Counted from the first letter of the stretch, positions 1 through 64,000 are shown. The stretch: 64,000 nucleotides of DNA from an uncultured Flavobacteriaceae bacterium (GCA_947500385.1 CANMSA010000007.1:116929-180928), one strand, 5' to 3'. Numbers and translations are program-made. Notes: generated from the letters alone by a model not told the origin.

Positions 1-33
1 TGATAATGAATTTGTGACCCAGTATAAGGTGAT

Positions 34-492
34 ATGAAGGTCATTACAGCACCAGAGGCGTTCGATTTTAAAGATGGCTACAGTATTTTTTTGGCGGGTA
101 GTATCGAAGGCGATACAGCGCAAAGATGGCAAGATATTGTTATTGAAAAATTGAAAAACAATCACGGAACACTGTTGAATCCAAGGAGAGCTGCCTGGGA
201 TGCAAGTTGGAAACAGGATATTGAAAACCCTGTATTTAAAGAACAGGTATGTTGGGAATTGGAAGCATTGGAAAAGGCTGATTTGATAGTGATGTATTTT
301 GATAAAAACACCAAATCTCCCATATCGTTATTGGAACTGGGCCTTTTTGCCAAGAGTAGGAAATTGGTAGTCTGCTGTCCGGATGGTTTTTGGAGAAAGG
401 GAAATGTAACCATTGTCTGTGAGCGGTATCACGTATCACAGGTTCAAAGTTTGGAAGAACTGATCTATGAGGTCAAAATGAAAATGGGATGA
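34..492 (+). CDS. Nucleoside 2-deoxyribosyltransferase-like protein
   Basis: Motifs IFLAGSI, NPRR, WELEALEKAD and SPISLLELGLFA are typical of this Rossmann-like family; first gene of a tightly coupled operon. Confidence 0.85.
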   Translation: MKVITAPEAFDFKDGYSIFLAGSIEGDTAQRWQDIVIEKLKNNHGTLLNPRRAAWDASWKQDIENPVFKEQVCWELEALEKADLIVMYFDKNTKSPISLLELGLFAKSRKLVVCCPDGFWRKGNVTIVCERYHVSQVQSLEELIYEVKMKMG

Positions 493-1043
493 AGTATTCA
501 TTAAAAACAGTAAAACAACGATTTGACACGAATGAAAACACGAAATTCCTTTTTTTTTAGGGAGATACCCCCAGTAAGGATGGTTCGATAACCAAAAGCT
601 GTCTCAGCCAATGGTGGCAGGCCCCTTTCATAAAAGAAGGTGAAACATATAAAACAGCGGAACATTTTATGATGGCCGAAAAGGCGCGTTTGTTTCACGC
701 GACGGACAGTAGAAAGGAGATTCTAGTGAGCACACATCCCGCGGAAGCCAAAAAAATGGGACGTAAGGTGAAGGGTTTTAATGCCAAGGTTTGGGACGAA
801 CACAAGCATGGTATCGTAAAAGAAGCGAATCTATTAAAATTCTCTCAGCATACACCGCTTAGGGATTTTTTAATAAAAACGGGGAGTAGAATACTGGTAG
901 AGGCTAGCCCGTTAGATAACATCTGGGGGATTGGATTGGCGCAAGACGACCCAAGGGCAAAGAATCCGCATCAATGGGAGGGTGAAAACCTACTCGGTTT
1001 TGCGCTGATGGAAGTGAGAGATCAACTAGTTAAGAACCGATGA
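489..1043 (+). pseudogene. NADAR (YbiA-like) protein with in-frame amber stop at 558-560
   Basis: ATG at 489 overlaps the upstream TGA. The frame reads MKYSLK...KFLFF*GDTPSKDGSITKSCLSQWW...TAEHFMMAEKA...EASPLDNIWGIG...GENLLGFALMEVR. TAG sits where the family has Trp (FFWG). The ORF track only shows 669-1043. Confidence 0.8.
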
Positions 1044-1558
1044 CAAAATATGCTGCACTCTTCGGAGGTTCCGGAAACAATAAACAATCAAAGGAATACC
1101 TAGAGACGATTGAGATTGGTTCTTTTTTAGCCAAACAAGGTTACATCGTAAAGAATGGCGGATATGGTGGTATGATGGAAGCCGTTTCGAAAGGAACCAC
1201 CGAATCGGGAGGCAAAGCGGTTGGGATTACCTGTAAACAAGTAGGTGCTGCTGAGGGAAACAAGTATTTGTCGGAAACGATTGTTACGGATAAGTTGTAT
1301 GAAAGACTGGAATTGTTAATTGAGAACACCACCATTTTTATTGTGCAGCGAGGAGGAATTGGAACCCTTTCGGAGGTGTTTTTAGTGTTGGATATCATCC
1401 GTAAAGAACCTGTAGGGCAAAGACCAAAAATGTACTTTGTCGGTGCTATTTGGCATCATTGTATTGATTCGTTAAAATCAACTTTAATACCTGCGAAAGA
1501 GCATGGTTTGTTCCAGATCGTAAAGGATTTGGCGGAACTACGGGAAAGAATTTTATAG
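1040..1558 (+). CDS. LOG/SLOG family protein
   Basis: ALFGGS, NGGYGGMMEAVSKG and GGIGTLSE motifs. Confidence 0.85.
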   Translation: MTKYAALFGGSGNNKQSKEYLETIEIGSFLAKQGYIVKNGGYGGMMEAVSKGTTESGGKAVGITCKQVGAAEGNKYLSETIVTDKLYERLELLIENTTIFIVQRGGIGTLSEVFLVLDIIRKEPVGQRPKMYFVGAIWHHCIDSLKSTLIPAKEHGLFQIVKDLAELRERIL

Positions 1559-1578
1559 GATTAAAGTACTATTAGGAA

Positions 1579-2121
1579 ATGGAGGAACAGCTTAAAAAAC
1601 GGATAAGTAAATTTTTAAGTTTGATATTAAGACATCAACCGGAAAAAATTGGTCTAACCCTAGATGAAAATGGATGGGCTGAGGTGGATGATATCCTTGA
1701 AAAATCAAAAGTATCATTCACCTATGAGGAGTTGGTCGAGGTAGTCAAAACAAATGACAAACAACGATTTGCGTTGAATGATGATCGGACCAAGATTCGG
1801 GCCAATCAAGGGCACTCACTTAACACCGTTGATTTAGACTTACAACCTGAAATACCACCCGCTTTTTTATACCATGGAACAGTAGCCAAGTTTATCCCTG
1901 AAATACGATTGCAGGGCCTAAAAAAAATGAGTAGGCAACATGTTCATCTAAGTGTGGATAGGGATACCGCTGCTAAAGTAGGGTCAAGAAGGGGCAAGCC
2001 CGTTATACTTTCTATCAGGGCTTTGGATATGCATAACAACGGACATCGGTTTTATAAATCGGAAAACGGCGTTTGGTTAACCGATAAAGTGATACCAGCT
2101 TTCATAAATTTTAAGGCATAA
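1579..2121 (+). CDS. kptA: RNA 2'-phosphotransferase (KptA/Tpt1)
   Basis: SKFLSLILRH, DKQRF, IRANQGHS, LYHGT, RQHVHLS and NGVWLT motifs. Confidence 0.95.
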   Translation: MEEQLKKRISKFLSLILRHQPEKIGLTLDENGWAEVDDILEKSKVSFTYEELVEVVKTNDKQRFALNDDRTKIRANQGHSLNTVDLDLQPEIPPAFLYHGTVAKFIPEIRLQGLKKMSRQHVHLSVDRDTAAKVGSRRGKPVILSIRALDMHNNGHRFYKSENGVWLTDKVIPAFINFKA

Positions 2122-2123
2122 TC

Positions 2124-2852
2124 TTGAAAAGGACACTAGTAATAGGGGATATTCACGGGGCTTTAAAAGCGCTGAAACAAGTGTTGGAAAGAGCCAAAAT
2201 AACCGGAAATGACAGACTGATATTTCTCGGTGACTATGTGGATGGTTGGAGTGAATCGTCGCAAACCATTCAATATTTAATTGCACTATCTGAAAAACAG
2301 GAATGTATTTTCATTTTAGGGAATCACGATTTATGGTGTAAGCTATGGTTGGAAAAAGGCGCCACAAATCCTATTTGGTTGGCCCATGGAGGTCAAGGAA
2401 CTATAGAAAGCTATATAAAAACAGGCTATCTAACCAGTGAGGTACATAGAGCCTTTTTTAGTCAATTGAAGAATTACTACCTAGATAATGACAACCGTCT
2501 TTTTGTACATGCAGGCTTTACTTCCATGCACGGAGTGGAGAAAGAACACAATGAAAATGATTTCTATTGGGACAGAACACTCTGGGAAGCGGCTAGGATA
2601 TTGAAGCATGTAAGCAAAGAGAAACGTTCGGAAATAGAAACTCGATTAGGTCTTTATAATGAAATCTATATTGGGCATACCCCAACCACAAATTATGAAA
2701 TCATGGAGCCAATAAATGCCATAAACCTTTGGAATGTAGATACGGGGGCGGCGTTTACCGGTAAGTTAACTGTGTTTGATGTAAACACAAAGGACTATTG
2801 GCAAAGTGACAAGGTAATGGAATTATATCCTATAGAAAAAGGGAGGAATTAG
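2124..2852 (+). CDS. Calcineurin-like metallophosphoesterase (PrpA/ApaH-like)
   Basis: GDIHG, GDYVD, GNHD, FVHAG, IGHTP and DTGA motifs; TTG start. Confidence 0.9.
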   Translation: MKRTLVIGDIHGALKALKQVLERAKITGNDRLIFLGDYVDGWSESSQTIQYLIALSEKQECIFILGNHDLWCKLWLEKGATNPIWLAHGGQGTIESYIKTGYLTSEVHRAFFSQLKNYYLDNDNRLFVHAGFTSMHGVEKEHNENDFYWDRTLWEAARILKHVSKEKRSEIETRLGLYNEIYIGHTPTTNYEIMEPINAINLWNVDTGAAFTGKLTVFDVNTKDYWQSDKVMELYPIEKGRN

Positions 2853-3107
2853 TTTACTTGGAATCCTTATCAAGACATGCCTAAATACAAGTACGGACAC
2901 TCTTTCATAAAATCTACTTTTACAGAATCTGCAAATTGAAGTTTGTACAATTAGTTTCCCAATTTATAAATCTGTACTCCTGATTTATAAGTGAGGCTCT
3001 TTGCCGTTTTACTTCTAACTAGTATTGTTTTAAATCTAAAAAAGAACGTGATGAGGTGTCATTTCGATGCTCGCTTCGCCGTTCTTTTTTCTAACAAACT
3101 GAAAGAA

Positions 3108-4814
3108 ATGAAACAGGTATTCACCACACTTTTATGCTGTATAGGTATCGCAGCTTTTTCGCAGGAGGCCCAAAAAAGACAAATTACTCCGGCCCAGATA
3201 GATGCGGTTTTTGCGCAATGGGATACACCGGACAGACCTGGAATAGCCGTAGGGGTGCTCAATGACGGGGAAATTGTATATACCAAGGGCTATGGGCAGG
3301 CCAATCTAGAGCATACCATCGCGATAAGCCCGGAAACGAGGTTCCATATTGGGGACTTGGCCAAGGAATTTACGGTGTATGCGCTGTTGTTGTTGGAACA
3401 AAGGGGGCAACTGTCCCTACAGGATGACGTGCGCAAGCATCTTCCGCAACTAGCGTCTTTAACACGACCGATTACCATTGAACAGTTAATGCATCACACG
3501 GGCGGTTTGAACAATGATGAAGTATCCAAGGCGTTGGCAGGTTGGCAAGCAGGGGATGTCTTTACGAAGGAACAAGCATATACCATGATACGCAACCAAG
3601 CAAAAGCGACCCCTAATAGCGGTAGTGTACAACGCCCCACGAATAGCGGATTTATGATCCTTGAAGACCTGATTGCCAAAGTAGGTGAAACTACCTATGG
3701 CGATTTTATAACGGAGGAGATTTTTAAACCGTTGAAAATGACCAGTTCTGTGTTCGACAGGGAAGGAGCGGTTATCCCGAACAAAGCACAGGGGTATTTT
3801 GCGCAGGGAGATGGTTTTATTCGGTCGGCAATGCATCCTTCCCAAAACATCGTTTCCGATGTGTATACCACGGTAAAAGATATGTGTTTTTGGGCAAAAG
3901 AGCTTGGAGATCCAAAAATCGGAACCGCAGAGATGGTCAAAAAATTCGATGCCTTGTCGGTCGTAGGCGAAGCAGAAGTCGCAGAAACCAATACTGCACT
4001 GTACACGGGCGGTCATCGCTATTGGAATCTTAGGGGTGCTAAAAAGTTGTATCATGTGGAGGTTGCCGGAGGCTATGCAAGCAAATTGATCCGCTATCCG
4101 GACTATGACCTCGCTGTGGTTATTATGGGAAATGACGGGGCTTACAACGGGTACGCAGGTACAGGAGCCAGTGCCCTTTATATTGAGGACTTTTTGGATC
4201 CTATGGTCACCGGGGCGGCGGCAACAACTAAATCCAAAAAATTATCAAAAAAACAATTGGTCGCGTTCGAAGGGGATTATTGGGACGCTGCCAACCATAC
4301 GAGCCGAAAGATCAGTGTTGTGAACGATACGTTGCGATATATGAGGGGCCCGGGAAATGAAAGTGCATTGGTGCCTTTGGCCAAGAATTCCTTTAAGATG
4401 ATAACAAATGCAACGGTCGTTGTAGAGTTCGATTCCGCCACTGACCCAAAGAATATGTCCGTGACCGTAGGGGACGACAAGTTCCATTTGACCGCCTATG
4501 ATTCGAATGCCCCCTGGACGAATAACTTACAGGCCTTTACAGGTACCTATTATGCCGAGGCCTTGGGTGCTTCCTATACGGTTGTTCTAGAGAACGGAAC
4601 CCTCGTACTCTCCCATCCAAGAGTAGGCATGGTTCAACTGGATCCAAGAGTTCCGAATCTATTTGCAGGTAATCGTAGGCATTTTGATTCCCTGGCATTT
4701 GAAAAAGATACCAATGGGACCGTTACCGGCTTTGCCTTGGCCACCTTTGGAGTTGCCGATATTTGGTTTCAAAAGGAAACGCCTTTGGGGAAAAATTTGG
4801 CAAAAACGAGGTAA
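3108..4814 (+). CDS. Secreted serine-hydrolase/beta-lactamase-family protein
   Basis: Signal peptide (MKQVFTTLLCCIG), PGIAVGV, LMHHTGGL and beta-lactamase-fold layout. The SxxK region reads GDLAK, so it may be inactive. An alternative upstream start is at 2991. Confidence 0.75.
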   Translation: MKQVFTTLLCCIGIAAFSQEAQKRQITPAQIDAVFAQWDTPDRPGIAVGVLNDGEIVYTKGYGQANLEHTIAISPETRFHIGDLAKEFTVYALLLLEQRGQLSLQDDVRKHLPQLASLTRPITIEQLMHHTGGLNNDEVSKALAGWQAGDVFTKEQAYTMIRNQAKATPNSGSVQRPTNSGFMILEDLIAKVGETTYGDFITEEIFKPLKMTSSVFDREGAVIPNKAQGYFAQGDGFIRSAMHPSQNIVSDVYTTVKDMCFWAKELGDPKIGTAEMVKKFDALSVVGEAEVAETNTALYTGGHRYWNLRGAKKLYHVEVAGGYASKLIRYPDYDLAVVIMGNDGAYNGYAGTGASALYIEDFLDPMVTGAAATTKSKKLSKKQLVAFEGDYWDAANHTSRKISVVNDTLRYMRGPGNESALVPLAKNSFKMITNATVVVEFDSATDPKNMSVTVGDDKFHLTAYDSNAPWTNNLQAFTGTYYAEALGASYTVVLENGTLVLSHPRVGMVQLDPRVPNLFAGNRRHFDSLAFEKDTNGTVTGFALATFGVADIWFQKETPLGKNLAKTR

Positions 4815-4857
4815 GGGGGTTTAGTTGTATACGCACCGAACAAGATCGTTCTAAATA

Positions 4858-5030
4858 CTAAAAAAATGCGCTAGTACGCTTCCTTTAAAGAAGGTGCCGG
4901 CGCATTCACTCCTTGTTTACGGAGAAAACCGCTTTGAGCTTTTTTACCGTGCCCCCCAGTTCTCGGAGACAGTTATCTTCTCCATATTTTCTATCTCCTT
5001 CAACTTGAAGCGTAGTTCGTTTTCCTAATT
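4858..5030 (-). pseudogene. Degenerate duplicate of slipin 3' end plus its terminator
   Basis: Aligns with 14073-14255. It decodes as ENELRFKLKEIENMEK..ITVS..GGTVKKLKAVFSVNKE versus slipin ENEMLFKLKEMEYVEKIAEKIGEITVSGNGGMVKQLKEIFAVNK, with a 21-nt deletion and a frameshift. The hairpin aatgcgc...gcgcatt is nearly identical. Confidence 0.85.
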
Positions 5031-5139
5031 TAGGTTCGCTATGAGGCTCTTCCCCATTCCATGGCTATGCAAAAAAATCCGCAATTGCCAAGACCAAATC
5101 AATCAATAGCAATGTAACCAAAGCATGGTTTCCATGCGC

Positions 5140-8100
5140 TTACTTAAGAATTAGCTTGCCCGTATGTCGCTTAGATTTGGTGATTACCTCAATAATGTAC
5201 ATTCCGGATGGTATTGAACTTAAATCTATTTCTAATGGCCTTTTTACGGAAGTATTGGCCATTTCATAAACCAGTCTGCCATTCATATCAAGAATGCGTG
5301 CCGCTAAAATAGTGGTTTCTTCCTTGGGTATTTCCAACTTCAAAATCCTGTTTTTATTTGGATTGGGATAGAATGTTAGTTTTTCAACACCACTGATATC
5401 CAATAGCGATTTGCCCGCATCATTATCACAAATATTACCTATTCCGTCATCATCTTTATCCGCTTGATCGGCGTTGGGAGTCGTGGGACAGTTGTCATTT
5501 ACATCAAATACGCCATCGCCATCGCTATCTTCACTTAGAAATTCAATAAAACCTTGACATAGCAATCTTTCAGAAAGCGCCCCTCCACAGCTATTGGTCT
5601 CATTATTATAACTTCCGGTGTTTACTGCTTGTTGTTCTGCTTGTAAAATGGTGTCACCTATTGAGATAAAATCTATTTGTAGGTTTTTGTCTTCACCATT
5701 TTCTTCAAGGGATCCATCTAGGAATTCGATTCGTATGGGCGCATTGGGTGTAGGAATGGTAAATTCGAATTGCTGATAGCTTTTGGTCACTTGTTGGGTG
5801 GCCCCAATTTGGGTATCCTCGACCAGTACGCGAAACATTTCTTTACCGCTGTCGCCTTTTGCCTTTACGACCAGTCTGTCACCGCCGGGCGTTCCAGAAT
5901 CTTGGGGATCCTGCAAAAAATATCCGGAAAAGGCGATTAGGTAACCCATAACTTCGATATCCGGTTCATTTACCCAGTGTTTATTGTATGCATCTATATA
6001 CGCCTTAGCAGGTGGGGGTACGTTGTCATTGTAATTGCTGTTGAGATAACTTCTGTCGTGCGAAGGGCCTTTGACCGGAAGCCCGCTAGGTGCAGCATCA
6101 CTAATACTAAAAGGCCTAAAATGCGGGGTTGTCACAGGAGAACTGCCTACACCGGTAATGAACACCTTGCCTAGCGCGTTTCTACCCAATAGGATATGAA
6201 ATTGATCTAGCGCTACATTCTTATATTTGATATCTCCTGTAATGTGATAAGCACCCATCAAAGTCCATGCTTTGTGAAGCATGTTTCCAATGGTATGCCG
6301 GTGCTCCCAATACTTCTCTGGCAATATATTGCCATAACCGTCCGAAGTATTTTGAGCCATGTAAGAACCAAGTTGCGCCTTCATCGCATTGATGATATCA
6401 TTTTTAATGGTAGCATTAACGGCCCTATTCTCAATAAGGCAATAGCGCTGCAGTACCTGTAAAAGATTCTCGATACGCATAGAATGTGTATTTGGGTTTT
6501 CTTCCGGGAAGGGATAATTTAGTTTGCTATAGCTGTTATAGATAGCAACAAATTTGTCGTGATATTTTTGTTCCCCTGTGTTGATATATAATTCCATGGA
6601 GAGCCAAAGGAAATCTTCCTCGTAGGTAAAGTCAAAACGATATGCCTCGACCGTATCCGCAGATCCTGTCCTTCCATTCGCGTTTAAAAAATCCCATGCT
6701 GCTATTGCCTTTTGCTGACAGCGATTCGCAAATGCTGTGTCGTAGTCTTTAAATACACGATTTGCTCTGGCCAATACGGCCCCTACTTTACCCGTGTTTG
6801 TGGAGTATACATCCCCGATCAGGTATTCCGTATGATCGTCTTGAGGGGGTACCCTGCTTGGATGACTGTCTTGAACTGGCCCAAGACCAATGGAAACACC
6901 GCCGTCATCGTTCATCATCTTTATCATCCAATCCAGCCCCCATTTTGCCTCTATCAACAAATCGGGCATACCGGAAATACGCTCATTTGAAGCTAAAGAA
7001 GAGGGGATTTCATCAAATTCACGGGGAAACAACTCTGCTATTTCCAACATTCTATTGACCGCCTGGGCATGGCTCATCGTCGATCTTCTGTAATCGCCTC
7101 CATTATGCCAGCCACCTTCAACATTTCTATTGTCCGCAATGTAGTTACCATCTACATATCGCTGTTTGCCGGCATGCAAGTGGCATTTAGGATGCCCTAC
7201 AACCTCATGTTGAACAGCATAACTACAACGGCTGGAATAGATCCCCCTCAACGAAGTACGGAACAACTCCTGGTACACTCGATCACCAATAACAAAAGCA
7301 GGAGAGGTTTGTTCATTTACCTTGACCCTGTACCTACCAGGGGTGGTAAAATCTGAAAAATCACCTTTGAAGACGTTTTCATTGGCGTATTTATCGTATT
7401 TGGAATCAGACATGTTTCCTGTAAACACTACGTTGTTATCAGTATCCAATAACTGGAAAGAAGCCGCTGAAAAATTGGTCCTAAAGTCTTTGGGATGTAA
7501 GGTTTCGTAACCTACTTGATTTACATGTATTTTGTCCGTCGCATTTCCTGTGGCATTGGAATCGCTTGATCTTGGGTCGTAATCGGTTTGTATGTTCAAA
7601 GGCGTATTACCGGCGTTTGCTATGGCATCCCATTTTACAAATTTGTAACGTGAAATTTGATTTGCCACTCCGTCGTGGGCCAAAAACATGCCTTTCGCGA
7701 AATCGCCTCCTAAATTCACGTTAGTAACATCAATACCATCTGTATTTTGAACATCGGTGAGAGCAAAGCTTTTGAGGTATTTGTTTTTTGCCTGACTATC
7801 TGCAAAGGTTCTTTCGAAAACCGCGTACTGATTTTTTCCCTGGACCGATGCTATTAAATATCCATTTCCCGAGTTTCCGTAATACAACGTTAACCCCTCC
7901 ACATCTGCAGCAAGGTTGGCATTACCGGAGACGGCAGCGACAGTCACTCTTTCATTCATAAGTACACCGTCGCCGTTGGTAGGGTACCGATAAATACCTT
8001 TGTCCTCAGCGGCGATGTAGATGACGTTTTTCTCGTCATCCGCCACAATTCCTTCAACTTCAGTTCCGTTGCCACTAACATCTATTACCGCTGTTACCCG

Positions 8101-8736
8101 TACCCCTTTGATACGGTCTTCTTCCGCACCGGACAGGTTGGGTTCCAATCGATATTGCGCTACTTTTCCCGCCTTATCACTAACAATAACGTAATGGATG
8201 TCTTTGGCTTTGTTATGGAACATGGCCAGGCCATAGGGGGCATCGCCTCCGGACAAGAAGCCATTTCCCAGCGCTATTTCACCGACTTTTTCTAGGGTAA
8301 CAAAATCGCCACTGGTATTCTTGTTAACCTTAAAAACATCTATTTCCTCGTCCGATCGGTTTGAAACGCATACAATATCCCAAAGTTGCTGACCGGTATC
8401 AAAGTTGTATTTGATATCAATGTTGTTATAGCGTTCGCCTTTTTCAAATAGATTGATTCCTTCTTGCCAAGTGCTTTGCCTTACTGATTTTCCATCCAAT
8501 TTAAAGGCGTAGATGCCGCCAACGTCCGTTTTACTTTTATTCACCCCCAAGACCACACTTTTGCTTGGTGTATTGGGGTGAATCCAGATACTGGGGTCAT
8601 CTGCCTTATCCCCATTTCCCAACATGGGTTCTGAGGTTATGGTTGGACTTATCACTGGAATGTTTTGCGCAAGTGCATTGCGGGACGCAAATAGCAATAG
8701 AAACAGTAAAATGGGGAGTGTATTTTTCGTATTCAT
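5140..8736 (-). CDS. T9SS-secreted fusion: beta-propeller phytase + Ig-like/GH9 domain + CBM-like domain + TSP3 repeat + CTD
   Basis: Phytase motifs ADDPSIWIHP, RYNNIDI, EVEGIVADD, DVEGLTLY, NTDGIDV. GH9 motifs IHVNQVGY, GGWHNGGDY, PHFRP, NEPDI. TSP3 repeat DSDGDGVFDVNDNCP. CTD FYPNP...SGMYII...KLILK. Confidence 0.85.
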   Translation of the reverse strand: MNTKNTLPILLFLLLFASRNALAQNIPVISPTITSEPMLGNGDKADDPSIWIHPNTPSKSVVLGVNKSKTDVGGIYAFKLDGKSVRQSTWQEGINLFEKGERYNNIDIKYNFDTGQQLWDIVCVSNRSDEEIDVFKVNKNTSGDFVTLEKVGEIALGNGFLSGGDAPYGLAMFHNKAKDIHYVIVSDKAGKVAQYRLEPNLSGAEEDRIKGVRVTAVIDVSGNGTEVEGIVADDEKNVIYIAAEDKGIYRYPTNGDGVLMNERVTVAAVSGNANLAADVEGLTLYYGNSGNGYLIASVQGKNQYAVFERTFADSQAKNKYLKSFALTDVQNTDGIDVTNVNLGGDFAKGMFLAHDGVANQISRYKFVKWDAIANAGNTPLNIQTDYDPRSSDSNATGNATDKIHVNQVGYETLHPKDFRTNFSAASFQLLDTDNNVVFTGNMSDSKYDKYANENVFKGDFSDFTTPGRYRVKVNEQTSPAFVIGDRVYQELFRTSLRGIYSSRCSYAVQHEVVGHPKCHLHAGKQRYVDGNYIADNRNVEGGWHNGGDYRRSTMSHAQAVNRMLEIAELFPREFDEIPSSLASNERISGMPDLLIEAKWGLDWMIKMMNDDGGVSIGLGPVQDSHPSRVPPQDDHTEYLIGDVYSTNTGKVGAVLARANRVFKDYDTAFANRCQQKAIAAWDFLNANGRTGSADTVEAYRFDFTYEEDFLWLSMELYINTGEQKYHDKFVAIYNSYSKLNYPFPEENPNTHSMRIENLLQVLQRYCLIENRAVNATIKNDIINAMKAQLGSYMAQNTSDGYGNILPEKYWEHRHTIGNMLHKAWTLMGAYHITGDIKYKNVALDQFHILLGRNALGKVFITGVGSSPVTTPHFRPFSISDAAPSGLPVKGPSHDRSYLNSNYNDNVPPPAKAYIDAYNKHWVNEPDIEVMGYLIAFSGYFLQDPQDSGTPGGDRLVVKAKGDSGKEMFRVLVEDTQIGATQQVTKSYQQFEFTIPTPNAPIRIEFLDGSLEENGEDKNLQIDFISIGDTILQAEQQAVNTGSYNNETNSCGGALSERLLCQGFIEFLSEDSDGDGVFDVNDNCPTTPNADQADKDDDGIGNICDNDAGKSLLDISGVEKLTFYPNPNKNRILKLEIPKEETTILAARILDMNGRLVYEMANTSVKRPLEIDLSSIPSGMYIIEVITKSKRHTGKLILK

Positions 8737-8958
8737 GATTTTATAGGATTAAGAAGGAGCGTATTTAATAGTTTTTAAGTAACCATAACACGGAATATTT
8801 GGGTGGGCGCTATATCAGAAAGCGCAAAATGAAAGGTCTACAGAAGCTATTGAAAAACTATCTTGGTTTGATATTTCAACAACTGTTTAGGGGGCTCTTT
8901 ATCGATAAAAACAAAAATGGGGCGGTAAACGATAGTTCACCACCCCCTATTATATTGT

Positions 8959-11900
8959 TTAATGCTGTATGATGAGTTTGCCACTTTCCTTATGGCCATT
9001 TAGGTCGACAACGGACAGTATGTATGTGCCATCTTTCAACTCGGATACATCGATACTCCTGCCTTCGAAGGTGGTAATCTGTTTCTGCAATGCTCCCGAA
9101 AGCGTATAAATGTTCACATAAAGAATGTCTTCTTGACTGTCCAAGGTCACGGTGCTTTGGGCCGGATTTGGATATAGCAGCAATTGCTTGGCCGCCACAT
9201 TTTCTGTTTGCAGCCTCGTACTACCATTGCCATTGCAACCCATAAATTCTATTTCGTTTAACTTGAGGTCTTTTTTGGTCCAGTTCTTCAGGTCGGTTAA
9301 TTCCTGGCCACCAATGGAAACACAATCAAAAGTGATGTTTTCGGGAAAAATGGTATTGCTATACCCTAAGAACCTGCTTTTAAGTCCTCCATCGGAGGCC
9401 ACGGTCCAGTTCCTAAATGTGATATTCCTGAATTTTGCACTTACCAAGCGCTCACCCGAATTTTTGCCTGGTTGCATCTTCAGGTCAAAAAGTCTTTTAT
9501 TTAGGTCTTTGTCTTCTACCCGTATATTTTCCAACAGAATATTTTCGATAACAGCGTCGGATTTCAGGCCTTGCAAATCAATGACATTTCCGCCCGATGT
9601 ATTGTTTACGTTGCCGCGATGGTAAAGGATATCGGCATCACGAACAACACAATTTTTTCCGCCTGCATAAGCGGTAAAAATAAAGGCAGAACCATTCCCG
9701 TCATTCCATGATGAAATGCGCCGTATCGTAACGTCGTCCATAGAGCTGGCAACATAGTAGCCATCATCTTGTGTTCGGGTGAAACAGTCTTCGACCAAGG
9801 CATAACCCGATACATGTATCCCATCTCCATTGGGGCGCCAACTCATGATCTTAACCCGGCGAATTTCATTAGGTGCGGCAGCTGTACCGTCACCAATGGT
9901 CAAGGAATGGTGCGAGGGGTCTTCAATGGTAATATCCTCGATCTTTAGATTGCTACTGCCTCTTAACCATTTAATTGCAGCTTGCGATTGTTTTGTTCCG
10001 TTGATAAACCTGGGTAAATGTGCACCTGAAAGGATCCCCAAGCCAAAAACTCTTATGTTGTTGTGTTCCACCTCTTTTTCAAACGTACCTTTCACAAAAG
10101 CACCATTGGCAAAGTAGTAGTCTACGCCATCCTTTACCTTGTAATTAAGTCCCATATTATGTGTCCCAGGTTTAAAAACTACCGTTTGTCCTGCAGTGAG
10201 ATTGGACGCTTTGGGCATGCCGGTACCAGGTTGTACTACAACGAGATTGTTCGTGGGGGCGTCGATAAACGGATTGGCAAAAATACCAAGGGTATTTTCT
10301 AATTGTGCCTTTCCTCCGGACAGTGGCACTACGGAAAGATAAGCTGTTTTCAGATATGCAGTGGTAGGCGCTTTCACGCGTATCTTGGCGACACGCTTGT
10401 CGTTTTCGGTTACATACTTGACCGCTGCTCCTTTTTTACTGGGACGGACCTCCAGGTTTGAAATATTGCCATTTTTCTTCACCACTTTCACCCATGCTCC
10501 TTGATTGCCAAACTCAAAATTCACATAACCCATCTTATACCCCCGTAAGAAGTGGTCACCCGTATTTGAATATCCAGGTTTGATGGTGTTGTTCTTCGCA
10601 AAGGTATGATGTACATGCGCCTCTTTGTAAGGGCCATTTTCATTGACCGAAACAAATACCTGATATTCATTTGATTTGGGTATATCATTGCGAGGTGGTA
10701 ATACCCTTATACTGCTTGTTTCGGTGTCATCTTCATCTTGTGAAGGGATGGTGATTGTTTCCTTGTTGGATGTCGCCACGGCTACCTCATTTAACATGGG
10801 TCTTACAACATACGTATACTCGGCATTAGGTTCCGGATTTGTGTCGGTAAATGTAAGCGTGTTTGCTGCAACGTCGCCAATATTGTCCACATCATCCCCC
10901 CTAAACCGACGAACACGATAGCCCGTTTCCCCTGCAACATCGCTCCAGTTTAAGGTTACACCACTTTCGGTATAGGTGGCCCTCAAATCGGTGATATTGG
11001 GAAGTGTTTCATCAACGGGGTCTGTATTGCATGAGATCATTGCATTGAACAGTCTATTACCCGCTTTCCTGATGGCAACGGCATCCCAATGAATGGGTTC
11101 ATTGTCAACTCTGGTAGTAAGATCAATGGTGCTGACATAAGAAGTGGTAGCAGCATTGTTCGAGGCATATTCCTGCATCGCACGGGCAACATCTAGGTCT
11201 AATTGCCCTGCAAATGTATAGGCCGGTTCCATCAAAACTACTTTCATCGAATTTGCCTGGCCGGGAAGTAAATTTTCAATATCGGCCTTTAGGTCGCTAA
11301 GCATAGTTCTCAGTAGCGCACGATATTGATTTTTGGACATTGCTTTATCCGCTTCGCCCTGTTGCCAGCCAAAACCGACCAGATTAATGGTTTTGTTGGC
11401 TTGCTTTAGTGCGGTTACTTCCCTGGTAATTCGCGCAAGAAAGTCGTCGTACATGCGTTCTCCTTTTTGCCAAATTTCAATAGAGGTTCCGCCAGAAGCC
11501 CCATTGATCAGGGCCAACTTTGTTTGTCCACAATCATATAGTTTGCGGGCCAGCGGTACGTGCATTCCATAATTTCTTACTTCAACCCCTGTATTTTTTA
11601 ATTTGTGTAGGTGGGGCGATAAAGCCTTAAAATCACCAATATTTCTCGAAACCCCGATTACATTGGAATTGTTGCTCAAAAGTACGCCCACATCCGTTTC
11701 GGCCGGGTGATTTCTGGGGACTCGTTCAGACCAAAGTGCCCTACCTCGCATATTTGACTGCCCTGCCAATAGTACAAGGTCATAAACCTCTGACGCTTTC
11801 TCCGTTTTATCCTGACTATAGTTTATGTTCGAGTCGGATAGGTTGATCATGGTTCCACCGTATGAGGCAGTATGCAGTTGGTTTTCCATTTCTGGTGTCG

Positions 11901-12024
11901 CATCAACTGGATTCCCTTTCGCGGTGGTCGTTTTTTTAGAAAAGGCGGTAGTGATACAAAATGCGCAGAGCGCTAGCAAAATGTTGGTTTTCAATTTTAT
12001 AAAGTAAGTGTCATTTTTTTTCAT
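8959..12024 (-). CDS. T9SS-secreted fusion: SGNH (SASA/CE6-like) esterase + FN3 + beta-helix glycosidase (GH28/GH49-like) + CTD
   Basis: LAGQSNM, WQQGEAD and DNEPIHW (SGNH). VTLNWSD...YRVRR...YTYVVRP (FN3). FKPGTH, NGDGIHV and TQDD (beta-helix). LYPNPA...GKLIIQ (CTD). Confidence 0.75.
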   Translation of the reverse strand: MKKNDTYFIKLKTNILLALCAFCITTAFSKKTTTAKGNPVDATPEMENQLHTASYGGTMINLSDSNINYSQDKTEKASEVYDLVLLAGQSNMRGRALWSERVPRNHPAETDVGVLLSNNSNVIGVSRNIGDFKALSPHLHKLKNTGVEVRNYGMHVPLARKLYDCGQTKLALINGASGGTSIEIWQKGERMYDDFLARITREVTALKQANKTINLVGFGWQQGEADKAMSKNQYRALLRTMLSDLKADIENLLPGQANSMKVVLMEPAYTFAGQLDLDVARAMQEYASNNAATTSYVSTIDLTTRVDNEPIHWDAVAIRKAGNRLFNAMISCNTDPVDETLPNITDLRATYTESGVTLNWSDVAGETGYRVRRFRGDDVDNIGDVAANTLTFTDTNPEPNAEYTYVVRPMLNEVAVATSNKETITIPSQDEDDTETSSIRVLPPRNDIPKSNEYQVFVSVNENGPYKEAHVHHTFAKNNTIKPGYSNTGDHFLRGYKMGYVNFEFGNQGAWVKVVKKNGNISNLEVRPSKKGAAVKYVTENDKRVAKIRVKAPTTAYLKTAYLSVVPLSGGKAQLENTLGIFANPFIDAPTNNLVVVQPGTGMPKASNLTAGQTVVFKPGTHNMGLNYKVKDGVDYYFANGAFVKGTFEKEVEHNNIRVFGLGILSGAHLPRFINGTKQSQAAIKWLRGSSNLKIEDITIEDPSHHSLTIGDGTAAAPNEIRRVKIMSWRPNGDGIHVSGYALVEDCFTRTQDDGYYVASSMDDVTIRRISSWNDGNGSAFIFTAYAGGKNCVVRDADILYHRGNVNNTSGGNVIDLQGLKSDAVIENILLENIRVEDKDLNKRLFDLKMQPGKNSGERLVSAKFRNITFRNWTVASDGGLKSRFLGYSNTIFPENITFDCVSIGGQELTDLKNWTKKDLKLNEIEFMGCNGNGSTRLQTENVAAKQLLLYPNPAQSTVTLDSQEDILYVNIYTLSGALQKQITTFEGRSIDVSELKDGTYILSVVDLNGHKESGKLIIQH

Positions 12025-12922
12025 GGGGAATATTTTGAATTCATGTTAATTTTTTGGGGTTTCTATCAACTTTTCAAACGGCTCTTTTACGCTATGATCC
12101 AGATGTACACCTGCCCGCCACTGGTGCGTTTTACCAAGGCTTGCCTTGAGTTTTACGCGTACGCTTGTATGCATGGGATTGTACCAAGGATGTTAGCGAA
12201 AATTTAGTTTTGGAAAGTGAATGCTACCTGTGAATGCCATGGTATCGCACCAGCTATTACAAAGCTGACATGAACACCAATAAGCATATCGGGGCATTTC
12301 TAAGCTATGGCGGCGGATCGGAGAAACGGCGCAGTAGCATCGATTGGAATACAAGAAAGATTTTTAAAAAAATCTGAAGTAAGTAGGTTCTACCACTAAG
12401 GCAACGTTCAATCATAACATGTATGTAATTTTGGGTTACTTAAAAAAATACATGTTGGTTTGGCCATATATTGATACGGTCATTGCTTGGGGCATTTTAA
12501 AAACAATGTACCCGTACCAAATATAAGAAGTGGTAAAAGTACTTGTAATTAGCTAGTTATAACTGCTAATTTGCAAATTTGGATAACAAATATGAAGACC
12601 GTTTGCATTAAAAACCAGGGTTTGGAAAACTGGTTTTTACGGATATTCCCTTATTCCATAAGCGATAGCAGATGAATTTGAAACAGCGGTAGTTACGTGT
12701 AGATCATGATTTTTTTGACCTTAAGGAAAGTACTAAAGAGATCACCAAAAGAAGGGTCTTGTTCTCAAAAACCAGGATTTCTTGCGATAATTAACCTATT
12801 TCAGTCATAATAACTGGCAAGTTTTGGTTCAAAATGCCAAGGTCGGCAGTAGTAAAGTCGGCTTACCCGAGATGGCACAAACTCAAAAAACCGAGACTAT
12901 CCATTTTAATTAAGCGATAACC

Positions 12923-14023
12923 CTAATAATTTAAAAATTGTTTTTTGTACTGATTCGGTGTCATTCCCGTAGCTTCCTTAAAATTGGCGTAGAAGCTCGA
13001 CTCTGATTTGAAACCACTGTCTATGGCAATGGAAAAAATTGTTAGATTTTGATTTTCAGATTTTTGCAATAACTTCTTGGCTTCTTCGATTCTTTTTTCT
13101 TTTATAAACTGGCTAAAGCTTTTCCCCAGTTCATCGTTCAAAAACTTTGACAATAAGTAGGGTCGAATATCGAGTTTTTGAGCCAGTTTATGTTCGTTAA
13201 GTTCTGTATCCAAATAGAGCTTTTTTTCATTTATCTGCTCCAACACAAGGGACATTTCTTCGGAGAGGGGGGGATTGTGAGCATTTAAACCAGTTTGAAA
13301 ATTAGGAAACCCGGCAAGTATACGCGGATATCTTATGAAGAGATAGATGCTAATAAAAAGTATGAAACAAGTAAATATGATATAATTGAGATGCGTTATC
13401 GGCCTTATCATCATTAACGAGCTCTTGGTAGTTATTAGTACCTCGCTTAGAATGGAGAAGAGTAGATTAAAAAAACTGATATAGGTAATCACCGCTAAAA
13501 AAATAATCAAGGTTTTGGGCCACGTCAAGAGTTTTCTGTATTTATTCTTAAAAGATGTTTTAGCCAAACGAAAATCCGGTAGAATCTTCAATAGCAAAAT
13601 TAATTTCCATCCAAAGACTACGATTAAACTTCCCTTATGTAGCCGCGTTCCGATGTAATCATGAAAATCAAGGTCGTTTTTAAAACAAACAAAACCCAAC
13701 AGCAATAAGGACCAAATAAGACAGGGTGCAAAAAGTATTCGATAATCTATGGTGAGATTTTTGTTGAATATCTTTTTTAAGTAAATATAAAGTAGGGTAG
13801 GAAGCAGTAGATCTAAAATATCGGGCACCACCAATAATTGTGGGGTATTAAACTTAACTTCTGTAAACCGCAAAACATATTGAAACGTGATATTAGTAGA
13901 TATCACAAAAAAGATAAATGACAAAAGGTAATTGCCATACCCCTTTTTTACTAGGGGGATTACAATACCAACCAATACACTTTGAATTATTCCCCAGATG
14001 AATAAGGCAATAGTCATCCTCAA
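12923..14023 (-). CDS. Membrane-anchored AraC-family transcriptional regulator
   Basis: About 7 hydrophobic N-terminal segments; C-terminal LAQKLDI...SFSQFIKEKRIEEAK...IAIDSGFKSESSFYANFK. Confidence 0.9.
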   Translation of the reverse strand: MRMTIALFIWGIIQSVLVGIVIPLVKKGYGNYLLSFIFFVISTNITFQYVLRFTEVKFNTPQLLVVPDILDLLLPTLLYIYLKKIFNKNLTIDYRILFAPCLIWSLLLLGFVCFKNDLDFHDYIGTRLHKGSLIVVFGWKLILLLKILPDFRLAKTSFKNKYRKLLTWPKTLIIFLAVITYISFFNLLFSILSEVLITTKSSLMMIRPITHLNYIIFTCFILFISIYLFIRYPRILAGFPNFQTGLNAHNPPLSEEMSLVLEQINEKKLYLDTELNEHKLAQKLDIRPYLLSKFLNDELGKSFSQFIKEKRIEEAKKLLQKSENQNLTIFSIAIDSGFKSESSFYANFKEATGMTPNQYKKQFLNY

Positions 14024-14081
14024 ATATAATCATCAAATATTAAAGGATTTAAATGAGGTTTAAATAGCATGACTAAAAAAA

Positions 14082-14124
14082 AATGCGCTAGTACACTTCT
14101 TTTTAAAGAAGGTGCCGGCGCATT
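14082..14124 (-). terminator. Intrinsic terminator of slipin
   Basis: AATGCGC...GCGCATT hairpin immediately after the stop codon, followed by a U-run on the minus strand. Confidence 0.75.
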
Positions 14125-14126
14125 CA

Positions 14127-15227
14127 CTACTTGTTTACAGCAAAAATCTCTTTTAACTGTTTGACCATACCTCCGTTCCCGGAGACGGTGATCTCACCAA
14201 TCTTTTCGGCGATTTTCTCCACATATTCCATCTCTTTCAACTTGAAGAGCATTTCGTTTTCTTCCATTAGTTTAGCGGTGTTCAGCAAACTTCGGGTAGA
14301 AGCGGTCTCTTCACGTCGTGTAATGGTATTGGCCTGTGCCTGTTTTTGTGCCACAAGCACTTGGTTCATGATAGCCTTCATTTCACCCGTTAAGATGACA
14401 TCTCGGATACCACAGTTCAGTACTTGTACGCCCAGGTCGGCCGCTGTTGTCTTGATTTCGGAAAATACCGCATCGGCGATGCGTTCCTTTCGCTCTAACA
14501 GCTCATCCAAGGTATAGGTGCCTATGTAGGCACGCAATACCAATTGAATGGCAACATACAACTGCTTTTCGTAGTCTTTGTTTTCCAACAAGGCCTTTTC
14601 AATAGCAACTATCTTATACCGGGTATAGCAGTTGATTCGAATAGCGGCCTTGTCCTTGGTCAACAATTCTTGCCCTGCGATTTCGAGTTGCAATTGTCGC
14701 ATATCGGCGCGTGCAATCTTTACCGAGGTATCGTTTTTCCAGAAGTGGTATACCCCACTGTCCAGAACCTTCACGAAGGTATCCTCGACCAGTAACAGCG
14801 CTTTTTCGTATGCCAAAATCTCCAATACACGAATGTAAGGGCGTAACAAAGGATGTCCTAGCAGCATTTTGCCAATGGGTTCGGTGATGTAGATTTTACT
14901 CAAATCGGCCATCACGAACTCATAATTGATCAATCCTTTCCAGAAAGCATATTTACCGGCTGCAAGCACTTTTTTCAAAGTCCCGTTTTCAGATACCAAT
15001 GCCAACTCCGCATCTTTTACCTCGATAACGTGTAACATTGCCTCCAAACCTTGGTCCTGTAGCAAAATCTCCAATGCTATCGGGGCCACAAAGGCTTTGG
15101 TGAGGTCGTATACCATCACCATGTTTCGTAGGCCTACCCAGTGTGTGCCTTGGGTAATAACGTTTTGGTAATCTCCATTTTTGAAGACCAAACCTACTTT
15201 TCCTGCATTGATTCGTACTCGTTTCAT
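14127..15227 (-). CDS. Slipin (SPFH/band-7) family protein
   Basis: GQELLTKDK, GIRDVIL and RREETASTRSLLNTAKLME motifs of the RtcB-associated slipin family. Confidence 0.9.
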   Translation of the reverse strand: MKRVRINAGKVGLVFKNGDYQNVITQGTHWVGLRNMVMVYDLTKAFVAPIALEILLQDQGLEAMLHVIEVKDAELALVSENGTLKKVLAAGKYAFWKGLINYEFVMADLSKIYITEPIGKMLLGHPLLRPYIRVLEILAYEKALLLVEDTFVKVLDSGVYHFWKNDTSVKIARADMRQLQLEIAGQELLTKDKAAIRINCYTRYKIVAIEKALLENKDYEKQLYVAIQLVLRAYIGTYTLDELLERKERIADAVFSEIKTTAADLGVQVLNCGIRDVILTGEMKAIMNQVLVAQKQAQANTITRREETASTRSLLNTAKLMEENEMLFKLKEMEYVEKIAEKIGEITVSGNGGMVKQLKEIFAVNK

Positions 15228-15630
15228 TATTCAAAATTTGTGTCCGCCAGTCGATTGACGGACGAACGGGTTAAACTATTTTCATTTATTATTAGTTGGT
15301 TTAATTCTCTTTTAAAAAACCGCAACTACAAATCATCTATTCGATACGGAAATATAGGTTTTCGAAGTTCGTTACGATTTGTTTTTCGGTATGCTTCGGT
15401 CGGTGTTGCCAATACTATGTATTGGTTTTTCCGAGGGAAGGATGTTCAAAAAAGAAATTGCCTTTCACATCAAAAATTCAGTATTTCAAAGTAGTTTCAA
15501 GACTGTTGATTCATCCGAAGAAAAACCAACCGACCTATACCTACGGTTTTTTGCCAATTATACGGAGTGACCGTCCGGTGGTCTTTTTACAAGTGACCTT
15601 CTTGTTCAGAATGGATTTCAAGTCCATATC

Positions 15631-15707
15631 CCACATTATGAGTGTGGTGCTCTACCAACTGAGCTAAGAGATCTAAAAAAAGTGACCTCTGCAGGAGTCG
15701 AACCTGC
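15631..15707 (-). ncRNA. Circularly permuted tRNA(CAT)-like module (T arm > closed acceptor stem > D arm > anticodon arm)
   Basis: Minus strand reads GCAGG-TTCGACT-CCTGC AGAGGTC-A CTTTTTTTA GATCTCT TA GCTC-AGTTGGTA-GAGC A CCACA-CTCATAA-TGTGG. AGAGGTC/GATCTCT form 7 bp, with the 3' half preceding the 5' half. Confidence 0.6.
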
Positions 15708-15710
15708 GCG

Positions 15711-15806
15711 TACTTCTGTTGTTCTAACCAGGCTGAACTACATCCCCATTTTTTGTGAAATGGTTTGTGGGGAAGGAGGGATTCGAACCCCCGACTTACA
15801 GATGTA
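15711..15806 (-). ncRNA. Circularly permuted tRNA-like (YrlA-topology) module lacking an anticodon loop
   Basis: TAC-A-TCTGT AAGTC GGGGG-TTCGAAT-CCCTC CTTCCCC [21-nt loop] GGGGATG TA GTTC-AGCCTGGTTA-GAAC A ACAGA-A-GTA. The acceptor stem has 6/7 pairs and the closing stem is 5+3 bp. Confidence 0.6.
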
Positions 15807-15932
15807 AGACCATTTTTTGGAAAACAGCCGAAACCTTCAAGTCAAGTTGCATATGAAGACCTAATACTTCTCAGTAAAACTTCACACAATAGTGCTATAC
15901 AGAAACACCCAACAAGACCCGCTTGATACTTT

Positions 15933-16082
15933 ATTCCCGCGAAAGCGGGAATCTTTTACGATTTCCCTATGCGAAGCGTAGGCCTCGCCAGGGAATCTTA
16001 TCTTTCAATGAACTTTAATAAACCTCGCAACACACCTTGTTGCTGCGAGGCACCCCCGCAAACCACAGCTTATGTGGTTTGC
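15933..16082. repeat. Cluster of four GC-rich palindromic hairpins (REP-like)
   Basis: attcccgc-gaaa-gcgggaat; ttccct...agggaa; cctcgca...tgcgagg; gcaaaccaca...tgtggtttgc. Confidence 0.55.
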
Positions 16083-16092
16083 ACTATATATT

Positions 16093-16435
16093 AAAAAGCG
16101 TACTGGGAATACCCACGCTTATGGACAAGCTTTCGTAGGAGTACGGCAAAAGCCTTCCCTACTTTTCCACGCGCTTTCCGTTGCTTTGGAAATCGCGTAC
16201 TTGTCCGATGCCAGATACATTGTAACCGTTCGGCGACTTAGACTCGGCCTGCATAGCGGCTTTGGCCGCGCTTTGCAATTACAGGGGTTGGCTCCCCCAC
16301 CGTTCATAGGTGTCCCCTTGCGGGGCGACCTACTAGAATGTTCACCGCATGGTATCGGTTTGCGACCGCTACCACCCCATATCTTGCAATGGGTTTAGGC
16401 AACTACTAGCTGCTACAATGCCCGAAGTCTTTTGC
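16093..16435 (-). ncRNA. Candidate large structured ncRNA B (~340 nt)
   Basis: No credible ORF. Hairpins CCCC-GCAA-GGGG, CGGT-CGCAA-ACCG and GCGGC-CAAA-GCCGC; long-range 7-bp pairs CATTGTA/TACAATG and GGACAAG/CTTGTCC; terminator-like 3' hairpin plus U-run. Confidence 0.6.
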
Positions 16436-16496
16436 TTTTCTGATGCTCCCGAATGAGCTAAGAGACTAATGGGTTGCTCTTGGGAATCGAACCCAA

Positions 16497-16890
16497 ACAA
16501 AAGGTTGGCTTAGAAGAAGGGCTTCGAGAATGGCTCCGTAGATTTTGGCCTACAAAATACCAACCTTCTTCTTGAGTGCCTCCCGGCACACGGTATGTGA
16601 AGCTACCGAACAGTTTCCTATCAGGTACCTCTGGTACTGCACCAAGCTCCGCTGGGTCGGATGCCCCATACGTAACCTAGTACTACAACTTTTCCTCTTG
16701 GTGTCTCCACCGCAAGCCTACACAATGTATCGGCTATAAGTCCCGAGGTTGCCTCAGCGGTCGCCCCCGGCGTATCGTGACTTATGTTGGTTGCTTGCTT
16801 ACCTGCACTACCTTCCGAAGAAGGCAGTCTCCGCCTGCGATGCCCGCATGCAGATTTATCCTTGTTACCAAGTTTATCTGAGGACGATAA
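16497..16890 (-). ncRNA. Candidate large structured ncRNA A (~400 nt)
   Basis: No credible ORF. ACTGCCTTC-TTCG-GAAGGTAGT, GGTG-GAGA-CACC, GTGCC-GGGA-GGCAC, ATAAGTC/GACTTAT and AGAAGAAGG/CCTTCTTCT helices. Confidence 0.6.
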
Positions 16891-16939
16891 GCCGCCCCGT
16901 CATTTACAAGAAATGACGATTTTATTAGAAGAAGCCCAT

Positions 16940-17070
16940 ATGGACTTCTCTATTTCAATGAACGTTCCTCTGAGGCCGACGCGCCATCTGGCCCATTCGC
17001 AAAAAATGTCCACTGGACATTTTCTTAACGCGCTGGCCTACCACAGCTCTTCCCTTTGAGCTAAAGAGGC
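16940..17070 (-). pseudogene. tRNA 5'-half remnant interrupted by a palindromic element
   Basis: GCCTCTT TA GCTC-AAAGGGAA-GAGC followed by the palindrome AAAATGTCCAGTGGACATTTT; no matching 3' acceptor strand. Confidence 0.5.
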
Positions 17071-17172
17071 ATTTTGTTAAAGCCCCACAACACTCCTTTG
17101 TTGTTGTGAGGCACTCCCGCAAACCTCTTTTTGAAAGGCTAGTTTTTAATTACACAACAAAATTGAATCATA

Positions 17173-17195
17173 ACTACGCAATGATTATGCGTAGT
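17173..17195. promoter_or_regulatory. Probable WYL-regulator operator, perfect palindrome ACTACGCA-N7-TGCGTAGT
   Basis: Same arms as at 40597-40619; lies just upstream of a minus-strand CAATTTTG -7-like element. Confidence 0.75.
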
Positions 17196-17219
17196 AAAAA
17201 TGTTTTCAAGACAATTGCT

Positions 17220-17714
17220 TTATACCGCCATGTCCGCACAGGACGAGCTTGCAAACGCAAACGGTTTTGCCTTAAAAACAAATCCCATTCCAAGGATATA
17301 GCCCATCGCTTCTTTTAGTGCCACATTCGATTCAAATTTGGGATCCGTATTAATATCGGCGTGCACTTCAAGCTCGACATTGTATTTGTCCAAAATGTGG
17401 CAGATTGCATAAGCTGTCTCGACGGACATGGCCACTTCTTTTAACATACGCTCTTTGATACTGATGTTAGTAGTGCCCTTTTGATTTTTGATAAACATAA
17501 AACCACCTTTACCTTCCCTAAGTATGACCACTACAGTAGCATAGGCAATGTAAGACTTGTAGGCTTGTGAATCGGACCCTACACAAATCTTAATTCGATA
17601 TCCTGCCTTTTGCTCCCTGACAATGGCCTGCTCAACCAGAGTTGTGATGGGCTGTTCAAAAACCTTCCCGTTAAAATTTCTCCATTTATTCACTGCTATT
17701 TTCATAATTTTCAA
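17220..17714 (-). CDS. Ribonuclease H-like YkuK (DUF458) family protein
   Basis: CVGSDSQ, LKEV, LEVHADIN and KP.AFA.SSCAD motifs; start probably at 17705 or 17714. Confidence 0.85.
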   Translation of the reverse strand: MKIMKIAVNKWRNFNGKVFEQPITTLVEQAIVREQKAGYRIKICVGSDSQAYKSYIAYATVVVILREGKGGFMFIKNQKGTTNISIKERMLKEVAMSVETAYAICHILDKYNVELEVHADINTDPKFESNVALKEAMGYILGMGFVFKAKPFAFASSSCADMAV

Positions 17715-17728
17715 TCATTTTTTTGTTT

Positions 17729-17827
17729 TGGAACATACTGGGATGGAACCCTTCGACTTTGCCCAGGACAGGCCCGGTACCTTTGGTACTTAAAACCAAC
17801 GTGCACACCTACTACACTGCTGTTCCC
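17729..17827 (-). pseudogene. tRNA-Leu(TAA)-like, degenerate, with REP-like insert in T arm
   Basis: GGGAACA...TTGGT-TTTAAGT-ACCAA...ATGTTCC-A; insert ccttcgactttgcccaggacagg on the + strand. Confidence 0.5.
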
Positions 17828-17832
17828 TTTTG

Positions 17833-17905
17833 GGTGACTTGAGAGATTCGAACTCTGTTCTTCGCTTTCACACAGCGATGTTTTACCACATAAACTAAAG
17901 TCACC
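17833..17905 (-). tRNA. tRNA-His(GTG)
   Basis: 8-bp acceptor GGTGACTT/AAGTCACC (G-1), anticodon arm TCGCT-GTGTGAA-AGCGA, T loop TTCGAAT. Confidence 0.75.
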
Positions 17906-17911
17906 ATGTTG

Positions 17912-17982
17912 TTCATCCGATAGGATTCGAACCTATACGACAAGAATCAAAGTCTTGTGTGCTCCCATTACACAACGGATGA
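17912..17982 (-). tRNA. tRNA-Gln(TTG)
   Basis: TCATCCG/CGGATGA; CAAGA-CTTTGAT-TCTTG; ATAGG-TTCGAAT-CCTAT. Confidence 0.85.
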
Positions 17983-18053
17983 ATTTTGTAGGCCTAAAAG
18001 GATTTATTCATGTCACTTCTATTGTTTTTTAACCGTATTCATGAATGCTCCTC

Positions 18054-18167
18054 ATTTGAACCCATACCACAAGGGTCGAAATGCTTTTCAGCATTCACGA
18101 ACTCCTTAATTTAATTAAACAAGGGCGTGAGCTAAACCTTGTATGCTAACCATTACATCACGGGTCT
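18054..18167 (-). pseudogene. tRNA-Arg(TCG) with 52-nt anticodon-loop insert and missing 3' end
   Basis: AGACCCG TG ATGT-AATGGTTA-GCAT A CAAGG TTT[52 nt]TTTCGAC CCTTG TGGT ATGGG TTCAAAT, after which the sequence diverges. Confidence 0.6.
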
Positions 18168-18184
18168 ATTTGCAAGCTTAACAA

Positions 18185-18256
18185 TCCCGAGACTTCGGGA
18201 GAACTCTTGCCTCAAGGGTAGAAACCTTACGTGCTATCCATTACTCTTTAGACTAC
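18185..18256 (-). pseudogene. Degenerate tRNA-Arg(TCT) with T-loop palindrome
   Basis: AAGG-TTTCTAC-CCTT, then GAG-TTC-[TCCCGAAGTCTCGGGA]; the 3' acceptor is lost. Confidence 0.5.
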
Positions 18257-18259
18257 TTT

Positions 18260-18335
18260 TGGTACTCCACCTTGGATTCGAACCAAGACTAAACAGGGCT
18301 TAAACCCGATGCCTCTTCCGTTGGGCTAGTAGAGC
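18260..18335 (-). tRNA. tRNA-Leu(TAA), short variable loop, CCA encoded
   Basis: GCTCTAC/GTGGAGT-A-CCA; loop TTTAAGC; CTTGG-TTCGAAT-CCAAG. Confidence 0.7.
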
Positions 18336-18451
18336 AGTGATAAAAGGAGAGCGATTCCCTTCGACTGTGCTCAGGATACACTTCTCTTCTGTTTTACTTT
18401 TTACAAAATTTCAAAAGAACTTACCGAATACAGCTATTTCCATTTTTTTAG

Positions 18452-18525
18452 TACAGGGAGAGCGATTCGAACGCTCAAATACCTGATTCTAAATCAGGAG
18501 CCTTTGCCATTTTGGCCATCCCTGC
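18452..18525 (-). tRNA. tRNA-Leu(TAG), short variable loop
   Basis: GCAGGGA/TCCCTGT; CCTGA-TTTAGAA-TCAGG; GAGCG-TTCGAAT-CGCTC. Confidence 0.8.
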
Positions 18526-18531
18526 AAATCG

Positions 18532-18615
18532 TTGAGGCATTAGTCCCGACACTTCGGGAGAACCTAAGACTCCCGTGTTAAAAGGACGGTACTCTACCAA
18601 CTGAGTTATACCTCA
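18532..18615 (-). pseudogene. tRNA-Lys(TTT) with 16-nt palindrome in T loop
   Basis: TGAGGTA/TGCCTCA; loop CTTTTAA; TTAGG-TTC-[TCCCGAAGTGTCGGGA]-CTAA. Confidence 0.7.
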
Positions 18616-18620
18616 CTTTG

Positions 18621-18702
18621 TACTCTGTAAGGCCCCGACGCTTCGGGGGAACCCCTGTTTCCTGATAGAAAGTCAGGCGTACTACCATTATACGAACAGA
18701 GC
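18621..18702 (-). pseudogene. tRNA-Glu(TTC) with 16-nt palindrome in T loop
   Basis: GCTCTGT/ACAGAGT; CCTGA-CTTTCTA-TCAGG; AGGGG-TTC-[CCCCGAAGCGTCGGGG]-CCTT. Confidence 0.7.
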
Positions 18703-18716
18703 AAAAGTCTGAGAAG

Positions 18717-18867
18717 TCCCGCATTAGCGGGACGACCTCCCGCTTCCAAAGCGGGCAAACAACTCCCGACACTTAGGTCGGTATCCTGACTTTCGCGATG
18801 GCGAAACGTCAGGACCCGTACCTTCCCGATAGACAGTCGGGTGCTCTAGGCTTTGAACTACGGTACT
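18717..18867 (-). pseudogene. tRNA-Asp(GTC) 5' part followed by a stack of palindromic inserts
   Basis: GTTC-AAAGCCTA-GAGC, CCCGA-CTGTCTA-TCGGG, ACGGG-T, then a ~50-nt double hairpin and two more palindromes; no 3' acceptor. Confidence 0.6.
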
Positions 18868-18870
18868 TTG

Positions 18871-18954
18871 TGGAAGTAGTAGTCCCGACACTTCGGGAGA
18901 ACCCTTAATTCCACATAGAAAGTGTGGCGTCTTAGCCGTTTGACCAACGTAGCC
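18871..18954 (-). pseudogene. Chimeric tRNA-Glu(TTC) with T-loop palindrome
   Basis: GGCTACG...CCACA-CTTTCTA-TGTGG AAGGG-TTC-[TCCCGAAGTGTCGGGA]-CTAC TACTTCC-A; the 3' strand does not pair with the 5' acceptor. Confidence 0.6.
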
Positions 18955-18959
18955 TTTTG

Positions 18960-19031
18960 CGGTTCATACGAGAATCGAACTCGTATCTCCCGAGAGACAG
19001 TCGGGAAGGATTGCCATTACCCCAATGAACC
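18960..19031 (-). tRNA. tRNA-Asp(GTC)
   Basis: GGTTCAT/ATGAACC-G; CCCGA-CTGTCTC-TCGGG; ACGAG-TTCGATT-CTCGT. Confidence 0.85.
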
Positions 19032-19039
19032 CAATTTTG

Positions 19040-19111
19040 TACACCTACTAGGATTCGAACCCGGACTGAAAGAGTAGAAGTCTTTAGTGCTATCCCTTAC
19101 ACCATAGATGC
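19040..19111 (-). tRNA. tRNA-Arg(TCT)
   Basis: GCATCTA/TAGGTGT; AAAGA-CTTCTAC-TCTTT; T loop TTCGAAT with one T-stem mismatch. Confidence 0.8.
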
Positions 19112-19117
19112 TTCTTG

Positions 19118-19199
19118 TGGGAATGATAGGATTCGAACCTATTAAGCCAAAGCACCAGTTTTACAGACTGGCTCAACCCTCCATCGTTGACGCATTCCC
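19118..19199 (-). tRNA. tRNA-Tyr(GTA)
   Basis: GGGAATG/CATTCCC; CCAGT-CTGTAAA-ACTGG; longer variable region; ATAGG-TTCGAAT-CCTAT. Confidence 0.85.
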
Positions 19200-19206
19200 T
19201 TTTTTG

Positions 19207-19279
19207 AGACAAGGACAGGATTCGAACCTGTAAAAAACAGATTTGCAGTCTGCCACCTTAACCATTCAGCCACCTTGTC
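19207..19279 (-). tRNA. tRNA-Cys(GCA)
   Basis: GACAAGG/CCTTGTC with U73; GCAGA-CTGCAAA-TCTGT; ACAGG-TTCGAAT-CCTGT. Confidence 0.85.
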
Positions 19280-19283
19280 TATT

Positions 19284-19434
19284 TGGCGGAGTTGAGCCCC
19301 AAGGCTTCGAGGGAATACCGACGCTTGGGTCGGTATCCTGACTTTCACGAACGTGAAACGTCAGGACCTCCACCGCCTCTGGTGCGGCCTTGTTTAGCAG
19401 ACAAGTGTAACAAACCAGTATTTACCTACTCTCC
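19284..19434 (-). pseudogene. tRNA-Ser(GCT) with composite hairpin insert in T loop
   Basis: GGAGAGT...CTTGT-CTGCTAA-ACAAG, long variable arm GCCGC/GCGGT, GGAGG-T-[~70-nt insert]-...ACTCC-G-CCA. Confidence 0.65.
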
Positions 19435-19443
19435 ATTTTTTTG

Positions 19444-19517
19444 TCTGAGAGACAGGATTCGAACCTGCAACCTCCTGCATCCAAGGCAGGTAAACCAAAC
19501 CATCGTTATCCTCTCAG
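19444..19517 (-). tRNA. tRNA-Pro(TGG)
   Basis: CTGAGAG/CTCTCAG; CCTGC-CTTGGAT-GCAGG; GCAGG-TTCGAAT-CCTGT. Confidence 0.85.
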
Positions 19518-19522
19518 TGTTG

Positions 19523-19610
19523 CGGAAGGAGTGGGGGTCGAACCCACACGAGGCGTTAACTCCTAACTGTTTTCAAAACAGCGACCACCACCAAATTGGT
19601 TTGCCCTTCC
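19523..19610 (-). tRNA. tRNA-Ser(TGA)
   Basis: GGAAGGG/TCCTTCC-G; GCTGT-TTTGAAA-ACAGT; long variable arm; GTGGG-TTCGACC-CCCAC. Confidence 0.85.
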
Positions 19611-19616
19611 ATCTTG

Positions 19617-19691
19617 TTGACCCGATGGGAATCGAACCCATGACCTCGACCTTAAAAGGGCCTTGCTCTAACCTGGCTGAGCTACGAATCA
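19617..19691 (-). tRNA. tRNA-Lys(TTT)
   Basis: TGATTCG/CGGGTCA; GCTC-AGCCAGGTTA-GAGC; loop CTTTTAA; ATGGG-TTCGATT-CCCAT. Confidence 0.85.
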
Positions 19692-19740
19692 ATATTTAAA
19701 TTTTACCCAATCCCTCTCTGAGGGTTTCAATGAACATCAT

Positions 19741-19774
19741 AAAAAAAGCGCCTCCTGTTCTGGGAGACGCTTTT
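19741..19774 (-). terminator. Attenuator terminator 1 (upstream of tRNA array)
   Basis: GCGTCTCC-CAGAACA-GGAGGCGC followed by T7. Confidence 0.75.
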
Positions 19775-19796
19775 GTATTGCTAGGCTTTATTTGAG

Positions 19797-19979
19797 TTAA
19801 ACCCATATATACTTCTCCCGTTTATTATTGTACAGTCTTTCTCCATAAAAATATAAACTCGATTTCGGTGAGTTTATCGGTGTGAGTGTATGTACCATTT
19901 CTTTTCTCATTTTTTCAAATTCGTAAGAACCCCAACAACGTTGATTTTTTTTCCTATGTGTATGTCGTTGTGTTTTCAT
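19797..19979 (-). CDS. Putative 60-aa leader peptide (MKTQRHTHRKK...KREKYIWV)
   Basis: Starts about 20 nt after a CATCTTTG element (20000-20007), ends just before terminator 1, and contains GGGAGA complementary to the terminator 5' arm. Confidence 0.5.
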   Translation of the reverse strand: MKTQRHTHRKKNQRCWGSYEFEKMRKEMVHTLTPINSPKSSLYFYGERLYNNKREKYIWV

Positions 19980-20220
19980 TTGTCTTTTTTTCGACAGGGC
20001 AAAGATGAAAACGATTTTTAAATTATACAAGAAAAAAATTAATTTAATTTATTGATAATCAAATAGTTAAATTAAAATATAGACAATAGAATCCCTGTCC
20101 GTCATAGTGCGGATTTTGAACATTTATTACAACTGTCTGTCTACCAATTGTTTTCTGTTTCAACTATGTTATTTTATTTGTTTGCTACTTTTCACATTTT
20201 ACTTTAAAAAATTCCACAAA

Positions 20221-20250
20221 AAAAAGCGCCCAATTGTAATTGGACGCTTT
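20221..20250 (-). terminator. Attenuator terminator 2
   Basis: AAAGCGTCCAAT-TACA-ATTGGGCGCTTT followed by a U-run. Confidence 0.75.
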
Positions 20251-20283
20251 CATTTTATCGCTTAATCGAGTTATTTCATAGAA

Positions 20284-20394
20284 TCAATTCTTGGATAAAG
20301 TCACATAGCGTCCGTTTCGCTCACTATATTCTGAGCGAAAATCGCAGAGCCAAAGCTCTTGTATTTGGATGATATGTAACTTTCTCGGTTTCAT
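20284..20394 (-). CDS. Putative 36-aa leader peptide (MKPRKLHIIQIQELWLCDFRSEYSERNGRYVTLSKN)
   Basis: Directly after a CATCTTTG element; contains GGACGCT (20307-20313) complementary to the terminator-2 5' arm. Not in the ORF track. Confidence 0.5.
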   Translation of the reverse strand: MKPRKLHIIQIQELWLCDFRSEYSERNGRYVTLSKN

Positions 20395-20471
20395 TTGCTG
20401 TACAAAGATGTAATTTTTAATGGTTACAACACCATGATTTGTTCCTTTTTGTTTAAGAAAGAGCTTTTTAC

Positions 20472-20975
20472 TTAGGGGATATCCGATTCTAACTTCCTTT
20501 TGATTCTACTTTCCTCCGCCTCAATAAAGAATATCTCGTCGTTGACATAGGTATTCTTTTTTGCTTCGCTCAAGTGTTTCAGTGACAGCTTGTAATTTTC
20601 AGTTGTTTCCAAAGCAAACGCCGAAACACAATATAAACTTGCTTTATCAATACCCTTAATGGTAAAACCAAAATTGATCAGTTTAAAGGCTCTCTCGATT
20701 TCATCTGCCCAAATTAAGTAGGTAGCATACATAGGATATACCTCTAAATAGTCGGTGCTGATAGCGATTACCCTATCAAAACAGTCAAAAGCTTTGGCAT
20801 ATTGATTCAAGTTTTTTGCGTATACCTCTCCAAGCATACATAGTACCGCACAGTAATTTTCGTTGTAAGAAAGGGCGTAATTTAGCGATTCACACACGTC
20901 AATCCAATCAACGCAAGGGCCATTCATCGCTTCTTTGGCCTTTAAGTAATAGGTGTCTGCTATCGTTAGTTCCAT
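20472..20975 (-). CDS. TPR-like protein (paralog 2)
   Basis: LTIADTYYLKAK...LNYALSY; helical TPR-like pattern; close paralog of 21556-22086. Confidence 0.8.
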   Translation of the reverse strand: MELTIADTYYLKAKEAMNGPCVDWIDVCESLNYALSYNENYCAVLCMLGEVYAKNLNQYAKAFDCFDRVIAISTDYLEVYPMYATYLIWADEIERAFKLINFGFTIKGIDKASLYCVSAFALETTENYKLSLKHLSEAKKNTYVNDEIFFIEAEESRIKRKLESDIP

Positions 20976-21056
20976 AGTTGTTTTCTTAATTGGCTTTTAG
21001 TTTTGCCGTTTAGCCTTACATTTTTAATGCTCGTCTTGATCTTTAGAGTCGTTTCC
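20966..21056 (-). pseudogene. Degenerate duplicate of prfH 3' end
   Basis: Aligns with 22077-22168; ends QLRKQLWN* versus prfH QLRKQQWD* and overlaps the TPR start in the same way. Confidence 0.7.
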
Positions 21057-21210
21057 TCACTAAACCGGAATAAGATGTAGGCTTTGCAAGCGCAATTGAT
21101 TTCCCAACAGTTGAGCAAAGCTACTGTTGAATGGGAGTCATCTCGATTTCTTTGTATTGATGTCATGAAAGACTATCGATCACTATTATTTGAACACTGG
21201 TCAGATTTGT

Positions 21211-21447
21211 TTAATCAAAAGAGGCTTGCAACTTTTTAAGTCTATTCAACTCGCCAATGTTAGGGGGCAATTTGGTAAGCTTGTTTCCTCTCAGGTCTAG
21301 ATTCTTTAATGATTGAATTTCTTTGATTTTTGGCATCAACTGAATAAGATCTTCATTTGTAAGTTCCAAACTTGTAAGAGCCAACGTATTGCTCCATTGC
21401 TCTTTTGCTGTCCTTATCAATCGTTCTGCCTCGGTAATGTTTCCCAT
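21211..21447 (-). pseudogene. Truncated leucine-rich-repeat protein fragment
   Basis: LKNLDLRGNKLTKLPPNIGELNRLKKL, stopping after about two repeats (78 aa). Confidence 0.65.
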
Positions 21448-21555
21448 ATATCTACTTGTTTGTTAGTAAGTATGGGAAAGGGGTAGTTTCCCCCAACGAA
21501 AAGTAGAAACAATTAGGTTTGGGAGCTTCAGTGCCCTGCTGTGCGGGCATCAACC

Positions 21556-22086
21556 TTATTTTCGAAGTTTCTTTTTTTGTCTTTTGGAAGCAGGCTTCTT
21601 ATCCAATTTCAACTTTTTTTTGATTCGCTTTTCCTCTCCTTCGATAAAAGAAAAGTAGTCTTCGTTAAAAGAGTACTTTTTGGACTTCTTCAGATATTTC
21701 AGAGCAATTTGATAGTGCTCTTGGGTTTCCGCGGCATAGGCGGAAAGCCACAACAGACTGCCTTTTGATACGCCCTTTAGGGTCAATGCAAAAGCGATTA
21801 GATTTGTCGCTCTTTCAATTTCATCTGCCCAGATCAAGTATAAGGTGTACATGGGATAAACGTCCAAGTAATAGTTGTCTAAGGCGATTACTTTATCAAA
21901 ACATTCGAAAGCTTTCTCATATTGATGTAAGTTTCTGGCATACACGCTACCAAGAAGGCAAAGTGCCGCACAATGATTTTCGTCATAGGACAGGGCATAG
22001 TTTAACGATTCGCATACTTCGTCCCAGTCATAGCCGCGCGCGGCCTTGGCCTTTAAGTAGTAGGTGTCTGCTATGGTTAGTCCCAT
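21556..22086 (-). CDS. TPR-like protein (paralog 1), coupled to prfH
   Basis: MGLTIADTYYLKAK; TPR-like helices; Lys-rich tail; overlaps the prfH stop. Confidence 0.8.
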   Translation of the reverse strand: MGLTIADTYYLKAKAARGYDWDEVCESLNYALSYDENHCAALCLLGSVYARNLHQYEKAFECFDKVIALDNYYLDVYPMYTLYLIWADEIERATNLIAFALTLKGVSKGSLLWLSAYAAETQEHYQIALKYLKKSKKYSFNEDYFSFIEGEEKRIKKKLKLDKKPASKRQKKKLRK

Positions 22087-22769
22087 TGTTGTTTTCTTAG
22101 TTGGTTTTTTAGTTGTTGCCGTTTTGGCCTGTATTTTTTAAGTGTTTTTTGAGGTTTAAAGTCGGTACCTTTAAAAATACGAACAGGATTTCCACGCTGT
22201 AAATCCAAATGATTTTCCCATTGATCGGTCATCCTGCTTTTTAATTGCGCTAGGTTGGCTTCCTTCACCTTTTCCTTCAACCGAGCGATAGCCAATTTTT
22301 TATTTTGATGTTGAGAACGACTGTCCATCACTACTACCTGAACGCCCGTTGGGGTATGAATGGCGCGAACAGCGGAGTTTACTTTGTTCACATGCTGTCC
22401 TCCTGGACCCTTGCTCCGCATGGTCTGAAATGAGATTTCTTTTTCAGTTACCTCCATGGTCTGCGTCATTTTTAATTCGAAAGCGCCGATGAACCAGTTT
22501 TTCCGTTTATGATGTTTTCGAAATCTCGAGGTGCCGATCCATTGAATGGTACCCAGCCAAGTTGCTAAAAAAGTAGCTAGGTCCTTCCCTTTTAAGCAAA
22601 TTGTAACCGATTGTACAGTGCCGTTTTGGGTGCCTTTTTCCTGATGTAGGATGCTATGCTGAATACCTGCTTTTTTGGTTTCCTGCAAGAATAGTTTAAG
22701 TACTTGGGCAACCACCCAACCACATTCCGAGGGCCCTCTACCAGCTGTTATCTGTAGTATTTTTTCCAT
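22077..22769 (-). CDS. prfH: Peptide chain release factor H
   Basis: LQITAGRGPSEC, WIGTS, RKNWFIG and GPGGQHVNKVNSAVRA..PTG (GGQ); adjacent to rtcB. Confidence 0.93.
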   Translation of the reverse strand: MEKILQITAGRGPSECGWVVAQVLKLFLQETKKAGIQHSILHQEKGTQNGTVQSVTICLKGKDLATFLATWLGTIQWIGTSRFRKHHKRKNWFIGAFELKMTQTMEVTEKEISFQTMRSKGPGGQHVNKVNSAVRAIHTPTGVQVVVMDSRSQHQNKKLAIARLKEKVKEANLAQLKSRMTDQWENHLDLQRGNPVRIFKGTDFKPQKTLKKYRPKRQQLKNQLRKQQWD

Positions 22770-22859
22770 GGTTTTTTTTAGTATTTAGTAGTAGGTACTG
22801 AGTACAAAGTATTTTATCATACCTCCTTTGTCCTTCATACTCATATCTCACTACACTTT

Positions 22860-24251
22860 TCACTTATTCATTCGTACTATTTTAGGCGTAAAGGTTCCGA
22901 GTACCTCTACCAACTCTTGTTGATTCGCCATGACCTTCTCAATGTTTTTGTACGCCATGGGCGCTTCGTCGATACCTCCACCAATAAGGGTGACCTCGTG
23001 TTTTTGCAACTGCTTCTTGATCTCACTTTTGGTAAAAGTCTCTTTGCACTTTCGTCTTGAAAAAAGACGCCCGGCGCCATGGGAGGCAGAATTTAAACTT
23101 GTTGTATTTCCCAAACCCCTTACGACATAACCCGGCGCGGTCATGGAGCCGGGAATAATTCCCAGTTCACCTTTTGCCGCCGGAGTCGCTCCTTTTCGAT
23201 GCACGATACACTCCTTGCCGTTCAACTCCTGTTTCCAGGCCAAGTTGTGATGGTTCGCTATTTTGAACAATGGCTTTACACCTAAAAGTTTGGCCAATCT
23301 TGTGTGAATATTATCATGACAAGCGGTTGCATAATCTCCCGCTAAGTTCATGGCCAACCAATATTCCTGTCCGTCATGGGTATCCAAATCGAGCCAAGCA
23401 AGATGCTGTACATGTTTGGGCAGTGGGCATTGCTTTGTTGCCAAATAAGTATAGTGTTTCGCTATTTTGGCGCCCAGACCTCTAGAGCCACTATGCGACA
23501 AAATCCCAAGGTATTCCCCTGGTTTTAAACCCCATTCGTTCTGAAGGTCGGTAATGGAAACACTACCGAATTCCACAAAGTGATTGCCTCCACCGGAAGT
23601 ACCCAATTGTTTGTAGGCGGTATCCTTTAGACTTTTAAGTCGAGGGATGTTTTTAAATTCGTCCCGTTCAAAGATTTCATGATCATGCTTTATGGAATGC
23701 GTCTCGCGCATACCGAACTTGGTATGTTCGGAAAGCATGTTTGCCAATTGATGCTTCTTTCCTTTAAGGTAGGAAACCGCAATTGGATAAACGGTCAAAC
23801 ACATACTACAGCCAATATCGACTCCGACCCCATAGGGGATGACCGCATTATGGGTCGCCAACACCCCTCCGATCGGTAGGCCATACCCGCTATGTGCATC
23901 GGGCATCAATGCCCCCGCCACAGAAACCGGTAGTTTTAAAGCATCGTACAATTGATACTTCGCTTGCTGTTCAATTTCATTTTCACCATATATCTGAAAA
24001 GGGGCACGCACTTTTTTGAGTTCCTGTTTTTTAACGATGACCGGGTCTAACAAACTTTCGGCAATCTTTCCCCATACCCCATCACCTTGATAGTCTTCTG
24101 GGTGCAACAATACTTTTTTAGCTACGGTCAATACCTGCTCCTTTTTCATTCGCTTGTGGTATCGGTTGATCTGCCCCAAGGTAATGTTGATACTGTTGTT
24201 CTTTGGAAAACCTAATTTGATCAGGTCCTTTCCGCTTAATTTCTTTCCCAT
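22860..24251 (-). CDS. rtcB: RNA ligase RtcB (PrfH-linked type)
   Basis: PDAHSGYGLPIGG, GVDIGC, GTSGGGNHF, HSGSRG, HHN, HRKGAT, PGSM, SHGAGR and DEAP motifs. Confidence 0.95.
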   Translation of the reverse strand: MGKKLSGKDLIKLGFPKNNSINITLGQINRYHKRMKKEQVLTVAKKVLLHPEDYQGDGVWGKIAESLLDPVIVKKQELKKVRAPFQIYGENEIEQQAKYQLYDALKLPVSVAGALMPDAHSGYGLPIGGVLATHNAVIPYGVGVDIGCSMCLTVYPIAVSYLKGKKHQLANMLSEHTKFGMRETHSIKHDHEIFERDEFKNIPRLKSLKDTAYKQLGTSGGGNHFVEFGSVSITDLQNEWGLKPGEYLGILSHSGSRGLGAKIAKHYTYLATKQCPLPKHVQHLAWLDLDTHDGQEYWLAMNLAGDYATACHDNIHTRLAKLLGVKPLFKIANHHNLAWKQELNGKECIVHRKGATPAAKGELGIIPGSMTAPGYVVRGLGNTTSLNSASHGAGRLFSRRKCKETFTKSEIKKQLQKHEVTLIGGGIDEAPMAYKNIEKVMANQQELVEVLGTFTPKIVRMNK

Positions 24252-24357
24252 GATACAATGAGATATTAGATGTTAGACCGAAGACCTAAGAGGTCTCCGG
24301 AGATACTATTTTTCTTGAATGTTGTTTCGAAAAGAGCTGCTCTAAAAACTGAGGCAT

Positions 24358-24389
24358 AAAAAAGTCCGAAAGCGTACGGCTTCGGACTT
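24358..24389 (-). terminator. Attenuator terminator 3 (upstream of rtcB)
   Basis: AAGTCCGAAG-CCGTACGC-TTTCGGACTT followed by a U-run. Confidence 0.75.
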
Positions 24390-24411
24390 GCTATCATAAT
24401 CTAGTACAGAT

Positions 24412-24495
24412 TTATGTATTTGAGAAGTCCTGAAGCGACACGAAAGAGGCACCTGGTACCTTTTGTGCAATCTGATGTCTGTTTATGAAAGTCAT
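24412..24495 (-). CDS. Putative 27-aa rtcB leader peptide (MTFINRHQIAQKVPGASFVSLQDFSNT)
   Basis: Downstream of a TAGATTTG promoter element (~24534-24541); contains CTTC-A-GGACTT complementary to the terminator-3 5' arm. Confidence 0.55.
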   Translation of the reverse strand: MTFINRHQIAQKVPGASFVSLQDFSNT

Positions 24496-24740
24496 ACTAC
24501 TTCAGTTAAAAACGTGTGTGTTTAATTTCGATGCAAATCTAAAATGCTTTTTTGGATTTACCAAATAAAAATCAATTTAATTAATTGATTATCAATTAAT
24601 TATGATTAAAATTAGACATGAGAATTCCGGTCCGTTTTAGAACGGATATCAGCATATTTAACGAACCTGCTGTTTATCAAATGATTAGCTTTCAATTAGC
24701 ATTCTTTGAGAATTTGGATGACTACCAAAAAAATTACATA

Positions 24741-24768
24741 AAAAAAGCGCCCAATTTCTTGGACGCTC
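24741..24768 (-). terminator. Attenuator terminator 4
   Basis: AGCGTCCAA-GAAA-TTGGGCGCT followed by a U-run; near-identical to terminator 2. Confidence 0.75.
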
Positions 24769-24795
24769 TAGTCTTGTATCGTTTTCTAATAGTTT

Positions 24796-24861
24796 TTACC
24801 CATCAATATGATGCAATCCCAGCTTTTCAGCGCCCGGTATGTGAGTAAAATAATTTAGCAT
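24796..24861 (-). CDS. Putative 21-aa leader peptide (MLNYFTHIPGAEKLGLHHIDG)
   Basis: Contains GGGCGCT (24829-24835) complementary to the terminator-4 5' arm. Confidence 0.45.
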   Translation of the reverse strand: MLNYFTHIPGAEKLGLHHIDG

Positions 24862-24917
24862 GTATGGTTTTTTATAAGGTACTTTTAAAATTTAACTATT
24901 GAAATGTGGTATGGCAC

Positions 24918-25208
24918 CTATAATATTTCTATTACCTTACCATACACATTTTTAGTCCATCCGTTAATTCTTCCATGGTTGTTACCAATTAACAAGCCAC
25001 GTTTGTTATTCTTTCCTTTTACAAGGTGTGTAAATACATTTCCACGTACTTTACAATAAACAATGTCACCTACCTCACAATCTTCCCCAGCGATGGGCGC
25101 AATACGCACCGGCTGTTTAGATTTGAGTAAGGGCAACATAGAATTCCCGGGTTCTTTTGAAATGATGGTTTTTCCATCATTGAGTTTTTGAATTTTCCAA
25201 TTCATCAT
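24918..25208 (-). CDS. Small S24/S26 peptidase-fold-like protein
   Basis: GNSMLP followed by VGDIVYCK...FTHLV...GNN resembles LexA/signal-peptidase boxes; no transmembrane anchor. Confidence 0.55.
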   Translation of the reverse strand: MMNWKIQKLNDGKTIISKEPGNSMLPLLKSKQPVRIAPIAGEDCEVGDIVYCKVRGNVFTHLVKGKNNKRGLLIGNNHGRINGWTKNVYGKVIEIL

Positions 25209-25393
25209 TTCTAATTTTAAAAGTTATGTACAGCGATAGTACTGTACATGTCCCTCAAAATTTTCAAAAAAACAATTTTCAATGAACTGTTGCAAAGATG
25301 CGGATTATATAGCAACCTTCAAAAAAATAGGGTCTTCATGGTCGATTTCTTAGACAAAGCTCCTGCTTTTTAATTCAATTATTGCCAGTTACG

Positions 25394-25424
25394 ACGAATT
25401 CTAGTTTATCTCCAACGAATTCTA
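25394..25424 (+). promoter_or_regulatory. Putative LytTR box (ACGAATTCTA direct repeat, 21-bp period)
   Basis: ACGAATTCTA-N11-ACGAATTCTA upstream of 25489; the same motif occurs at 27954-27984. Confidence 0.65.
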
Positions 25425-25488
25425 AAAGCACTACATACTCCCAGGAGGTCACCGTTACATTTGACAAAAATAACAATGAACTAAAACC

Positions 25489-27648
25489 ATGATTATGAAA
25501 CTACTATATACGTTTTTTCTATTTTGTACCGCTGCATTGAGCTATGCTCAGGAAGGTGACAGTCCGTATTTATTGGTAACTACCCAAGACGCTGTAATTC
25601 CTTTAAAGGCCTCGAAGACCAATGTACAAATCTCCGGTGCCATTGCGCATGTTCAAATTACCCAAGTATATCAAAACCTGGGAACTTCGGCGATTGAGGC
25701 CAAGTATGTGTTTCCGCTTTCTATCCATGCGGCCGTACATAAAATGCAAATGACCATAGGAGATCGTATCGTGAATGCCAAGATATTTGAAAAGCAAACA
25801 GCACAAAAAGTATACGAGACCGCCTTGAGCGAAGGGAAACGTGCTGCTAAATTGGATCAAGATCGGCCGAATGTATTTCAAATGAATGTGGGCAATATTA
25901 TGCCGCGAGATGAAATTACCATCGCAATCTTCTACACTGAAATGCTGGTGCCGGTAAACGGACAGTACCAATTTGTAGCTCCTTCGGTCGTTGGGCCGCG
26001 CTTTACCGGAGAACGTTCTGGGAATACAGATAGTTTTAACATGCCCTATACCGCCAAGGGCATAGCGGACACTTTTGATTTTGACATGACGGTTTTCATA
26101 AACGCCGGTATGCTAATTCAAAGTATTACCAGCACAAGTCATATCGTAGCGTTGAGGTATCCCGATGCTAAGACTGCCGAGGTGTTTTTATCCAAAAACA
26201 ATAAAAACCCGGCTAACAGGGATTTCATCCTCAACTATAACCTTCGGGGAAACAAAATACAATCGGGATTGCTCTTGTATGAGGACAAAGATGAACACTT
26301 CTTCACCTATCAAATGGAACCGACAAAAAATGTTGTTTTGGAGGATATTCCAAGCAGGGAGTACCTATTTATTGTAGATGTCTCAGGTTCCATGAACGGA
26401 TATCCATTGGAAGTATCCAAAGAACTCATGCGAAACTTGCTTTGTAACCTACGGCCTACAGATACGTTTAACGTGCAGTTGTTTGCTTCAAGTGCTACGG
26501 TTTTCAGTACGACGCCCGTAGAAACGAATGAGCAGAATATCGAAGCGGCCATTCGCTTTCTTTCTGAAGGTCAGGGAGGCGGGGGTACCCAATTGCTGAA
26601 TGCCTTACAGGAGGCATACAAGTTGCCACGAAAAGACCCCAGCAATGCCCGTTCTATGGTTGTCATTACCGATGGTTATGTAAGTGTAGAAAAGGAGGCT
26701 TTTGAGCTGATCAAAAACAACTTAGATCAGGCCAATGTATTCACTTTTGGTATTGGCTCTAGTGTAAATCGATACCTGATCGAAGGCATGGCCAAAGTGG
26801 CCAATAGTGAATCTTTTATTGCAACTTCGATGGGAGAGGCGAATGGGGTCGCCAAGAAATTTGCAACATACATTTCAACACCCTTGTTGACACAGGTTAA
26901 AATTGAGTCACAAGGTTTTGAGATGTATGACATGGCACCAAGCAGTATCCCCGACGTTTTTGCGGCAAGACCTGTGGTGGTGCATGGCAAATATCGTGGT
27001 AAAGCCCACGGTAAAATTATTATTACCGGGTATCAGGGGGCTAAAAAGTTCAGACAAGAATTTAAGGTTGCACATGGCCACCTTAGCAAAGCGAACAAGG
27101 CATTGCCTTATTTATGGGCAAGACAACGAATAGCCGAATTGGGCGACTATCATAAAATTTTCAATGAGGATGTAAGGGATCGTGTGATTGCACTGGGCCT
27201 GAAATACAATTTGGCCACCGACTATACCTCGTTTGTTGCCGTTGATGAAGTAGTCGCAAACAAAAATGGTTCAATAAGCACGGTGAAACAACCCTTGCCG
27301 ATGCCTCGTAATGTAAACAATTTAGCGGTCGGGGCAGCGGGCGAAGTGAGGGAGCGCACAACATACAAACCATCCTTTAACATTGCATTTAATGAAAACC
27401 TTGACAAAACCACCAAAAGAAAAATCACGATGGAATTCAAAACAATCTATACAAAATTGGTAAACGACTATTTGGAGAAGTACAAAGGCCTACGGATAAA
27501 ATTCGATAAAAATGGCCAAATCGTCTGTGTCGAAAAAATGGAAAAAGGTCAGTGGGTTTTAGATAGCGGATTAATGGATGAATTTGATGCATTTTCAACG
27601 AGAAGAATGCGCTTGGACAAGGAAGTGATTTTGACATTGAAAAAATAG
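25489..27648 (+). CDS. Secreted VIT + vWA domain protein
   Basis: Signal peptide; VIT (VQISGAIAHV.ITQ.YQN...EAKYVFPL); vWA MIDAS DVSGSM, GGGT and ITDG. Confidence 0.9.
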   Translation: MIMKLLYTFFLFCTAALSYAQEGDSPYLLVTTQDAVIPLKASKTNVQISGAIAHVQITQVYQNLGTSAIEAKYVFPLSIHAAVHKMQMTIGDRIVNAKIFEKQTAQKVYETALSEGKRAAKLDQDRPNVFQMNVGNIMPRDEITIAIFYTEMLVPVNGQYQFVAPSVVGPRFTGERSGNTDSFNMPYTAKGIADTFDFDMTVFINAGMLIQSITSTSHIVALRYPDAKTAEVFLSKNNKNPANRDFILNYNLRGNKIQSGLLLYEDKDEHFFTYQMEPTKNVVLEDIPSREYLFIVDVSGSMNGYPLEVSKELMRNLLCNLRPTDTFNVQLFASSATVFSTTPVETNEQNIEAAIRFLSEGQGGGGTQLLNALQEAYKLPRKDPSNARSMVVITDGYVSVEKEAFELIKNNLDQANVFTFGIGSSVNRYLIEGMAKVANSESFIATSMGEANGVAKKFATYISTPLLTQVKIESQGFEMYDMAPSSIPDVFAARPVVVHGKYRGKAHGKIIITGYQGAKKFRQEFKVAHGHLSKANKALPYLWARQRIAELGDYHKIFNEDVRDRVIALGLKYNLATDYTSFVAVDEVVANKNGSISTVKQPLPMPRNVNNLAVGAAGEVRERTTYKPSFNIAFNENLDKTTKRKITMEFKTIYTKLVNDYLEKYKGLRIKFDKNGQIVCVEKMEKGQWVLDSGLMDEFDAFSTRRMRLDKEVILTLKK

Positions 27649-27953
27649 GAAACAAACATTTTAGTTAGTGTTTAGTTTGTAGGGGGCCCCGCGAGGGGGA
27701 AGAAGGCCTGTGAGTATCGTACGATCTTGCAGGTTTTTCTTTTTTTAGTAAAACCCCATTTTAAAAGACTGTATTTCCAGCGGAACCAAAATGCAGGGTT
27801 GAACCAACTCCGACCGATAGCGTTAGGGTTTGGTTGAATGCTTCTCCCGATAGTCCGTATTTCGGTGGGTTTTGGTTAAAGGTTTGCTCAGTAAGAAAGG
27901 TCTTCTGTGCTTCAAAAACAGCACTGTCAACAGAGCGAATAGGCAGGTTTACG

Positions 27954-27984
27954 ACGAATTCTAGTTTAGACCCTACGAATACTA
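27954..27984 (+). promoter_or_regulatory. Putative LytTR box (second copy)
   Basis: ACGAATTCTA-N11-ACGAATACTA; the 20-mer ttacgacgaattctagttta is identical to 25389-25408. Confidence 0.65.
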
Positions 27985-28056
27985 GAACAGCCACTAAAAC
28001 ACCCTATGTCTATAGTAGCTTTAGGGTATGAAAACAACAACAACAAAAACAAACAC

Positions 28057-28620
28057 ATGAAAAATAGCATTCTTTTAGTATTCACATTTTGCATTTTAAC
28101 GGTGCAAGCACAGGAATTTAAAACAACGGAAAAATATGCTTTGGCCAATGAACGGTCCACTGGGCAAGAAGAGGAAGGGAGCGCGCTCATAGATGTGATG
28201 GTCTCCTCAGATACCAGCAACCCCGTAGCGACTATTAAAATTGATGAATTGGAATTGTTCGAGGGCATCCAAATAACCGTGCTCCCGAATCCCGGTCTGG
28301 AAAAAATCACGGAAATTCTTAAGGTAACCGTAGAATACGCCGCCTGTTGTTCAGGTACACAAACATATTACTTTTTGGTAAGCGATGAACAGGAATTTAC
28401 CGAGTTGCCACTCTTGGAAAATGTGTATTGCGATACGACCCTGGCGGATACACATTACATTTTTCCAAGTCAGGAATTTGGTAGGGAAGGTACTGTTCTG
28501 CAAGCTGAACTGCATTACACCGAAAAATATACAATTAAAGACATCAAAGTACTTCAAAGCTTTGTTTGGAACGATGATGACTTTGATTACGAAGACGCCA
28601 TCACGGCAAATGAACGCTAA
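28057..28620 (+). CDS. Secreted hypothetical protein
   Basis: MKNSILLVFTFCILTVQAQ signal peptide; acidic; YAACCSG motif. The ORF track starts at 28006. Confidence 0.7.
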   Translation: MKNSILLVFTFCILTVQAQEFKTTEKYALANERSTGQEEEGSALIDVMVSSDTSNPVATIKIDELELFEGIQITVLPNPGLEKITEILKVTVEYAACCSGTQTYYFLVSDEQEFTELPLLENVYCDTTLADTHYIFPSQEFGREGTVLQAELHYTEKYTIKDIKVLQSFVWNDDDFDYEDAITANER

Positions 28621-28658
28621 GCAAGTTCAATATTTAATAACCCTTAAAATTTAATAGT

Positions 28659-29561
28659 ATGAAAAATTTAAGAAAAAGTGCTTTGATCCTATGCCTATTT
28701 GCATTCTCAAAAATGTTCGCTCAATCTGCCCCAGAGGTGCAATTCGAAACCGTACCAGATGAAACCCCGGTACATGAACTTTCGTATAAACATCTGTTGG
28801 CACATAAGGTGTACCTTCGGGAAAAGCCCTCCTTAAAAGGAAAGAGAGTAGCGGTTTTAGACATTGGCACCAAATTGGTACTGCGCGAAAAAAGCTTATA
28901 CGATACCGAAATCAATGGTATAAAAAGTAATTGGTACCGAGTAAATGCAGCAGGCCAAACCGGGTGGGTTTGGGGCGGAATGATTGCTCAAGAAGCCTTT
29001 GGAAGTGAAGCGGATTATAAGGTGAAATTTGTATATGGTTATGAAAGTAGTACCGTTAACGAGCAGGGTGTTGTCGAGACCAAGTACCAATTAAGGGCTT
29101 TTAAAAATGGGGTACAGTTAGATAAAATTGTACTTGACGGTCTTGTAATTGCTCCTTCTGAAATCAAGAATATCGGAAATAAGGGCATTTTTAATGTAGA
29201 AGATATTATCACACTCGGTTTGGAAGATCCCATTAGCGGAGATGAAATTGGAAAGAGCTATGTCTTCTGGAACAACGGTACGTTCACGAACATTGCCAAT
29301 TTGATCGATTATGCCGATGCTTCCTATGCGAAGAGCGAGACCTTTGTTTTTCCTTCCGACATGTTGGGAATCAAAAGCACCATTAAGCTGAAAACCGTGA
29401 TTTTAGATAAGAAGGCGACCGTTGGGGATGCCTTGGTCGATGGGAATAAGAAGTATCGTACACGGTTTTATACTTGGAACGGATATAAACTTTCCTTAAA
29501 AGCGGAGACACCTACCATGTCTAAAAATGTGGTCGCCAGTAATACGAATGCCAACTTCTAA
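28659..29561 (+). CDS. Secreted bacterial SH3-domain protein
   Basis: Signal peptide; VYLREKPS...WYRV...GWVWGG SH3b pattern. Confidence 0.8.
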   Translation: MKNLRKSALILCLFAFSKMFAQSAPEVQFETVPDETPVHELSYKHLLAHKVYLREKPSLKGKRVAVLDIGTKLVLREKSLYDTEINGIKSNWYRVNAAGQTGWVWGGMIAQEAFGSEADYKVKFVYGYESSTVNEQGVVETKYQLRAFKNGVQLDKIVLDGLVIAPSEIKNIGNKGIFNVEDIITLGLEDPISGDEIGKSYVFWNNGTFTNIANLIDYADASYAKSETFVFPSDMLGIKSTIKLKTVILDKKATVGDALVDGNKKYRTRFYTWNGYKLSLKAETPTMSKNVVASNTNANF

Positions 29562-29570
29562 AAAAACTGT

Positions 29571-30611
29571 ATGAAAGCGCACTATCGCATTGCCTTCGTT
29601 TTAGTGTTGATCATAGGCTGCAACGAGCCGTTTTCGAAAATACCGGAAGCGGCTCTTGCCGTGCCTTGTAAAATGGAGCAACCCAGGGAATCGGTCGTTT
29701 TTATAACAGGTTTCGATGAAGGGGAAAATGCCTACTATACCAGCGCGGAAACGTATTTTTCAGAGCAGGGGATACGTATAGTCAATGATTTATTTTCCCT
29801 TGAAGAAATCATCACCTGGATAAACCGCGAAGGAGCAGGCCAAACAAATTTTGACGAAATACATATTGTGAGCCATAGCAATGCCTGGTTGGGAATGGCT
29901 CTAAAAACAACGAATCACGGTCAACGAATCCGATTGAAAACCCTGCTAGATGTCAGAAAACACAAGAAGATACCCGCCCTGAACAAAGGCGTTGATGGTG
30001 ACACAAAAATTATCTTCCATTCTTGTGGGTTGGGAGAACATATGGCCCTGCTGCAAGAGCTAAAGAGCATTTTTACCACAACGGGCTCCCCGACGCTCTA
30101 TGCATCCTCCTATTTTAATGTCTTTGGCGGAAAATTTGCGGCCCATTACTTGGCCAAACCGTATTATGTTTATTACCCGACCGCAGAATCGCCGGGACCC
30201 GCCCGGCTTTCAAAAGAATTTACCACTGCCTACCCCGATATCAACATCGATTGGTTTGCCGCCATCAAGACCAGGAGAGAGACCGTACTTGGAGGTTCCT
30301 ATAGTTTTAAATTCAACATCCCCATAGAATGGGAGTTTGCCTTTGAAACCGCCACCGAGGTTCCAATCTTGGACGATAGGGAAGCGATCATGGATTGGGT
30401 CTCTGAATCGCCAGAAATGTCCGAAGTGCTTCTTGAGTTGAACATCCCACTGGAAAAATACCGTTGGAGAACGGAAATCGAAGGTCGAAAACTAAGAATA
30501 AAAGGGAAAACCACTGTGCTTAGCGTGTTGGCACCTATTTTGCAAGATGCCGATAAGCAAGAGTACCGGGTTGCCAAGTTAAACGACCGTTCTATTTATC
30601 AAAAAGTATAA
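29571..30611 (+). CDS. Hypothetical lipoprotein with possible caspase-fold His/Cys dyad
   Basis: Lipobox IIGC; IHIVSHS and IIFHSCG motifs resemble DUF4347/CHAT-like folds. Confidence 0.55.
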   Translation: MKAHYRIAFVLVLIIGCNEPFSKIPEAALAVPCKMEQPRESVVFITGFDEGENAYYTSAETYFSEQGIRIVNDLFSLEEIITWINREGAGQTNFDEIHIVSHSNAWLGMALKTTNHGQRIRLKTLLDVRKHKKIPALNKGVDGDTKIIFHSCGLGEHMALLQELKSIFTTTGSPTLYASSYFNVFGGKFAAHYLAKPYYVYYPTAESPGPARLSKEFTTAYPDINIDWFAAIKTRRETVLGGSYSFKFNIPIEWEFAFETATEVPILDDREAIMDWVSESPEMSEVLLELNIPLEKYRWRTEIEGRKLRIKGKTTVLSVLAPILQDADKQEYRVAKLNDRSIYQKV

Positions 30612-30633
30612 CAGTAAATTTGTGAGGGAAATT

Positions 30634-32118
30634 ATGAAAACAAACAAACAGGTATTTCTAGTATTCGTACTATTTATTTTTATTTCAGTATGCGGAACAT
30701 CCCAAAAAGTAGCCCAAAATGAGGACAAGGACGACTGGGTTCAATATCTCTTCCAAGATTACATCGGAGAGAAGCCAAGTGCAAGTTTCATCGTCATTAA
30801 AGATGGCAACATCAAGGCTTGCCAGAGTTTTGGATATGCCGACCTGGAAAACAAGATTTTAGCCACCTGTGAAACCAACTATCGGCTAGCCTCCGTTACC
30901 AAACAGTTTACTGCAATGGCAGTTTTGATCTTAATTGACCAAGGAAAATTGGCGTATCATACAAAGCTGCCCGAAATAATCCCTGAGTTTCCTGACTATG
31001 GAAAAGAGATTACCGTTAAAGATTTATTGACACATCGCTCCGGTTTGCAAGACTATGTCAAACTATATCCCAGAGATGCCGAAAAACAACTAGTCGACAA
31101 AGAGGTACTGAACCTGCTTGTAAAACAAGACAGCCTTTTATTTCCTGCAAACTCTAACTACAAATACAGCAACTCGGGCTACGCCGTTTTGGCTATGATC
31201 ATAGAACGGGTAACTGGCAAAACATTTACTGAGTTTATGAATAACGAAATTTTTGAGAAAATCGGGATGACGAGCAGCACGGTGTACGAAAAGGAAACCT
31301 CCATAAAAAACCGTGCTTTTGGATACAAATTTAATGACACCATCTATGAAAATAAAGACCAAAATACCTGGTCGGCCATTCAAGGGGATGGCGGGGTGTA
31401 TTCGTCTGTTAGCGAGTATGTACATTGGGATCGAAGCTTGTACGATGAAACGCTCATAAGTTCAAGCTTGAGAGATGACGCTTTTTCGGCTTGGGACGAA
31501 CATGGAAAAACGGAAGAAGAAGGCTATGGTTTTGGCTGGCAAATTGACATAAGAAATAATAGAAAGTATGTAATGCATGGGGGTGCCTCTACAGGTTTTC
31601 GAAATTATGTGGTACGTATTCCTTCAGAGAAGATCTCCGTGGCTATTTATACCAATACGGCCGATTATCGCACGGGTTCCCTAAGACGTAAAGCGTTCTT
31701 TTTGGCAAGTTTATATTCGGATGGGCAAGTGCCTTTACCCCTTGATATGGTGCTGGAGCGCGAAATTCATACAAACGGAAGCGGCAATATAACGAATTAC
31801 TATAAGGCCCTGACCAACCTGCAGCACCGGTATGAAACGGATACATCGGACCTGGTCTCACTAGGCTTTCGTTATTTAAACAAAAAAGAAAACGCAAATT
31901 GCTTGAATGTATTTACTTTTATTAAAACGCAATTTCCAGACTACTTTGGTGGTTATTTTGGGTTGGCACAGTATTATCGAACGAATGGAAATAACGAAAA
32001 AGCGATTGAATATTATAAAAAGATTCCGGAATTGGCAACGAGTAAAGAGCAACGCTTGATCGACTATTCGAAGCGAACAATTAAAGAATTAAGTGAGAAA
32101 ATCGGCAATCGGCACTAA
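30634..32118 (+). CDS. Serine hydrolase (class C beta-lactamase family) with C-terminal TPR
   Basis: LASVTKQF (SxxK), YSNSGY, HGG.STGF; TPR-like tail. Confidence 0.9.
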   Translation: MKTNKQVFLVFVLFIFISVCGTSQKVAQNEDKDDWVQYLFQDYIGEKPSASFIVIKDGNIKACQSFGYADLENKILATCETNYRLASVTKQFTAMAVLILIDQGKLAYHTKLPEIIPEFPDYGKEITVKDLLTHRSGLQDYVKLYPRDAEKQLVDKEVLNLLVKQDSLLFPANSNYKYSNSGYAVLAMIIERVTGKTFTEFMNNEIFEKIGMTSSTVYEKETSIKNRAFGYKFNDTIYENKDQNTWSAIQGDGGVYSSVSEYVHWDRSLYDETLISSSLRDDAFSAWDEHGKTEEEGYGFGWQIDIRNNRKYVMHGGASTGFRNYVVRIPSEKISVAIYTNTADYRTGSLRRKAFFLASLYSDGQVPLPLDMVLEREIHTNGSGNITNYYKALTNLQHRYETDTSDLVSLGFRYLNKKENANCLNVFTFIKTQFPDYFGGYFGLAQYYRTNGNNEKAIEYYKKIPELATSKEQRLIDYSKRTIKELSEKIGNRH

Positions 32119-32158
32119 AATGGTTTTCCTAGTAAGATCAAAAATTAAAGCGAAATAG

Positions 32159-35100
32159 TTGACACGACATCTGAAATATTTGTTTCCCATACTGTGCTTT
32201 TTTATGGCAAGGCAATTGGGCGCGCAAAACAGTCAGCTGCGTTCTTACACCATAGAGGACGGTTTACCACAGTCGCAGGTGTATGATCTTTTGCAGGATG
32301 ATATGGGGTATTTGTGGTTGGGGACCCAAGGGGGCGGCCTAGCAAATTTCGATGGGGATACTTTTGAAGTATGGAACGAAAGTGACGGCCTTCTTTCAAA
32401 TTACATCCATGCATTGCACGCCTCGCACGATTCTTTGTTTGTAGGAACTAGAAGGGGCCTCTCCATCAAAACAAAGAGTAGGTTCGCAAACTTTAAGTCC
32501 CCGCAAATAATACAGTTTTGTCCTTCAAAGAATGGCATTTATGTAGCGACAAAGAAAGGAGTATATATTTTCTCGCACCATGGGCAGTTGAACAAGATCG
32601 CCCTTCATCCGGAAATAGATGTGAGTGAGGTCAATGCCATTCTTTTTGATGGAAATTATTACTGGCTGGGAACCAATAACGGACTTTGGCGACTTAGCGC
32701 ATTGAGCACTACTGCAACGGAAATACGTAGAATGGCAACTGAAAATTTCACTGCGGTAATAGAACACCAAGGCCAGATACTGGCGGCAACGTTTGATGAC
32801 GGAGTACATATTATTGATAGCAAAAACCCCGAGGACCGGTTTTTAATGCCAGAACCACCACGAGTCAATGCGATGTCTATCCATCAAGGCGACCTCTGGA
32901 TAGCAACGGACGACAATGGTATCGTGATCGTTGAAACGGAAAAATATGCCGAAGTAAAACGACTGAATGCAGCAAACGGACTAGCTACACCACACATTCG
33001 AAAAATAGTTAGTGATAATCGGGATAATCTTTGGATCGCCACTTCGGGTGGAGGTCTCTACAAATATTTCCAAAACAACTTTAAACACTACGACAAGCGT
33101 ACGGGTTTAAAGGGGAACCGTGTTTACGCGGTGCACAGCACCCAGGAGGGCATATGGTTATCACATTCGGAGAAGGGCCTTACTAGAATAGATTCCTCTG
33201 GGATTCATCCGCTTCAAAATGAAGATCCTTTTTTTGATGTAAAGATCAAGACCATTACAAGTGACGCAAAAGACAACCTTTGGGTGGGTTCCGATAATCG
33301 GGGCATCCTATTTCGGGAGACGAAAATGGTCGATAGTCTGGTATATAGTGCAAGTAGCACTTTTCAGATTAGCGTTGACACTATTTCGAAAAAGGTTACT
33401 AAAAACTACCTAATCGATGAAAGCAAAGGGTTCCCCTCCGATTGGATTCGAAAGTTGGTCGTTGATGATGCTGTTGTATGGGCCGCTACCTATGCAAGTG
33501 GAATCGTACAATTCAGCTACGATTCGGATCGGGATAGCCTTACGGTCCGAAAAGTTTTTGGGAAACGCGATGGTATATCCGATTTGCTGATAAAAGACTT
33601 TGTAAAAGATTCAAAAGAGAGGTTTTGGTTCGCAACCCAAAACGGACATTTGGGGTATATTAAAGATTCAAAAGTAACAAGGGTCGAGACCCAATTGGAA
33701 GGACAAACGGGTATTGGGACCTTATTGTTTCATAACGACCAGTTATTTCTGGGAACCTCCGGGAAGGGTATTTGGTTCGCAGACCTTGAAGACCCCTCGA
33801 ATTTTAAACGCTTAAAAGGTGCAAAAAAAGGCTCCTCTAATAACATCTACCAGCTTGTATTCGACGATCAAGGGTACTTATGGGCAGGGACGGAGCGCGG
33901 AGTGGATAAAATAGAACTAAATGCCGCGAACGAAATCATAGACGTATATCACTTTGGTCGAAATGATGGTTTTCTGGGTATCGAAACCTGTTTGAATGCG
34001 GTAGATAAGGATACCAAGGGAAATCTTTGGTTCGGGGCGATTTACGGGTTGACCCAGCACGTGCCTTCTGAGAATACCAAGATTACAGTGCCGCCCAAGG
34101 TGTATTTTACAGGCTTGGAAGAGGGCTATAAAAAGATAGATTCCCTTGACCTTAAGGATTGGACGAACAGTGACAAAGTATTGCAGCTAACGCCTACCCA
34201 AACGCAGTTGGGATTTTCCTTTAGAACGGTCGACTTAGATCACCCTACCGAAATTGAATACCGCACCAAATTGGATGCCTCCGACTGGAGCCCATGGATA
34301 AAGGAACGGAAACAAAATTTTGCGGGACTTGCTTTTGGTGCCCATACTTTTTCCGTACAATCTAGAAATCATAGATGGGAGAAAAGCGACCCGATCCATT
34401 TTCAATTTTTTATTGATAGTCCATTGTATCAAAAAGATTGGTTTCGATGGACGGTCTTGAGTTTGGCAGTGCTTTTATTGCTGGGAATCGGTTGGTGGTA
34501 CATTCGAAAGATCAAGGCAAAAAATAAAGCGGCACAAGCACATTTGGAAACACAAAACTATCTACTGACCTTGGAACAAAAAGCGCTGCGCCTGCAAATG
34601 AATCCCCATTTCATCTTTAATGTACTCAATGGCATAAAAGCGATGGCAAGCAGCAAACCCGAGAAGATGAATACGACTATCAATAGTTTTGCCGTTTTGC
34701 TACGCGATACGCTTCACAATTCACGAAAGGAAACCATTAGTTTGGCAGATGAAGTGCGCACATTGGAACACTATATTGCTGTTGAAAAGCTGATGGCTCC
34801 CGAAGCGTTCGACCATCAGATTGTTATGGCAACAACACCCGGCGCCGAGGAGATTTTGATTCCCCCGATGTTGATCCAACCCTTTGTTGAAAATGCCATT
34901 CGGCACGGTATTTTGAAAGGAGAGAGGCACGGTATCCTTGAAATTGGATTCCATACCTCCCAGACCCATCTGAAGTGTAGTATTACCGACAATGGCCTGG
35001 GGATTTTTAAATCGCAAACTGAAAAGGTGAAAACCGACCACCAATCAATGGCCTTGGTAGTGACCAAAGAAAGACTCATTTCTATCGCAGGAACCGATAC

Positions 35101-35188
35101 CTTGCAGATGGTAGAAATCGAAAAAGAAGATGGGACTGTTGCCGGAACGAAGATTAGCTTTGAAATTCCTTTGTTAACCGATTATTAA
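32159..35188 (+). CDS. LytS-type sensor kinase with beta-propeller and Y_Y_Y domains
   Basis: Repeated GYLWLGT propeller units, one TM helix, LQMNPHFIFN.LN, IQPFVENAI.HG and DNG.G. Confidence 0.92.
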   Translation: MTRHLKYLFPILCFFMARQLGAQNSQLRSYTIEDGLPQSQVYDLLQDDMGYLWLGTQGGGLANFDGDTFEVWNESDGLLSNYIHALHASHDSLFVGTRRGLSIKTKSRFANFKSPQIIQFCPSKNGIYVATKKGVYIFSHHGQLNKIALHPEIDVSEVNAILFDGNYYWLGTNNGLWRLSALSTTATEIRRMATENFTAVIEHQGQILAATFDDGVHIIDSKNPEDRFLMPEPPRVNAMSIHQGDLWIATDDNGIVIVETEKYAEVKRLNAANGLATPHIRKIVSDNRDNLWIATSGGGLYKYFQNNFKHYDKRTGLKGNRVYAVHSTQEGIWLSHSEKGLTRIDSSGIHPLQNEDPFFDVKIKTITSDAKDNLWVGSDNRGILFRETKMVDSLVYSASSTFQISVDTISKKVTKNYLIDESKGFPSDWIRKLVVDDAVVWAATYASGIVQFSYDSDRDSLTVRKVFGKRDGISDLLIKDFVKDSKERFWFATQNGHLGYIKDSKVTRVETQLEGQTGIGTLLFHNDQLFLGTSGKGIWFADLEDPSNFKRLKGAKKGSSNNIYQLVFDDQGYLWAGTERGVDKIELNAANEIIDVYHFGRNDGFLGIETCLNAVDKDTKGNLWFGAIYGLTQHVPSENTKITVPPKVYFTGLEEGYKKIDSLDLKDWTNSDKVLQLTPTQTQLGFSFRTVDLDHPTEIEYRTKLDASDWSPWIKERKQNFAGLAFGAHTFSVQSRNHRWEKSDPIHFQFFIDSPLYQKDWFRWTVLSLAVLLLLGIGWWYIRKIKAKNKAAQAHLETQNYLLTLEQKALRLQMNPHFIFNVLNGIKAMASSKPEKMNTTINSFAVLLRDTLHNSRKETISLADEVRTLEHYIAVEKLMAPEAFDHQIVMATTPGAEEILIPPMLIQPFVENAIRHGILKGERHGILEIGFHTSQTHLKCSITDNGLGIFKSQTEKVKTDHQSMALVVTKERLISIAGTDTLQMVEIEKEDGTVAGTKISFEIPLLTDY

Positions 35189-35204
35189 AGAAGAATAAAA
35201 CCGT

Positions 35205-35954
35205 ATGCTTACAGCGATTATCATAGAAGACATGTACGACGCCTTGGCGCTTTTAAGGAAGGATATCGAAACAAGACATCCTGAAATTGAGATTATTGCT
35301 ACGGCCCAAAGTGTGGTGGAAGCGGCCAAAGTACTACGAAAACAACAACCGGATATCCTTTTTCTGGATATCATGCTCGGGGATGGTACCGGTTTTGATA
35401 TTTTGGAGATTTTTCCAGAATTGAAATCAAAGATTATTTTTGTGACCGCCAGCGATGAGTTTGCGATTCGGGCGTTTAAATTTGCGGCGATCGACTATGT
35501 GTTGAAACCCTATACCCATAACGATTTGAGCATGGCCATTGCACGTGCAAAAGAACAATTACGTCCTGGTGAAGAGCGTTTGCGGATCTTGAAGGATACC
35601 ATAGCCGCCCCGGAACAAAAACCCGATAAGATTTCGCTACATACCTTGGACCAAATTATTATCGTAAGCCTAGACGATATTGTGCGTTGTGAATCGGATA
35701 GCAACAATACTATTTTTCACCTTCAAGACAAGCGGAAGATATTCGTGACTAAAACGTTAAAGTATTTCTCCGATATGCTGACAGGGTATGATTTTCTACG
35801 AATACACCAAAGCCACTTGGTCAACTTACAATGCATCAGCGCTTATATGAAGACGGACGGTGGTTACCTCCTGCTCAAAAACGGGGAAAATGTACCCGTA
35901 TCGGTACGTAAGAAGGCCGAGATCATTGAGATTTTAGATCGGATGCATCGGTAG
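35205..35954 (+). CDS. LytTR-family response regulator
   Basis: REC (FLDIML; AIDYVLKP) plus LytTR (FLRIHQSHLVN; PVSVRK). Confidence 0.93.
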   Translation: MLTAIIIEDMYDALALLRKDIETRHPEIEIIATAQSVVEAAKVLRKQQPDILFLDIMLGDGTGFDILEIFPELKSKIIFVTASDEFAIRAFKFAAIDYVLKPYTHNDLSMAIARAKEQLRPGEERLRILKDTIAAPEQKPDKISLHTLDQIIIVSLDDIVRCESDSNNTIFHLQDKRKIFVTKTLKYFSDMLTGYDFLRIHQSHLVNLQCISAYMKTDGGYLLLKNGENVPVSVRKKAEIIEILDRMHR

Positions 35955-36074
35955 TTCTTACCCATAACAATGCCGTCTAGGTTAAACCCTATTTCCCTAA
36001 ACGAAACGACCGCTTCCCTCATTATAGGTTGTTTTCTGGTTTATATGCTACTAGTTTTGAGGAAAACATAATGT

Positions 36075-37187
36075 ATGAAAACAACTTCAACGAGCATCCT
36101 ATTACTGTATTTGTCCTTAGTAATAATGGGCTGTAAAAAAGGGTCTTCTGTTATGGGGAATCATGCAATCGTTCCCGAGGAGATTGTGCAACTCGATGAC
36201 ATCAGGATCCATGATCCTAAAACTGTTGAAAATCTTAGTCTTTTTGTACTTACAGGCAAGGAAAGAGTGCTGGGAAAAAGATACCACACCTTGGCAGAAG
36301 CGATGGATGCCAAGGCCGTGACGGTTAGGGAAACCGGTGCTGTTAACGAACTCTCGATCGATAATAATGGTACGGACTACATATTCATCCATTCTGGGGA
36401 TATTGTGAAGGGAGGAAAACAAGATCGAACCATTAGTCATGATATTATAGTCGCGCCCAATACCAAAGACATGCCGTTGGCAAGCTTTTGTGTAGAGCAG
36501 GGTAGGTGGCAACAACGCGCCGAGGAAGAGGTAGTCGCCTTTAGTTCGAATACCAAAATGCTCTCGTCAAGAGACCTAAAATTGGCTGCCAAACATGAAA
36601 GCGATCAAGGAAAAGTATGGAGCAAGGTTTCGGAACAAAAGGCTTACTTGAATGAAAAACTATCGAAAAGAAAAGGCTATGCCGTAGACGTTGCAGCAGC
36701 GCAGTCTGCCAGCAGCCTGCAATTGGCTTTGGAGAACGAAGAACTTGAAAAGAGCAAGGATTCTATTTACGAACTCGTAAAGGATTTGATCGACACCCCG
36801 GATGCGATCGGTTACGCCTATGCCATTAACGGGGAAATTTATGGAGTAGACGTATACAACAATCGGCAGCTTTTTGCCGATTTATGGGATAGAATAGTGG
36901 AATCGCTGATCGTAGAGGCCATTAGTAAAGAGGGGGAAGAAAAAAGCGCGGATAAAACAAAAAAGGAAGTACTTGCCTATATGAAGTCTGTAAAGGAAAC
37001 GGATAAAAAGACAACAAAAAAACTTAATACGATTACCAATTTTAAAACCATTGAAAACGAAAAGGGCAGCATTGTATTCTCCACCGAAGATTTGGAAGAA
37101 AAAAAATGGATTCACAAAAGCTATATGCAAATAGATACCGCTGCAGTTGCCCAAAATGAAAGCCCTTTGTTGAACGCACGCCATTAA
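36075..37187 (+). CDS. Lipoprotein with ARPP-1 (DUF6569)-like domain
   Basis: Lipobox IMGC; V.ETG.VNEL.I.N...GDIVKGGKQDRTI...FCVEQGRW...Q..VW motifs. Confidence 0.75.
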   Translation: MKTTSTSILLLYLSLVIMGCKKGSSVMGNHAIVPEEIVQLDDIRIHDPKTVENLSLFVLTGKERVLGKRYHTLAEAMDAKAVTVRETGAVNELSIDNNGTDYIFIHSGDIVKGGKQDRTISHDIIVAPNTKDMPLASFCVEQGRWQQRAEEEVVAFSSNTKMLSSRDLKLAAKHESDQGKVWSKVSEQKAYLNEKLSKRKGYAVDVAAAQSASSLQLALENEELEKSKDSIYELVKDLIDTPDAIGYAYAINGEIYGVDVYNNRQLFADLWDRIVESLIVEAISKEGEEKSADKTKKEVLAYMKSVKETDKKTTKKLNTITNFKTIENEKGSIVFSTEDLEEKKWIHKSYMQIDTAAVAQNESPLLNARH

Positions 37188-37227
37188 TATAATAGCGCCA
37201 GTTAGATTTGATAACCAGCGCTGTTGC

Positions 37228-38706
<1,479 letters not shown>

Positions 38707-38735
38707 TCATGATTCCGGTACAAACTTCCTACTTA

Positions 38736-38758
38736 TTCGCGCAATGATTTTGCGTAGT
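38736..38758. promoter_or_regulatory. Probable WYL operator, imperfect (TTCGCGCA-N7-TGCGTAGT)
   Basis: One arm is identical to the 17173 and 40597 sites; followed on the minus strand by GAAGTTTG, upstream of the second rtcB. Confidence 0.65.
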
Positions 38759-38763
38759 TGGGT

Positions 38764-39828
38764 TTATTGCTGTTTTTCGTTATAGAATTCTTGCCTAACA
38801 CTCGCCAAGAGACTATTTGCAAGCGTTAAGTTAGGGCGATCCTTCAAGTGAGACTTTCGGAATATAATTTCTAACTCGGCTCTTAGTAATTCAGCTTTTT
38901 CAACCAATTCTTCATATTCCAATTCCGCATTTTTTACGGCCAGTAAAAAATCCCTATCCGATCTACGAACTATTATCTTGCTTTGTTCTCCTATTTCCTT
39001 TGCCATATGCAACAAGCGAAACGTATGCATCATGTTTTTGGCATCGTAGTTCTTACTGTGCGAAACATTACTTTTATAGCGTTCATTATTTCTTTTTTCA
39101 ACCCAAGACCAATATTCCTTATACTTTTTGCAATACGATGAGTATCCATCTACGTTGAAATACAGCAGTGCAATGGGTACCTCTGATTTGGGTATGGAAC
39201 TGAGACATACCTCATTTGCATGCGCCCTAGCGATTCCGTTGTACCCCATGGTAGTATCGTAGAAAAGATTGTAGCAATCTTTCATATGACTGATTTTTGC
39301 CAATCCGCAATGGTTGATTTCTAAACCCTCTTGATGTAAAAATGTTTTTAACGGCATGGCGCGTTTTTCTGTTCTTACAAAACAAAAATCGACTACAGAC
39401 CTTCGCTCTTTTTCAACAGGGTTCACGATTTTCTTTTTGAGCCCTCTCGCCTTTTTAATTTGCGTAAAAGCGTAGTTCGCAAAGGTGTCCTTACACAATT
39501 TCGAAAGAAAGTATTCGGATTTCAATTTGTCAAAGAGAGGATGTTTCTGCAGAACACAATCCTCAGGAATGCTTAATAGTTCAAGGATATTGGGATTGTT
39601 CTTTGCTAGTAACTCCACGAACTTTTTAAGCTCATAGTATACGATGTCGTTGGTCTCATTGTTTATTTGACCTACATATTCCAATGAATAATACTTTTCC
39701 TTTGGCAGTACAAAAACTCCACGAATATCGGTATCAGAGGAAGCGGTAGCAAGGCCATATGCTCTGCTACCGCTAATACATTCAAATAGGATGTTTCCCG
39801 AAGCCTTTAGCTCTTTGATTGTTTTCAT
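38764..39828 (-). CDS. Pol-beta-superfamily nucleotidyltransferase
   Basis: GSRAYGLA...SDTDIRGVF, NNPN.LELL and YDAKNMMH..RLL motifs. Confidence 0.88.
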   Translation of the reverse strand: MKTIKELKASGNILFECISGSRAYGLATASSDTDIRGVFVLPKEKYYSLEYVGQINNETNDIVYYELKKFVELLAKNNPNILELLSIPEDCVLQKHPLFDKLKSEYFLSKLCKDTFANYAFTQIKKARGLKKKIVNPVEKERRSVVDFCFVRTEKRAMPLKTFLHQEGLEINHCGLAKISHMKDCYNLFYDTTMGYNGIARAHANEVCLSSIPKSEVPIALLYFNVDGYSSYCKKYKEYWSWVEKRNNERYKSNVSHSKNYDAKNMMHTFRLLHMAKEIGEQSKIIVRRSDRDFLLAVKNAELEYEELVEKAELLRAELEIIFRKSHLKDRPNLTLANSLLASVRQEFYNEKQQ

Positions 39829-40565
39829 TTTGTTATCGTATTGTATAAAAAGCTATTCATTCGTTCACTATCGGGCCTTCCTCCTAAAAGGGATTTGGCG
39901 TACTTTTCATTCACCTCTAGAACAGAGTTTATTAGTTCTATTACCATCTCATTTCTAGCGTGAAGATAGCATTCATTTTTTTTTGATTTAACAGCCATCA
40001 AGTTTCTTATTTCGTCTGCCTCATCCCTTTTTACAAGAGATAACATCTTGCTAAGAACGACAGGTGGCATCGTATTGTGTTCAAGTATCCACTTGCCTGC
40101 TAAAGCGGTTCGCAGTGCGTAAAAGAGACTCTTTAGCTTTACCATATCATCGGTCAGTGTCGCTCTATGTTTTTTGCCCATACTTAAGTAATGATACATA
40201 GCGGCCACAGGAGAAAAACACTCTTTGGCGATTGCTCTAAGCTCTTCTATGGAGTGGCTTTCTCCCATGTATGTGATAGGCGAGAACAAATGTTCTATTG
40301 CTGATACGTTCGACTTTTTGAGTAGGCGCAATTTTTTTCGAAGTTCCCAACCGACCGCGTCAAAATCACCATCCATAAAGTTTATTGTATCCTTTTTTTC
40401 CGAGATCGATAGATACCACTCCAGAGGCGGAGTATATAGAAACCGTACATCGTAATCACTGTCCGGCGATGCGAACCCCCAAGCCCTACTACCAGATTCG
40501 CAAGCGAACAATATATCAACATTTTTATCGGTAGCAAGTGCCTTTAGCTTTGTGTGTATCATCAT
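39825..40565 (-). CDS. Pol-beta-superfamily nucleotidyltransferase (YcgL-like)
   Basis: ESGSRAWGFASPDSDYDVRF, GWELRK and K..FYALR motifs. Confidence 0.9.
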   Translation of the reverse strand: MMIHTKLKALATDKNVDILFACESGSRAWGFASPDSDYDVRFLYTPPLEWYLSISEKKDTINFMDGDFDAVGWELRKKLRLLKKSNVSAIEHLFSPITYMGESHSIEELRAIAKECFSPVAAMYHYLSMGKKHRATLTDDMVKLKSLFYALRTALAGKWILEHNTMPPVVLSKMLSLVKRDEADEIRNLMAVKSKKNECYLHARNEMVIELINSVLEVNEKYAKSLLGGRPDSERMNSFLYNTITK

Positions 40566-40596
40566 TTCTAAATTTATAATACAAACTTGAAAACGA

Positions 40597-40619
40597 ACTA
40601 CGCACTTATTTTGCGTAGT
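40597..40619. promoter_or_regulatory. Probable WYL operator ACTACGCA-N7-TGCGTAGT
   Basis: Perfect palindrome in the 92-bp gap between the divergent WYL gene and the NTase-NTase-rtcB operon. Confidence 0.8.
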
Positions 40620-40657
40620 AAAATACTATTTTTATTTTCACCGTAAATACTTTTAAA

Positions 40658-41671
40658 ATGGCCCTCAATAAAAACGCCCTAATTCGTTACAAGACCATCG
40701 ATAAATGTCTGCAAAACAACTACCGCCAATGGACCTTGGACGATCTGATCCAGGCCTGTTCCGATGCCCTTTATGAGTATGAGGGAAGGGATGTAAACGT
40801 AAGCAAACGCACCATACAGTTAGATATTCAACTCATGCGGAGCGATAAATTGGGGTACAATGCCCCGATAGAGGTCTATTCCAAAAAGTACTATCGTTAT
40901 GCCGATGAGGGTTTTTCCATCACCAACATTCCCATAACGGAAAACGATATGGACGTACTGTCGGAAACGGTGGAGATGTTGAAACAGTTCAAGGATTTTT
41001 CACTGTTTTCGGAACTAGGCGGAATTATTCAACGGTTGGAAGATACCGTGTATACCGAGAAGACCCACCAAGCATCGATTATCCATTTAGATAAAAATGA
41101 AAACCTCAAAGGCCTGCACTGGTTAGATGAATTGTATCGAGCCATCCAGAAAAAGGTAGTATTGGACATTACCTATCAATCTTTTAAGGCTTCCAAACCC
41201 AACGTAATCAAATTTCATCCTTGTTTGCTAAAAGAGTTTAACAATCGTTGGTTTTTGATAGGAATGGGCAGAAAAGGCAGGGGCGTGGTAAACCTAGCGC
41301 TGGACCGTATCATATCCGTTGATTATGATTTTAAAACCGATTATAAAGATTTTGAGTTTAATGCCGACACTTTTTACAAAGACGTAGTGGGAGTTACCGT
41401 AAACCAAGGGGAGCGACCCTCAGATATAAAACTTTGGATAGATAGGCATAATGCACCCTATGTACTTACAAAACCATTACATCATTCGCAGTATGTTGAA
41501 AAAGAGCATGAAGACGGGAGCGTTGAGGTAATGATAAAAGTAAAAATCAATTTTGAATTGGAACGTTTGCTACTTGGTTTTGGAGAAGCCTTGGAGGTAT
41601 TGAAACCAGAGCGGTTGCGGAAGAGGGTTTCAACGAAATTGGCCAAAGCGGTCGCTATGTATCAAGACTAA
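40658..41671 (+). CDS. WYL-domain transcriptional regulator (HTH-WYL-WCX)
   Basis: RY..IDKCL, RTIQLDIQ.MR..LGYNAPI HTH; LKEFNNRWFLIG...ALDRI WYL core; C-terminal WCX. Confidence 0.92.
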   Translation: MALNKNALIRYKTIDKCLQNNYRQWTLDDLIQACSDALYEYEGRDVNVSKRTIQLDIQLMRSDKLGYNAPIEVYSKKYYRYADEGFSITNIPITENDMDVLSETVEMLKQFKDFSLFSELGGIIQRLEDTVYTEKTHQASIIHLDKNENLKGLHWLDELYRAIQKKVVLDITYQSFKASKPNVIKFHPCLLKEFNNRWFLIGMGRKGRGVVNLALDRIISVDYDFKTDYKDFEFNADTFYKDVVGVTVNQGERPSDIKLWIDRHNAPYVLTKPLHHSQYVEKEHEDGSVEVMIKVKINFELERLLLGFGEALEVLKPERLRKRVSTKLAKAVAMYQD

Positions 41672-41744
41672 GGGTTTTAAAATAGTTTCTTAGCTGAGTA
41701 TCCATTAGTTTTATTCTTTCTTTACACATTCCAATAACATAACA

Positions 41745-42692
41745 ATGACCCAACAATCCCTTCTAGACTGCCACGCCCGTATCAAGCCCTATATTCACAA
41801 CACCCCCGTGCTATCTTCCCGTTTGATCAACAAGGAGGTAGGGGCCGAAGTATTCTTTAAGTGCGAAAATTTTCAACGCGCCGGGGCCTATAAAATGAGG
41901 GGTGCCACCAATGCTATTTTACAGCTTACTGCCGAAGAACGCGAAAAAGGGGTCGTAACCCATTCCTCGGGGAATTTTGCCCAAGCGGTTTCCCTTGGAG
42001 CGCAGAGCCTAGGGGTTACCGCCCATATTGTAATGCCTACCTCGGCACCCCAGGTAAAAAAAGTGGGTGTTTTGGAGTATGGGGGGCTTATATATGAATG
42101 CGCCCCTACCCTGGAAGCGCGTCAATCAATGGCCGATACGATTGCTCGTGATACCGGAGCCACTTTTCTACATCCTTCCAATCAATTGAATGTCATTATT
42201 GGGCAGGGAACGGCTGCGATGGAACTGCTGCAAGATACCCCCAATTTAGAAGCGATTTTTTGCCCTGTGGGCGGTGGTGGACTTGTGGCCGGATCGGCCC
42301 TGGCGGCCCATTATTTTGGAACCGACTGCAAAGTCTTTGGGGGCGAACCCTTCGCCGCAGACGATGCCTATCGTTCTTTGCAAAGTGGAACCTTGGAAGG
42401 GAACGAATCGACCAATACCATTGCCGACGGACTAAGAACCACCTTGGGCGATGTGAATTTCCCAATCATACAAAAACATGTTTCGGGTATTATTCGGGTC
42501 ACTGAAGAAGAAATTGTTGCTGCGATGCGTTTGGTGTGGGAACGAATGAAGATCATTATAGAACCTTCTAGCGCCGTTACGGTTGCCGCCTTGCTTCGAG
42601 ATCGAGGGGTTTTTCAAAATCAAAAAGTGGGAATCATTATTTCGGGTGGTAATGTAGATTTGGCTAACTTGCCCTTTCATGCGTCGCTTTAA
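41745..42692 (+). CDS. PLP-dependent Ser/Thr dehydratase or racemase
   Basis: KCENFQRAGAYKMRGA, SSGNFAQA, PVGGGGL and ISGGNVD motifs. Confidence 0.92.
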   Translation: MTQQSLLDCHARIKPYIHNTPVLSSRLINKEVGAEVFFKCENFQRAGAYKMRGATNAILQLTAEEREKGVVTHSSGNFAQAVSLGAQSLGVTAHIVMPTSAPQVKKVGVLEYGGLIYECAPTLEARQSMADTIARDTGATFLHPSNQLNVIIGQGTAAMELLQDTPNLEAIFCPVGGGGLVAGSALAAHYFGTDCKVFGGEPFAADDAYRSLQSGTLEGNESTNTIADGLRTTLGDVNFPIIQKHVSGIIRVTEEEIVAAMRLVWERMKIIIEPSSAVTVAALLRDRGVFQNQKVGIIISGGNVDLANLPFHASL

Positions 42693-43815
42693 GAAAATAC
42701 TTAAAAAAATGGGATGGTTCTTTTTAGGGTTAGTGGTATTTATAACCATTGCCACGATACTTTTTATGGGTTTAAGCCCACAATTTGGAGGGACTCCCAC
42801 CAAGACTGAAAAAGAGCGGTACGCCCGATCTGAGAACTATAACGATGGGGTTTTTATAAACAAAGACAACGTTCAAATGGAAATGGGTTTGGGGAAAATG
42901 TACAAAGGTTTAAAAGGCTACTTTGGCCCCACTCCCAATACACAGCCCGATATGGACGTAAGGGTTCAAAAAATTGATTCCATTGCCATTGCCGATTATG
43001 AAGGGCCGACACGGATGATGTGGTTTGGACATTCGGCCTTTTTACTTCAAATAAGCGGGAAGAACCTATTGATCGATCCCATGTTCGGAAAGGTGCCGGC
43101 ACCACACCCGTGGTTGGGAAATAATCGTTTTAGCGCTGAATTGCCCATTGAAGTCGAGAAATTGCCCAAGATTGATGCGGTGCTCTTTTCGCATGACCAC
43201 TACGATCATTTGGATTATGAATCCATTCAACTGATCAAGGGGAATGTAGGCGTTTTTTATGTGCCCTTGGGCGTAGGGCCGCATTTACGGGCCTGGGGGG
43301 TAGCCGACAGTGCCATTGTTGAGCTCGATTGGTGGGAAGAAGCAGCATTCGAAGACTTACAGTTCGTATGCACCCCGGCACAACACTTTTCGGGCCGTGG
43401 ATTTCGGGATCGCGGAAAGACCTTGTGGAGTTCTTGGGTAATTGCCTCAGCTACTGAAAATATTTTCTTTAGTGGAGATAGTGGATATGGTGAACATTTT
43501 AAGGAAATCGGAAGGCAATATGGGCCGTTTGATTTTGCCATGATGGAGTGTGGCCAGTACAACGAGTTGTGGAAAGAAATTCATATGATGCCCGAAGAAA
43601 CCGCACAGGCCGGAGTTGACGTTGGGGCAAAAATGATGATGCCCATTCACTGGGGTGCCTTTAAGTTGGCTATGCACCCTTGGACCGAACCGGTGGAAAG
43701 GGTCACTAAAAAAGCGACCGAACTGGGCTTGCCGGTAACGGTGCCCGAAATCGGTGCGCCCATTTATCTGAACCCGGAACAACTCTCAAACGAAACTTGG
43801 TGGGAAAACTTCTAA
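42679..43815 (+). CDS. MBL-fold metallo-hydrolase (RomA-like)
   Basis: WFGHS, SHDHYDHLD, PAQHFSGR, GDSGY and PIHWG motifs. Confidence 0.92.
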   Translation: MRRFKKILKKMGWFFLGLVVFITIATILFMGLSPQFGGTPTKTEKERYARSENYNDGVFINKDNVQMEMGLGKMYKGLKGYFGPTPNTQPDMDVRVQKIDSIAIADYEGPTRMMWFGHSAFLLQISGKNLLIDPMFGKVPAPHPWLGNNRFSAELPIEVEKLPKIDAVLFSHDHYDHLDYESIQLIKGNVGVFYVPLGVGPHLRAWGVADSAIVELDWWEEAAFEDLQFVCTPAQHFSGRGFRDRGKTLWSSWVIASATENIFFSGDSGYGEHFKEIGRQYGPFDFAMMECGQYNELWKEIHMMPEETAQAGVDVGAKMMMPIHWGAFKLAMHPWTEPVERVTKKATELGLPVTVPEIGAPIYLNPEQLSNETWWENF

Positions 43816-44094
43816 GGCTATGGTCTATGGCAATCAGTATACAATGTTCATTGAACAATTAACAGTAGTCAGTAAGCAGTAATCAGTGTTCAATGAACAG
43901 TAAGCTCTGAGTAAATGCTTAGCCTATTTTACAACGGGCATCATACATCAGACCTTTTTTACTTGAACTTGATTCTTGAACTTTTTGAGTCTTACGTCTT
44001 TCAGCGTAGCGGTCTTTTGTCTTTGCTCCATAAACAAGGTCTCGACTCCGAAAACAGTTGGCAAACAAAAGTAATCAGTAAGCAGTGCATAGTT

Positions 44095-44140
44095 TTGAAC
44101 TTGAACTTGAACTTGAACTTGGTTCTTGTTCTTGAACTTG
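44095..44140. repeat. (TTGAAC)n hexamer microsatellite
   Basis: ttgaacttgaacttgaacttgaacttgg plus degenerate copies; intergenic. Confidence 0.7.
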
Positions 44141-44173
44141 CCCTGTAGTCGAATTTGATGCTTGCGTTTGAAT

Positions 44174-44602
44174 TTAGTTTTGTAACAAGGCCTCGGCCCT
44201 TTCGATACTTCCGTTCATTTTTTCCTTCACCTCGTTCATCTTCGCTTGATCCTCGTTCAGTAGTTGTTTCTTCTCTTCTGATAAAGGTTCTCCGTTCATG
44301 ATTTCCCCAGAGTTGAAATGATTTCCAAATTCCATCATCCAATCCATCATCGATTTATTGGCATCCTTTAAATCCCGAATCGCATCTTGATAGGTGGTAT
44401 CTGCGGACTCCGGATCAATTTTAGCTTCCAATTTTGAGATAAGGCTGTTGATATTGTTCATTTTGGGCATCACCTCGTCATGTACGGCCATCACCTGTTC
44501 CATTTGAGAAGGGCTTTCGGTTTCTGCAGCTTCTTTTTTTTCTTTACAGGAGGCAATGGCTAGCAACAAGGCTGCCATTACTATGTATGTGAGTTTTTTC
44601 AT
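44174..44602 (-). CDS. Hypothetical lipoprotein
   Basis: Lipobox IASC; V.AVHDEVMPKM...M.DWM helical family. Confidence 0.85.
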   Translation of the reverse strand: MKKLTYIVMAALLLAIASCKEKKEAAETESPSQMEQVMAVHDEVMPKMNNINSLISKLEAKIDPESADTTYQDAIRDLKDANKSMMDWMMEFGNHFNSGEIMNGEPLSEEKKQLLNEDQAKMNEVKEKMNGSIERAEALLQN

Positions 44603-44712
44603 GTTCTGTTTTTTTCAAAAGTAGTTAGTAAGACCCGGATTTCAAACCCTAAAACGGTATTGAAATAGGCCGGCTAATTTGATTTTGCCAACCGTACCGG
44701 GTCGCTACCTTG

Positions 44713-45621
44713 CTATTTTTCGGAATCTTCAAACTCCGCAATGATAGGTTCCAGACCTATATCATACATTTTTTGGGTCATAAAACGCACCAAGGGATCG
44801 GCTTTCTCACTTGATCCGCCTTGGAAGGGCGGTTGTGGATCGTATTCCAAATTCAACATTACATACTCAGCATAATTACGTCCCATGATATGATCTACCA
44901 AGGCCAAACTCATATCAATACCTGCGGAAACCCCTGCGGAGGTCCAGTACTTCCCATCATGGGTGTATCGCTCGTTCACAAACGTAGCTCCGTATCCTTT
45001 GAGTTTTTCCGATGCCCGGTACCAATTGGTGGTGGCCTTTTTTCCTTCTAGAAGTCCGGCTGCGCCCAGGATCCAAGCGCCTGTGCATACACTAGTGGTA
45101 TAGGTGCTGTGTTGATCAATAGTTTTGATCCACCTTAGAAGCTCTTGGTCTTTACTTGCCCTATAGGTTTCTGCAGTACCCCCTGGAACGACCAGGATGT
45201 CTAGTTGTTTCACTTCCGATAAGGTAGTGTCGACTTGGGTAGTGAGTCCGTTATTACTTTTTACCAGCCCTTTTTCCTTGGCAACAAAAAAAGTTTTGGC
45301 GGGGTACATACCACTCCATACCGCATGGGGTCCCATCGCGTCTAGGCTGAAATAACCATCGTACAATAAAATCCCTATAGTCAGAATCGTGTCACGAACG
45401 GGTTCGTACATCAATTGCATCAGTTCGGTATGTGACAAACGTTCCAGTTCTTCGACCGTATAGGCGGTACCATTTGATTTTAGGTTTCTCGCGGTTTTTG
45501 TGTGTTCGACCAGGTTTTCGGGGTGTTGGTTTTTAGGAGTTGCTATGGAATGGTTGTCAATGCAAGAACCCGAGCAATAACAGCAGAAAATAATCAATAA
45601 CATATTTTTCATAGTAATCAT
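44713..45621 (-). CDS. DJ-1/PfpI family protein (exported)
   Basis: LVVPGG, SVCTGAWILG, TSAGVSAGID and EYDPQPPF motifs. Confidence 0.9.
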   Translation of the reverse strand: MITMKNMLLIIFCCYCSGSCIDNHSIATPKNQHPENLVEHTKTARNLKSNGTAYTVEELERLSHTELMQLMYEPVRDTILTIGILLYDGYFSLDAMGPHAVWSGMYPAKTFFVAKEKGLVKSNNGLTTQVDTTLSEVKQLDILVVPGGTAETYRASKDQELLRWIKTIDQHSTYTTSVCTGAWILGAAGLLEGKKATTNWYRASEKLKGYGATFVNERYTHDGKYWTSAGVSAGIDMSLALVDHIMGRNYAEYVMLNLEYDPQPPFQGGSSEKADPLVRFMTQKMYDIGLEPIIAEFEDSEK

Positions 45622-45626
45622 TTTTT

Positions 45627-46649
45627 TTAAAGGGCGTATTGTAACCCGATCGTCAGTGTTTCCTGATTTTTTAATTGAAAGCCTGTGAGATCTTGGTATA
45701 AGGGATAGCCAAATTCAAAACCAAAACGCAAGTTTTTAAGCCCCCCTGTAGGCAGGTAACAGTTGAACCCTAAACCACCATTTAGGATGCTTCCCCCGCT
45801 GTTGTTCGTATCGGCGGTAATGACCATCATGGGGTTGAGGTTGGGGTCTGCCCCGTCAATTTCGCCAACCCGAACCCCTTTTAAAGTGGCCCCCAAACTG
45901 AAACGATCGCCAAGCTTTAGACCAACCCATTGATTCAGGGCGTATCGATTTCCCAAGGTGTAGTTCCTATTGTTTTCACCAAGGCGGATCGTGCCCGATA
46001 CTTGAACCCCGTATGAAAGTATAGGCCCTTGAAACAAATAAGTGACCGCGAGCTGTGTATCGAACGTACCACTTCCAATTTGCATCGGATAGGGTAGTTC
46101 TACGTTATTTGGCGCAGAGGCCGGGGTGACATCTTCTTCCGATATACTTCCGGTCGGAAGGCTTACGCCTACTCTAGCATGTACTACTTGCTCCTTTTTG
46201 TTCCATAGTTTATACATCGCCGAGAGCGTAACATCTCCCAAACCGTTTGTTTTGGTGGTAAAAGTTCCGCCCATTCGGGTAATATGATCCATTGACATGC
46301 CGAGGTAGTGGAACATGGCCATTACTGTAAGGCGATCGCTAGGGGCGTACATGGTTCCCAGCATGTGCATGTTCATTGGCATTTGCGTAGGGGTCACTAT
46401 GTACTCTTCAAGAGCATTATCGAAAGATACATCGTTGCTACCTTGTTTTAACTCTTCCATGTTCATATACATGTAACGGTAAGAGAACATCCATTCCCCC
46501 TGGCCATGCATATGATCTCCCATTATCGAGATAGGGGCATGTCCGTCAGGTCTTCCGGCGGACCATTTTTCAGTGTTTTCGTCCATATTTTCTTGAGCGC
46601 ATAGCGCAATGCTGGCCATTACCAAAATGGCCGTGATATATTTTGTCAT
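45627..46649 (-). CDS. Outer-membrane beta-barrel 'transporter', probably metal-related
   Basis: Signal peptide, RPDGHAPISIMGDHMH, Met/His-rich segments and aromatic C-terminus. Confidence 0.75.
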   Translation of the reverse strand: MTKYITAILVMASIALCAQENMDENTEKWSAGRPDGHAPISIMGDHMHGQGEWMFSYRYMYMNMEELKQGSNDVSFDNALEEYIVTPTQMPMNMHMLGTMYAPSDRLTVMAMFHYLGMSMDHITRMGGTFTTKTNGLGDVTLSAMYKLWNKKEQVVHARVGVSLPTGSISEEDVTPASAPNNVELPYPMQIGSGTFDTQLAVTYLFQGPILSYGVQVSGTIRLGENNRNYTLGNRYALNQWVGLKLGDRFSLGATLKGVRVGEIDGADPNLNPMMVITADTNNSGGSILNGGLGFNCYLPTGGLKNLRFGFEFGYPLYQDLTGFQLKNQETLTIGLQYAL

Positions 46650-46722
46650 AATCGTTATAGTTTAAATAATAGGTACTGCTCCTCACCCTTTAAAAAAGAG
46701 GAGCGTAAAAAAGAAAAGAAAT

Positions 46723-47106
46723 CTAGGCTGCGCTGTTCGGAGGGTCAAGGTCGTTCCTAACAAACAGATAGGTATAATTAGCTTGATAGGTGAAATTGTT
46801 TGCTGTTCTTGGTGCGTTGTCTTTTGAACGGTTTAGATTGAGAATAGCTACAAAACCGATAGGGTACTCCTCCATGACAATGGGTGGCAAATTTTGTCTT
46901 TTTTCCTCGTGCTGTTCATTGAGTTTTTGCATCAAGTAACACTTCCCTTCACAAGCCAGTTCAGGCTTCTCCTTATTGATGCATAGAAATTCCGCTATGT
47001 AGTCTTGATGTACTACATATTCCAAAAGGGGCATTACCGGCCGTAGCATGGCCAGAAGATAGAGCAAAACAAAAAGCAACGCCCAGAACGATTTCAAGTA
47101 GCACAA
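46723..47106 (-). CDS. Hypothetical membrane protein
   Basis: N-terminal TM; YIAEFLCINK.KP.L.C.GKCYL motif common upstream of Bacteroidota metal-uptake OMPs. Confidence 0.8.
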   Translation of the reverse strand: MCYLKSFWALLFVLLYLLAMLRPVMPLLEYVVHQDYIAEFLCINKEKPELACEGKCYLMQKLNEQHEEKRQNLPPIVMEEYPIGFVAILNLNRSKDNAPRTANNFTYQANYTYLFVRNDLDPPNSAA

Positions 47107-47189
47107 TTTTTACAAAGGTAGTATAGGTTTTTGTAAGAGGGCTTTTTGAAACCCTAAAAAAGCATCACTTTTGCACAAAACTTTGTAGA

Positions 47190-48062
47190 TTGAACGATTA
47201 CCGGAAAAAGTGGCTCTACCTGTTCATCCTTGCATTGATTTGGGGCTCTTCTTTCATCCTGATCAAAAAATCACTTTTGGGAATGAAACCGCTTCAAGTG
47301 GGTGGGCTACGGATTGTTTTTGCTTCCTTATTTTTATTTCTTTTTGGGTTAAAGAGCATGCGGTCATTGACTCTGAGCGATTGGAAATGGTTGGGGATGG
47401 CCGGATTGCTGAGTAGTTTCTTTCCTCCTTTTTTGTTTGCGGTTGCGCAAACCGAGCTTGATAGTGGCATTACGGCTATCTTTAATTCAACAGTGCCCTT
47501 GATGACCACCTTGGTGGGTATTGTACTGTTTGGCCTTGTCATTACGAAAAAACAAACGGTCGGGGTATTTGTCGGCTTGTTTGGTACGGTGGCGCTCATT
47601 GTGGCGGGTATGGAACTTACCACCGATCAAAATTACTGGTATTCCCTTCTTATCCTAATCTCGGCTTTGGGATATGCCTTGAATATCAATATCATTAAAG
47701 CAAAACTGTCACATTTGAGTCCGCTGACCGTAACCACAGGAAGCTTTGGGGTCGCTTTTCTGCCCGCTTTGGGATTGGTGGCGTATTCCGGATTCTTCAA
47801 CGAAATAGGGGATAGCCCAAAAATGCTAACCGCCCTCTGGTATCTTTTGGCATTGGCAATTTTGGGAACGGCTATCGCCAACGTATTTTTTAACAATCTT
47901 ATCAAAGTTTCGAGCCCCGTTTTTGCAGCTTCCGTCACCTATCTGATTCCGTTGGTCGCGATTCTTTGGGGGGTTTGGGATGGTGAGCTCATAAATGTGT
48001 ATCAATTAATGGGGGGTCTTATTATTCTGTTGGGAGTCTGGTTGGTGAACAAGAAGAAGTGA
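47190..48062 (+). CDS. EamA/DMT family transporter
   Basis: 10 TM segments; LIWGSSF and SVTYLIP..A..WG. Confidence 0.92.
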   Translation: MNDYRKKWLYLFILALIWGSSFILIKKSLLGMKPLQVGGLRIVFASLFLFLFGLKSMRSLTLSDWKWLGMAGLLSSFFPPFLFAVAQTELDSGITAIFNSTVPLMTTLVGIVLFGLVITKKQTVGVFVGLFGTVALIVAGMELTTDQNYWYSLLILISALGYALNINIIKAKLSHLSPLTVTTGSFGVAFLPALGLVAYSGFFNEIGDSPKMLTALWYLLALAILGTAIANVFFNNLIKVSSPVFAASVTYLIPLVAILWGVWDGELINVYQLMGGLIILLGVWLVNKKK

Positions 48063-48192
48063 TAGCTCCCCGAGGCGGGTGCTATTCGTTTGAGACCCTG
48101 ATACCGTTTTTTTTTGCATTCGTTCGCATCAAACTGTAACAATTGCACTGTATGCGTATCTTTAAGTAAAATCAATCATAAAATAGTGCAAA

Positions 48193-48951
48193 ATGAAAAA
48201 AGTATTTTTAACAGGAATAATAATGTCGTTCATGGTTGCAGGGATACAAAACCTACAGGCGCAAGCAGTGGCCGTTTCGGTAAAATCGTTTGAAAAGGTA
48301 ATTGTGAGCCCGCATATAGAGGTAACCTTGAAAGAAGGGGACGAGGAATCGGTTGTGATCAATGATTCGAAAGTTTCAAAAGATAAGTTGAATTTTGAGG
48401 TAGAGGGCAAAACCTTGCGAGTATACCTCGATGACGCAAGGGTACTGACCAAGACTGAAAAAGTGAACAATCGTAACTACAAAGGGCGAAAGTCTATTTA
48501 CAATGGAACCATTGCCACCCTTACCATCACGTTCAAGAAACTAAAGAACCTTTCAGTGCGTGGTGAGGAGCGCATCCGAGTGGCAAGCGCTCTAAATCTC
48601 AAAGACATGAAGCTGAGTATTTACGGGGAATCAAAAGTATATTTTGACGACCTTACCGCTGAAGATTTAAGAGTGGCCATCTACGGGGAAAGCTATTTGG
48701 AAATTACAGATGGTTCTGTAAATCACCAAGTGTACCGGGCCTATGGTGAGAGTGAGGTGAATGCATCGGAAATACGCAACAAATCTACCAAGATTACCGC
48801 CTATGGCGAAAGCAATTTTAGGGTAAAAGTATCTGACCGTCTTAAGGTCACCTGTTTCGGGGAAGCTACGATTAACTACGCGGGCAGTCCGGAAGTAAGT
48901 AAGGGTATTGTGATCGGGGAAGCGGAAATTCGAAAAGTAAGCACGCTTTAG
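48193..48951 (+). CDS. DUF2807 / head GIN domain protein
   Basis: Signal peptide; repeated YGES beta-helix units. Confidence 0.85.
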   Translation: MKKVFLTGIIMSFMVAGIQNLQAQAVAVSVKSFEKVIVSPHIEVTLKEGDEESVVINDSKVSKDKLNFEVEGKTLRVYLDDARVLTKTEKVNNRNYKGRKSIYNGTIATLTITFKKLKNLSVRGEERIRVASALNLKDMKLSIYGESKVYFDDLTAEDLRVAIYGESYLEITDGSVNHQVYRAYGESEVNASEIRNKSTKITAYGESNFRVKVSDRLKVTCFGEATINYAGSPEVSKGIVIGEAEIRKVSTL

Positions 48952-49094
48952 TACACAAAAAAACATAGAAGCCGACTAGGGCTAAATTTTTTCGACCGGA
49001 AGTGGTTTCATTTAGAACCCGCTTCCGGTTTAACATTTATAATTGGGTAAGATGCAGTTAGTTACGTATCTTATAGGAACAATCACAAAATTTC

Positions 49095-49556
49095 TTGGAA
49101 ATGAAAAAGTTTACCCTTCCAATTCGCTTCGGAATCGCGGTCAGCGGTTCATTAATTGTTTATTTTTTGATGCTTTCGCTACTAGACTTACATACGAACA
49201 TCTTTTTTAGTTTGTTTAATGGTGTGATAACCGGTTTCGGCATCTATAAGGCCATACACTACTTTCGTCGCGAAGATCCCGAGGGTTTTGATTATGGGAA
49301 GGGCTTTTCAGTCGGCCTTGTTACCGGCTTTGTGGGAACCTTGATTTTTACAACTTTTTTTGCACTGTACTGTACCGAGATCAATCCCGAATTCATGAAA
49401 CAGATTTCAACGGCCTGGTTTAGTTCTTTTGAGCGTTTTGAGGCCATTTTATTCTTTACCGTTGCCGTCATGGGTTTTGCTACGACCCTGGTGTTGACGC
49501 TCTCTTTTATGCAGTTGTTCAAGGTGAGCAATAATTTGAACAAAAAATCAGCCTAA
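49095..49556 (+). CDS. DUF4199-like membrane protein
   Basis: 4 TM segments; Y.KGF.VG..TGF motif. Confidence 0.75.
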   Translation: MEMKKFTLPIRFGIAVSGSLIVYFLMLSLLDLHTNIFFSLFNGVITGFGIYKAIHYFRREDPEGFDYGKGFSVGLVTGFVGTLIFTTFFALYCTEINPEFMKQISTAWFSSFERFEAILFFTVAVMGFATTLVLTLSFMQLFKVSNNLNKKSA

Positions 49557-49654
49557 AAACCTGCAAAATCACTTGTAGATTCGGCATTTAGCAGTATATT
49601 TGCATCCGCTTATTGAAAACAGTAAGTGTTACTAATAAACTAATTATACACGCT

Positions 49655-50350
49655 ATGTATGCAATTGTAGAGATGGCAGGGCAGCAATTTAAAGTTGCGA
49701 AAGACCAAAAAGTGTATGTTCACCGTTTGCAAACGGAAGAAGGTAAAAAAGTCGTTTTTGACAATGTACTTCTTTTGGACGACGGCAAGAACGTTACTAT
49801 TGGCGCCCCAGCTATAGACGGTGCGGCCGTAGAGGCCAAAGTCGTTAAGCACCTTAGAGGTGACAAAGTAATCGTCTTCAAAAAGAAAAGACGTAAAGGT
49901 TACAAAAAGAAAAACGGACATCGCCAGTCTTTGACAGAAATCGTTATCGAGAGCATCGTGGCGAAGGGTGCCAAGAAAGCGGCCCCTGCAAAAGCGGCAA
50001 AACCAAAGGCTGAAAAACCAGCTCCGAAACCAAAGGCGGCAGCCAAACCTGCGGTAGAAAAAGCGGCTCCGGCCCCGGCGAAAAAGGCACCAGCCAAAAA
50101 AGCCAAAGCGGACGATTTGAAAAAAATCGAAGGAATAGGTCCTAAAATCGCTTCAACCTTGGTAGAAGCGGGGATTGAAACTTTTGCTAAATTGGCAAAG
50201 ACCGATGCTGCGAAAATTTCCGAAATCATCTCGGAAGTGCGTGGGAACCACGTAACCGACACTTGGCCGGCACAAGCTAAATTAGCTGCTGAAGGTAAGT
50301 GGGACGAGTTGAAAAAATGGCAAGATGAATTAGATGGTGGTAAAGCCTAA
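49655..50350 (+). CDS. rplU: 50S ribosomal protein L21 with C-terminal extension
   Basis: MYAIVE.AGQQFKV...KKKRRKGY.KKNGHRQ; Ala/Lys/Pro linker and DDLKKIEGIGPK HhH-like domain. Confidence 0.97.
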   Translation: MYAIVEMAGQQFKVAKDQKVYVHRLQTEEGKKVVFDNVLLLDDGKNVTIGAPAIDGAAVEAKVVKHLRGDKVIVFKKKRRKGYKKKNGHRQSLTEIVIESIVAKGAKKAAPAKAAKPKAEKPAPKPKAAAKPAVEKAAPAPAKKAPAKKAKADDLKKIEGIGPKIASTLVEAGIETFAKLAKTDAAKISEIISEVRGNHVTDTWPAQAKLAAEGKWDELKKWQDELDGGKA

Positions 50351-50392
50351 TCGCTTTATTGCACAAGTATAACAAGATAAAACCGTAACAAA

Positions 50393-50653
50393 ATGGCACA
50401 CAAAAAAGGTGTAGGTAGTTCTAAGAACGGTAGAGAATCAGAATCGAAACGCTTAGGAGTTAAGATTTTTGGCGGCCAAGCGGCCATCGCTGGTAATATT
50501 ATCGTACGACAACGTGGTACAAAACACAATCCAGGAGAGAATGTGTATGCCGGAAAAGACCATACTTTGCATGCAAAAGTTGATGGCCTTGTAAAGTTTG
50601 AAAAGAAAGCAGGAGGAAAATCCTATGTTTCTATCGAGCCTTTCGAAGCGTAA
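50393..50653 (+). CDS. rpmA: 50S ribosomal protein L27
   Basis: [24 protein letters not shown]. Confidence 0.98.
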
Positions 50654-50676
50654 TAGAATCACTTTCTGTACAGTTT

Positions 50677-50711
50677 AAAAGCCCCTTTCCAACGTTGGAA
50701 AGGGGCTTTTA
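50677..50711. terminator. Bidirectional intrinsic terminator
   Basis: aaaagcccctttccaac-gttggaaaggggctttt between convergent genes. Confidence 0.85.
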
Positions 50712-50718
50712 AATTGTA

Positions 50719-51264
50719 CTACTTTTCCAAAATGTCCCGAATGATCTTTAAATGATGCTCGGTGTGTATTTTGACAAAGCGCTTAGCCTGCCCCTTATCG
50801 AGCATTTTGAAATAGGGATGTTCAAAATGGGCCTTCTCATCGAGTCCTTCGATAGATCGTAGTTTTACGCGTGCCATTTCCAATTGCAGCAGCAGGTCCT
50901 CGGGGGTAATAATTGCAGGTGGTCGAACCGCTTTGGGAGATTGTGCCACTCCTCGAGGAATATACCCCAGGGTAAAACAGTAGAATCGGCTTGCACTAAA
51001 ACTGTGTTCAAAATTCTGGGGGTTCGAAACGGTAAGTGCGTCACAAATACTGTTCACTACCTTTAGGCTATGGTCTAAATGCCATGCTACAGGCACATGG
51101 GAAACCGCTTGATTACGGGCCGCTCGTTTTGGCAGATGCCTTTCGATCTCTAAGAGCGACTCCTCTAAAAACCCTGCACTATCTATGGAATTTTGTTGGT
51201 GCACCATATAACCGGTTATGGCTGCTAAAAGTACCACAAATCCCCATCTTCTTGAACGTCGCAT
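50719..51264 (-). CDS. DinB/DUF1569-like protein
   Basis: WHLDHSL...HPYF..L......FV.IHTEHHLKII; start uncertain. Confidence 0.75.
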   Translation of the reverse strand: MRRSRRWGFVVLLAAITGYMVHQQNSIDSAGFLEESLLEIERHLPKRAARNQAVSHVPVAWHLDHSLKVVNSICDALTVSNPQNFEHSFSASRFYCFTLGYIPRGVAQSPKAVRPPAIITPEDLLLQLEMARVKLRSIEGLDEKAHFEHPYFKMLDKGQAKRFVKIHTEHHLKIIRDILEK

Positions 51265-51436
51265 TATAAGATGCTCTTTAGATCGGTCTTTGGACCGGTG
51301 CTCCAGCCCCACCATAGTTTTGGTTTCATGCGACTTAATATTGAATCCGAAAGTGGATTTAGAAGGTGATCTAGCTCTGTGTTCGATTGTTTTGTATTCT
51401 TTTTAGTAACCTTGCTCATATCAAAATGCTTTAAGA

Positions 51437-53821
51437 TTAAAACTGAAAACGATAACCAAAATCCGGGAAGAACCCTATTTGGTCCACTTGATCTACATTG
51501 TTGGTCAAGCGGTTGTACTGGCGGGCAAAAACGTTCTCATTGGCAGTAACATTCTGTAAATCAAAATAAAACTGATGGGAGCGTTTTTTCTGCTTGCTAT
51601 TGAGTTTAATTCCAAACTTCAGATCCCAGCGAAAATATGGGTCATACTGCTGACTGTAGGCCTGGTCTTCGAAACGTACTTCAAAACCGGCTTGTTGGGA
51701 GGCTTCCAGGTTCACGGGGGTAAAATAACGCCCTCCGGCCGTCGTGAGTCGTGTATCAACAAAAAATACATTTTGTTGTGCTTTCCCGATTTTAAACTCT
51801 TTCCCGGCCAAGAGATTAACAACGTAACCATTGTTAAACGGGGAATTTCGTTCAATACCATCACTACCGCTGTACTTGCTATCAAAGAAAGAGCCGGTAA
51901 GTAAACCGTAATACCCTTTGTTAAAGAACCGCTCGAGGGTGAGCTCTATTCCTTGATTGTAGCCGGTACCTTCATTGACCAGTGAAACGCGATCGTTTTC
52001 GAAACCAAAATCGGCCCCTTCGGTCAATGTTGAGTAACTTGAGGAGAACGCTTCTACACCAGCGCGATCAATAGCTTGATAGTAGACTTCAATTTTACCC
52101 CGCCAGTTGTTGGATAATTTTACATCATATCCCAAAACATAATGGTTACTCCTTGTAAAATCGAGTTCCTTGTTGGTTTGTACCAATTGCCCGTTTACCT
52201 CTTCGTTTAAGAACAAGGTCGGCAATGGTAGTTGCTGTTGGTGCAGCCCATAGCCGAAATTTAAAGAATGGTTCGGTGCTAATTGGTAGGCGACCGCTGC
52301 TCTGGGTTCTAGCGCAAATTGGTCGTTGAGATTGCTGTATTGTGCATGAACACCGGCATTGAAAGTCAGTTTTTCGGTAATGCGAAACCGCCCTTGTACA
52401 TAGGGTTGAAAAAGCAAAACATTTTCATCGATATCTCGAAAGGTGAAAAAATCCGGATCACCGTCACCATCTAAATCCTGCTGTTCATTTCGGTCCCGTA
52501 GTAAACTCTCCACTTGAAAACTCTCAAGAAGTACCCCTACTCTCAAGGTAGCCTTGCTGCTAAGTTTCGAGTTGAACAAGGAGGAGAAAGTCAATCGGGT
52601 CTCCGTGTTTTCTGCTTCCGTGAATTGTATGATTCGTTCTTGAGGGGTATCTTTTTCAATAAATCGGTCTACATTAAAATCGTTACCGGAAAAAGAGCCG
52701 GCTACAAGGGTTCTTAAAAAAGAATTATCGCTTAAACCAATGTTATGCTTAAGGCCGACTACCCCAAAGCGAGATTCGGCAAGGGTGTTTTCATCTTCGG
52801 CCGAGAAAAGATCATCGGGATCAATATCATTTCCTAAAAATTCAATATCAGAGTTTCCAATGATTCCAAAAAGGGAAAAATTACCCAGCTTTCCTTTCCC
52901 GAAGTTTATGTTATAGGAAACGTCACTATAATTGGGAGTAGCAGAAGTACCTCCTGCTCCGATTCCAAGAATGCTAACCAGAGAATAGCGCCCTGCGACC
53001 AGAAAAGAACCGTTGTTTTTTCCCAATGGCCCTTCGGCCATCGCCTCAACACCTGTAAAAATGCCGGTTTGCAGTGTAAACTCATAATCATCCGAGTTTC
53101 CGTTTCGAAAACCGAGATCAAAAACCCCGCCCAAGGCATTTCCATATTCGGCAGGAAATGCCGATGTTAAAAAATCGGAGCTCTTTAACATGTTAGGGTT
53201 AAGGGCCGAAACTGGGCCGCCAGTGGTACCGGCCGTGGCAAAATGATTGGGGCTGGGGATCGGAATACCTTCCAGACGCCATAACAATCCTGTAGGGGAG
53301 TTCCCCCGTACAACAATATCGTTGCGACTATCGTCGGGAGAGGAAACACCGGCAAAATTGGCCGCTAAACGGCCCACATCACTTCGCCCTCCAGAAAACC
53401 GTGTTACCTCTTCCAGGCCAAATTGTCTGGTAGATACGGTGGCCATTTTGTTCAATGGTCGGTCTTTGTTCGTATTGCCCGTAAGTACCACTTCATCTAG
53501 TTGATTAAAGGCTTCGGTGAGCGCTACATTTAAGAAAACGTCTTTTCCCGATGTCACCTCAATATTCGGAATGGTAAACGACTCAAACCCAATATAGCTT
53601 ACACGAACCGCTTGACGCCCGACCGGAACATCATTTAGGATAAAACGACCGTTCTCATCGGTCACCACTCCTTTGGCTTCCGAGCTGTCTAACAATTCTA
53701 TTGTAGCCCCCAATAACGGACTTTCCGATTGTTTGTCAATGACCAACCCTTTCACCGTGCCGCTTTGTGCAAAAGCATTTAAACCAAGTAAGGCAAGGGC
53801 AAAAAAAAGTACTTTTTTCAT
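51437..53821 (-). CDS. TonB-dependent receptor with carboxypeptidase-like N-domain
   Basis: G.V.D......L.GA, RNDIVVRGNSP plug, PAEYGNALGGV and terminal YRFQF. Confidence 0.92.
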   Translation of the reverse strand: MKKVLFFALALLGLNAFAQSGTVKGLVIDKQSESPLLGATIELLDSSEAKGVVTDENGRFILNDVPVGRQAVRVSYIGFESFTIPNIEVTSGKDVFLNVALTEAFNQLDEVVLTGNTNKDRPLNKMATVSTRQFGLEEVTRFSGGRSDVGRLAANFAGVSSPDDSRNDIVVRGNSPTGLLWRLEGIPIPSPNHFATAGTTGGPVSALNPNMLKSSDFLTSAFPAEYGNALGGVFDLGFRNGNSDDYEFTLQTGIFTGVEAMAEGPLGKNNGSFLVAGRYSLVSILGIGAGGTSATPNYSDVSYNINFGKGKLGNFSLFGIIGNSDIEFLGNDIDPDDLFSAEDENTLAESRFGVVGLKHNIGLSDNSFLRTLVAGSFSGNDFNVDRFIEKDTPQERIIQFTEAENTETRLTFSSLFNSKLSSKATLRVGVLLESFQVESLLRDRNEQQDLDGDGDPDFFTFRDIDENVLLFQPYVQGRFRITEKLTFNAGVHAQYSNLNDQFALEPRAAVAYQLAPNHSLNFGYGLHQQQLPLPTLFLNEEVNGQLVQTNKELDFTRSNHYVLGYDVKLSNNWRGKIEVYYQAIDRAGVEAFSSSYSTLTEGADFGFENDRVSLVNEGTGYNQGIELTLERFFNKGYYGLLTGSFFDSKYSGSDGIERNSPFNNGYVVNLLAGKEFKIGKAQQNVFFVDTRLTTAGGRYFTPVNLEASQQAGFEVRFEDQAYSQQYDPYFRWDLKFGIKLNSKQKKRSHQFYFDLQNVTANENVFARQYNRLTNNVDQVDQIGFFPDFGYRFQF

Positions 53822-54059
53822 GATCCAGAATTTTTTAGATACTCAAAGATGTAGGGTTATACCCCGGTGTACAATGTTGAAGAAAGGGAAATGGGAATTG
53901 CCGTTTTGAACTGTTGTATTAGCGATTGAAACGAATGTGACGGGTTCATTGGCAATGTTTTCAGATCAGTGTCGATTCTTTACGGTTCAATGGCGAATAT
54001 GACAATACAAAGTTGGCGGATAGGTAAATTTGTTCACATTTACATACTTTTACCCTAGT

Positions 54060-55142
54060 ATGGATAAAATCATTAAAAATAAGGCGTTGCGGAAGTTCGG
54101 TTTTCGGCTATTGGTCGTGATGTTAATATTCTTTGGGGTAAAACTTACGATTGCGCATGATAACGAAGAGGGGCTGTTTAGCCCTGCTTCCCTGTTTTAT
54201 TTTGCCTCTGCCTTTTTGTTGGTGATCCATACATGGGAGGTGAACGATTGGCTTGTTAAGAGACAATTAAAAAAACCGAACGGGCTTGATATTCCGGGGA
54301 GTTTAACCGTAATAGCGGGTACTTTTGCTTTTTTGGCACCGGTTGCGGCAGGGGTTTACTACGTGGGCCTTTACCTATTGGATGATATATGCCAAATACC
54401 GGCAGCGGATAAGGGACTTCAGTTTAGAATCGATTGGTTACGGGCAATGCTACTTGGTTTCGGTATTATGGTATTTAATATTTTGTACTTTTCCGTGAAG
54501 CAGAAAAAAGACCTTGAGCAGCAAATGACCTTGTTGCAAAAAGAGGTGATGACTTCCAAATACAAATCCCTAAAGAACCAGATCAGTCCACATTTTTTAT
54601 TTAATAGTTTGAATACGCTTACCTCGTTAATGTATGAAGATCGCGATCTGGCGTCTGATTTTGTGACGCGCTTGGCATCGAGCTATCGCTATATTTTGGA
54701 CAATAAGGAAGAAGATGTCGTAAGCCTGGAGAAAGAACTGAATTTTCTCGATTCTTTTATCTTTATGATGAACGTACGTCATTCGGATGCTATTTCTATT
54801 GAAACGAATATTGGGGTACCCCCGTTGGAATATTGTATTCCTACCTTATCCTTACAGATGCTGGTCGAAAATGCCATGAAGCATAATTTTTTCTCAAAAG
54901 AACAACCCATGTATATTAAGGTATATACCGTTGGTAAAATAGCGCTGGTGGTTGAAAATACCTTGCGGAAACGAGAACCCCTGACCGAGACTACGCAACT
55001 GGGAATTGCCAACATTCAAAAACGGTATACCTTTTATACCAATCAAGAAGTGACTATTGAAGATGATAACGGCCTTTTTAAGGTAACCATGCCGCTTTTG
55101 CATAAAAAGGCGATGAATAGTCCCTTATTAACAGTCTCGTAA
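54060..55142 (+). CDS. LytS-type histidine kinase
   Basis: 4 TM segments; LKNQISPHFLFNSLN and LQMLVENAMKHN. Confidence 0.9.
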   Translation: MDKIIKNKALRKFGFRLLVVMLIFFGVKLTIAHDNEEGLFSPASLFYFASAFLLVIHTWEVNDWLVKRQLKKPNGLDIPGSLTVIAGTFAFLAPVAAGVYYVGLYLLDDICQIPAADKGLQFRIDWLRAMLLGFGIMVFNILYFSVKQKKDLEQQMTLLQKEVMTSKYKSLKNQISPHFLFNSLNTLTSLMYEDRDLASDFVTRLASSYRYILDNKEEDVVSLEKELNFLDSFIFMMNVRHSDAISIETNIGVPPLEYCIPTLSLQMLVENAMKHNFFSKEQPMYIKVYTVGKIALVVENTLRKREPLTETTQLGIANIQKRYTFYTNQEVTIEDDNGLFKVTMPLLHKKAMNSPLLTVS

Positions 55143-55162
55143 CCCTATAAACAGTCTAGAAG

Positions 55163-55921
55163 TTGAAAGCAGTCATAGTTGAAGATGAACACATTGCGTC
55201 GCGGCGGTTGGCACGACTTATTCAAGGGCTTGCCCCGGAAATTGAAGTGGTTGCCCAACTTACGTCGGTAGAAAGTGGTTTGAAGTGGTTCGGTGAGAAC
55301 ATGCTTCCGGATCTAATTTTTCTTGATATTCAGTTAAACGATGGTTACGGGTTTGATATTTTAGATCAATTGGAAGAACATCCCCCCATCATATTCACAA
55401 CGGCATATAATGAATATGCCATCAGGGGATTTAAATACAACGGGTTGGATTACCTCCTCAAACCCATAGATAAAAACGATTTGCGTACCGCCTTGAACAA
55501 ATTTCAGAAAACCGTTGACCGCGGATCCGAAGTCTGGGGAGATCAAAAGTTGGAGCAGATCCGTGATTTGTTCAAGAAAGAATACAAACATCGTTTTATG
55601 GTGAAGGTAGGGAATCAATTCAAGTCATTTAATGTGGGTGATATTGCCTATTTTAAATCGAACGAAGGACTCATTTTTCTGCATGCCCATAACGGAAAGT
55701 CTTTTCCGGTGGAGTATACCATCGATCAATTAGAGGAAATTTTGGATCCGGTACAGTTTTTCCGAATCAATCGAAAATTTATGATATCGGTAAAAGCGGT
55801 GGAAGAAATTCATAGTTATTTCAACAGCCGTTTGCTTTTAAAACTGCTTCCAAAAGAAGAAGAACAAGTAATCGTATCGCGCGAACGCACGGGAAATTTT
55901 AAACGTTGGTTGGATCTTTGA
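55163..55921 (+). CDS. LytTR-family response regulator
   Basis: FLDIQL.DG, DYLLKP, FFRINRK and VSRER motifs. Confidence 0.93.
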   Translation: MKAVIVEDEHIASRRLARLIQGLAPEIEVVAQLTSVESGLKWFGENMLPDLIFLDIQLNDGYGFDILDQLEEHPPIIFTTAYNEYAIRGFKYNGLDYLLKPIDKNDLRTALNKFQKTVDRGSEVWGDQKLEQIRDLFKKEYKHRFMVKVGNQFKSFNVGDIAYFKSNEGLIFLHAHNGKSFPVEYTIDQLEEILDPVQFFRINRKFMISVKAVEEIHSYFNSRLLLKLLPKEEEQVIVSRERTGNFKRWLDL

Positions 55922-55987
55922 ACTTATAGCACAAAATAAATTAAACAAACTGGTCTAATTTAATAGATCTTTTATATATTTGTTCCC

Positions 55988-56569
55988 ATGGGATACAAAT
56001 ACAACAAAGAGGATATACTTGACGTGGGGTATGATGTGCTACGCAGAAACGGGTATCACAGTGTTGGAATCAATCAAGTATTAAAGGAGTCGGGTATCCC
56101 CAAGGGCTCTTTTTATAATTTTTTCGAGTCAAAGGAAGACTTCGCGCGGCAAGTAATAGAACGGTATGGATGCTCTAACCTGACATGGATGCAAGGATTT
56201 TTTGAAGATAGCAAGCGTTCTCCCCTCGAATCATTGAAGGCGTTTTATGCGTATATGATCAAAGTAAATGAAGAAGATGCGTATTCAGGAGGATGCCTGG
56301 TGAATAACATGAGCATGGAGATTGGCCGTAACAACGATTTATTGGCCTCGGAGACGAACCAGCAATTTATAGGTTGGTTAAACGTATTGGCCGCGGTTGC
56401 ACAAAAGGGACAGGAGCAGGGAGAGATTACCAAAAAGTACTCGCCACTTGAATTGGCAGAATACCTGCATGCAGGATTCTATGGTACCTTGTCCCGAAGT
56501 AAGGTAACACGTTCCAGAGTTTACATGGATACTTGGTATGAGATGACTTTTGAATTCATCAGTGTATAA
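55988..56569 (+). CDS. TetR/NemR-like transcriptional regulator
   Basis: GY..VGINQVL...GIPKGSFYNFF.SKE and GGCLV.N. Confidence 0.92.
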   Translation: MGYKYNKEDILDVGYDVLRRNGYHSVGINQVLKESGIPKGSFYNFFESKEDFARQVIERYGCSNLTWMQGFFEDSKRSPLESLKAFYAYMIKVNEEDAYSGGCLVNNMSMEIGRNNDLLASETNQQFIGWLNVLAAVAQKGQEQGEITKKYSPLELAEYLHAGFYGTLSRSKVTRSRVYMDTWYEMTFEFISV

Positions 56570-56621
56570 TTTTTTTCTTTATAAAGTAAACAGAACAGTC
56601 TAATTATTTAAATACTATCCA

Positions 56622-57515
56622 ATGAAGTATGTATCAAAATCACTATTCGTGGTATCGCTCGCTTTGTTACTTTTTTCCTGTAAAGCAGTAGATCTACGTA
56701 CAGATGCCTTGTTAAACAAGACGATCGACAACCCGGAAGAGCAGGGTAGAACGCTTTTGACAGCATCAAAAAAAGCAATGGGTTATGACCTTTTGGAGCA
56801 AACCGAAGTATATGAAACGAAGGCCGTATTCACTTGGAACCCCGTATGGCTAGTAATGCCTATGAACGCTTTTCCTGGAAACAATAAGAAAGAGCTGCAG
56901 CTGCGATTGGCGACCAATAGCTTTGATGGGCAGGTAGAATACATGGAAGGTCGAAAGAAAGGAACTATTCAAGGATTGCAATCATGGGAAGGGTATAAAA
57001 CCAGCGTTCAGGGCAATAAGTTAAAGCGGCATGAGCATGATCGTTACATTTGGGGCCTCGCAACGTATCATTACCTCTTGGAAGCACCGATGCATTTACC
57101 AAATGCAGAGATTGTGCGCTATGCCGGCAAAAAAGAACTTGACGGTATCGACTATGATGTTGTATTTGTGAGCTGGGGAAGCGAAGCACCCAATAAAACC
57201 TACGATCGTATGCTGGCGTACATCAATCCCAATACGCAATTTATAGACCTGCTAGAGGTTACCATCAACGATTTCTTTATTACAATGCCCAAAGGGTTGC
57301 AGCATGCCACTGCCCGTTATAAAAGGGAAAAGACAAACATCGGCACCTACCTGCCGAGTAAAGTAACCATTCAATTCAAAGCGCCCAAAGCACCGGATGG
57401 GGAGGGAGTATATCACTTTTCACTGTCAGACTACAGGTTTGATTCTTTTAATAAAAAGAAGCTGTACCCCATTACAGGTCTACAGACATATGGTTTCTCC
57501 AAACCCTCAAAATAA
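56622..57515 (+). CDS. Hypothetical lipoprotein
   Basis: Lipobox LFSC; long clean ORF downstream of TetR. Confidence 0.8.
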   Translation: MKYVSKSLFVVSLALLLFSCKAVDLRTDALLNKTIDNPEEQGRTLLTASKKAMGYDLLEQTEVYETKAVFTWNPVWLVMPMNAFPGNNKKELQLRLATNSFDGQVEYMEGRKKGTIQGLQSWEGYKTSVQGNKLKRHEHDRYIWGLATYHYLLEAPMHLPNAEIVRYAGKKELDGIDYDVVFVSWGSEAPNKTYDRMLAYINPNTQFIDLLEVTINDFFITMPKGLQHATARYKREKTNIGTYLPSKVTIQFKAPKAPDGEGVYHFSLSDYRFDSFNKKKLYPITGLQTYGFSKPSK

Positions 57516-57977
57516 GGGTATATCGCAGGAGATCGAAAAAAGTTTGAAACTTTTTCTTTTCAAGTTACATTATGATGAGACGATATTCGAATCTTAAATA
57601 CCGTAGGTTAATGAAGAATCGATAGAGGGCGCGCTCCTCTTTTTATTGGTAAACATGTACAACCTTTTATCCTTGACCAAACCGTGTTTCCGGTCTTTCA
57701 TCGGTGCAGCACTTGCTTGTCCATGATGTGGGGGGGAATTGTAAAATCGCACAATGGTATAAAGTGCTCTTAGAGGTGGCCTCAATAACGGTACGAATAC
57801 GGTTATAAGACGAACTACCGATTTTACCGGACGGCATGTTGTAAGGACGATCTTGAGGGACGAAAGGCCGCTTCAAATGCACTTTATCGATTTGTTCGTA
57901 CACTTCGTCAGCTTTACGTAAGAATTTCCTTGGTAAAGGGGTTGTTATAGTCCCAAATGATACCAAACCAAACCCGC

Positions 57978-58379
57978 ATGAAACTAAACGTTATTGTAAT
58001 AGACGATTCCCCTATTCAACTTTTGATCGCTTCAAAATTGATACAAAAAAACGAATGTTTAACTCTGCTAGGTTCCTATACAAACCCCACCTTGGGGCTG
58101 GCTGCCGTGAATAGTATGGATGTTGACATTGTTTTACTGGATGTCGAAATGCCAAAAATGGATGGCTTTTCGTTCAAAAAGGGTATTAACAAAGAAGTTC
58201 CTGTGATAATGAATTCTACTAGAAGTTCATTTAAAAGTGAAGCCTTGCGTTCTGGAGTCATGGACTTTTTGTGCAAACCTTTGAACGCTACCAAACTGGG
58301 CAGTGCCGTTTCAAAAATTATCGCGGTTTGTTCACATAAGAGCTATCCACCAAATGTGTTTCCGGCAATTGCCAGTTAA
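57978..58379 (+). CDS. Stand-alone receiver (CheY-like) protein
   Basis: VIDD, LLDVEMPKMDG and DFLCKP motifs. Confidence 0.85.
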   Translation: MKLNVIVIDDSPIQLLIASKLIQKNECLTLLGSYTNPTLGLAAVNSMDVDIVLLDVEMPKMDGFSFKKGINKEVPVIMNSTRSSFKSEALRSGVMDFLCKPLNATKLGSAVSKIIAVCSHKSYPPNVFPAIAS

Positions 58380-58699
58380 TCACTCGATTGTTCATACTTG
58401 GGTAGATCTGTAAAAAACGTTTTGTCGCTACTCTTGATCAATTGCCCCTTCGAAATTCTTTTCTATTGTTGGTCGTTATGCCCCGTTTTCTGCTTACTAC
58501 TGGCTAAACTATTGTAAGAGTCCCTTATTGTAGGGGGCATTGCTGTGGAACAAAGTATGCCTTTATTTTACTTATAAAGGCCATACTTACCAAGCCGGTA
58601 ACTTCCCCCATTACTTTTTCGGTAAGCTGGCCTAAAAAGACCTATTTTGAGTTTGGCTTCATCTATCACTTTCGCGCTTATCAGAAACCGAAAACCCCT

Positions 58700-58888
58700 T
58701 TAGGCGGTCAGTGCTTCGATTGCGGCACTAGGCGCGTCGCGTATGACGGCTTTAATGCCTTGTAAACATGCTTTTTTGGTAGCATATCGTTCACTTGTTG
58801 CGATGATCGCACCATTTTCTTGAGCGTATAAGTTGAACATATATTGGCCATCGTTTGTTTTTTCGACAACAAATTTCGGGTAATCCAT
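58700..58888 (-). CDS. YegP/DUF1508 family protein (single domain)
   Basis: GQY.FNL.A.NG.IIATSERY.TK..C..GI..V. Confidence 0.85.
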   Translation of the reverse strand: MDYPKFVVEKTNDGQYMFNLYAQENGAIIATSERYATKKACLQGIKAVIRDAPSAAIEALTA

Positions 58889-58984
58889 GGTGGGCGTTTA
58901 AGGTAATAATTGCCAAACCTATAACCATTCAGGAATTTGACCTTGCGGAAATCCGCAGTATTGAAAACAAATTTGAAGAATTCT

Positions 58985-59653
58985 TTAAATGAGCCCCAAA
59001 CTGGTGGCCATATGTACTAGTTGATGGGAGTTTTTAGCGTCGAAAGTGTCACGAAGTTTACTTACGTTGGCCTCTATGGAGCGTATACTGTTCGGATTGG
59101 TACCGTTGGCTTTGAAATGGGCGCTTATCTCACTTTGCTTAAATCCGTTGGCGAGTAAGCGCAATAGCTGTTGCTCGTAATCACTGAGTTCCAATACGTT
59201 TTTTTGACTTAGGACCGCCGTGGCCACTGGGCAGGTAAATCGTTGGTCAATAAATAGGGTATTCAATGCATTTTCGAGCTCCTTGAGGCCATTGAGTCCC
59301 TTGCATACATACCCATCTACCCCTTGTTTCTCCATCAAATTTTGAATAGTGGAACGCTTGTCGATGACGCTAAATACTACAACTTTTAGGTCGGGTTGTG
59401 CCTTTTTTGCCGCTTTTATCAAGGCTTCGCCGCTTTTTAGCTTACTTTTTCGGTGGGGATTTACAAACGAAAGATCACTTATCAAAAGTTGATAGGGTTG
59501 TTTGTCAAATTGGGCCTTTTTAATTTTTAATAGCGCATCGTCACAATATTGCGACTGGCCAATAGTATGTACGCCAATGGATTTTAGCTTCGTTACGACG
59601 CCAAAATTGTTACTATCAGTATCTTCCGCAACCAAAACCTTGTTAAAATTCAT
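58985..59653 (-). CDS. NarL-type response regulator (REC + HTH)
   Basis: LVAED, ISDLSF and YVCK; C-terminal L.LLANG..QSEI...SKLR..F.AKN. Confidence 0.88.
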   Translation of the reverse strand: MNFNKVLVAEDTDSNNFGVVTKLKSIGVHTIGQSQYCDDALLKIKKAQFDKQPYQLLISDLSFVNPHRKSKLKSGEALIKAAKKAQPDLKVVVFSVIDKRSTIQNLMEKQGVDGYVCKGLNGLKELENALNTLFIDQRFTCPVATAVLSQKNVLELSDYEQQLLRLLANGFKQSEISAHFKANGTNPNSIRSIEANVSKLRDTFDAKNSHQLVHMATSLGLI

Positions 59654-59663
59654 GGGGCTAGTT

Positions 59664-61514
59664 TTAAATGGGAAATGTTATTTTAACCGTAAGTCCCTTT
59701 TCAGGTACCGAGTCAAAATTAAAACTTCCGTTTAGGTTTTGAATGCGGTTTTCCACATACCTCAGCCCGTTTCCCCAAGTTCCAGAATCATTTTCAAAGC
59801 CTATACCATTGTCATTGTAATTGAGTTCCATGCTTTTTTTGGTCTTTCCAAAAGTGATTCCCACGAAAGTGGCTTTGCTATATTTGCGCATATTGGTCAT
59901 CAATTCTCGAACGATCCAGAACAGTTGTATTTTTTTTTCTTTGGGAAGTATATCCCAAAAACCGGGCTCTAGCTGAGTGGTAATTATCTTGATCGAATCG
60001 TTTCCGTAGGAATTTAACAACTCGATCAACTCATTGCCATAAGAAACATCGGTTTTTATAGGGGTATGCTCTTTGGAAATATCCCTTGCTTTTTGATACA
60101 CTTTGTCAAGCCCTTCCAGAACCATAAACCCAGTATCATCCCTTAGAAAGGTAGGATCGTTCTTTATTTGGGTCATGAGATAAAAAATGTCATTTCCCAA
60201 TTCATCATGAATTTTTTTGGCTACCCGTATTTCGGTGGTATACTCGGTCTCCATTCTGGTGCGTTTTCGTTGCTGGTTTTTTTGGTAGACCACAAAACCG
60301 ATAGCGAAAAGTGAAAGCACCAATCCGGCAAGGTAGATGGTAATTTGTAGGTCTTTTTCGGCTTTTTGCGCTTTTAATAAAAGATTGTCGTTGGCAAGTG
60401 CGTCATTGTCATATTTGGTGACGGCGTAGATACTTCTTATTTTTTGTTGTGTTCGGGCTAATTGATTTTGAGTTTGGGAATATAGAATTGCCTCCTCACC
60501 CAGATCCAACGCCATTCTTTTTTTTAAGGGGATGACAAGATCTAAAGTTTCTAGTATAGACACATTGTTCTTGAGTTCCTTGGCATTCTTCAAGGCTTCC
60601 AAAGCATGATGCAATGCCTTTTCGGCGTTCTTTTGGAAGTAATATTTTGAAAAATTTGTATGGCTCGAAATAAGGCCGGAAATCGATTTTATTTGGTTGC
60701 GTATGGCCAAAGATCTTGTCATCAAAGATTCACTTTGTTTGTTATCCGGGTCTTGAAGCCAAAGTGCCTTGCCCAGATTATTCAAAAACATCGCTTGCTC
60801 TCCACTATTGGGTTCGACCGCGGCATCGGAAAGTAGGTTTTGAAAAAGGGATATGCCTTGGTCATATTCTTTTTTTAGTACCAAGATGTTGGCGCGCGTA
60901 TTTTGATACGTACGAATGTCTTTGGCAGATATGCTGCTGGAGCCTTCTATCAATTTCATGACACGATTGCTCCAATTTAAAGCTTCTTCATATTCATTTT
61001 GCTCTTTGAAAACAACAGAAATTGTATGGCTTAGTCCTGCAATTTTATGGGTGTCCGAAGGTGGTTTCAGAAAGCTTAGACCATTTAGGGCGGTGGTTTG
61101 GCTCCCTGTCAGGTCCCCAAGCGTTTTCTGAATATTGGCCATCGATCTGAGCATACTACCGGTCATGGTGCTGTCAGATATTGCCAGGTAGATTTTATAG
61201 GCCTCATTGTAATAGTCAAAGGCAGGTTCATAGTTTTGCAGTTCCATGTTGTAATAACCCAATCGAAAGTAAGACTTTGCACGAATCATCGTGTCATTTT
61301 CTATGATTGAAAAACGGAGTAATTTTTCCGTAAGGGCAATTGCACTATCATACTGTTTTCTTTTTGCGATTTTTTTGATTTTGATATCGATTGAATCGGT
61401 GAAAGAAAAATTTGGGACACTACTGTTTTCCTGACTCGGCAGCACCTGTTTTTTACATGCGATTGGGACAAGTATTAAAACAAAGAAGAGGGATAATGCG
61501 AAAAGGTGCTTCAT
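59664..61514 (-). CDS. TPR-containing sensor histidine kinase (lipoprotein signal)
   Basis: PIAC lipobox, TPRs, TM helix, IHDELGN, RELMTNM.KYS, DNGIGF and GNGL. Confidence 0.9.
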   Translation of the reverse strand: MKHLFALSLFFVLILVPIACKKQVLPSQENSSVPNFSFTDSIDIKIKKIAKRKQYDSAIALTEKLLRFSIIENDTMIRAKSYFRLGYYNMELQNYEPAFDYYNEAYKIYLAISDSTMTGSMLRSMANIQKTLGDLTGSQTTALNGLSFLKPPSDTHKIAGLSHTISVVFKEQNEYEEALNWSNRVMKLIEGSSSISAKDIRTYQNTRANILVLKKEYDQGISLFQNLLSDAAVEPNSGEQAMFLNNLGKALWLQDPDNKQSESLMTRSLAIRNQIKSISGLISSHTNFSKYYFQKNAEKALHHALEALKNAKELKNNVSILETLDLVIPLKKRMALDLGEEAILYSQTQNQLARTQQKIRSIYAVTKYDNDALANDNLLLKAQKAEKDLQITIYLAGLVLSLFAIGFVVYQKNQQRKRTRMETEYTTEIRVAKKIHDELGNDIFYLMTQIKNDPTFLRDDTGFMVLEGLDKVYQKARDISKEHTPIKTDVSYGNELIELLNSYGNDSIKIITTQLEPGFWDILPKEKKIQLFWIVRELMTNMRKYSKATFVGITFGKTKKSMELNYNDNGIGFENDSGTWGNGLRYVENRIQNLNGSFNFDSVPEKGLTVKITFPI

Positions 61515-61567
61515 CCCTCTAAGTTACTAAAAATGACTACTATTCTTGGGTCCGGTATTTTGAATAG

Positions 61568-61720
61568 TTAGTTGTCGGGATTGTCGTCACTGTCGTTGTC
61601 TTCTCCCTCGGTTGCTTGGGTTTCGTAAAGGAGTTCGCTTTCAGAAGCAGTGTCGTCGGTACAAGAAAACAAAAGTATGTTGAGTAGTATGGCCCCAAAG
61701 ACCACGATTATTTTTCGCAT
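61568..61720 (-). CDS. Small 50-aa acidic lipoprotein (not in ORF track)
   Basis: MRKIIVVFGAILLNILLFSC-TDDTASESELLYETQATEGEDNDSDDNPDN; lipobox LFSC; directly upstream of the TPR kinase. Confidence 0.75.
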   Translation of the reverse strand: MRKIIVVFGAILLNILLFSCTDDTASESELLYETQATEGEDNDSDDNPDN

Positions 61721-62086
61721 GTTTTTTGGTTTAAAAATTTGACAATAGGGTCACTGTCCGGATCTTCGGCCGATACGATTTTCGGGTGAGCTGACCCGTG
61801 AAAAATGAGAGCGTGCGCATCGCTTTTGGTGGGAAGTAGAAATCGTGTTTGCAGTAACGTTCAGTAACTTCCCGTAGACTATCAGTTGATTGCAATGTGG
61901 ATTTCCGCAATGACCGATGTAGGACTTTTCTTTAATTGCATAGGAAAGCGTTCATTGGCCACAACACAAATGAATGAAGAGTAAAAAGGGATTCATGGAG
62001 AGAAGAAGGAAAAGAGTTTCCGGAAAAAAGCTTCCGTAAAATTTCCATCAAGAATACTGTTATTCACCTCTAAAAGAACACTAACC

Positions 62087-62824
62087 ATGTCAGTAGAAGT
62101 TTTGATAAAGGCATTCGAAAAAGCAAAAATGGATGTGGGATCAGACAAAAAGACGCATCTGTCTACCTACCTATCAGACGTGCTTCAAGAAGAATACAAC
62201 TATACGATCGGCGAAAGGCGATTACGGGATTACTATACCAATTATAAAAATGGCACACATTCTGGTCACGAAGATTTGAAGCCAAAACTCATTGAATGTT
62301 TTTGTCGGTATTTGGGTTATCAAAACTATGCCGCATTTGTTACCAGAAATAGTGCCGGGAGCCATAAGGAACCCTATACTGAAAGTTTTTCGAGAAGTTA
62401 TAGAAGCCCTACAATGGTAATGGCCGACCATACTGACTTTAAATCAAGAAGGAAATATAAAAAGTTTTTGATCGTGTTTGTTGCGGGCATTGCGGGGAGT
62501 GTTTCGTACACGGCATTTGTAAAGGGGGAACATGAGTGCATGGTTTGGGTAAAAGACCATTACGAGAAAAGTGTTTGTGATGGGCAGCAGGGAGAGATTG
62601 CATTGAGAAAGACTATTTTGGATAAACTCAGAAAAGTACAGGTGTGCGATACCACTACTTTCTTTAAAAACAGTGAGCCCGTAATATGGTATGATAGGGT
62701 TGGCAATGAATATGAGTATTTTACTTTTTATGGCCTACACCCTGTTACCGGTAAAACACTTCGCCCGATTACCCAAACTATTATTGATGAGCAGATAAAG
62801 GCTTGTGGCGACCTTGAGGAGTAA
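62087..62824 (+). CDS. Hypothetical protein (N-terminal helical domain, one TM, periplasmic domain)
   Basis: Y.ISER.L..YY-like N-terminus, TM, and CM.W..DHY...WY...YE.FT..G.HP motif. Confidence 0.8.
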   Translation: MSVEVLIKAFEKAKMDVGSDKKTHLSTYLSDVLQEEYNYTIGERRLRDYYTNYKNGTHSGHEDLKPKLIECFCRYLGYQNYAAFVTRNSAGSHKEPYTESFSRSYRSPTMVMADHTDFKSRRKYKKFLIVFVAGIAGSVSYTAFVKGEHECMVWVKDHYEKSVCDGQQGEIALRKTILDKLRKVQVCDTTTFFKNSEPVIWYDRVGNEYEYFTFYGLHPVTGKTLRPITQTIIDEQIKACGDLEE

Positions 62825-62893
62825 GATCCGGTGCTAGGAGTGCAGGATTCCAGGGGGCATTTTTTTATTTAAACATCTCAAACACAACAAAAC

Positions 62894-63349
62894 ATGATGA
62901 CCAAATCTACCAAGCAAAGTATTTTGATCTCTTACGTGATCGGTCTTCCAATGGGGCTTTTATTCCTTGGAGCAGTTATGTTTCTACCGGCCCTACTATA
63001 TAAAGAGGAACCACCCAACCTACGAATACTGGTTCCGTATGGAAAAGCAATTTTTGGGTTGGTCATAGCTTTCATCATAGTGTTATGGTTTGGAGGGGTC
63101 TTGGCCGAGAAAAGTATCCGAAAAGGGAGTTCGGTACTAATGACATCTTTTAAATTTTCGGTGGTGGTCAATCTTACTGTTTGGGCCGTATTTTCGATTA
63201 TAGCGTTTTTCAATAAAGACAAAGGTTATGTATTTTTGATGCTCCCTTTTATAGCCTTCATAGGTTGCACGGTTCTTACCACCATAACGATTGGGTTCTT
63301 CATTGCCTATCGCATTAAACGGATCGTTTTGGAATCCTCGAATGAATAA
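62894..63349 (+). CDS. Hypothetical 4-TM membrane protein
   Basis: Four hydrophobic segments; plausible start. Confidence 0.7.
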   Translation: MMTKSTKQSILISYVIGLPMGLLFLGAVMFLPALLYKEEPPNLRILVPYGKAIFGLVIAFIIVLWFGGVLAEKSIRKGSSVLMTSFKFSVVVNLTVWAVFSIIAFFNKDKGYVFLMLPFIAFIGCTVLTTITIGFFIAYRIKRIVLESSNE

Positions 63350-63439
63350 TATGCCGGTAAAAGGCAAGATGGAGTAAAACAATTTGATAAAATAGGGTTA
63401 TATTTCCCTGTGCTAACGCCTGCGTATCTACCATTTGAC

Positions 63440-64000
63440 ATGCCTCTAAAATACATCACATTCATTTTTGCCTTTTTATGGCCAGGACCTGCATACACCC
63501 TTGCATTTGATACCAAACCTGATGTAACCAGTTATACGTTGACCATTGAGCCCAGAATTGATCAGGGGGATCTGAGCGGTGCCGTCATTATTGATTTTGA
63601 GCTTGACAAAAATGCGGAATCTGTAATCTTTGCCGCAGGGAATCTTGTAATCGATACGGTGGTCGGTGCCCATGTTTTAGGTTTTAGAAAAACGGGGGCA
63701 GACCTGATCCTTGATTTGGCAAAAAGAACGGGAACCGCAAACAAGGTAACCATTACCTATCACGGCACCCCTCGGAAGGGGCTTTTGTTTGATGCAGATA
63801 ATGGCCTGGCCTATACGGTGTATCATACAAGTCAATGGATGGTTTGTAACGATTCGCCTGATGACAAAGCCTTGTTCAATCTCGATTTGGTAGTTGCAAT
63901 GGATCAACGTTGCGTGGCCAGCGGTGTGCTGTTCGATAAGGCTCGGGAGCATACCAAGGTATGCTATTCCTTTCGACAAACGTACGAAAGTCCCACCTAT
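63440..64000 (+). CDS. M1-family aminopeptidase, N-terminal part (runs off window)
   Basis: Open frame from ATG 63440: MPLKYITF...PDVTSYTLTI...ITYHGTP.KGL.F...W.VCND.PDDKA.F.L...VASG. Confidence 0.75.
   Translation, partial: MPLKYITFIFAFLWPGPAYTLAFDTKPDVTSYTLTIEPRIDQGDLSGAVIIDFELDKNAESVIFAAGNLVIDTVVGAHVLGFRKTGADLILDLAKRTGTANKVTITYHGTPRKGLLFDADNGLAYTVYHTSQWMVCNDSPDDKALFNLDLVVAMDQRCVASGVLFDKAREHTKVCYSFRQTYESPTY

Follow-up and report, generated by a model that had tools for sequence, protein, structure and literature searches.

The analysed stretch of DNA, a 64,000-nucleotide window from the genome of an uncultured member of the Flavobacteriaceae that is Maribacter-like to judge by the loci L102 and L112, carries two rtcB genes, each with its own set of neighbours, together with a gene for a WYL-domain protein, an array of tRNA genes and a slipin gene that is preceded by a long non-coding region. 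The genes that matter for what follows are these:

40658-41671, plus strand: WYL-WCX regulator with a putative wHTH, the proposed operator-binding protein (Pfam domains, family profile)
39825-40565, minus strand: RlaP-family nucleotidyltransferase rlaP1 (the two RlaP genes match PF10127 at E 3.8e-69 and 1.2e-28)
38764-39828, minus strand: RlaP-family nucleotidyltransferase rlaP2 (PF10127, E listed jointly with rlaP1)
37228-38631, minus strand: RtcB2-type RNA ligase, rtcB2 (PF01139, E 2.4e-36)
22860-24251 and 22077-22769, with two TPR genes, minus strand: second module, RtcB-PrfH-TPR (Pfam)
17832-19691, minus strand: 11 tRNA genes, upstream of operator O1 and in the same orientation
17220-17714, minus strand: RNaseH_like protein (PF04308; Pfam)
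14127-15227, minus strand: slipin (SPFH/Band-7; PF01145, E 1.8e-24), the last gene of its unit

The two rtcB copies are flanked by genes for RlaP, ARPP-1, PrfH and TPR proteins, and a Pfam search of the ORFs between 12.9 and 43.8 kb found neither rtcR (CARF/sigma-54) nor rtcA beside either of them. The start listed for rtcB2, a TTG at 38664, falls within a leader hairpin described below, and the ATG at 38631 is the likely start. RlaP enzymes extend the 3' ends of RNA by one or two nucleotides (PMC12776372), and RtcB-PrfH-TPR is a described ribosome rescue and repair module (PMC6514570).

A proposed operator palindrome and its promoter geometry

Three copies of a palindrome with a 7-nt spacer lie in the window, each next to a box of the -7 type:

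17173-17195, no strand assigned: operator O1, perfect ACTACGCA-ATGATTA-TGCGTAGT, in front of the GOLLD/YrlA-like/slipin unit; 31.9 bits
40597-40619, no strand assigned: operator O2, perfect copy in the divergent WYL/RlaP intergenic region; 28.8 bits
38736-38758, no strand assigned: operator O3, TTCGCGCA-ATGATTT-TGCGTAGT, with the distal half-site intact and the promoter-proximal half-site degenerate; 18.9 bits
17158-17165, minus strand: -7-type box CAATTTTG, 7 nt from O1 (read from the sequence)
40582-40589, minus strand: -7-type box CAAGTTTG of the rlaP1-rlaP2 operon, 7 nt from O2
38721-38728, minus strand: -7-type box GAAGTTTG of rtcB2, 7 nt from O3

The palindrome is confirmed to occur in the window, far more often than chance would allow. 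Exact copies of ACTACGCA-N7-TGCGTAGT number two (17173-17195 and 40597-40619); 0.05 matches with at most three mismatches are expected in the window, and two or more were found in 0 of 100 shuffles. O3, the third-best match in the window, agrees with the strict consensus at 12/16 positions and with the consensus ACTRCGCA at 13/16, position 4 being A or G among orthologous sites, and it keeps the core GCGCA-N7-TGCGTAGT. The preliminary description had reported two perfect copies and an imperfect one, and its coordinates, sequences and spacing were all correct. An independent measure came from a weight matrix made of 75 sites upstream of WYL orthologues, taken from metagenomic loci that had been chosen by the regulator protein and not by the motif. 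Scanned over the 64 kb it returned these three sites only, the next-best position reaching 1.5 bits and the maximum over 50 shuffles 7.3. The degenerate consensus of the protein-selected loci reads tttACTRCGCA-AwnwnwT-TGCGYAGTaaa. The same scan found no operator in the window for the rtcB1-prfH module and none in front of the tRNA array; lack of a site at rtcB1-prfH implies that the regulon is not uniform between genomes.

Bacteroidota promoters follow the consensus -33 TTTG / -7 TAnnTTTG with a spacer of about 19 nt. A minus-strand nnnnTTTG element had been noticed beside all three sites; the gap is exactly 7 nt each time, and the element can now be refined to the Bacteroidota -7 promoter element nAnnTTTG at a fixed 7-8 nt from the operator. 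Across the phylum, the distance from the operator end to nAnnTTTG on the effector side is 7 nt, sometimes 8: among the matches listed, TTTG stands at +12 on 64 and at +13 on 25 of 200 Bacteroidota flanks (89/200), and at one of these two offsets on 2 of 46 flanks in other phyla. The effector-side logo shows nAnnTTTG at +8 to +15 (frequencies 0.66 for A9, 0.71-0.91 for T12-T14 and 0.70 for G15), followed by a conserved A at +23/+24. A -33 element was looked for in the oriented sites as a TTG at 17-21 nt spacing and was not found. With the operator 7 nt upstream of the -7 box, it is the operator centre that falls at the -33 position. We rejected a canonical -33 TTG within the operator, as the only TTG, at the junction of spacer and half-site, lies 13 nt from the -7 box and is too close. 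Transcription from O1 is predicted to start near 17149-17150.

On the side that faces the regulator gene, where 38 nt separate O2 from the WYL ATG, a promoter with the same 7-nt spacing (TATTTTTA in the window) was considered and dropped because the phylum-wide logo disagrees: this flank is A-rich from +1 to +6 and has a T-run from +17 to +20. Given this difference between the two flanks, autoregulation, if any, would use another geometry.

Phylogenetic footprinting, proposed in the preliminary description as a check, found O1 and O3 in place in related loci. The position of O1 is kept in the orthologous loci L102, L061, L120 and L157, and the internal rlaP2/rtcB2 site O3 is kept in Cellulophaga (L067), a Maribacter MAG (L112), L124 and L157, in all four of which the promoter-proximal half-site is the weak one.

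Conservation of the palindrome and of the WYL regulator

The protein encoded at 40658-41671 has a WYL domain (PF13280, residues 155-221, E 2.6e-10) and a C-terminal WCX domain (PF25583, residues 256-331, E 3.8e-14); its N-terminal HTH_11 match (E 0.011) is weaker than the cut-off. A single-sequence structure model was poor (pLDDT 35) and contained three helices in residues 5-61 with pLDDT 59-86. In this N-terminal part the motif SxRTxQxDxQ is kept in WYL orthologues, and the predicted recognition-helix residues S49, R51, T52, Q54, D56, Q58 and R61 are invariant or nearly so among 33 orthologues of 32-80% identity, which fits an operator that is itself near-invariant across the phylum. Compared with the PDB, the family profile found the activators DriD (E 2e-9) and PafBC (E 4e-8) and the repressors CapW (E 0.018) and BrxR (E 0.08), the likeness to DriD being that of the WYL-WCX part only (E about 1e-9).

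A motif scan beyond the window, likewise proposed beforehand, covered one genome per species for 185,579 species and found exact palindromes at no fewer than 119 loci. They are overwhelmingly from Bacteroidota (about 97 of the at least 119, among the matches listed) and come from the classes Flavobacteriia, Saprospiria, Chitinophagia, Cytophagia, Sphingobacteriia and Bacteroidia. As located by tblastn with the proteins of the window, the palindrome takes two placements: beside WYL orthologues (32-89% identity), typically divergent with RtcB or RlaP, and 0.5-2 kb upstream of slipin orthologues. Loci L001-L119 were chosen for an exact palindrome, and counts from that set are biased accordingly. 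The second comparison was made from the protein side: the 33 WYL orthologues were aligned and the alignment was used to fetch 80 metagenomic loci, 76 of them with upstream DNA. A site of at least 13/16 lies within 400 nt upstream of the orthologue in 37 of these 76, mostly 24-50 nt away; in the set as a whole about 0.1 would be expected by chance, an estimate based on 3.8e-6 per position. Many of the other protein-selected WYL loci have a site 0.6-1.1 kb upstream. Counted from the sites, a WYL orthologue starts within 120 nt of 79 out of 218. The tie between the palindrome and a regulator encoded 23 kb from O1 is supported in this way, as orthologues of the protein adjoin the same palindrome across Bacteroidota.

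Two kinds of exact match were set aside. Thirteen matches in Cupriavidus, among those listed, represent a different operator, conserved at an unrelated locus between a Cache-histidine kinase/LuxR pair and cstA. A phage-borne operator was also rejected: among viral contigs the palindrome had a single exact match, whose surroundings were unrelated and held neither tRNAs nor genes of the regulon.

For a census of targets we took 196 oriented promoters (weight-matrix score of at least 14 bits and TTTG at +12 or +13) and assigned each to the first recognisable downstream gene:

RtcB2-type: 40 promoters
RtcB1-type: 31 promoters
Slipin: 31 promoters
471-aa protein with a weak Prok-RING_4 match: 22 promoters
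Ro/TROVE: 9 promoters
RlaP: 7 promoters
Unknown 193-aa protein: 7 promoters
Hen1: 5 promoters
T4 Rnl1-like ligase (Rnl): 2 promoters
Smaller or unresolved classes: 42 promoters

The gap between promoter and slipin is always non-coding in the census and measures 529-1945 nt. In the protein-selected loci the site lies 627-1744 nt upstream of slipin for 12 of 12 genes, and over both sets, where enough upstream sequence is present, it lies 0.5-2.1 kb upstream in all slipin loci except L115, which has no site within 3 kb of slipin and its nearest 4.1 kb away. TROVE genes are members in other genomes (L021, L069, L104, L195). The preliminary description had proposed a single regulon of two nucleotidyltransferases, the second rtcB, the large non-coding RNAs, the permuted tRNA-like RNAs and slipin. 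Two independent comparative tests agree on this grouping, and the regulon is larger than proposed, with RtcB1-type ligases, Ro/TROVE, Hen1 and Rnl as further members across the phylum.

Structured RNAs of the slipin leader and adjoining tRNA arrays

The interval from O1 to slipin comprises 1.9 kb of non-coding DNA with matches to the GOLLD, YrlA and tRNA models. In the order of predicted transcription, with the corresponding hairpin of the rtcB2 transcript added, its elements are:

17082-17112, minus strand: leader hairpin 1, GCCTCACAACA-ACAAAGGAG-TGTTGTGGGGC
16964-17070, minus strand: short tRNA-like element that separates hairpin 1 from GOLLD, closed by an acceptor-like stem and bearing a D-arm (TAGCTCAAAGGGAAGAGC)
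16098-16950, minus strand: GOLLD-like RNA (RF02032), conserved 3' domain at 16572-16098
16022-16051, minus strand: leader hairpin 2, which repeats hairpin 1 on the downstream side of GOLLD and precedes the linker GTTCATTGAAA
15603-15800, minus strand: two permuted tRNA-like (YrlA-like) modules (partial YrlA matches and tRNA model)
15228-15602, minus strand: conserved untranslated leader before slipin (comparison with relatives)
38649-38678, minus strand: leader hairpin of the rtcB2 transcript, GCCCTGCCGA-ACGTTTGGAG-TCGGTGGGGC

The leader hairpin opens with a GYNCC-stem, has a loop such as ACAAGGAG and is closed by a GGNRC strand, after which comes UUAAAAA. It recurs 46-72 nt past the operator in about 20 other regulon leaders, that of rtcB2 included. 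Over 22 copies 93.8% of cells pair, compensatory changes occur at 10 of 11 pairs, and a covariation score of 0.80 compares with 0.33 for shuffles and at most 0.17 for slid partners; the copies were gathered with a hairpin finder, so this pairing is partly built in. It is by its conserved position, loop and flanks that the predicted hairpin is a motif.

The large non-coding RNA of the preliminary description could be identified as a GOLLD RNA. The match to RF02032 aligns all 416 model positions at 16572-16098 (124.2 bits, E 9.4e-34). Its score and that of the homologue in L102 (128.6 bits) are below the Rfam gathering threshold of 150, and on the strength of the alignment the RNA of the window is best treated as a divergent GOLLD member. 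The variable 5' domain can be aligned only to the Maribacter locus L102, and among the loci listed a GOLLD segment follows the operator only in the window and in this strain, Maribacter sp. 2307UL18-2. Zobellia (L061) has homologues of 17168-17071 and of 15954 onward with nothing between them, a junction which shows that GOLLD is an insertion into the leader. In the window the GOLLD segment is flanked by the two hairpin copies (17112-17082 and 16051-16022). Because GOLLD follows the operator in two Maribacter only among these loci, its membership in the regulon could be that of an incidental insertion.

The tRNA-like domain of YrlA RNAs is defined by a permuted order of T-arm, acceptor 3' strand, loop, acceptor 5' strand and D-arm. 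This is the order read directly from the sequence of the two modules upstream of slipin, the second of which runs on into an anticodon-like arm (CAU), and the permuted tRNA-like RNAs noted earlier also align to the YrlA model and are YrlA-like. Partial YrlA matches lie at 15800-15713 and 15708-15649 (E 8e-4 and 3.5e-3) and a weak tRNA-model match (32 bits) at 15673-15603. The YrlA scores (RF02553) are 27.5-29.7 bits in the window and at most 45 in relatives, all below the gathering threshold of 69, and some matches cover model positions 1-114. Rfam was applied to 14 loci, the window among them, and YrlA-like matches are present in the leaders of all 14, at 33-45 bits in the 13 relatives. With nhmmer, homologues of the Y-like region of the window come to lie immediately after the operator in over 20 loci. 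The modules differ from YrlA in their company: the partner Ro/Rsr has no TROVE homologue in the window, where slipin is the adjacent protein. The short tRNA-like element upstream of GOLLD has 208-209-nt versions in L102 and L032, with an acceptor stem, a D-arm and a canonical T-arm.

The tRNA array of the window adjoins the GOLLD unit, 0.9 kb upstream of it. Arrays that end about 20 nt before the operator are present in L102, L061, L032, L078, L081 and L028, the one in L102 having 12 tRNAs and stopping 20 nt short of it; L176 has its array on the downstream side, between the operator and the Y-like RNAs. The tRNA density in the compared loci is 141 per Mb. Two metatranscriptomes yielded only short, diverged contigs over the GOLLD, Y-like and leader regions, unsuitable for mapping transcription starts.

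A candidate WYL-controlled RNA-repair regulon

We know of no regulator of the RNA-repair genes of Bacteroidota, and WYL-domain factors have so far been tied to DNA damage and phage defence. Conservation and placement of the palindrome support its description as the operator of a DriD-like WYL regulator that would govern a Bacteroidota RNA-repair/translational-stress regulon. It is probably the 40658-41671 protein that binds it, with the targets forming one regulon conserved in Bacteroidota. One dimer-sized site per promoter, 7 nt upstream of the -7 box, would serve three minus-strand promoters: the promoter at O2 would drive rlaP1-rlaP2, the internal promoter at O3 rtcB2, and the promoter at O1 a long transcript made up of the leader hairpin, the small tRNA-like RNA, GOLLD, the two YrlA-like mimics and slipin. 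Elsewhere in the phylum the members would include RtcB1-type ligases, Ro/TROVE, Hen1/Pnkp and Rnl. A nucleic-acid fragment arising from damage to the translation apparatus would bind the WYL domain and free the wHTH domains, and the operator-bound dimer would recruit RNA polymerase to promoters that have no -33 element.

Two experimentally studied systems make such a regulon plausible. In Salmonella, RtcR, a CARF/sigma-54 activator, switches on rsr-yrlBA-rtcBA in response to tRNA fragments (PMC7790460). There as here, a ligand-sensing regulator controls, or would control, RtcB together with tRNA-mimicking Y-like RNAs, in the case of RtcR as a response to damaged tRNA. RtcR is, however, a CARF sigma-54 enhancer-binding protein, whereas the present candidate is a WYL factor acting at housekeeping-type promoters; the scaffold in the window is slipin and not Rsr, and the regulon extends over several promoters 23 kb apart. 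In Anabaena sp. PCC 7120 the ribbon-helix-helix protein TrcR represses a silent 26-tRNA array, rtcB and a slipin operon (PMC10272220). In a trcR mutant, rtcB is 77-fold and the slipin operon 42- to 72-fold upregulated, and the regulon is released by elongation inhibitors (PMC10272220; PMC8421152). Joint regulation of a supernumerary tRNA array, rtcB and a slipin operon, the likeness to our locus, was shown there experimentally and in the setting of translational stress. TrcR differs in its fold and operator, which are unrelated (its 8-bp site covers the -10 box), and neither Y-like RNA nor GOLLD has been reported for it. A slipin gene with an upstream tRNA-like/YrlA-like RNA near RtcB, as in the window, also matches the module predicted by Burroughs and Aravind in 2016, as far as that prediction is quoted in bioRxiv 10.1101/312249.

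The WYL family splits into activators and repressors (PMC11662680). Provided that the WYL protein binds the palindrome, we moderately favour ligand-dependent activation in the manner of DriD from Caulobacter crescentus. The DriD operator ATACGAC-N7-GTCGTAT lies across a missing -35 element and always equally far from the -10 element (PMC13004042). The points of likeness are the architecture (WYL-WCX, with a putative wHTH in the present protein), an N7 palindrome with the register TACG-N11-CGTA, the best PDB profile match and a site placed where the upstream promoter element is absent, with a fixed distance to the downstream one. DriD is, in contrast, an ssDNA sensor with a DNA-damage regulon and a sigma-70-type -10 element, whereas the genes here are for RNA repair and non-coding RNAs and the box is the Bacteroidota -7 element.

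The same operator and regulon could instead be served by a repressor of the CapW/BrxR type that sits on the -33 region and is released by damage-derived nucleic acid. CapW and BrxR do bind palindromes of about 20 bp at bidirectional promoters that adjoin the genes encoding them, and ssDNA releases them (PMC11662680); repression is also the mode of the functional analogue TrcR, and the sites in the window overlap core promoter DNA. However, such a repressor would have no recognisable -33 element to occlude, and a distance to the -7 box held so strictly at 7-8 nt is characteristic of activators in contact with the polymerase. The family profile is far nearer DriD and PafBC than CapW and BrxR, and the operator register is identical to that of DriD. 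It is this register, the position of the site at the missing -33 element and the profile match that favour an activator, and we consider repression rather unlikely.

That a different transcription factor binds the palindrome, the adjacent WYL gene being a hitch-hiker, is very unlikely. Binding by the WYL protein is proposed from sequence comparison, and in Cupriavidus the same 16 bases serve the unrelated two-component/cstA locus. Yet no regulator other than the WYL orthologue adjoins the sites consistently, and it does so at 32-89% identity and across classes; the AraC gene beside slipin in the window is kept in none of the compared loci, and the recognition helix is as invariant as the operator. 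Extremely improbable is a role as RNA or DNA structure (a terminator hairpin of the RNaseH-like or rlaP2 gene, or a repeated extragenic palindrome), for which O1, 25 nt past the RNaseH-like stop codon, and O3, 6 nt past that of rlaP2, are suitably placed and an 8-bp stem with a 7-nt loop could form, but in which the conservation of sequence and not of pairing alone, with non-compensatory half-site deviations such as ACTGCGCA...TGCGTAGT, the missing U-tract past the stem, the presence of the element in divergent intergenic regions, where there is no preceding gene to terminate, and the fixed distance to the promoter box would find no explanation.

For the favoured WYL activator, the ligand may be RNA fragments, a proposal that we hold tentatively and with somewhat less than even confidence. 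Only the parallel with RtcR and the kind of genes in the regulon suggest it. The known WYL ligands are ssDNA and c-di-GMP, and poly-U RNA is not bound by CapW (PMC11662680), which makes an RNA ligand speculative. Should it hold, WYL factors would be extended to RNA damage, with the prediction that some WYL domains read RNA-derived signals. The system as a whole would be a third, non-homologous solution beside RtcR in enterobacteria and TrcR in cyanobacteria. For RNA repair in Bacteroidota the analysis supplies a candidate regulator, a precise operator, a promoter architecture and a phylum-wide list of targets. What is new is the operator and its fixed geometry at promoters, the census of targets, the leader hairpin that the units share and the presence of GOLLD and tRNA arrays in such a context. 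A literature search for RtcB with WYL, or WYL with RNA repair, found no account of such a regulon, an earlier mention of the WYL regulator being possible, and found no publication that joins GOLLD with RtcB.

The structure of GOLLD has been solved and, to our knowledge, its function has been unknown since 2009. GOLLD RNAs form cages of 12 to 14 subunits near tRNA arrays, with no known function (PMC12286853; PMC12990946). The RNA described here shares the full conserved 3' domain of the model, a variable 5' domain and a neighbouring tRNA array. Its placement under a defined stress-type promoter and beside tRNA mimics makes a role testable through one regulator and one regulon. It is tempting to see GOLLD cages, supernumerary tRNA arrays, YrlA-like mimics and slipin as an inducible RNA-damage arm that would protect or replace tRNAs or ribosomes and would be switched on by a WYL regulator sensing damaged RNA, a proposal that we regard as doubtful. 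If it were true, the function of GOLLD would lie in coping with ribotoxin or translational stress and not in phage replication as such. The GOLLD-like RNA of the window differs from its known relatives in being chromosomal, with no recognisable prophage, and in lying inside a predicted RNA-repair transcript, between the WYL-type promoter and the YrlA-like RNAs.

tRNA arrays beside the operator unit

In the window and in seven comparison loci, i.e., L102 (a Maribacter), L061 (Zobellia), L032, L078, L081, L028, and L176, supernumerary tRNA arrays are physically linked to the unit of operator (the 23-base palindrome proposed as the site of the WYL regulator), Y-like RNA and slipin gene.

17832-19691: supernumerary tRNA array of the window

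In most of these loci the array ends approximately 20 nt upstream of the operator; in L176 it lies downstream. tRNA density across the array-bearing loci amounts to 141 per Mb. The window array includes tRNAs for His, Asp, Tyr, Arg(UCU), Lys(UUU), and Gln(UUG), isoacceptors that known anticodon nucleases target. An RNaseH_like gene (PF04308; 17220-17714, minus strand) is inserted between the array and operator copy O1 of the window; no such gene was found between array and operator in any related locus compared.

RNA elements of the regulon transcripts

Three further RNA features recur in the window and in related loci.

16964-17070, minus strand: tRNA-like RNA directly behind the promoter (relatives at ~2367-2575 in L102 and ~6153-6361 in L032)
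~16003-16013 and ~16953-16963, minus strand: motif GTTCATTGAAA (also in L102, L032, and L061)
17082-17112, 16022-16051, and 38649-38678, minus strand: conserved leader hairpin (also in ~20 related loci among the matches listed)

The tRNA-like RNA combines an acceptor stem (ACCTCTT/AAGAGGT) and a D-arm with a large insert that replaces the anticodon arm. A canonical T-arm is present in the relatives in L102 and L032, and the window copy is truncated to 107 nt. This element may correspond to what the literature calls the 'band-7-associated tRNA'. Motif GTTCATTGAAA is repeated at the junctions of the RNA modules, namely past the second hairpin copy (16022-16051), past the tRNA-like element, and ahead of the GOLLD RNA. 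The motif seems to mark a module boundary or to act as a processing signal.

The leader hairpin is a feature of regulon transcripts, where it occupies the 5' leader at 46-72 nt downstream of the operator; its stems show strong covariation. Its GYNCC stem leads into a loop, for instance ACAAGGAG or GCGAUUGGAA, and is closed by a GGNRC strand, with UUAAAAA on the 3' side of the hairpin and often GUAGY on the 5' side. The hairpin could mark where the transcript is processed, bind a protein, or act as a decoy. Its loop is Shine-Dalgarno-like and resembles AACAAGGU of the 16S rRNA 3' region.

Neighbouring genes and further regulon members

20472-24251, minus strand: second RNA-repair module (RtcB1, PrfH, and a pair of TPR paralogues)
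36075-37187, plus strand: ARPP-1 family gene (PF20208), convergent to rtcB2
L080, 5591-7006: protein of ~470 aa whose match to Prok-RING_4 is below threshold (homologues in L133, L135, L138, L141, L153, and L154)

No operator for the RtcB1-PrfH-TPR module was found within the 64-kb window, and a conserved 96-aa ORF (24918-25208) is located upstream of it. Among the matches listed, many other Bacteroidota have an RtcB1-type gene placed directly behind the palindrome. The ARPP-1 gene, which is without an operator of its own, is also kept beside rtcB2 in Cellulophaga (L067). The ~470-aa protein is absent from the window and is a frequent regulon member elsewhere (at least 22 promoters). Its gene always follows a non-coding stretch of ~500 nt that may contain a further RNA.

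The operator sequence outside Bacteroidota

The same 16 specified bases also occur in at least twelve Cupriavidus loci (L009, L039, L040, L059, L063, L064, L072, L076, L089, L091, L116, and L118). There, the element is conserved in the interval that separates cstA from a two-component operon of the Cache-HisKA_3/LuxR type, with extra half-site copies on its flanks; we rejected it as part of the same system, as it is an unrelated operator that converged on the same sequence. Two loci labelled as other phyla, L008 (Flexilinea) and L107 (Cyanobium), carry the operator together with a Bacteroidota-type -7 box, which could reflect either mis-binned contigs or horizontal transfer. In L008, WYL and RtcB genes adjoin the operator.

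Follow-up and report, generated by a model that had tools for sequence, protein, structure and literature searches.

The tRNA array and its canonical units

Why a bacterium should carry a long row of tRNA genes whose anticodons it already possesses is the question raised by the 64,000-nucleotide stretch of DNA analysed here (the window), which comes from an uncultured member of the Flavobacteriaceae. An earlier note had read positions 17729-19691 as an inducible-looking backup set of 19 tRNA genes, enriched for ribotoxin targets and possibly of phage or mobile origin. An array is indeed present: it covers 1963 nt of the minus strand (19691-17729), and its 19 units are densely packed and all co-oriented. 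ARAGORN, Rfam and alignments nevertheless divide these units into 11 that are canonical and 8 that are aberrant. The host is a marine flavobacterium, and the array lies inside an island of RNA-damage repair genes.

ARAGORN called 11 tRNA genes, nine of which score above the gathering score of the Rfam tRNA model (29 bits), while Ser and Tyr match as long-arm tRNAs. Numbered together with the aberrant units from U1 to U19, they are as follows.

19616..19691, minus strand: U1, tRNA-Lys(TTT), intact; Rfam tRNA 57.2 bits; 97% identity to the Lys gene of array G006
19522..19610, minus strand: U2, tRNA-Ser(TGA), intact, long variable arm; 87% identity to arrays L069 and L045
19443..19517, minus strand: U3, tRNA-Pro(TGG), intact; Rfam 33.7 bits
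19206..19279, minus strand: U5, tRNA-Cys(GCA), intact; Rfam 64.1 bits
19117..19199, minus strand: U6, tRNA-Tyr(GTA), intact, long variable arm
19039..19111, minus strand: U7, tRNA-Arg(TCT), intact; Rfam 49.3 bits; 84% identity to G006
18959..19031, minus strand: U8, tRNA-Asp(GTC), intact; Rfam 53.9 bits; 99% identity to G006
18451..18525, minus strand: U13, tRNA-Leu(TAG), intact by cloverleaf; Rfam 60.7 bits
18260..18335, minus strand: U14, tRNA-Leu(TAA), CCA encoded; Rfam 43.3 bits
17911..17982, minus strand: U17, tRNA-Gln(TTG), intact; Rfam 62 bits
17832..17904, minus strand: U18, tRNA-His(GTG), intact, with G-1; Rfam 50.9 bits

Spacers are short, as noted before, and mostly measure 2-8 nt; the exceptions are two gaps of 115 and 47 nt. 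The locus thus holds at least 10 co-stranded tRNA genes at a spacing tight enough for a single transcript, one of the features that mark an L-array. All 11 anticodons of the intact genes already occur among the 37 housekeeping tRNA genes outside the array and none is new, in agreement with a backup-type set. Within the window the array has no tRNA for Gly, Ala, Val, Thr, Phe, Trp, Asn or Ile, as observed earlier, nor for Met. The description of T1 and G-U-rich acceptor stems was borne out for Lys and Gln, both of which begin with a T1-A72 pair; the Lys stem has two T-G pairs in addition. That only two units encode CCA is roughly right, but this scarcity is not distinctive, since most housekeeping tRNA genes of the same genome likewise lack an encoded CCA.

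Eight aberrant units and their origin

The eight extra units lack the combination that characterizes a canonical elongator tRNA, namely a 7-nt T loop (T54-T55-C56-R57-A58) on a 5-bp stem together with a matching 7-bp acceptor. They are listed here with one further segment (X).

19284..19434, minus strand: U4, Ser(GCT) relic (alignment to the canonical Ser GCT gene of G014; fold)
18871..18954, minus strand: U9, chimera in which a hairpin joins a Glu(TTC) 5' part to the 3' end of Tyr (alignment to G006 Glu)
18706..18866, minus strand: U10, chimera leading from an Asp(GTC) 5' part to a Pro(TGG) 3' part (alignments to the Asp and Pro pairs of G014 and G005)
18621..18702, minus strand: U11, Glu(TTC) with a T-loop hairpin (alignment; Rfam 25.2 bits, below the gathering score)
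18533..18614, minus strand: U12, Lys(TTT) with a T-loop hairpin (alignment, fold)
18336..18450, minus strand: X, non-genic segment made up of a spacer and an incomplete Leu(TAG) 3' copy whose T loop is altered (alignment)
18173..18257, minus strand: U15, Arg(TCT) relic with a T-loop hairpin (alignment)
18030..18167, minus strand: U16, unit with a Gln-like 5' half (alignments)
17729..17826, minus strand: U19, unit of Phe ancestry whose anticodon is TAA (Rfam 26 bits, gathering score 29; alignments)

In four of these units (U9, U11, U12 and U15) a 16-nt GC hairpin replaces T-loop residues 57-61, and larger inserts are found in U4, U10 and U16. Acceptor strands are unmatched in U4, U9, U10, U15 and U16; in U15 the stem is broken because the 5' acceptor strand was replaced. 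U4, for which neither ARAGORN nor the Rfam tRNA models gave a call, carries in its T arm a double hairpin of ~50 nt and a hairpin of the 16-nt type (~60 nt inserted), and its acceptor 3' strand is 2 nt short. Direct repeat D6 is common to U4 and U10. In the latter, two hairpins, the first of them long, separate the Asp(GTC) 5' part from the Pro(TGG) part, in which the T loop is replaced by TCCCGCTAATGCGGGA. U9, whose Tyr-derived 3' end reads CTACTACTTCCA, is the junction of two array halves. In U11 the four stems are otherwise whole and the anticodon loop is CTTTCTA (T37); its MFE structure keeps the cloverleaf shape, the T arm being lengthened. Outside its hairpin, U12 is 98% identical to the canonical Lys gene of G014, one change giving a C-C mismatch in the anticodon stem.

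Although 11 of the isoacceptors listed in the earlier note were confirmed, others have to be reassigned. The supposed Arg(TCG) gene, U16, matches the 5' half of the array Gln(TTG) gene of relative L022 over its first 34 nt (34/34). Its anticodon loop is interrupted by a 59-nt insert and its T loop by a further one, and the 3' acceptor strand is missing; the insert is also found in G006 (89% over 131 nt) and L021 (83% over 107 nt). The supposed second Leu(TAA) gene, U19, has the acceptor sequence GGAACAG and a 28-nt insert in the variable region, and aligns to G014 Phe and to a G006 unit with anticodon GAA; its function is doubtful. Ser(GCT) is defective, and since both Glu units are among the aberrant ones, the array has no intact Glu gene. 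Segment X is conserved with G006 (L013:9862-9973).

Alignments to relatives' arrays showed that the second copies of Lys, Glu, Asp and Arg are the damaged ones. Judged by these alignments, two array variants have fused into one, and the duplicate Lys, Glu, Asp and Arg units stem from this event; the enrichment argument, much of which leaned on their doubling, is weakened accordingly. Small palindromic or structured inserts, located in T, D or anticodon loops, and recombination among them have inactivated about 40% of the units.

A separate tRNA lineage with atypical loops

A comparison with the housekeeping tRNAs, as the earlier note had proposed, placed the array tRNAs in a lineage of their own. 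They share 56-76% identity with the isoacceptors of their own cell but 82-99% with arrays in other genera for 10 of the 11 genes (Tyr, 73%), showing a tRNA lineage that is distinct from the housekeeping set and travels with the island. Its distribution is patchy, PrfH plus array occurring in 6 of 16 genomes of the genus. Among 80 PrfH loci, PrfH and TPR proteins are present in all complete loci and RtcB in 75; an array of at least 5 tRNAs follows the near-universal RtcB-PrfH-TPR in 15 of the 80, to which come this window and further arrays, partly undetected or cut off.

Across genera the units follow the order Ser-Ser-Cys-Tyr-(Trp)-Asp-Pro-Glu-(Lys)-Leu-Leu-(Arg)-Gln-His-Phe-Arg. In a set of 16 arrays, Asp is represented in 16, Cys in 15, Pro, Leu and Glu in 14, Gln, His and Tyr in 13, and Ser and Arg in 12; rarer are Lys and Phe (9), Trp and Asn (7), Gly (5), and Val and Met (1). 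Ala, Thr and Ile tRNAs occur in none of the 16. Sister arrays do carry Phe, Trp, Asn and Gly, so that the lack of these four in the window is a loss peculiar to this locus. The proposed enrichment for ribotoxin targets is weakened when only intact genes are counted (6 of the 8 classical target amino acids within 10 of the 20 amino acids, p = 0.085). The family set of 16 arrays includes 8 of 8 (p = 0.024, post hoc), a composition signal that essentially samples one evolutionary lineage many times. With p about 0.02-0.08, the enrichment is suggestive and unproven.

Array and housekeeping tRNAs differ systematically at anticodon-loop positions 32, 37 and 38. T37 is found in array Asp (17/17; the loop of U8 is CTGTCTC, with a pyrimidine at 37) and in array Glu (14/14), whereas housekeeping tRNAs have a purine at this position in 37 of 37. 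Array Pro (U3 included), His, Gln and Leu(TAG) have A37 where their housekeeping counterparts have G37. That these features are invariant across genera argues for purifying selection. The Leu genes are equally distinct: all 23 array copies measure 74-77 nt (75 nt in U13, 76 nt in U14) and have a short variable arm in place of the class II long arm of bacterial tRNA-Leu, compared with 82-85 nt for housekeeping Leu; A73 is present, also in U13. LeuRS probably tolerates such short variable arms.

The island and the putative gate in front of the array

The array occupies a fixed place in a conserved Bacteroidota island with the order rtcB, prfH, TPR, array, YkuK-like nuclease, GOLLD RNA, tRNA-like RNA, SPFH, which is identical in G005, G006 and G014, including the part downstream of the array. 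In the window its elements are as follows.

24251-22860, minus strand: rtcB (Pfam RtcB, E 5e-83)
22769-22077, minus strand: prfH (Pfam RF-1; TIGR03072 239.2 bits, cut-off 166.65)
22086-21556 and 20975-20472, minus strand: pair of small TPR-protein paralogues, encoded after prfH and before the array (Pfam; repeat D2)
20222..20430, minus strand: second upstream cassette of TTTG promoter-like box, ORF and terminator (sequence analysis)
19744..20030, minus strand: gate of Bacteroidetes-type promoter region, leader ORF and terminator (sequence analysis)
17220..17714, minus strand: YkuK/DUF458 RNase H-like gene (Pfam PF04308, E 3.6e-33)
16572-16098, minus strand: GOLLD RNA core (Rfam RF02032; 124.2 bits, the gathering score being 150 bits; E 2.6e-33 for positions 1-416 of the model)
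15800-15603, minus strand: tRNA-like / YrlA-like RNA (Rfam match of 32 bits)
15227-14127, minus strand: SPFH/Band-7 protein gene (Pfam)

The rtcB gene adjoins prfH in the same orientation, and its product scores 145 bits with TIGR03073, the proteobacterial PrfH-partner model, against a cut-off of 271.8. The YkuK-like gene begins about 15 nt past the last array unit, a position kept in 8 array-bearing loci, and GOLLD homologues score 138 bits in G005, 128 in G014 and 117 in G006. The flanks within about 10 kb contain T9SS glycosidases, an AraC regulator and a VIT-vWA protein.

Within the gate, a leader ORF of 60 codons (19979-19797, minus strand) is followed by an intrinsic terminator (19774-19744, minus strand) of the form AAAGCGTCTCC-N7-GGAGGCGCTTT plus a T-run, about 53 nt before U1. 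A leader ORF with the motif H..SPK..F and a terminator precede 14 of the 18 arrays examined. The second cassette comprises a 36-codon ORF (20394-20284, minus strand) and a terminator (20251-20222, minus strand) that recurs before rtcB (repeat D9). With a conserved leader ORF and an intrinsic terminator placed ahead of the array, the description as inducible-looking fits the architecture.

On a slight balance of probability, we read the array as a stress-gated, supernumerary spare tRNA operon of the L-array type, set in a Bacteroidota RNA-damage response island and partly decayed in this strain. Points against this explanation are the 8 defective units out of 19, which include every Glu unit, the single-lineage composition signal with its weakness for the intact genes (p = 0.085), and the RtcB score below the TIGR03073 cut-off. 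U37 and the short-armed Leu could equally mean that some array tRNAs are unused in translation.

Comparison with known systems

L-arrays, exemplified by the trn operon of Anabaena sp. PCC 7120, are horizontally spread and supernumerary (Santamaria-Gomez et al. 2021, PMC8421152). The Anabaena array, otherwise silent, responds to translation inhibitors with a 100- to 1000-fold induction and is co-regulated with rtcB; 23 of its 26 genes are functional and 3 are pseudogenes (PMC8421152). Common to both are many tightly packed co-stranded genes, isodecoder redundancy without new anticodons, a patchy occurrence among relatives, rtcB and other RNA-processing genes nearby, some pseudogene units and, it appears, conditional expression, which is read here from the architecture. 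The present array differs in its phylum, Bacteroidota, and in its fixed place in an rtcB-prfH / GOLLD / SPFH island. Its gate is a leader ORF with a terminator, whereas Anabaena has promoter direct repeats; its amino-acid set is restricted and never includes Ala, Thr or Ile; its Leu tRNAs are short-armed throughout, and Asp and Glu have U37. It also contains far more disabled units (8 of 19 compared with 3 of 26).

A second comparison is offered by the mycobacterial tRNA clusters in which GOLLD occurs together with an HNH endonuclease (PMC6582537), and by tRNA islands of phages or prophages that contain GOLLD or ROOL. The mycobacterial clusters also adjoin GOLLD and a tRNA-like element and are thought to be horizontally acquired, but they hold nearly complete sets of 32-37 tRNAs (PMC6582537); the island studied here has neither a phage context nor an HNH gene, and its GOLLD, placed downstream of the tRNA genes, has a palindromic operator of its own. 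Altered anticodon loops are also known from phage tRNAs (van den Berg et al. 2023, PMC10264068); these are extra tRNAs whose loops likewise differ from the host's beside the anticodon, and were proposed to escape host anticodon nucleases, replacing tRNAs depleted by VapC, PrrC and colicin D-/E5-type enzymes; the array here is chromosomal and cellular, and linked to repair enzymes. As in the RtcB2-PrfH rescue/repair module (PMC9304027, PMC9223846), prfH stands next to rtcB, although the RtcB found here falls below the cut-off of the proteobacterial partner model. As in the predicted Band-7 / b7a-tRNA / RtcB system (Burroughs and Aravind 2016, as cited in bioRxiv 10.1101/312249), a tRNA-like RNA precedes SPFH/Band-7; the parts of the published descriptions of these two systems considered here include neither a tRNA array nor GOLLD.

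Alternative explanations

The extent of damage raises the possibility that the array is now mostly a decaying passenger, once functional in an ancestor of the island, contributing nothing to fitness today and kept by linkage to rtcB-prfH and the GOLLD/SPFH unit while palindromes that target tRNA loops, and recombination, erode it. The eight broken or chimeric units, with the stem mismatch of U12 and the five unmatched acceptor strands, are consistent with this. So is array G005, which is eroded further (3 genes remain canonical, and of its 8 hairpin sites 6 lie at T loops), and about 60 of the 80 PrfH loci have no array at all, indicating that the repair genes do not need one. Against it, 11 genes retain perfect cloverleaves at 2-8-nt spacing, sister arrays (G014, L021, L045, L070 and others) are fully canonical with gene order kept across genera, the gate of leader and terminator is conserved, and the invariant loop features point to purifying selection. 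We regard passenger status as unlikely.

It is also conceivable, though distinctly improbable, that the array RNAs act mainly outside decoding, the units with a hairpin in place of the elbow being deliberate non-translating mimics. They might serve as decoys or sponges for tRNA-cleaving toxins, an idea raised for Anabaena (PMC8421152), as ligation cofactors or substrates of RtcB, for which tRNA-like cofactors were proposed (bioRxiv 10.1101/312249), or as cargo or partners of the GOLLD cage, proposed to hold tRNAs (bioRxiv 10.1101/2024.12.08.627333), or of the tRNA-like b7a RNA. The two loops from which the elbow is built, T and D, are precisely those that the hairpin replaces, and U11 still folds as a cloverleaf. 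A pyrimidine at 37 in Asp and Glu and a short-armed Leu are unusual for decoding tRNAs. Yet the same 16-nt hairpin is found independently of the island, in mere 3' or 5' tRNA fragments beside housekeeping tRNA genes genome-wide and in 11 of 150 genera of the family, and hairpin units form dead chimeras. Canonical units, moreover, keep identity features of the decoding type (G-1 in His, A73 in Leu, long arms in Ser and Tyr).

A phage-derived cluster serving codon compensation of a mobile element, the origin suggested earlier, is very improbable: GOLLD RNAs and tRNA islands are typical of phages and prophages, but phage similarity is confined to single tRNAs (70-83% identity; any one phage record covers at most 4% of the region), genes of phage, integrase or transposase type are absent for about 10 kb to each side, 10 flanking proteins gave no phage structural, replication or integrase matches (Pfam, PHROGs), no anticodon is added beyond the host set, and the location inside a chromosomal operon set is constant.

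A proposed model: a stress-gated spare tRNA operon

Under the stress-gated spare operon that we favour, and as judged from its architecture, transcription would normally end at the terminator and read through once translation of the leader falters. The polycistronic transcript would then be processed into spare tRNAs that sustain translation, while RtcB would reseal broken RNA and PrfH would free damaged ribosomes. Because of their atypical loops (U37 in Asp and Glu, A37 for G37), these tRNAs may be cut poorly by anticodon nucleases or may function without anticodon-loop modifications. Plausibly, only 11 tRNAs of this array can serve. With 11 of the 19 units intact, the locus therefore gives the impression of a gated tRNA reserve in partial decay in this strain.

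Intact genes of the array

ARAGORN called 11 tRNA genes on the minus strand between 19691 and 17832: Lys TTT, Ser TGA, Pro TGG, Cys GCA, Tyr GTA, Arg TCT, Asp GTC, Leu TAG, Leu TAA, Gln TTG and His GTG. Nine of the 11 scored above the gathering score of the Rfam tRNA model, and Rfam places the Ser and Tyr genes among the long-arm members of the tRNA clan. The gaps between the called genes are filled by sub-threshold tRNA-like Rfam matches:

17729-17826, tRNA-like, 26 bits
18639-18702, tRNA-like, 25 bits
18548-18612, tRNA-like, 19 bits
18889-18953, tRNA-like, 17.5 bits

The earlier note had counted 19 tRNA genes here. All 19 units can indeed be seen (U1 to U19, numbered along the minus strand from 19691), but only 11 of them are normal genes by ARAGORN and Rfam, and no intact Glu gene is present among the 19.

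Genomic context

The array lies in an island whose other members, all on the minus strand, are as follows:

24251-22860, minus, rtcB (Pfam E 5e-83)
22769-22077, minus, prfH (TIGR03072, 239 bits against a cut-off of 166.65)
between prfH and the cassettes and array, minus, two small TPR proteins
before the array, minus, two promoter/short-ORF/terminator cassettes
17714-17220, minus, YkuK/DUF458 RNase H-like gene, starting 15 nt past the last unit
16572-16098, minus, GOLLD RNA (124 bits, E 2.6e-33, full model length)
15800-15603, minus, tRNA-like/YrlA-like RNA
15227-14127, minus, SPFH/Band-7 protein

The island is flanked by T9SS-secreted glycosidases, an AraC regulator and a VIT-vWA protein, and its order is the same in three other genomes of the genus (G005, G006 and G014). 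Among 80 PrfH loci from Flavobacteriaceae and other Bacteroidota, the RtcB-PrfH-TPR combination is near-universal, PrfH and TPR being found in all complete loci and RtcB in 75. Arrays of at least five called tRNAs occur in 15 of these 80 loci, in addition to the window and to further arrays that have been eroded or are truncated at a contig end; their position is always between the TPR and SPFH genes, often with the YkuK gene at the array end. Within the genus, PrfH is above cut-off in 6 of 16 genomes, and array sequence was found in five of the six, the sixth (G012) giving no match. No phage, integrase or defence-system matches were found in the flanks or the island, and membership of a known defence system was set aside, PADLOC returning zero matches for seven island proteins. 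The two TPR genes are paralogues, with 87% identity over 71 nt at their 5' ends (20928-20998 and 22039-22109).

A strong terminator (19774-19744), consisting of a 12-bp stem and a T run, is located 53 nt before U1, with a 60-codon ORF (19979-19797) and a Bacteroidetes-like TTTG box upstream of it; a second cassette occupies 20430-20222. Of the 18 arrays examined, 14 are preceded by a short ORF that shares an H..SPK..F motif and, after it, by a terminator, a count made with a simple terminator scan that missed the terminator in three Tenacibaculum loci (in which the ORF is present) and in the eroded G005 array (L028). Because leader ORF and terminator recur before the arrays, the sequences support control of the array by conditional read-through. 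The terminator of a pre-array cassette is also repeated before rtcB (20206-20235 and 24727-24756). A WYL-type palindrome of 23 nt, ACTACGCA-N7-TGCGTAGT, was considered as an array regulator and rejected, since it sits past the YkuK gene and before the GOLLD RNA (17173-17195) and no copy precedes the array; two more copies, at ~38735 and ~40595, are ~21-23 kb away.

Lineage and signatures of the array tRNAs

The 11 intact array genes are 56-76% identical to the isoacceptors of their own genome, whereas 10 of the 11 are 82-99% identical to array genes of other genera (Tyr, 73%). These identities place the array in a lineage apart from the housekeeping tRNAs. All of its anticodons are already represented among the 37 housekeeping genes. 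Encoded CCA, considered as a marker of foreignness, is not diagnostic because it is rare in the array and housekeeping sets alike, most housekeeping genes being without it too.

Amino-acid counts over 16 arrays were Asp 16; Cys 15; Pro, Leu and Glu 14; Gln, His and Tyr 13; Ser and Arg 12; Lys and Phe 9; Trp and Asn 7; Gly 5; Val and Met 1; and Ala, Thr and Ile 0. As these counts show, the array family takes in the split codon boxes, the amino acids with six codons, and Pro, and is without most four-codon family boxes and also without Ile and Met. The classical targets of PrrC-type, zymocin-type, colicin E5 and colicin D nucleases are the tRNAs of eight amino acids. The tRNAs of these eight are likewise listed as classical anticodon-nuclease targets in PMC10264068. 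All eight amino acids are in the array family set (post hoc hypergeometric p = 0.024); for the window, the hypergeometric p is 0.025 when the broken Glu units are included and 0.085 for intact genes only. The conserved gene order makes these arrays in effect a single lineage, so that the statistics are no more than suggestive.

The loop signatures are more telling than the target composition. At position 37, the base 3' of the anticodon, T is found in 17 of 17 array Asp and 14 of 14 array Glu genes (Asp 18959-19031 and Glu 18621-18702 in the window, and the sister arrays); a purine occupies this position in each of the 37 housekeeping tRNAs. The array genes for Pro, His, Gln and Leu TAG carry A37 in place of the housekeeping G37. 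In bacteria, tRNA-Leu normally belongs to class II; the 23 array Leu genes all measure 74-77 nt and have a short variable arm, compared with 82-85 nt for the housekeeping genes. The array Leu genes (18260-18335 and 18451-18525 in the window, and the sister arrays) keep A73. Such unvarying peculiarities speak for selection acting on the array tRNAs and would fit either independence of nucleases or modification, or a non-decoding role.

Structure of the aberrant units

Homologous arrays are present in four further genomes of the genus, and in the G014 sister array 16 of 16 genes are canonical. The aberrant units of the window were aligned one by one with canonical orthologues from these sister arrays. 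U12 (18614-18533) is 98% identical to the G014 Lys gene, except that GAATC at T-loop residues 57-61 has been swapped for a 16-nt GC palindrome (the hairpin, TCCCGAAGTGTCGGGA) and that one change in the anticodon stem creates a C-C mismatch. U11 (18702-18621) is a Glu gene with a T-loop replacement like that of U12; its remaining stems are intact, and at minimum energy it folds as a cloverleaf whose T arm is extended. U9 (18954-18871) joins the 5' part of a Glu gene to the hairpin and then to the array Tyr gene's 3' end (CTACTACTTCCA), and U15 (18257-18173) is an Arg TCT gene with the hairpin and a foreign 5' end. In U4 (19434-19284), a Ser GCT gene, the T arm holds a 31-nt long hairpin, a 20-nt hairpin and one of the 16-nt type, and two bases are missing from the acceptor 3' strand. 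U10 (18866-18706) begins as Asp GTC, continues with the long hairpin of U4 and ends in the 3' part of a Pro TGG gene, whose T loop has been swapped for TCCCGCTAATGCGGGA. Since the corresponding Pro gene of G005 has hairpins in both the D loop and the T loop, U10 looks as though the sequence between two inserts had been deleted. U19 (17826-17729) combines the array Phe gene's acceptor with the anticodon TAA, compared with GAA in G006, and its variable region holds a 28-nt insert; a partial 3' copy of Leu TAG occupies 18450-18336. The G005 sister array (L015, 8500-9530) is more eroded than that of the window, with three canonical genes and eight hairpin sites, and its Cys gene has a different insert of ~50 nt in the T loop.

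The unit previously read as an Arg TCG gene does not hold as such. The 5' half of U16 (18167-18030) is identical to a Gln gene, a 59-nt insert interrupts the anticodon loop, another insert lies in the T loop, and the 3' acceptor strand is absent. The 59-nt insert is common to G006 and the sister array L021, so that three genomes have it, each time joined to another 5' half (window, 18030-18167; L013, 10049-10190; L021, ~12902-13010). Within it, a 19-codon ORF follows TAAGGAG, and a stretch of 12 nt is complementary to the T-loop insert of U16 itself. Introns excised and rejoined by the neighbouring RtcB were considered for the 16-nt hairpin and for the larger inserts. For the T-loop hairpin this was rejected, since no excision yields a T loop of 7 nt that has A58 and C61, and the identical hairpin also occurs in gene fragments. 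Removal of 52 nt from U16 would give a TTTCGAC loop, yet the T arm and the 3' acceptor strand are absent and U16 is therefore unable to become a tRNA. An Rfam search of 15000-21000 (E up to 10) found no known ribozymes or riboswitches in the inserts, only tRNA-clan matches, GOLLD and noise.

Four stretches in the first part of the array are closest to the G006 array (U1, 97% identity; U7, 84%; U8, 99%; 5' part of U9, 93%). Starting with the 3' end of U9, both the best matches and the unit order (Asp, Pro, Glu, Lys, Leu TAG, Leu TAA, Arg TCT, Gln, His, Phe) are of the G014/L021/L022 type. Hence two array variants have been fused head to tail, with a hairpin at the junction, and it is this fusion that supplied a second copy each of Lys, Glu, Asp, Arg TCT and Pro, which are the damaged ones. 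The duplicates had been taken as enrichment, but these second copies do not testify to selection for extra copies.

The hairpin in the genome, genus and family

The motif GTTC-YCCCGARGNNTCGGGR has 22 copies in the own genome, most of them in tandem partial 3' copies of the housekeeping Gly, Leu CAA, Tyr, Asp, Cys, Phe and Ala genes, where it is always residues 57-61 that are replaced. Upstream of Leu CAA, Leu TAG and Arg ACG lie 5' fragments in which it is the D loop that the hairpin replaces, and the housekeeping Asp copies also hold the two larger hairpins of U4 and U10. Many housekeeping tRNA genes are trailed by one to four tandem copies of their own 3' part with the T-loop hairpin; the partial Gly copies, with a period of 67 nt, retain both CCA and an acceptor stem that matches. 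The sites, by contig of the own genome, are:

C1:756296-756560, C8:80554-80890, C4:33700-33950, C25:9029-9530, hairpin copies
C14:5345-5470, C23:77310-77390, C31:38300-38720, hairpin copies
C8:80428, C34:7146, C1:303531, further hairpin copies
C23:77028-77306, C105:59-322, C2:283179-283445, GIY-YIG ORFs of ~93 aa
C1:70095-70340, C1:70474-70719, GIY-YIG ORFs of ~93 aa

A GIY-YIG ORF of 93 aa lies between tRNA-Phe and its hairpin-bearing 3' copy, and homologues directly follow tRNA-Leu GAG; these may be homing-type elements that drive the duplications. The motif was found in 8 of 16 genomes of the genus and in 11 of 150 genera of the family, the reversed-motif control giving zero occurrences in both searches, and a search of IMG/VR returned one irrelevant match. 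Within the genus, all 6 PrfH-positive genomes have it, as do 2 of 10 PrfH-negative ones (p = 0.0035, without correction for phylogeny). Covariation is seen at the hairpin's outer pair, which is T..A or C..G. In the T variant, the stem (TCCCGA/TCGGGA) has exactly the sequence of the anticodon stem of U8, the array tRNA-Asp (tCCCGActgtctcTCGGGa; 18990-19013 in the window, compared with hairpins at 18899-18914, 18560-18575 and 18201-18216), which could be a coincidence or a clue to the origin of the hairpin.

We read the aberrant units as the outcome of this family-wide hairpin process, followed by recombination between copies. A further reading takes the hairpin as non-random, the mark of a dedicated elbow-replacing element or process of the Flavobacteriaceae that turns tRNA genes and fragments of them into tRNA mimics lacking the elbow (T loop and D loop), with array units such as U11 serving as stable non-decoding RNAs alongside the RtcB/GOLLD/SPFH system, be it as decoys, ligation guides or cage cargo; we consider this quite improbable.

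Discussion

The closest known kind is the L-array, a long supernumerary tRNA gene array that is horizontally spread and has rtcB nearby (PMC8421152). In Anabaena, translation inhibitors induce such an array 100- to 1000-fold; of the 26 genes in it, 23 are functional, and the array helps the cells to survive (PMC8421152). Clusters of tRNA genes beside GOLLD are known in mycobacteria and phages, repair of colicin-E3-damaged ribosomes by PrfH-RtcB is established in E. coli, and a Band-7/b7a-tRNA/RtcB system is predicted. No paper naming GOLLD together with RtcB was found in the literature searched. The combination of genes in the island and the array-specific tRNA signatures set this array apart within the L-array kind.

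The best explanation, which we hold with moderate confidence, is that the array is a gated spare-tRNA operon of an RNA-repair island that has partly decayed in this strain. The array described in the earlier note is confirmed in part, and its interpretation as a backup set enriched for ribotoxin-targeted tRNAs is partly supported. That the array is a decaying passenger seems unlikely to us, the damaged units standing beside signatures that argue for selection. Less likely again are array RNAs acting as non-decoding decoys or cofactors, a role with which the same signatures are compatible. The phage origin once suggested is not borne out, and codon compensation for a phage is very improbable, as the flanks have no phage or integrase matches and blastn against 50,697 phage records gave single-tRNA matches only.

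Among long extra tRNA arrays, functional data exist only for that of Anabaena. Here, an array family is hard-wired between an rtcB-prfH operon for ribosome repair and a GOLLD/tRNA-mimic/SPFH unit, the GOLLD RNA being a giant one, in marine flavobacteria that are culturable and non-pathogenic; cultured relatives with the island include Zobellia uliginosa and strains of Aquimarina and Tenacibaculum. The window also shows how such an array dies, with small palindromes replacing the elbow loops and then recombining; no earlier description of palindromic T-loop replacement was found in the literature searched. The fixed signatures of the family (U37 in Asp and Glu, A37 for G37, short-arm Leu and no Ala, Thr or Ile) make the idea of a spare, damage-proof tRNA set directly testable, with clear predictions on nuclease resistance and aminoacylation.

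Follow-up and report, generated by a model that had tools for sequence, protein, structure and literature searches.

Four small leader cassettes on the minus strand of the region 19741-24861, each composed of a short open reading frame (ORF), an antiterminator segment and a terminator, probably act as ribosome-mediated transcription attenuators that would switch on an RtcB2-PrfH module and spare tRNAs when translation of the leader lags. On balance, they appear to be one family of attenuators found in Flavobacteriaceae and shared by dozens of marine species or strains. The region belongs to a 64,000-nt stretch of DNA, hereafter the window, from an uncultured Flavobacteriaceae bacterium (GCA_947500385.1 CANMSA010000007.1:116929-180928). 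Attenuation of this kind is a known mechanism; what is new is its targets and its architecture.

The ORF listing of the window places the leader ORFs at 24796-24861, 24412-24495, 20284-20394 and 19797-19979 (21, 27, 36 and 60 aa for cassettes 1 to 4, the last counted from the ATG at its 19979 end). As an earlier note on this DNA had described, a terminator follows each of them: of all terminator-like hairpins in the region, the four strongest (24769-24744, 24389-24362, 20251-20222 and 19774-19744), all with a T run, each lie 3' of one leader ORF. The complementarities which that note had listed were recovered in all four cassettes: GGGCGCT (24835-24829) with AGCGTCC (24767-24761), GCTTCAGGACTT (24436-24425) with AAGTCCGAAG (24389-24380), GGACGCT (20313-20307) with AGCGTCC (20248-20242), and GGGAGA (19819-19814) with TCTCCC (19767-19762). 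The segment was said to occupy the 3' part of each ORF, but in cassette 1 it lies at codons 9-11 of 21. When each upstream stretch was shuffled, an exact complement was found in 0.3-3% of shuffles per cassette, cassette 1 being a G.U variant. By predicted folding, RNA ending just past the terminator 5' arm adopts the antiterminator:arm pairing in 4/4 cassettes, and the full-length RNA adopts the terminator fold. Among 80 related Flavobacteriaceae loci, the same modules recur both 5' of rtcB-prfH and 5' of a tRNA array with the same orientation. The four cassettes are not due to chance.

The leader peptides had been thought to share no sequence. However, codon 7 is His in all four ORFs of the window (ORF 4 counted from an internal ATG at 19910), and the ORF 3 peptide (LHII..LW..FRS) has homologues in other genera among the peptides of tRNA-array leaders. 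Codon 7 is also His in 88/113 T1a/T1b/T4 leaders, and Asn, Tyr, His or Asp in 45 of the 60 rtcB leaders. An ACAT tetranucleotide is kept in different frames and is a possible source of the codon-7 pattern. The claim that the peptides hold no run of a single amino acid was borne out for the window ORFs, and such runs are equally absent from the rtcB-type and tRNA-array leaders. The RNA family search of the window gave no match to a known family for the leaders.

The putatively gated operon rtcB-prfH-TPR (21556-24251, minus strand; Pfam, TIGR03072) contains rtcB (24251-22860; Pfam RtcB, 5e-83), prfH (22769-22077; Pfam RF-1) and a TPR-like gene (22086-21556), a trio conserved in nearly all of the 80 loci. 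The prfH product scores 239 bits against TIGR03072 (release_prfH; cut-off 167), and its gene is adjacent to and co-directional with that of the RtcB-family ligase, an adjacency seen in the 80 loci, which identifies an RtcB2-PrfH ribosome repair module. PrfH has 230 aa, and its TIGR03072 match stops at residue 204, followed by KPQKTLKKYRPKRQQLKNQLRKQQWD; the PrfH-CT subfamily of Flavobacteriia, a "larger PrfH" of up to 250 aa, has an extra basic C-terminal tail (PMC12829566). The second putative target, retrieved by tRNA scan, is an array of 11 tRNAs in 1.9 kb (17832-19691, minus strand: Lys, Ser, Pro, Cys, Tyr, Arg, Asp, Leu, Leu, Gln, His). About 35/80 loci have a co-directional array downstream of rtcB-prfH, with up to 19 tRNAs in relatives. 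Long tRNA arrays (L-arrays) consist of many tandem co-directional tRNA genes duplicating housekeeping specificities (PMC8421152). On the strand of the array are also a GOLLD RNA and a Y-RNA-like RNA (a weak YrlA-like match), with no strong terminator between. The GOLLD match (RF02032; 124 bits, E = 3e-33 over the full model) is below the Rfam gathering threshold of 150, and we regard the RNA as a divergent relative rather than as a curated member of the family. Accessory genes of the locus (96-aa, TPR-like) are conserved as well.

The anatomy of the leaders, i.e. their ORFs, helices and covariation, is well supported by the comparison of related loci. In the rtcB leader (cassette 2), ORF 2 (24412-24495, minus strand; 27 aa, MTFINRHQIAQKVPGASFVSLQDFSNT; T2 type) has counterparts of 27-28 codons in about 65 of the 70 loci having T2, with the stop codon 17-33 nt 5' of T2. 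Frame 0 is open in 53/58 rtcB leaders, the two other forward frames in 6/58 and 25/58, and the reverse-strand frames in 1-4/58; the rtcB-leader comparison comprised 53 distinct sequences. Region 1 (CTGAAGT, 24499-24505) lies shortly before the start codon; its pairing partner is the 5' half of region 2. The latter, the antiterminator (24425-24436), lies inside the last third of ORF 2 and ends 10 nt 5' of the stop codon, as in classical attenuators. Regions 3 and 4 make up terminator T2 (24356-24389; AAGTCCGAAG-loop-CTTTCGGACTT and a T run). Also inside ORF 2 is HP1 (GGTAC-CAG-GTGCC, 24448-24460), a candidate RNA polymerase pause hairpin whose covarying stem carries a conserved NAG triloop, followed by a T-rich run in most relatives (TCTTTC in the window). 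HP2 (24398-24412), a small, weakly supported hairpin found by folding (mean z = -1.1 over 60 leaders), takes in the final two bases of the stop codon and would cap the antiterminator.

Covariation across Flavobacteriaceae, which the earlier note had proposed as a check, is present in the antiterminator, terminator, 1:2 and HP1 helices, and the complementarity is conserved. These four helices are 92-99% paired with compensatory changes, and 0/500 shuffles reach the paired-cell percentage or the covariation score, the covariation counts not being phylogenetically independent. The 2:3 antiterminator helix is 92% paired with double changes at 4 pairs; the 3:4 helix of T2, conserved in about 65 loci, has 99% of cells paired with compensatory changes; the 1:2 helix has 92% of cells paired and 23 double-change cells (0/500 shuffles equal the observed value); and HP1 shows compensatory changes at 6/6 pairs, synonymous sites included. 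Related loci carry matched variants of region 2 and terminator arm (GGCTT/AAGCC, GATTTT/AAAATC, GATTAC/GTAATC, ACTTC/GAAGT). In Flavobacterium, the terminator arm changes from GTCC to GCCC and the antiterminator from GAC to GGC, so that LRGF takes the place of the peptide motif LRDF precisely where the arm differs. As this Asp to Gly replacement tracks the terminator arm, RNA pairing and not the peptide is selected there. Codon 7 apart, the N-terminal halves of the rtcB-leader peptides are highly variable. Antiterminator and terminator folds of cassette 2 are isoenergetic (-35.6 and -35.4 kcal), mutually exclusive and share one strand, and the conserved open ORF runs across the antiterminator strand.

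The tRNA-array leader (cassette 4) is built alike. ORF 4 (19797-19979, minus strand) has a 37-aa form from the ATG at 19910, matching the 40-43-aa leaders of relatives, in whose tRNA-array leaders an ORF of some 40 codons is maintained. It contains the antiterminator segment (19814-19819) and precedes terminator T4 (19741-19774; AAAAGCGTCTCC-loop-GGAGGCGCTTTT and a T run). The antiterminator of tRNA-array leaders tracks at least six terminator-arm variants: the cognate duplex has a mean of -7.9 kcal vs -5.2 with non-cognate arms, and is the stronger in 27/29 leaders. Here too, a conserved open leader ORF accompanies an antiterminator that is mutually exclusive with the terminator and shows compensatory changes.

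The earlier note had seen two tandem pairs of cassettes, before rtcB and before the tRNA array, all four gating these genes. The layout was found as described (first tRNA at 19691), but a conserved promoter splits each pair. The rtcB leader has a Bacteroidetes-type promoter (24529-24565, minus strand) with -33 TTTG (24565-24562), a -7 box TAGATTTG (24541-24534) and a predicted start near 24529; it is near-invariant in 17 genomes. A second copy of the module (19995-20151, predicted start near 19995) precedes the tRNA-array leader, with -33 TTG (20030-20028) and a -7 box CATCTTTG (20007-20000). The Bacteroidetes sigma-A consensus is -33 TTTG / -7 TANNTTTG, with G at -5 (PMC6847099); the -7 boxes match it at 8/8 and 7/8 positions, respectively, and the G of the -33 element falls at -33 in both predicted promoters. 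Candidate operator sites occupy a conserved block 5' of the rtcB-leader promoter (24585-24672): an inverted repeat CAGCA..TGCTG (24672-24650), ATCCG-n8-CGGAC (24647-24630) and a palindrome TTGATAATCAA (24595-24585). Their counterparts in the second module are ACAATTG..CAGTTGT (20151-20129), ATCCG-n8-CGGAC (20114-20097) and TTGATTATCAA (20062-20052), so the two units share a duplicated promoter-upstream module. This conserved block points to additional transcription-factor control, which could be the main regulator. T2 is situated between the predicted start and rtcB (24251), and T4 between its own predicted start and the first tRNA, as gating would require. T1 and T3 are upstream of these separate promoters; thus, they cannot gate the transcripts of the regulated promoters, only read-through from the preceding unit.

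Leader ORF 1 (24796-24861, minus strand; MLNYFTHIPGAEKLGLHHIDG; T1a type) sits in the 3' portion of the 96-aa gene upstream, with its antiterminator at 24829-24835, and terminator T1 (24737-24769; AGAGCGTCCAAGAAATTGGGCGCT and a T run) is conserved in sequence across genera. About 50 related loci have an ORF of 19-21 codons equally far from T1, in which the reading frame of GGACGC varies (DA vs GR), and GG[AG]CG[CT] stands 61-71 nt 5' of T1 in most T1a cassettes. ORF 3 (20284-20394; T1b type), with internal hairpins (20359-20346 and 20338-20317), follows a -7-like box CATCTTTG (20410-20403); its antiterminator (20307-20313) is conserved in T1b cassettes, and terminator T3 (20218-20251; AGCGTCCAATTACAATTGGGCGCT and a T run) is a paralogue of T1. 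The geometry of T1/T3 does not fit simple ribosome masking. The antiterminator of T1a cassettes and of some tRNA-array leaders (Aquimarina-type) lies 21-31 nt 5' of the stop codon, beyond the footprint of a terminating ribosome, so simple masking leaves these leaders unexplained. The attenuation logic of the earlier note stands in its core of ORF, antiterminator and terminator, strongly supported by conserved ORFs, compensatory changes, matched variants and the extra 1:2 helix, but not in this geometry.

That the ORFs are translated, that polymerase pauses, which way the switch works and what physiological signal drives it are inferred from sequence. A search for transcripts of relatives returned only low-depth metatranscriptome contigs. 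Transcription would start near 24529 from the sigma-A-type promoter, and HP1 with its T-rich stretch is a likely pause site of RNA polymerase. A ribosome keeping pace with the polymerase would cover region 2 as region 3 emerges, so that 3:4 forms and transcription terminates; one that had initiated but lagged or stalled in the first ~15 codons would leave region 2 free for 2:3, with read-through into rtcB-prfH-TPR. The lag could be caused by a damaged decoding centre, a missing tRNA or an inhibitor, and general ribosome or tRNA damage may turn the genes on. For the rtcB leader, the proposal that the antiterminator becomes free whenever translation fails is too simple, as read-through would be expected only with an initiated, lagging ribosome. 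With no ribosome, 1:2 may favour termination, because conserved region 1 pairs with the antiterminator; this outcome is uncertain, since the minimum-free-energy fold of the truncated RNA forms 2:3 although 1:2 is possible. The ORF4/T4 leader would work in the same way, releasing the spare-tRNA array. T1 and T3, paralogous cassettes that end the preceding transcription units, would insulate the regulated promoters; they might pass upstream transcription under some translational state, the direction of this effect not being derivable from sequence.

A rival account, which we regard as distinctly less probable but deserving attention, keeps T2 and T4 as attenuators and takes T1 and T3 mainly as insulators or as ordinary terminators at the end of a unit, with a small ORF upstream and no regulated gating of rtcB-prfH or the tRNA array. 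It agrees with the promoters and operator-like sites that separate T1 from T2 and T3 from T4, with the position of T1 after the conserved 96-aa gene and of T3 after the TPR gene, and with the excessive distance from antiterminator to stop codon. However, GGACGC stands at a fixed distance from T1 in about 43/51 T1a cassettes despite different reading frames and is always accompanied by a 19-21- or 35-41-codon ORF; the truncated RNA folds with the segment:arm pairing, T1b peptides are homologous to tRNA-leader peptides, and a covarying helix joins the start and stop regions. That the ORFs are chance frames, the hairpins ordinary terminators and the complementarity a coincidence has a negligible probability: the segments are short (6-12 nt) and small ORFs are plentiful in AT-rich DNA, but conserved ORFs, covariation and frame bias over 50-60 distinct leaders, together with the shuffles, contradict this reading.

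Two other accounts change the signal. Known drug-sensing leaders stall at codons 5-10, and the codon-7 bias, the start of the hairpin ~36 nt into the ORF and the RLR-like motifs of some T1a peptides would suit a nascent-peptide sensor on which one particular antibiotic against the ribosome causes stalling at a defined codon, the genes counteracting the drug, in the style of ermCL, catA86L or rli80 (PMC6310831). We find this improbable: outside codon 7 the N-terminal halves of the rtcB leaders vary greatly, ACAT could explain codon 7, and the targets repair RNA and supply tRNAs instead of protecting from a drug. Still less credible is a choice between terminator and antiterminator set by a trans-acting factor (an RNA-binding protein, a damaged or uncharged tRNA, the 96-aa or the TPR-like protein), with the ORF only coupling or clearing the leader. 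The NAG triloop and the accessory genes could serve such a factor, but no known RNA family matches, and a purely protein-driven switch would not need the features conserved across genera, namely an open frame, an ORF of fixed length and a stop set relative to region 2.

Beyond the preferred attenuation by lagging ribosomes, we can only speculate that the locus is a chromosomal "translation-damage island" wired to ribosome performance. Paralogous leader sensors, through their His/NAY codon 7 and the hairpin at +36, would detect ribosomes or tRNAs crippled by ribotoxins or anticodon nucleases, and would release in order RtcB2-PrfH (16S-rRNA repair and rescue), replacement tRNAs, and the GOLLD and Y-RNA-like RNAs. 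If true, GOLLD and long tRNA arrays would gain a physiological context in cultivable marine flavobacteria.

The cassettes resemble the trp, his, leu and pheA attenuators of enterobacteria in their short ORF, pause-type hairpin, competing 1:2, 2:3 and 3:4 helices and intrinsic terminator, with region 2 masked by a ribosome near the stop codon. Unlike the trp/his class, they have no run of regulatory codons; region 1 is just 5' of the start codon instead of within the ORF, their targets serve RNA repair and ribosome rescue or encode tRNAs, and four paralogues stand in tandem pairs. In E. coli, rtcBA is under RtcR/sigma-54, and Salmonella has an rsr-yrlBA-rtcBA operon; in both, damage to the translation apparatus induces the ligase for RNA repair. 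The Y-RNA-like RNA recalls the Salmonella operon. Neither RtcR nor a sigma-54 promoter was seen in the examined parts of the 64-kb window, and regulation here would instead be by cis-acting RNA. Leader-peptide attenuators of amino-acid operons were also inferred in Flavobacterium psychrophilum (PMC9723704), and yxjB of B. subtilis is a ribosome-dependent attenuator responding to translation inhibitors (PMC6851288). The ribosome rescue factor HflXr of Listeria is under ribosome-dependent attenuation (rli80-hflXr; PMC6310831), where a small leader ORF and alternative structures likewise control a stalled-ribosome rescue gene induced by ribosome stalling. Unlike that system, ours belongs to another phylum, has an unrelated leader sequence and peptide and would also control a tRNA operon; rli80, like yxjB, responds to translation inhibitors. 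The toiL uORF of E. coli topAI-yjhQ has been proposed as a general translation-stress sensor (PMC12121999), but it uses Rho-dependent termination and mRNA structure instead of an intrinsic terminator with a covarying antiterminator. In Anabaena, translational stress induces a tRNA array together with rtcB (PMC8421152), and this trn L-array/rtcB regulon is under TrcR, a DNA-binding repressor acting at direct repeats (PMC8421152, PMC10272220). A long tRNA array co-regulated with rtcB there parallels the duplicated promoter-upstream module here; unlike those of Anabaena, the Flavobacteriaceae units have leader-peptide attenuators and are physically linked to prfH.

All four minus-strand leader ORFs claimed by the earlier note were found in the ORF listing, at 24861-24796, 24495-24412, 20394-20284 and 19979-19797 (ORFs 1 to 4), and the terminators it had placed after them proved to be the four top terminator-like hairpins of the region (T1, 24769-24744; T2, 24389-24362; T3, 20251-20222; T4, 19774-19744; all on the minus strand, each 3′ of the ORF of the same number). 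The complementary segments also lie where they had been placed in all four cassettes, and the cassettes do form two pairs, one 5′ of rtcB (24251) and the other 5′ of the first of 11 tRNA genes (19691). When upstream stretches were shuffled, an exact complement arose by chance in 0.3-3% of trials per cassette. Folding of an RNA ending right after the 5′ arm of the terminator gave the proposed antiterminator pairing in 4/4 cassettes, and the complete leader RNA adopted the terminator fold; in cassette 2, the two states were isoenergetic (-35.6 vs -35.4 kcal/mol). An Rfam scan by E-value over positions 16000-27000 revealed no known RNA family over the leaders, the sole match there, BSR0602 on T4 (25 bits), being spurious.

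An RtcB query was used to fetch 80 Flavobacteriaceae loci, including Maribacter, Zobellia, Cellulophaga, Aquimarina, Tenacibaculum, Polaribacter, Winogradskyella and Flavobacterium. The trio rtcB-prfH-TPR-like gene is kept in nearly all of them, and a co-directional tRNA array lies 3-10 kb downstream of the rtcB operon in about 35 of the 80. Both terminator types, the promoter and a conserved block upstream of it recur before rtcB in related loci, and again before the arrays. In many relatives the T2 leader and rtcB are separated by a further gene, 220-277 aa long and overlapping the rtcB start (for example L001, 5142-5975, and L048, 2624-3310; motifs RHGWFKEIVIT and YITHSKRIDP), which is missing from the window.

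In about 65 of the 70 T2-bearing loci, an ORF of 27-28 codons with an invariant ATG stops 17-33 nt upstream of T2. With the antiterminator as anchor, 53 of the 58 distinct leaders have frame 0 open, against 6 and 25 for the other two forward frames and 1-4 for the reverse strand. An alignment of 53 rtcB leaders yielded the covariation across Flavobacteriaceae that the earlier note had named as a check, with compensatory changes in both the antiterminator and the terminator helices. The antiterminator helix 2:3, between the segment within the ORF (region 2) and a terminator arm (region 3), is 92% paired with four pairs changed on both sides, the terminator helix 3:4 is 99% paired, the in-ORF hairpin HP1 covaries at 6/6 pairs, synonymous sites included, and helix 1:2, formed by region 1 (C[T/C]GAAGT, just 5′ of the ATG) and the 5′ half of region 2, has 92% of its cells paired and 23 double-change cells. 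These covariation counts are drawn from related genomes and not from independent events. The percentage of paired cells or covariation score of each helix was matched by 0/500 shuffles; for pair counts and counts of additional pair types, some helices did not exceed their shuffles. Slid controls dropped to 30-60% paired. The stop-codon hairpin HP2 is weakly supported (mean z -1.1).

Region 2 and the arm change as matched variants, namely GGCTT/AAGCC in Flavobacterium, GATTTT/AAAATC and GATTAC/GTAATC in Tenacibaculum, and ACTTC/GAAGT in Polaribacter-like loci. The Flavobacterium variant converts the peptide motif LRDF to LRGF, and at these codons selection acts on RNA pairing and not on the peptide. 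HP1 is a candidate pause site: in most leaders a T-rich run lies 3′ of it, as is seen with the pause hairpins known from classical attenuators. The stop codon comes 10 nt after the end of region 2, so a ribosome close to the stop would mask region 2.

The leader of the tRNA array (cassette 4) was followed in 29 loci, where an ORF of mostly 40-43 codons stops 21-30 nt 5′ of a strong terminator. ORF 4 of the window is over this usual length, and an internal ATG at 19910 would give it a typical size. The terminator arm differs by clade (..TCTCC(C), ..GACGCCC, ..GGCGCC, ..CACCTTCC, ..GCGCCTT or ..CACCTCC), and each clade presents a matching segment 6-31 nt before the ORF end (GGAGA(T), GGGYGTCT, GCGTCT, GGAAGGT or GGGAGA). 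A non-circular test compared, for every leader, pairing to its own arm with pairing to arms from other clades: the own arm gave -7.9 and foreign arms -5.2 kcal/mol, and the own arm was better in 27/29 leaders (Wilcoxon p = 3e-6, the leaders not being phylogenetically independent).

Cassettes 1 and 3 appear to be more than plain terminators. Upstream of rtcB, about 50 copies of T1 (T1a) are preceded by an ORF of 19-21 codons; in these copies GG[A/G]CG[C/T] is held 61-71 nt upstream of T1 and is read as Asp-Ala or Gly-Arg depending on the genus, and a helix between the start-codon and stop-codon regions covaries (CCTATG/CATAGG vs TCTATG/CATAGA). The T1 copies upstream of tRNA arrays (T1b) follow an ORF of 35-41 codons, whose peptide (..LHII..LW..FRS..GRYV) has homologues among the tRNA-leader peptides of other genera. 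This homology, together with the T1 ORFs, the kept segment and the covarying helix, argues that the four cassettes are one family. Unlike in cassettes 2 and 4, the complementary segment of cassettes 1 and 3 lies 21-31 nt before the stop, too far upstream to be covered by a ribosome terminating there. Codon 7 is His in 88/113 T1a, T1b and T4 leaders (20376-20374 in the window) and Asn, Tyr, His or Asp in 45/60 rtcB leaders (24477-24475 in the window); an ACAT tetranucleotide at ORF nt 16-21, preserved across frames, fits this pattern as well as a pure amino-acid signal at codon 7 does.

By alignment, the regions upstream of rtcB and of the tRNA array present the same order of elements: a T1-type terminator (AGCGTCCAA..TTGGGCGC and a T run), a spacer of ~130 nt, a block with the inverted repeat ATCCG-n8-CGGAC and the palindrome TTGATnATCAA, then a Bacteroidetes-type promoter, the leader ORF and the second terminator. 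The two cassette pairs are one duplicated module. Compared with the Bacteroidetes consensus (PMC6847099), both promoters are canonical in geometry (TTTG at -33, TAGATTTG or CATCTTTG at -7, G at -5), and this geometry predicts transcription starts near 24529 for the rtcB leader and 19995 for the array leader. From the promoter positions within the module, T1 and T3 lie upstream of the predicted promoters; T1 ends the unit of a conserved 96-aa gene and T3 that of the TPR-like gene.

The block (24585-24672 and 20052-20151, minus strand) is more conserved than the leader ORFs; its array copy (20052-20151) carries ACAATTGnGAGACAGnCnATTGT, and its inverted repeat ATCCG-n8-CGGACAGG shows compensatory as well as strand-specific T.G changes. 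A structured RNA between T1 and the promoter was considered and rejected, as RNAalifold gave a 4-bp hairpin (-3.4 kcal) and nothing more; this stretch was therefore regarded as operator-like DNA carrying one unexplained inverted repeat. Such conservation implies that transcription factors would act too. A phage origin was also rejected: among 2.9 million viral contigs, T1- and T2-type patterns hardly occur, and those few contigs that match have neither rtcB nor prfH.

Taken at the level of sequence, the data show conserved ORFs, competing covarying helices and canonical promoters. We propose that the leader ORFs are translated and that HP1 holds the polymerase until the ribosome arrives. A ribosome in step with the polymerase would cover region 2 and let the terminator fold; one that has initiated and is slow, because of a damaged decoding centre, a missing tRNA or an inhibitor, would leave region 2 exposed, the antiterminator would form, and the polymerase would enter rtcB-prfH or the tRNA array. 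The trigger had been described earlier as a failure to translate the leader; it is recast here as initiated but slow, helix 1:2 suggesting that a ribosome-free leader may terminate. Contrary to such termination, the fold of the truncated RNA favours 2:3 over 1:2. The direction of the switch is presumed solely from precedent.

No public sequencing run contained more than 29% of the window's words, and contigs compared with the window were uninformative. No reads mapped from raw RNA runs of 2026. In a Zobellia relative, the leaders are covered by metatranscriptome contigs of low depth, two of which cross T4 and start ~10-20 nt past the predicted start of the tRNA leader, a signal too weak for start or end sites.

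Several other features lie on the minus strand. The 96-aa protein upstream of cassette 1 (24918-25208) shows 76-95% identity across genera, above the conservation of RtcB in most loci, and had no match in Pfam, NCBIfam or PDB sequences; its GNSM motif is, we presume, reminiscent of S24 peptidases. The prfH 3′ end and TPR gene start are partly tandem-duplicated (20928-20998 vs 22039-22109, 87% identical; 20966-21447). The products of this duplication are a second TPR-like gene (20472-20975), a 66-aa ORF with a C-terminus similar to the PrfH tail and, between the two copies, an LRR fragment (21211-21447). A divergent second RtcB paralogue (28% identity) shares an operon (37228-40565) with genes for two proteins, one of 354 aa that belongs to no known family and one of 246 aa with a weak nucleotidyltransferase match. 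The paralogue lies 2-4 kb upstream of rtcB-prfH in relatives, and in the window the two are kept apart by an inserted 12-kb block on the plus strand.

Gaps of the tRNA array (18172-18930 and 19318-19368) hold repeat families (CCCGACACTTCGGGAGAACC and others), and sub-threshold tRNA matches occur at 17729-17826 and 18639-18702; these sequences in and beside the array may be degenerate or unusual tRNA-like genes. A full-length GOLLD RNA match (RF02032; 16098-16572; 124 bits, short of the gathering score of 150; E ~3e-33) lies 1.3 kb past the array on the same strand, and no strong terminator on the minus strand separates the two; homologues follow the arrays in L001, L027, L031, L032 and L043. 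A ~220-nt element (15603-15838) gave weak tRNA and YrlA (Y-RNA-like) matches; its homologues, present in at least 25 related loci with nhmmer E-values as low as 1e-38, are placed after the tRNA array, or right after the TPR gene if there is no array, which we take to recall the Salmonella rsr-yrlBA-rtcBA arrangement. GOLLD-like and Y-RNA-like RNAs are placed beside an RNA-repair operon in culturable bacteria.

Leader-peptide attenuation itself is already known, and has been inferred for Flavobacterium amino-acid operons (PMC9723704). The new elements would be the targets (the rtcB2-prfH repair pair and a tRNA array), leaders without regulatory codon runs, a region 1 sitting at the initiation site, and four paralogous cassettes organized as terminator-promoter-leader pairs; searches of the literature on PrfH/RtcB, tRNA-array regulation and flavobacterial attenuators found none of these described, nor any account of rtcB2-prfH regulation in Flavobacteriia. 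The leader family also illustrates RNA pairing setting peptide residues (Asp/Gly).

After cleavage by colicin E3, ribosomes are rescued and repaired by PrfH and RtcB2 (PMC9304027, PMC9223846), and PrfH-CT of Flavobacteriia rescues intact stalled ribosomes as well (PMC12829566). A conserved and covarying attenuator provides a testable mechanism whereby the lagging ribosome, the damaged machine, would signal its own repair. Within the searchable literature, the array leader would be the first case of a tRNA operon with leader-peptide attenuation. In Anabaena, translational stress co-induces a tRNA array and rtcB via the TrcR repressor (PMC8421152, PMC10272220), and the array leader would be an independent route to the cyanobacterial idea of long tRNA arrays as a translational-stress reserve. 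Functionally, the closest counterpart is rli80-hflXr of Listeria, in which a rescue factor is likewise placed under ribosome-dependent attenuation (PMC6310831).
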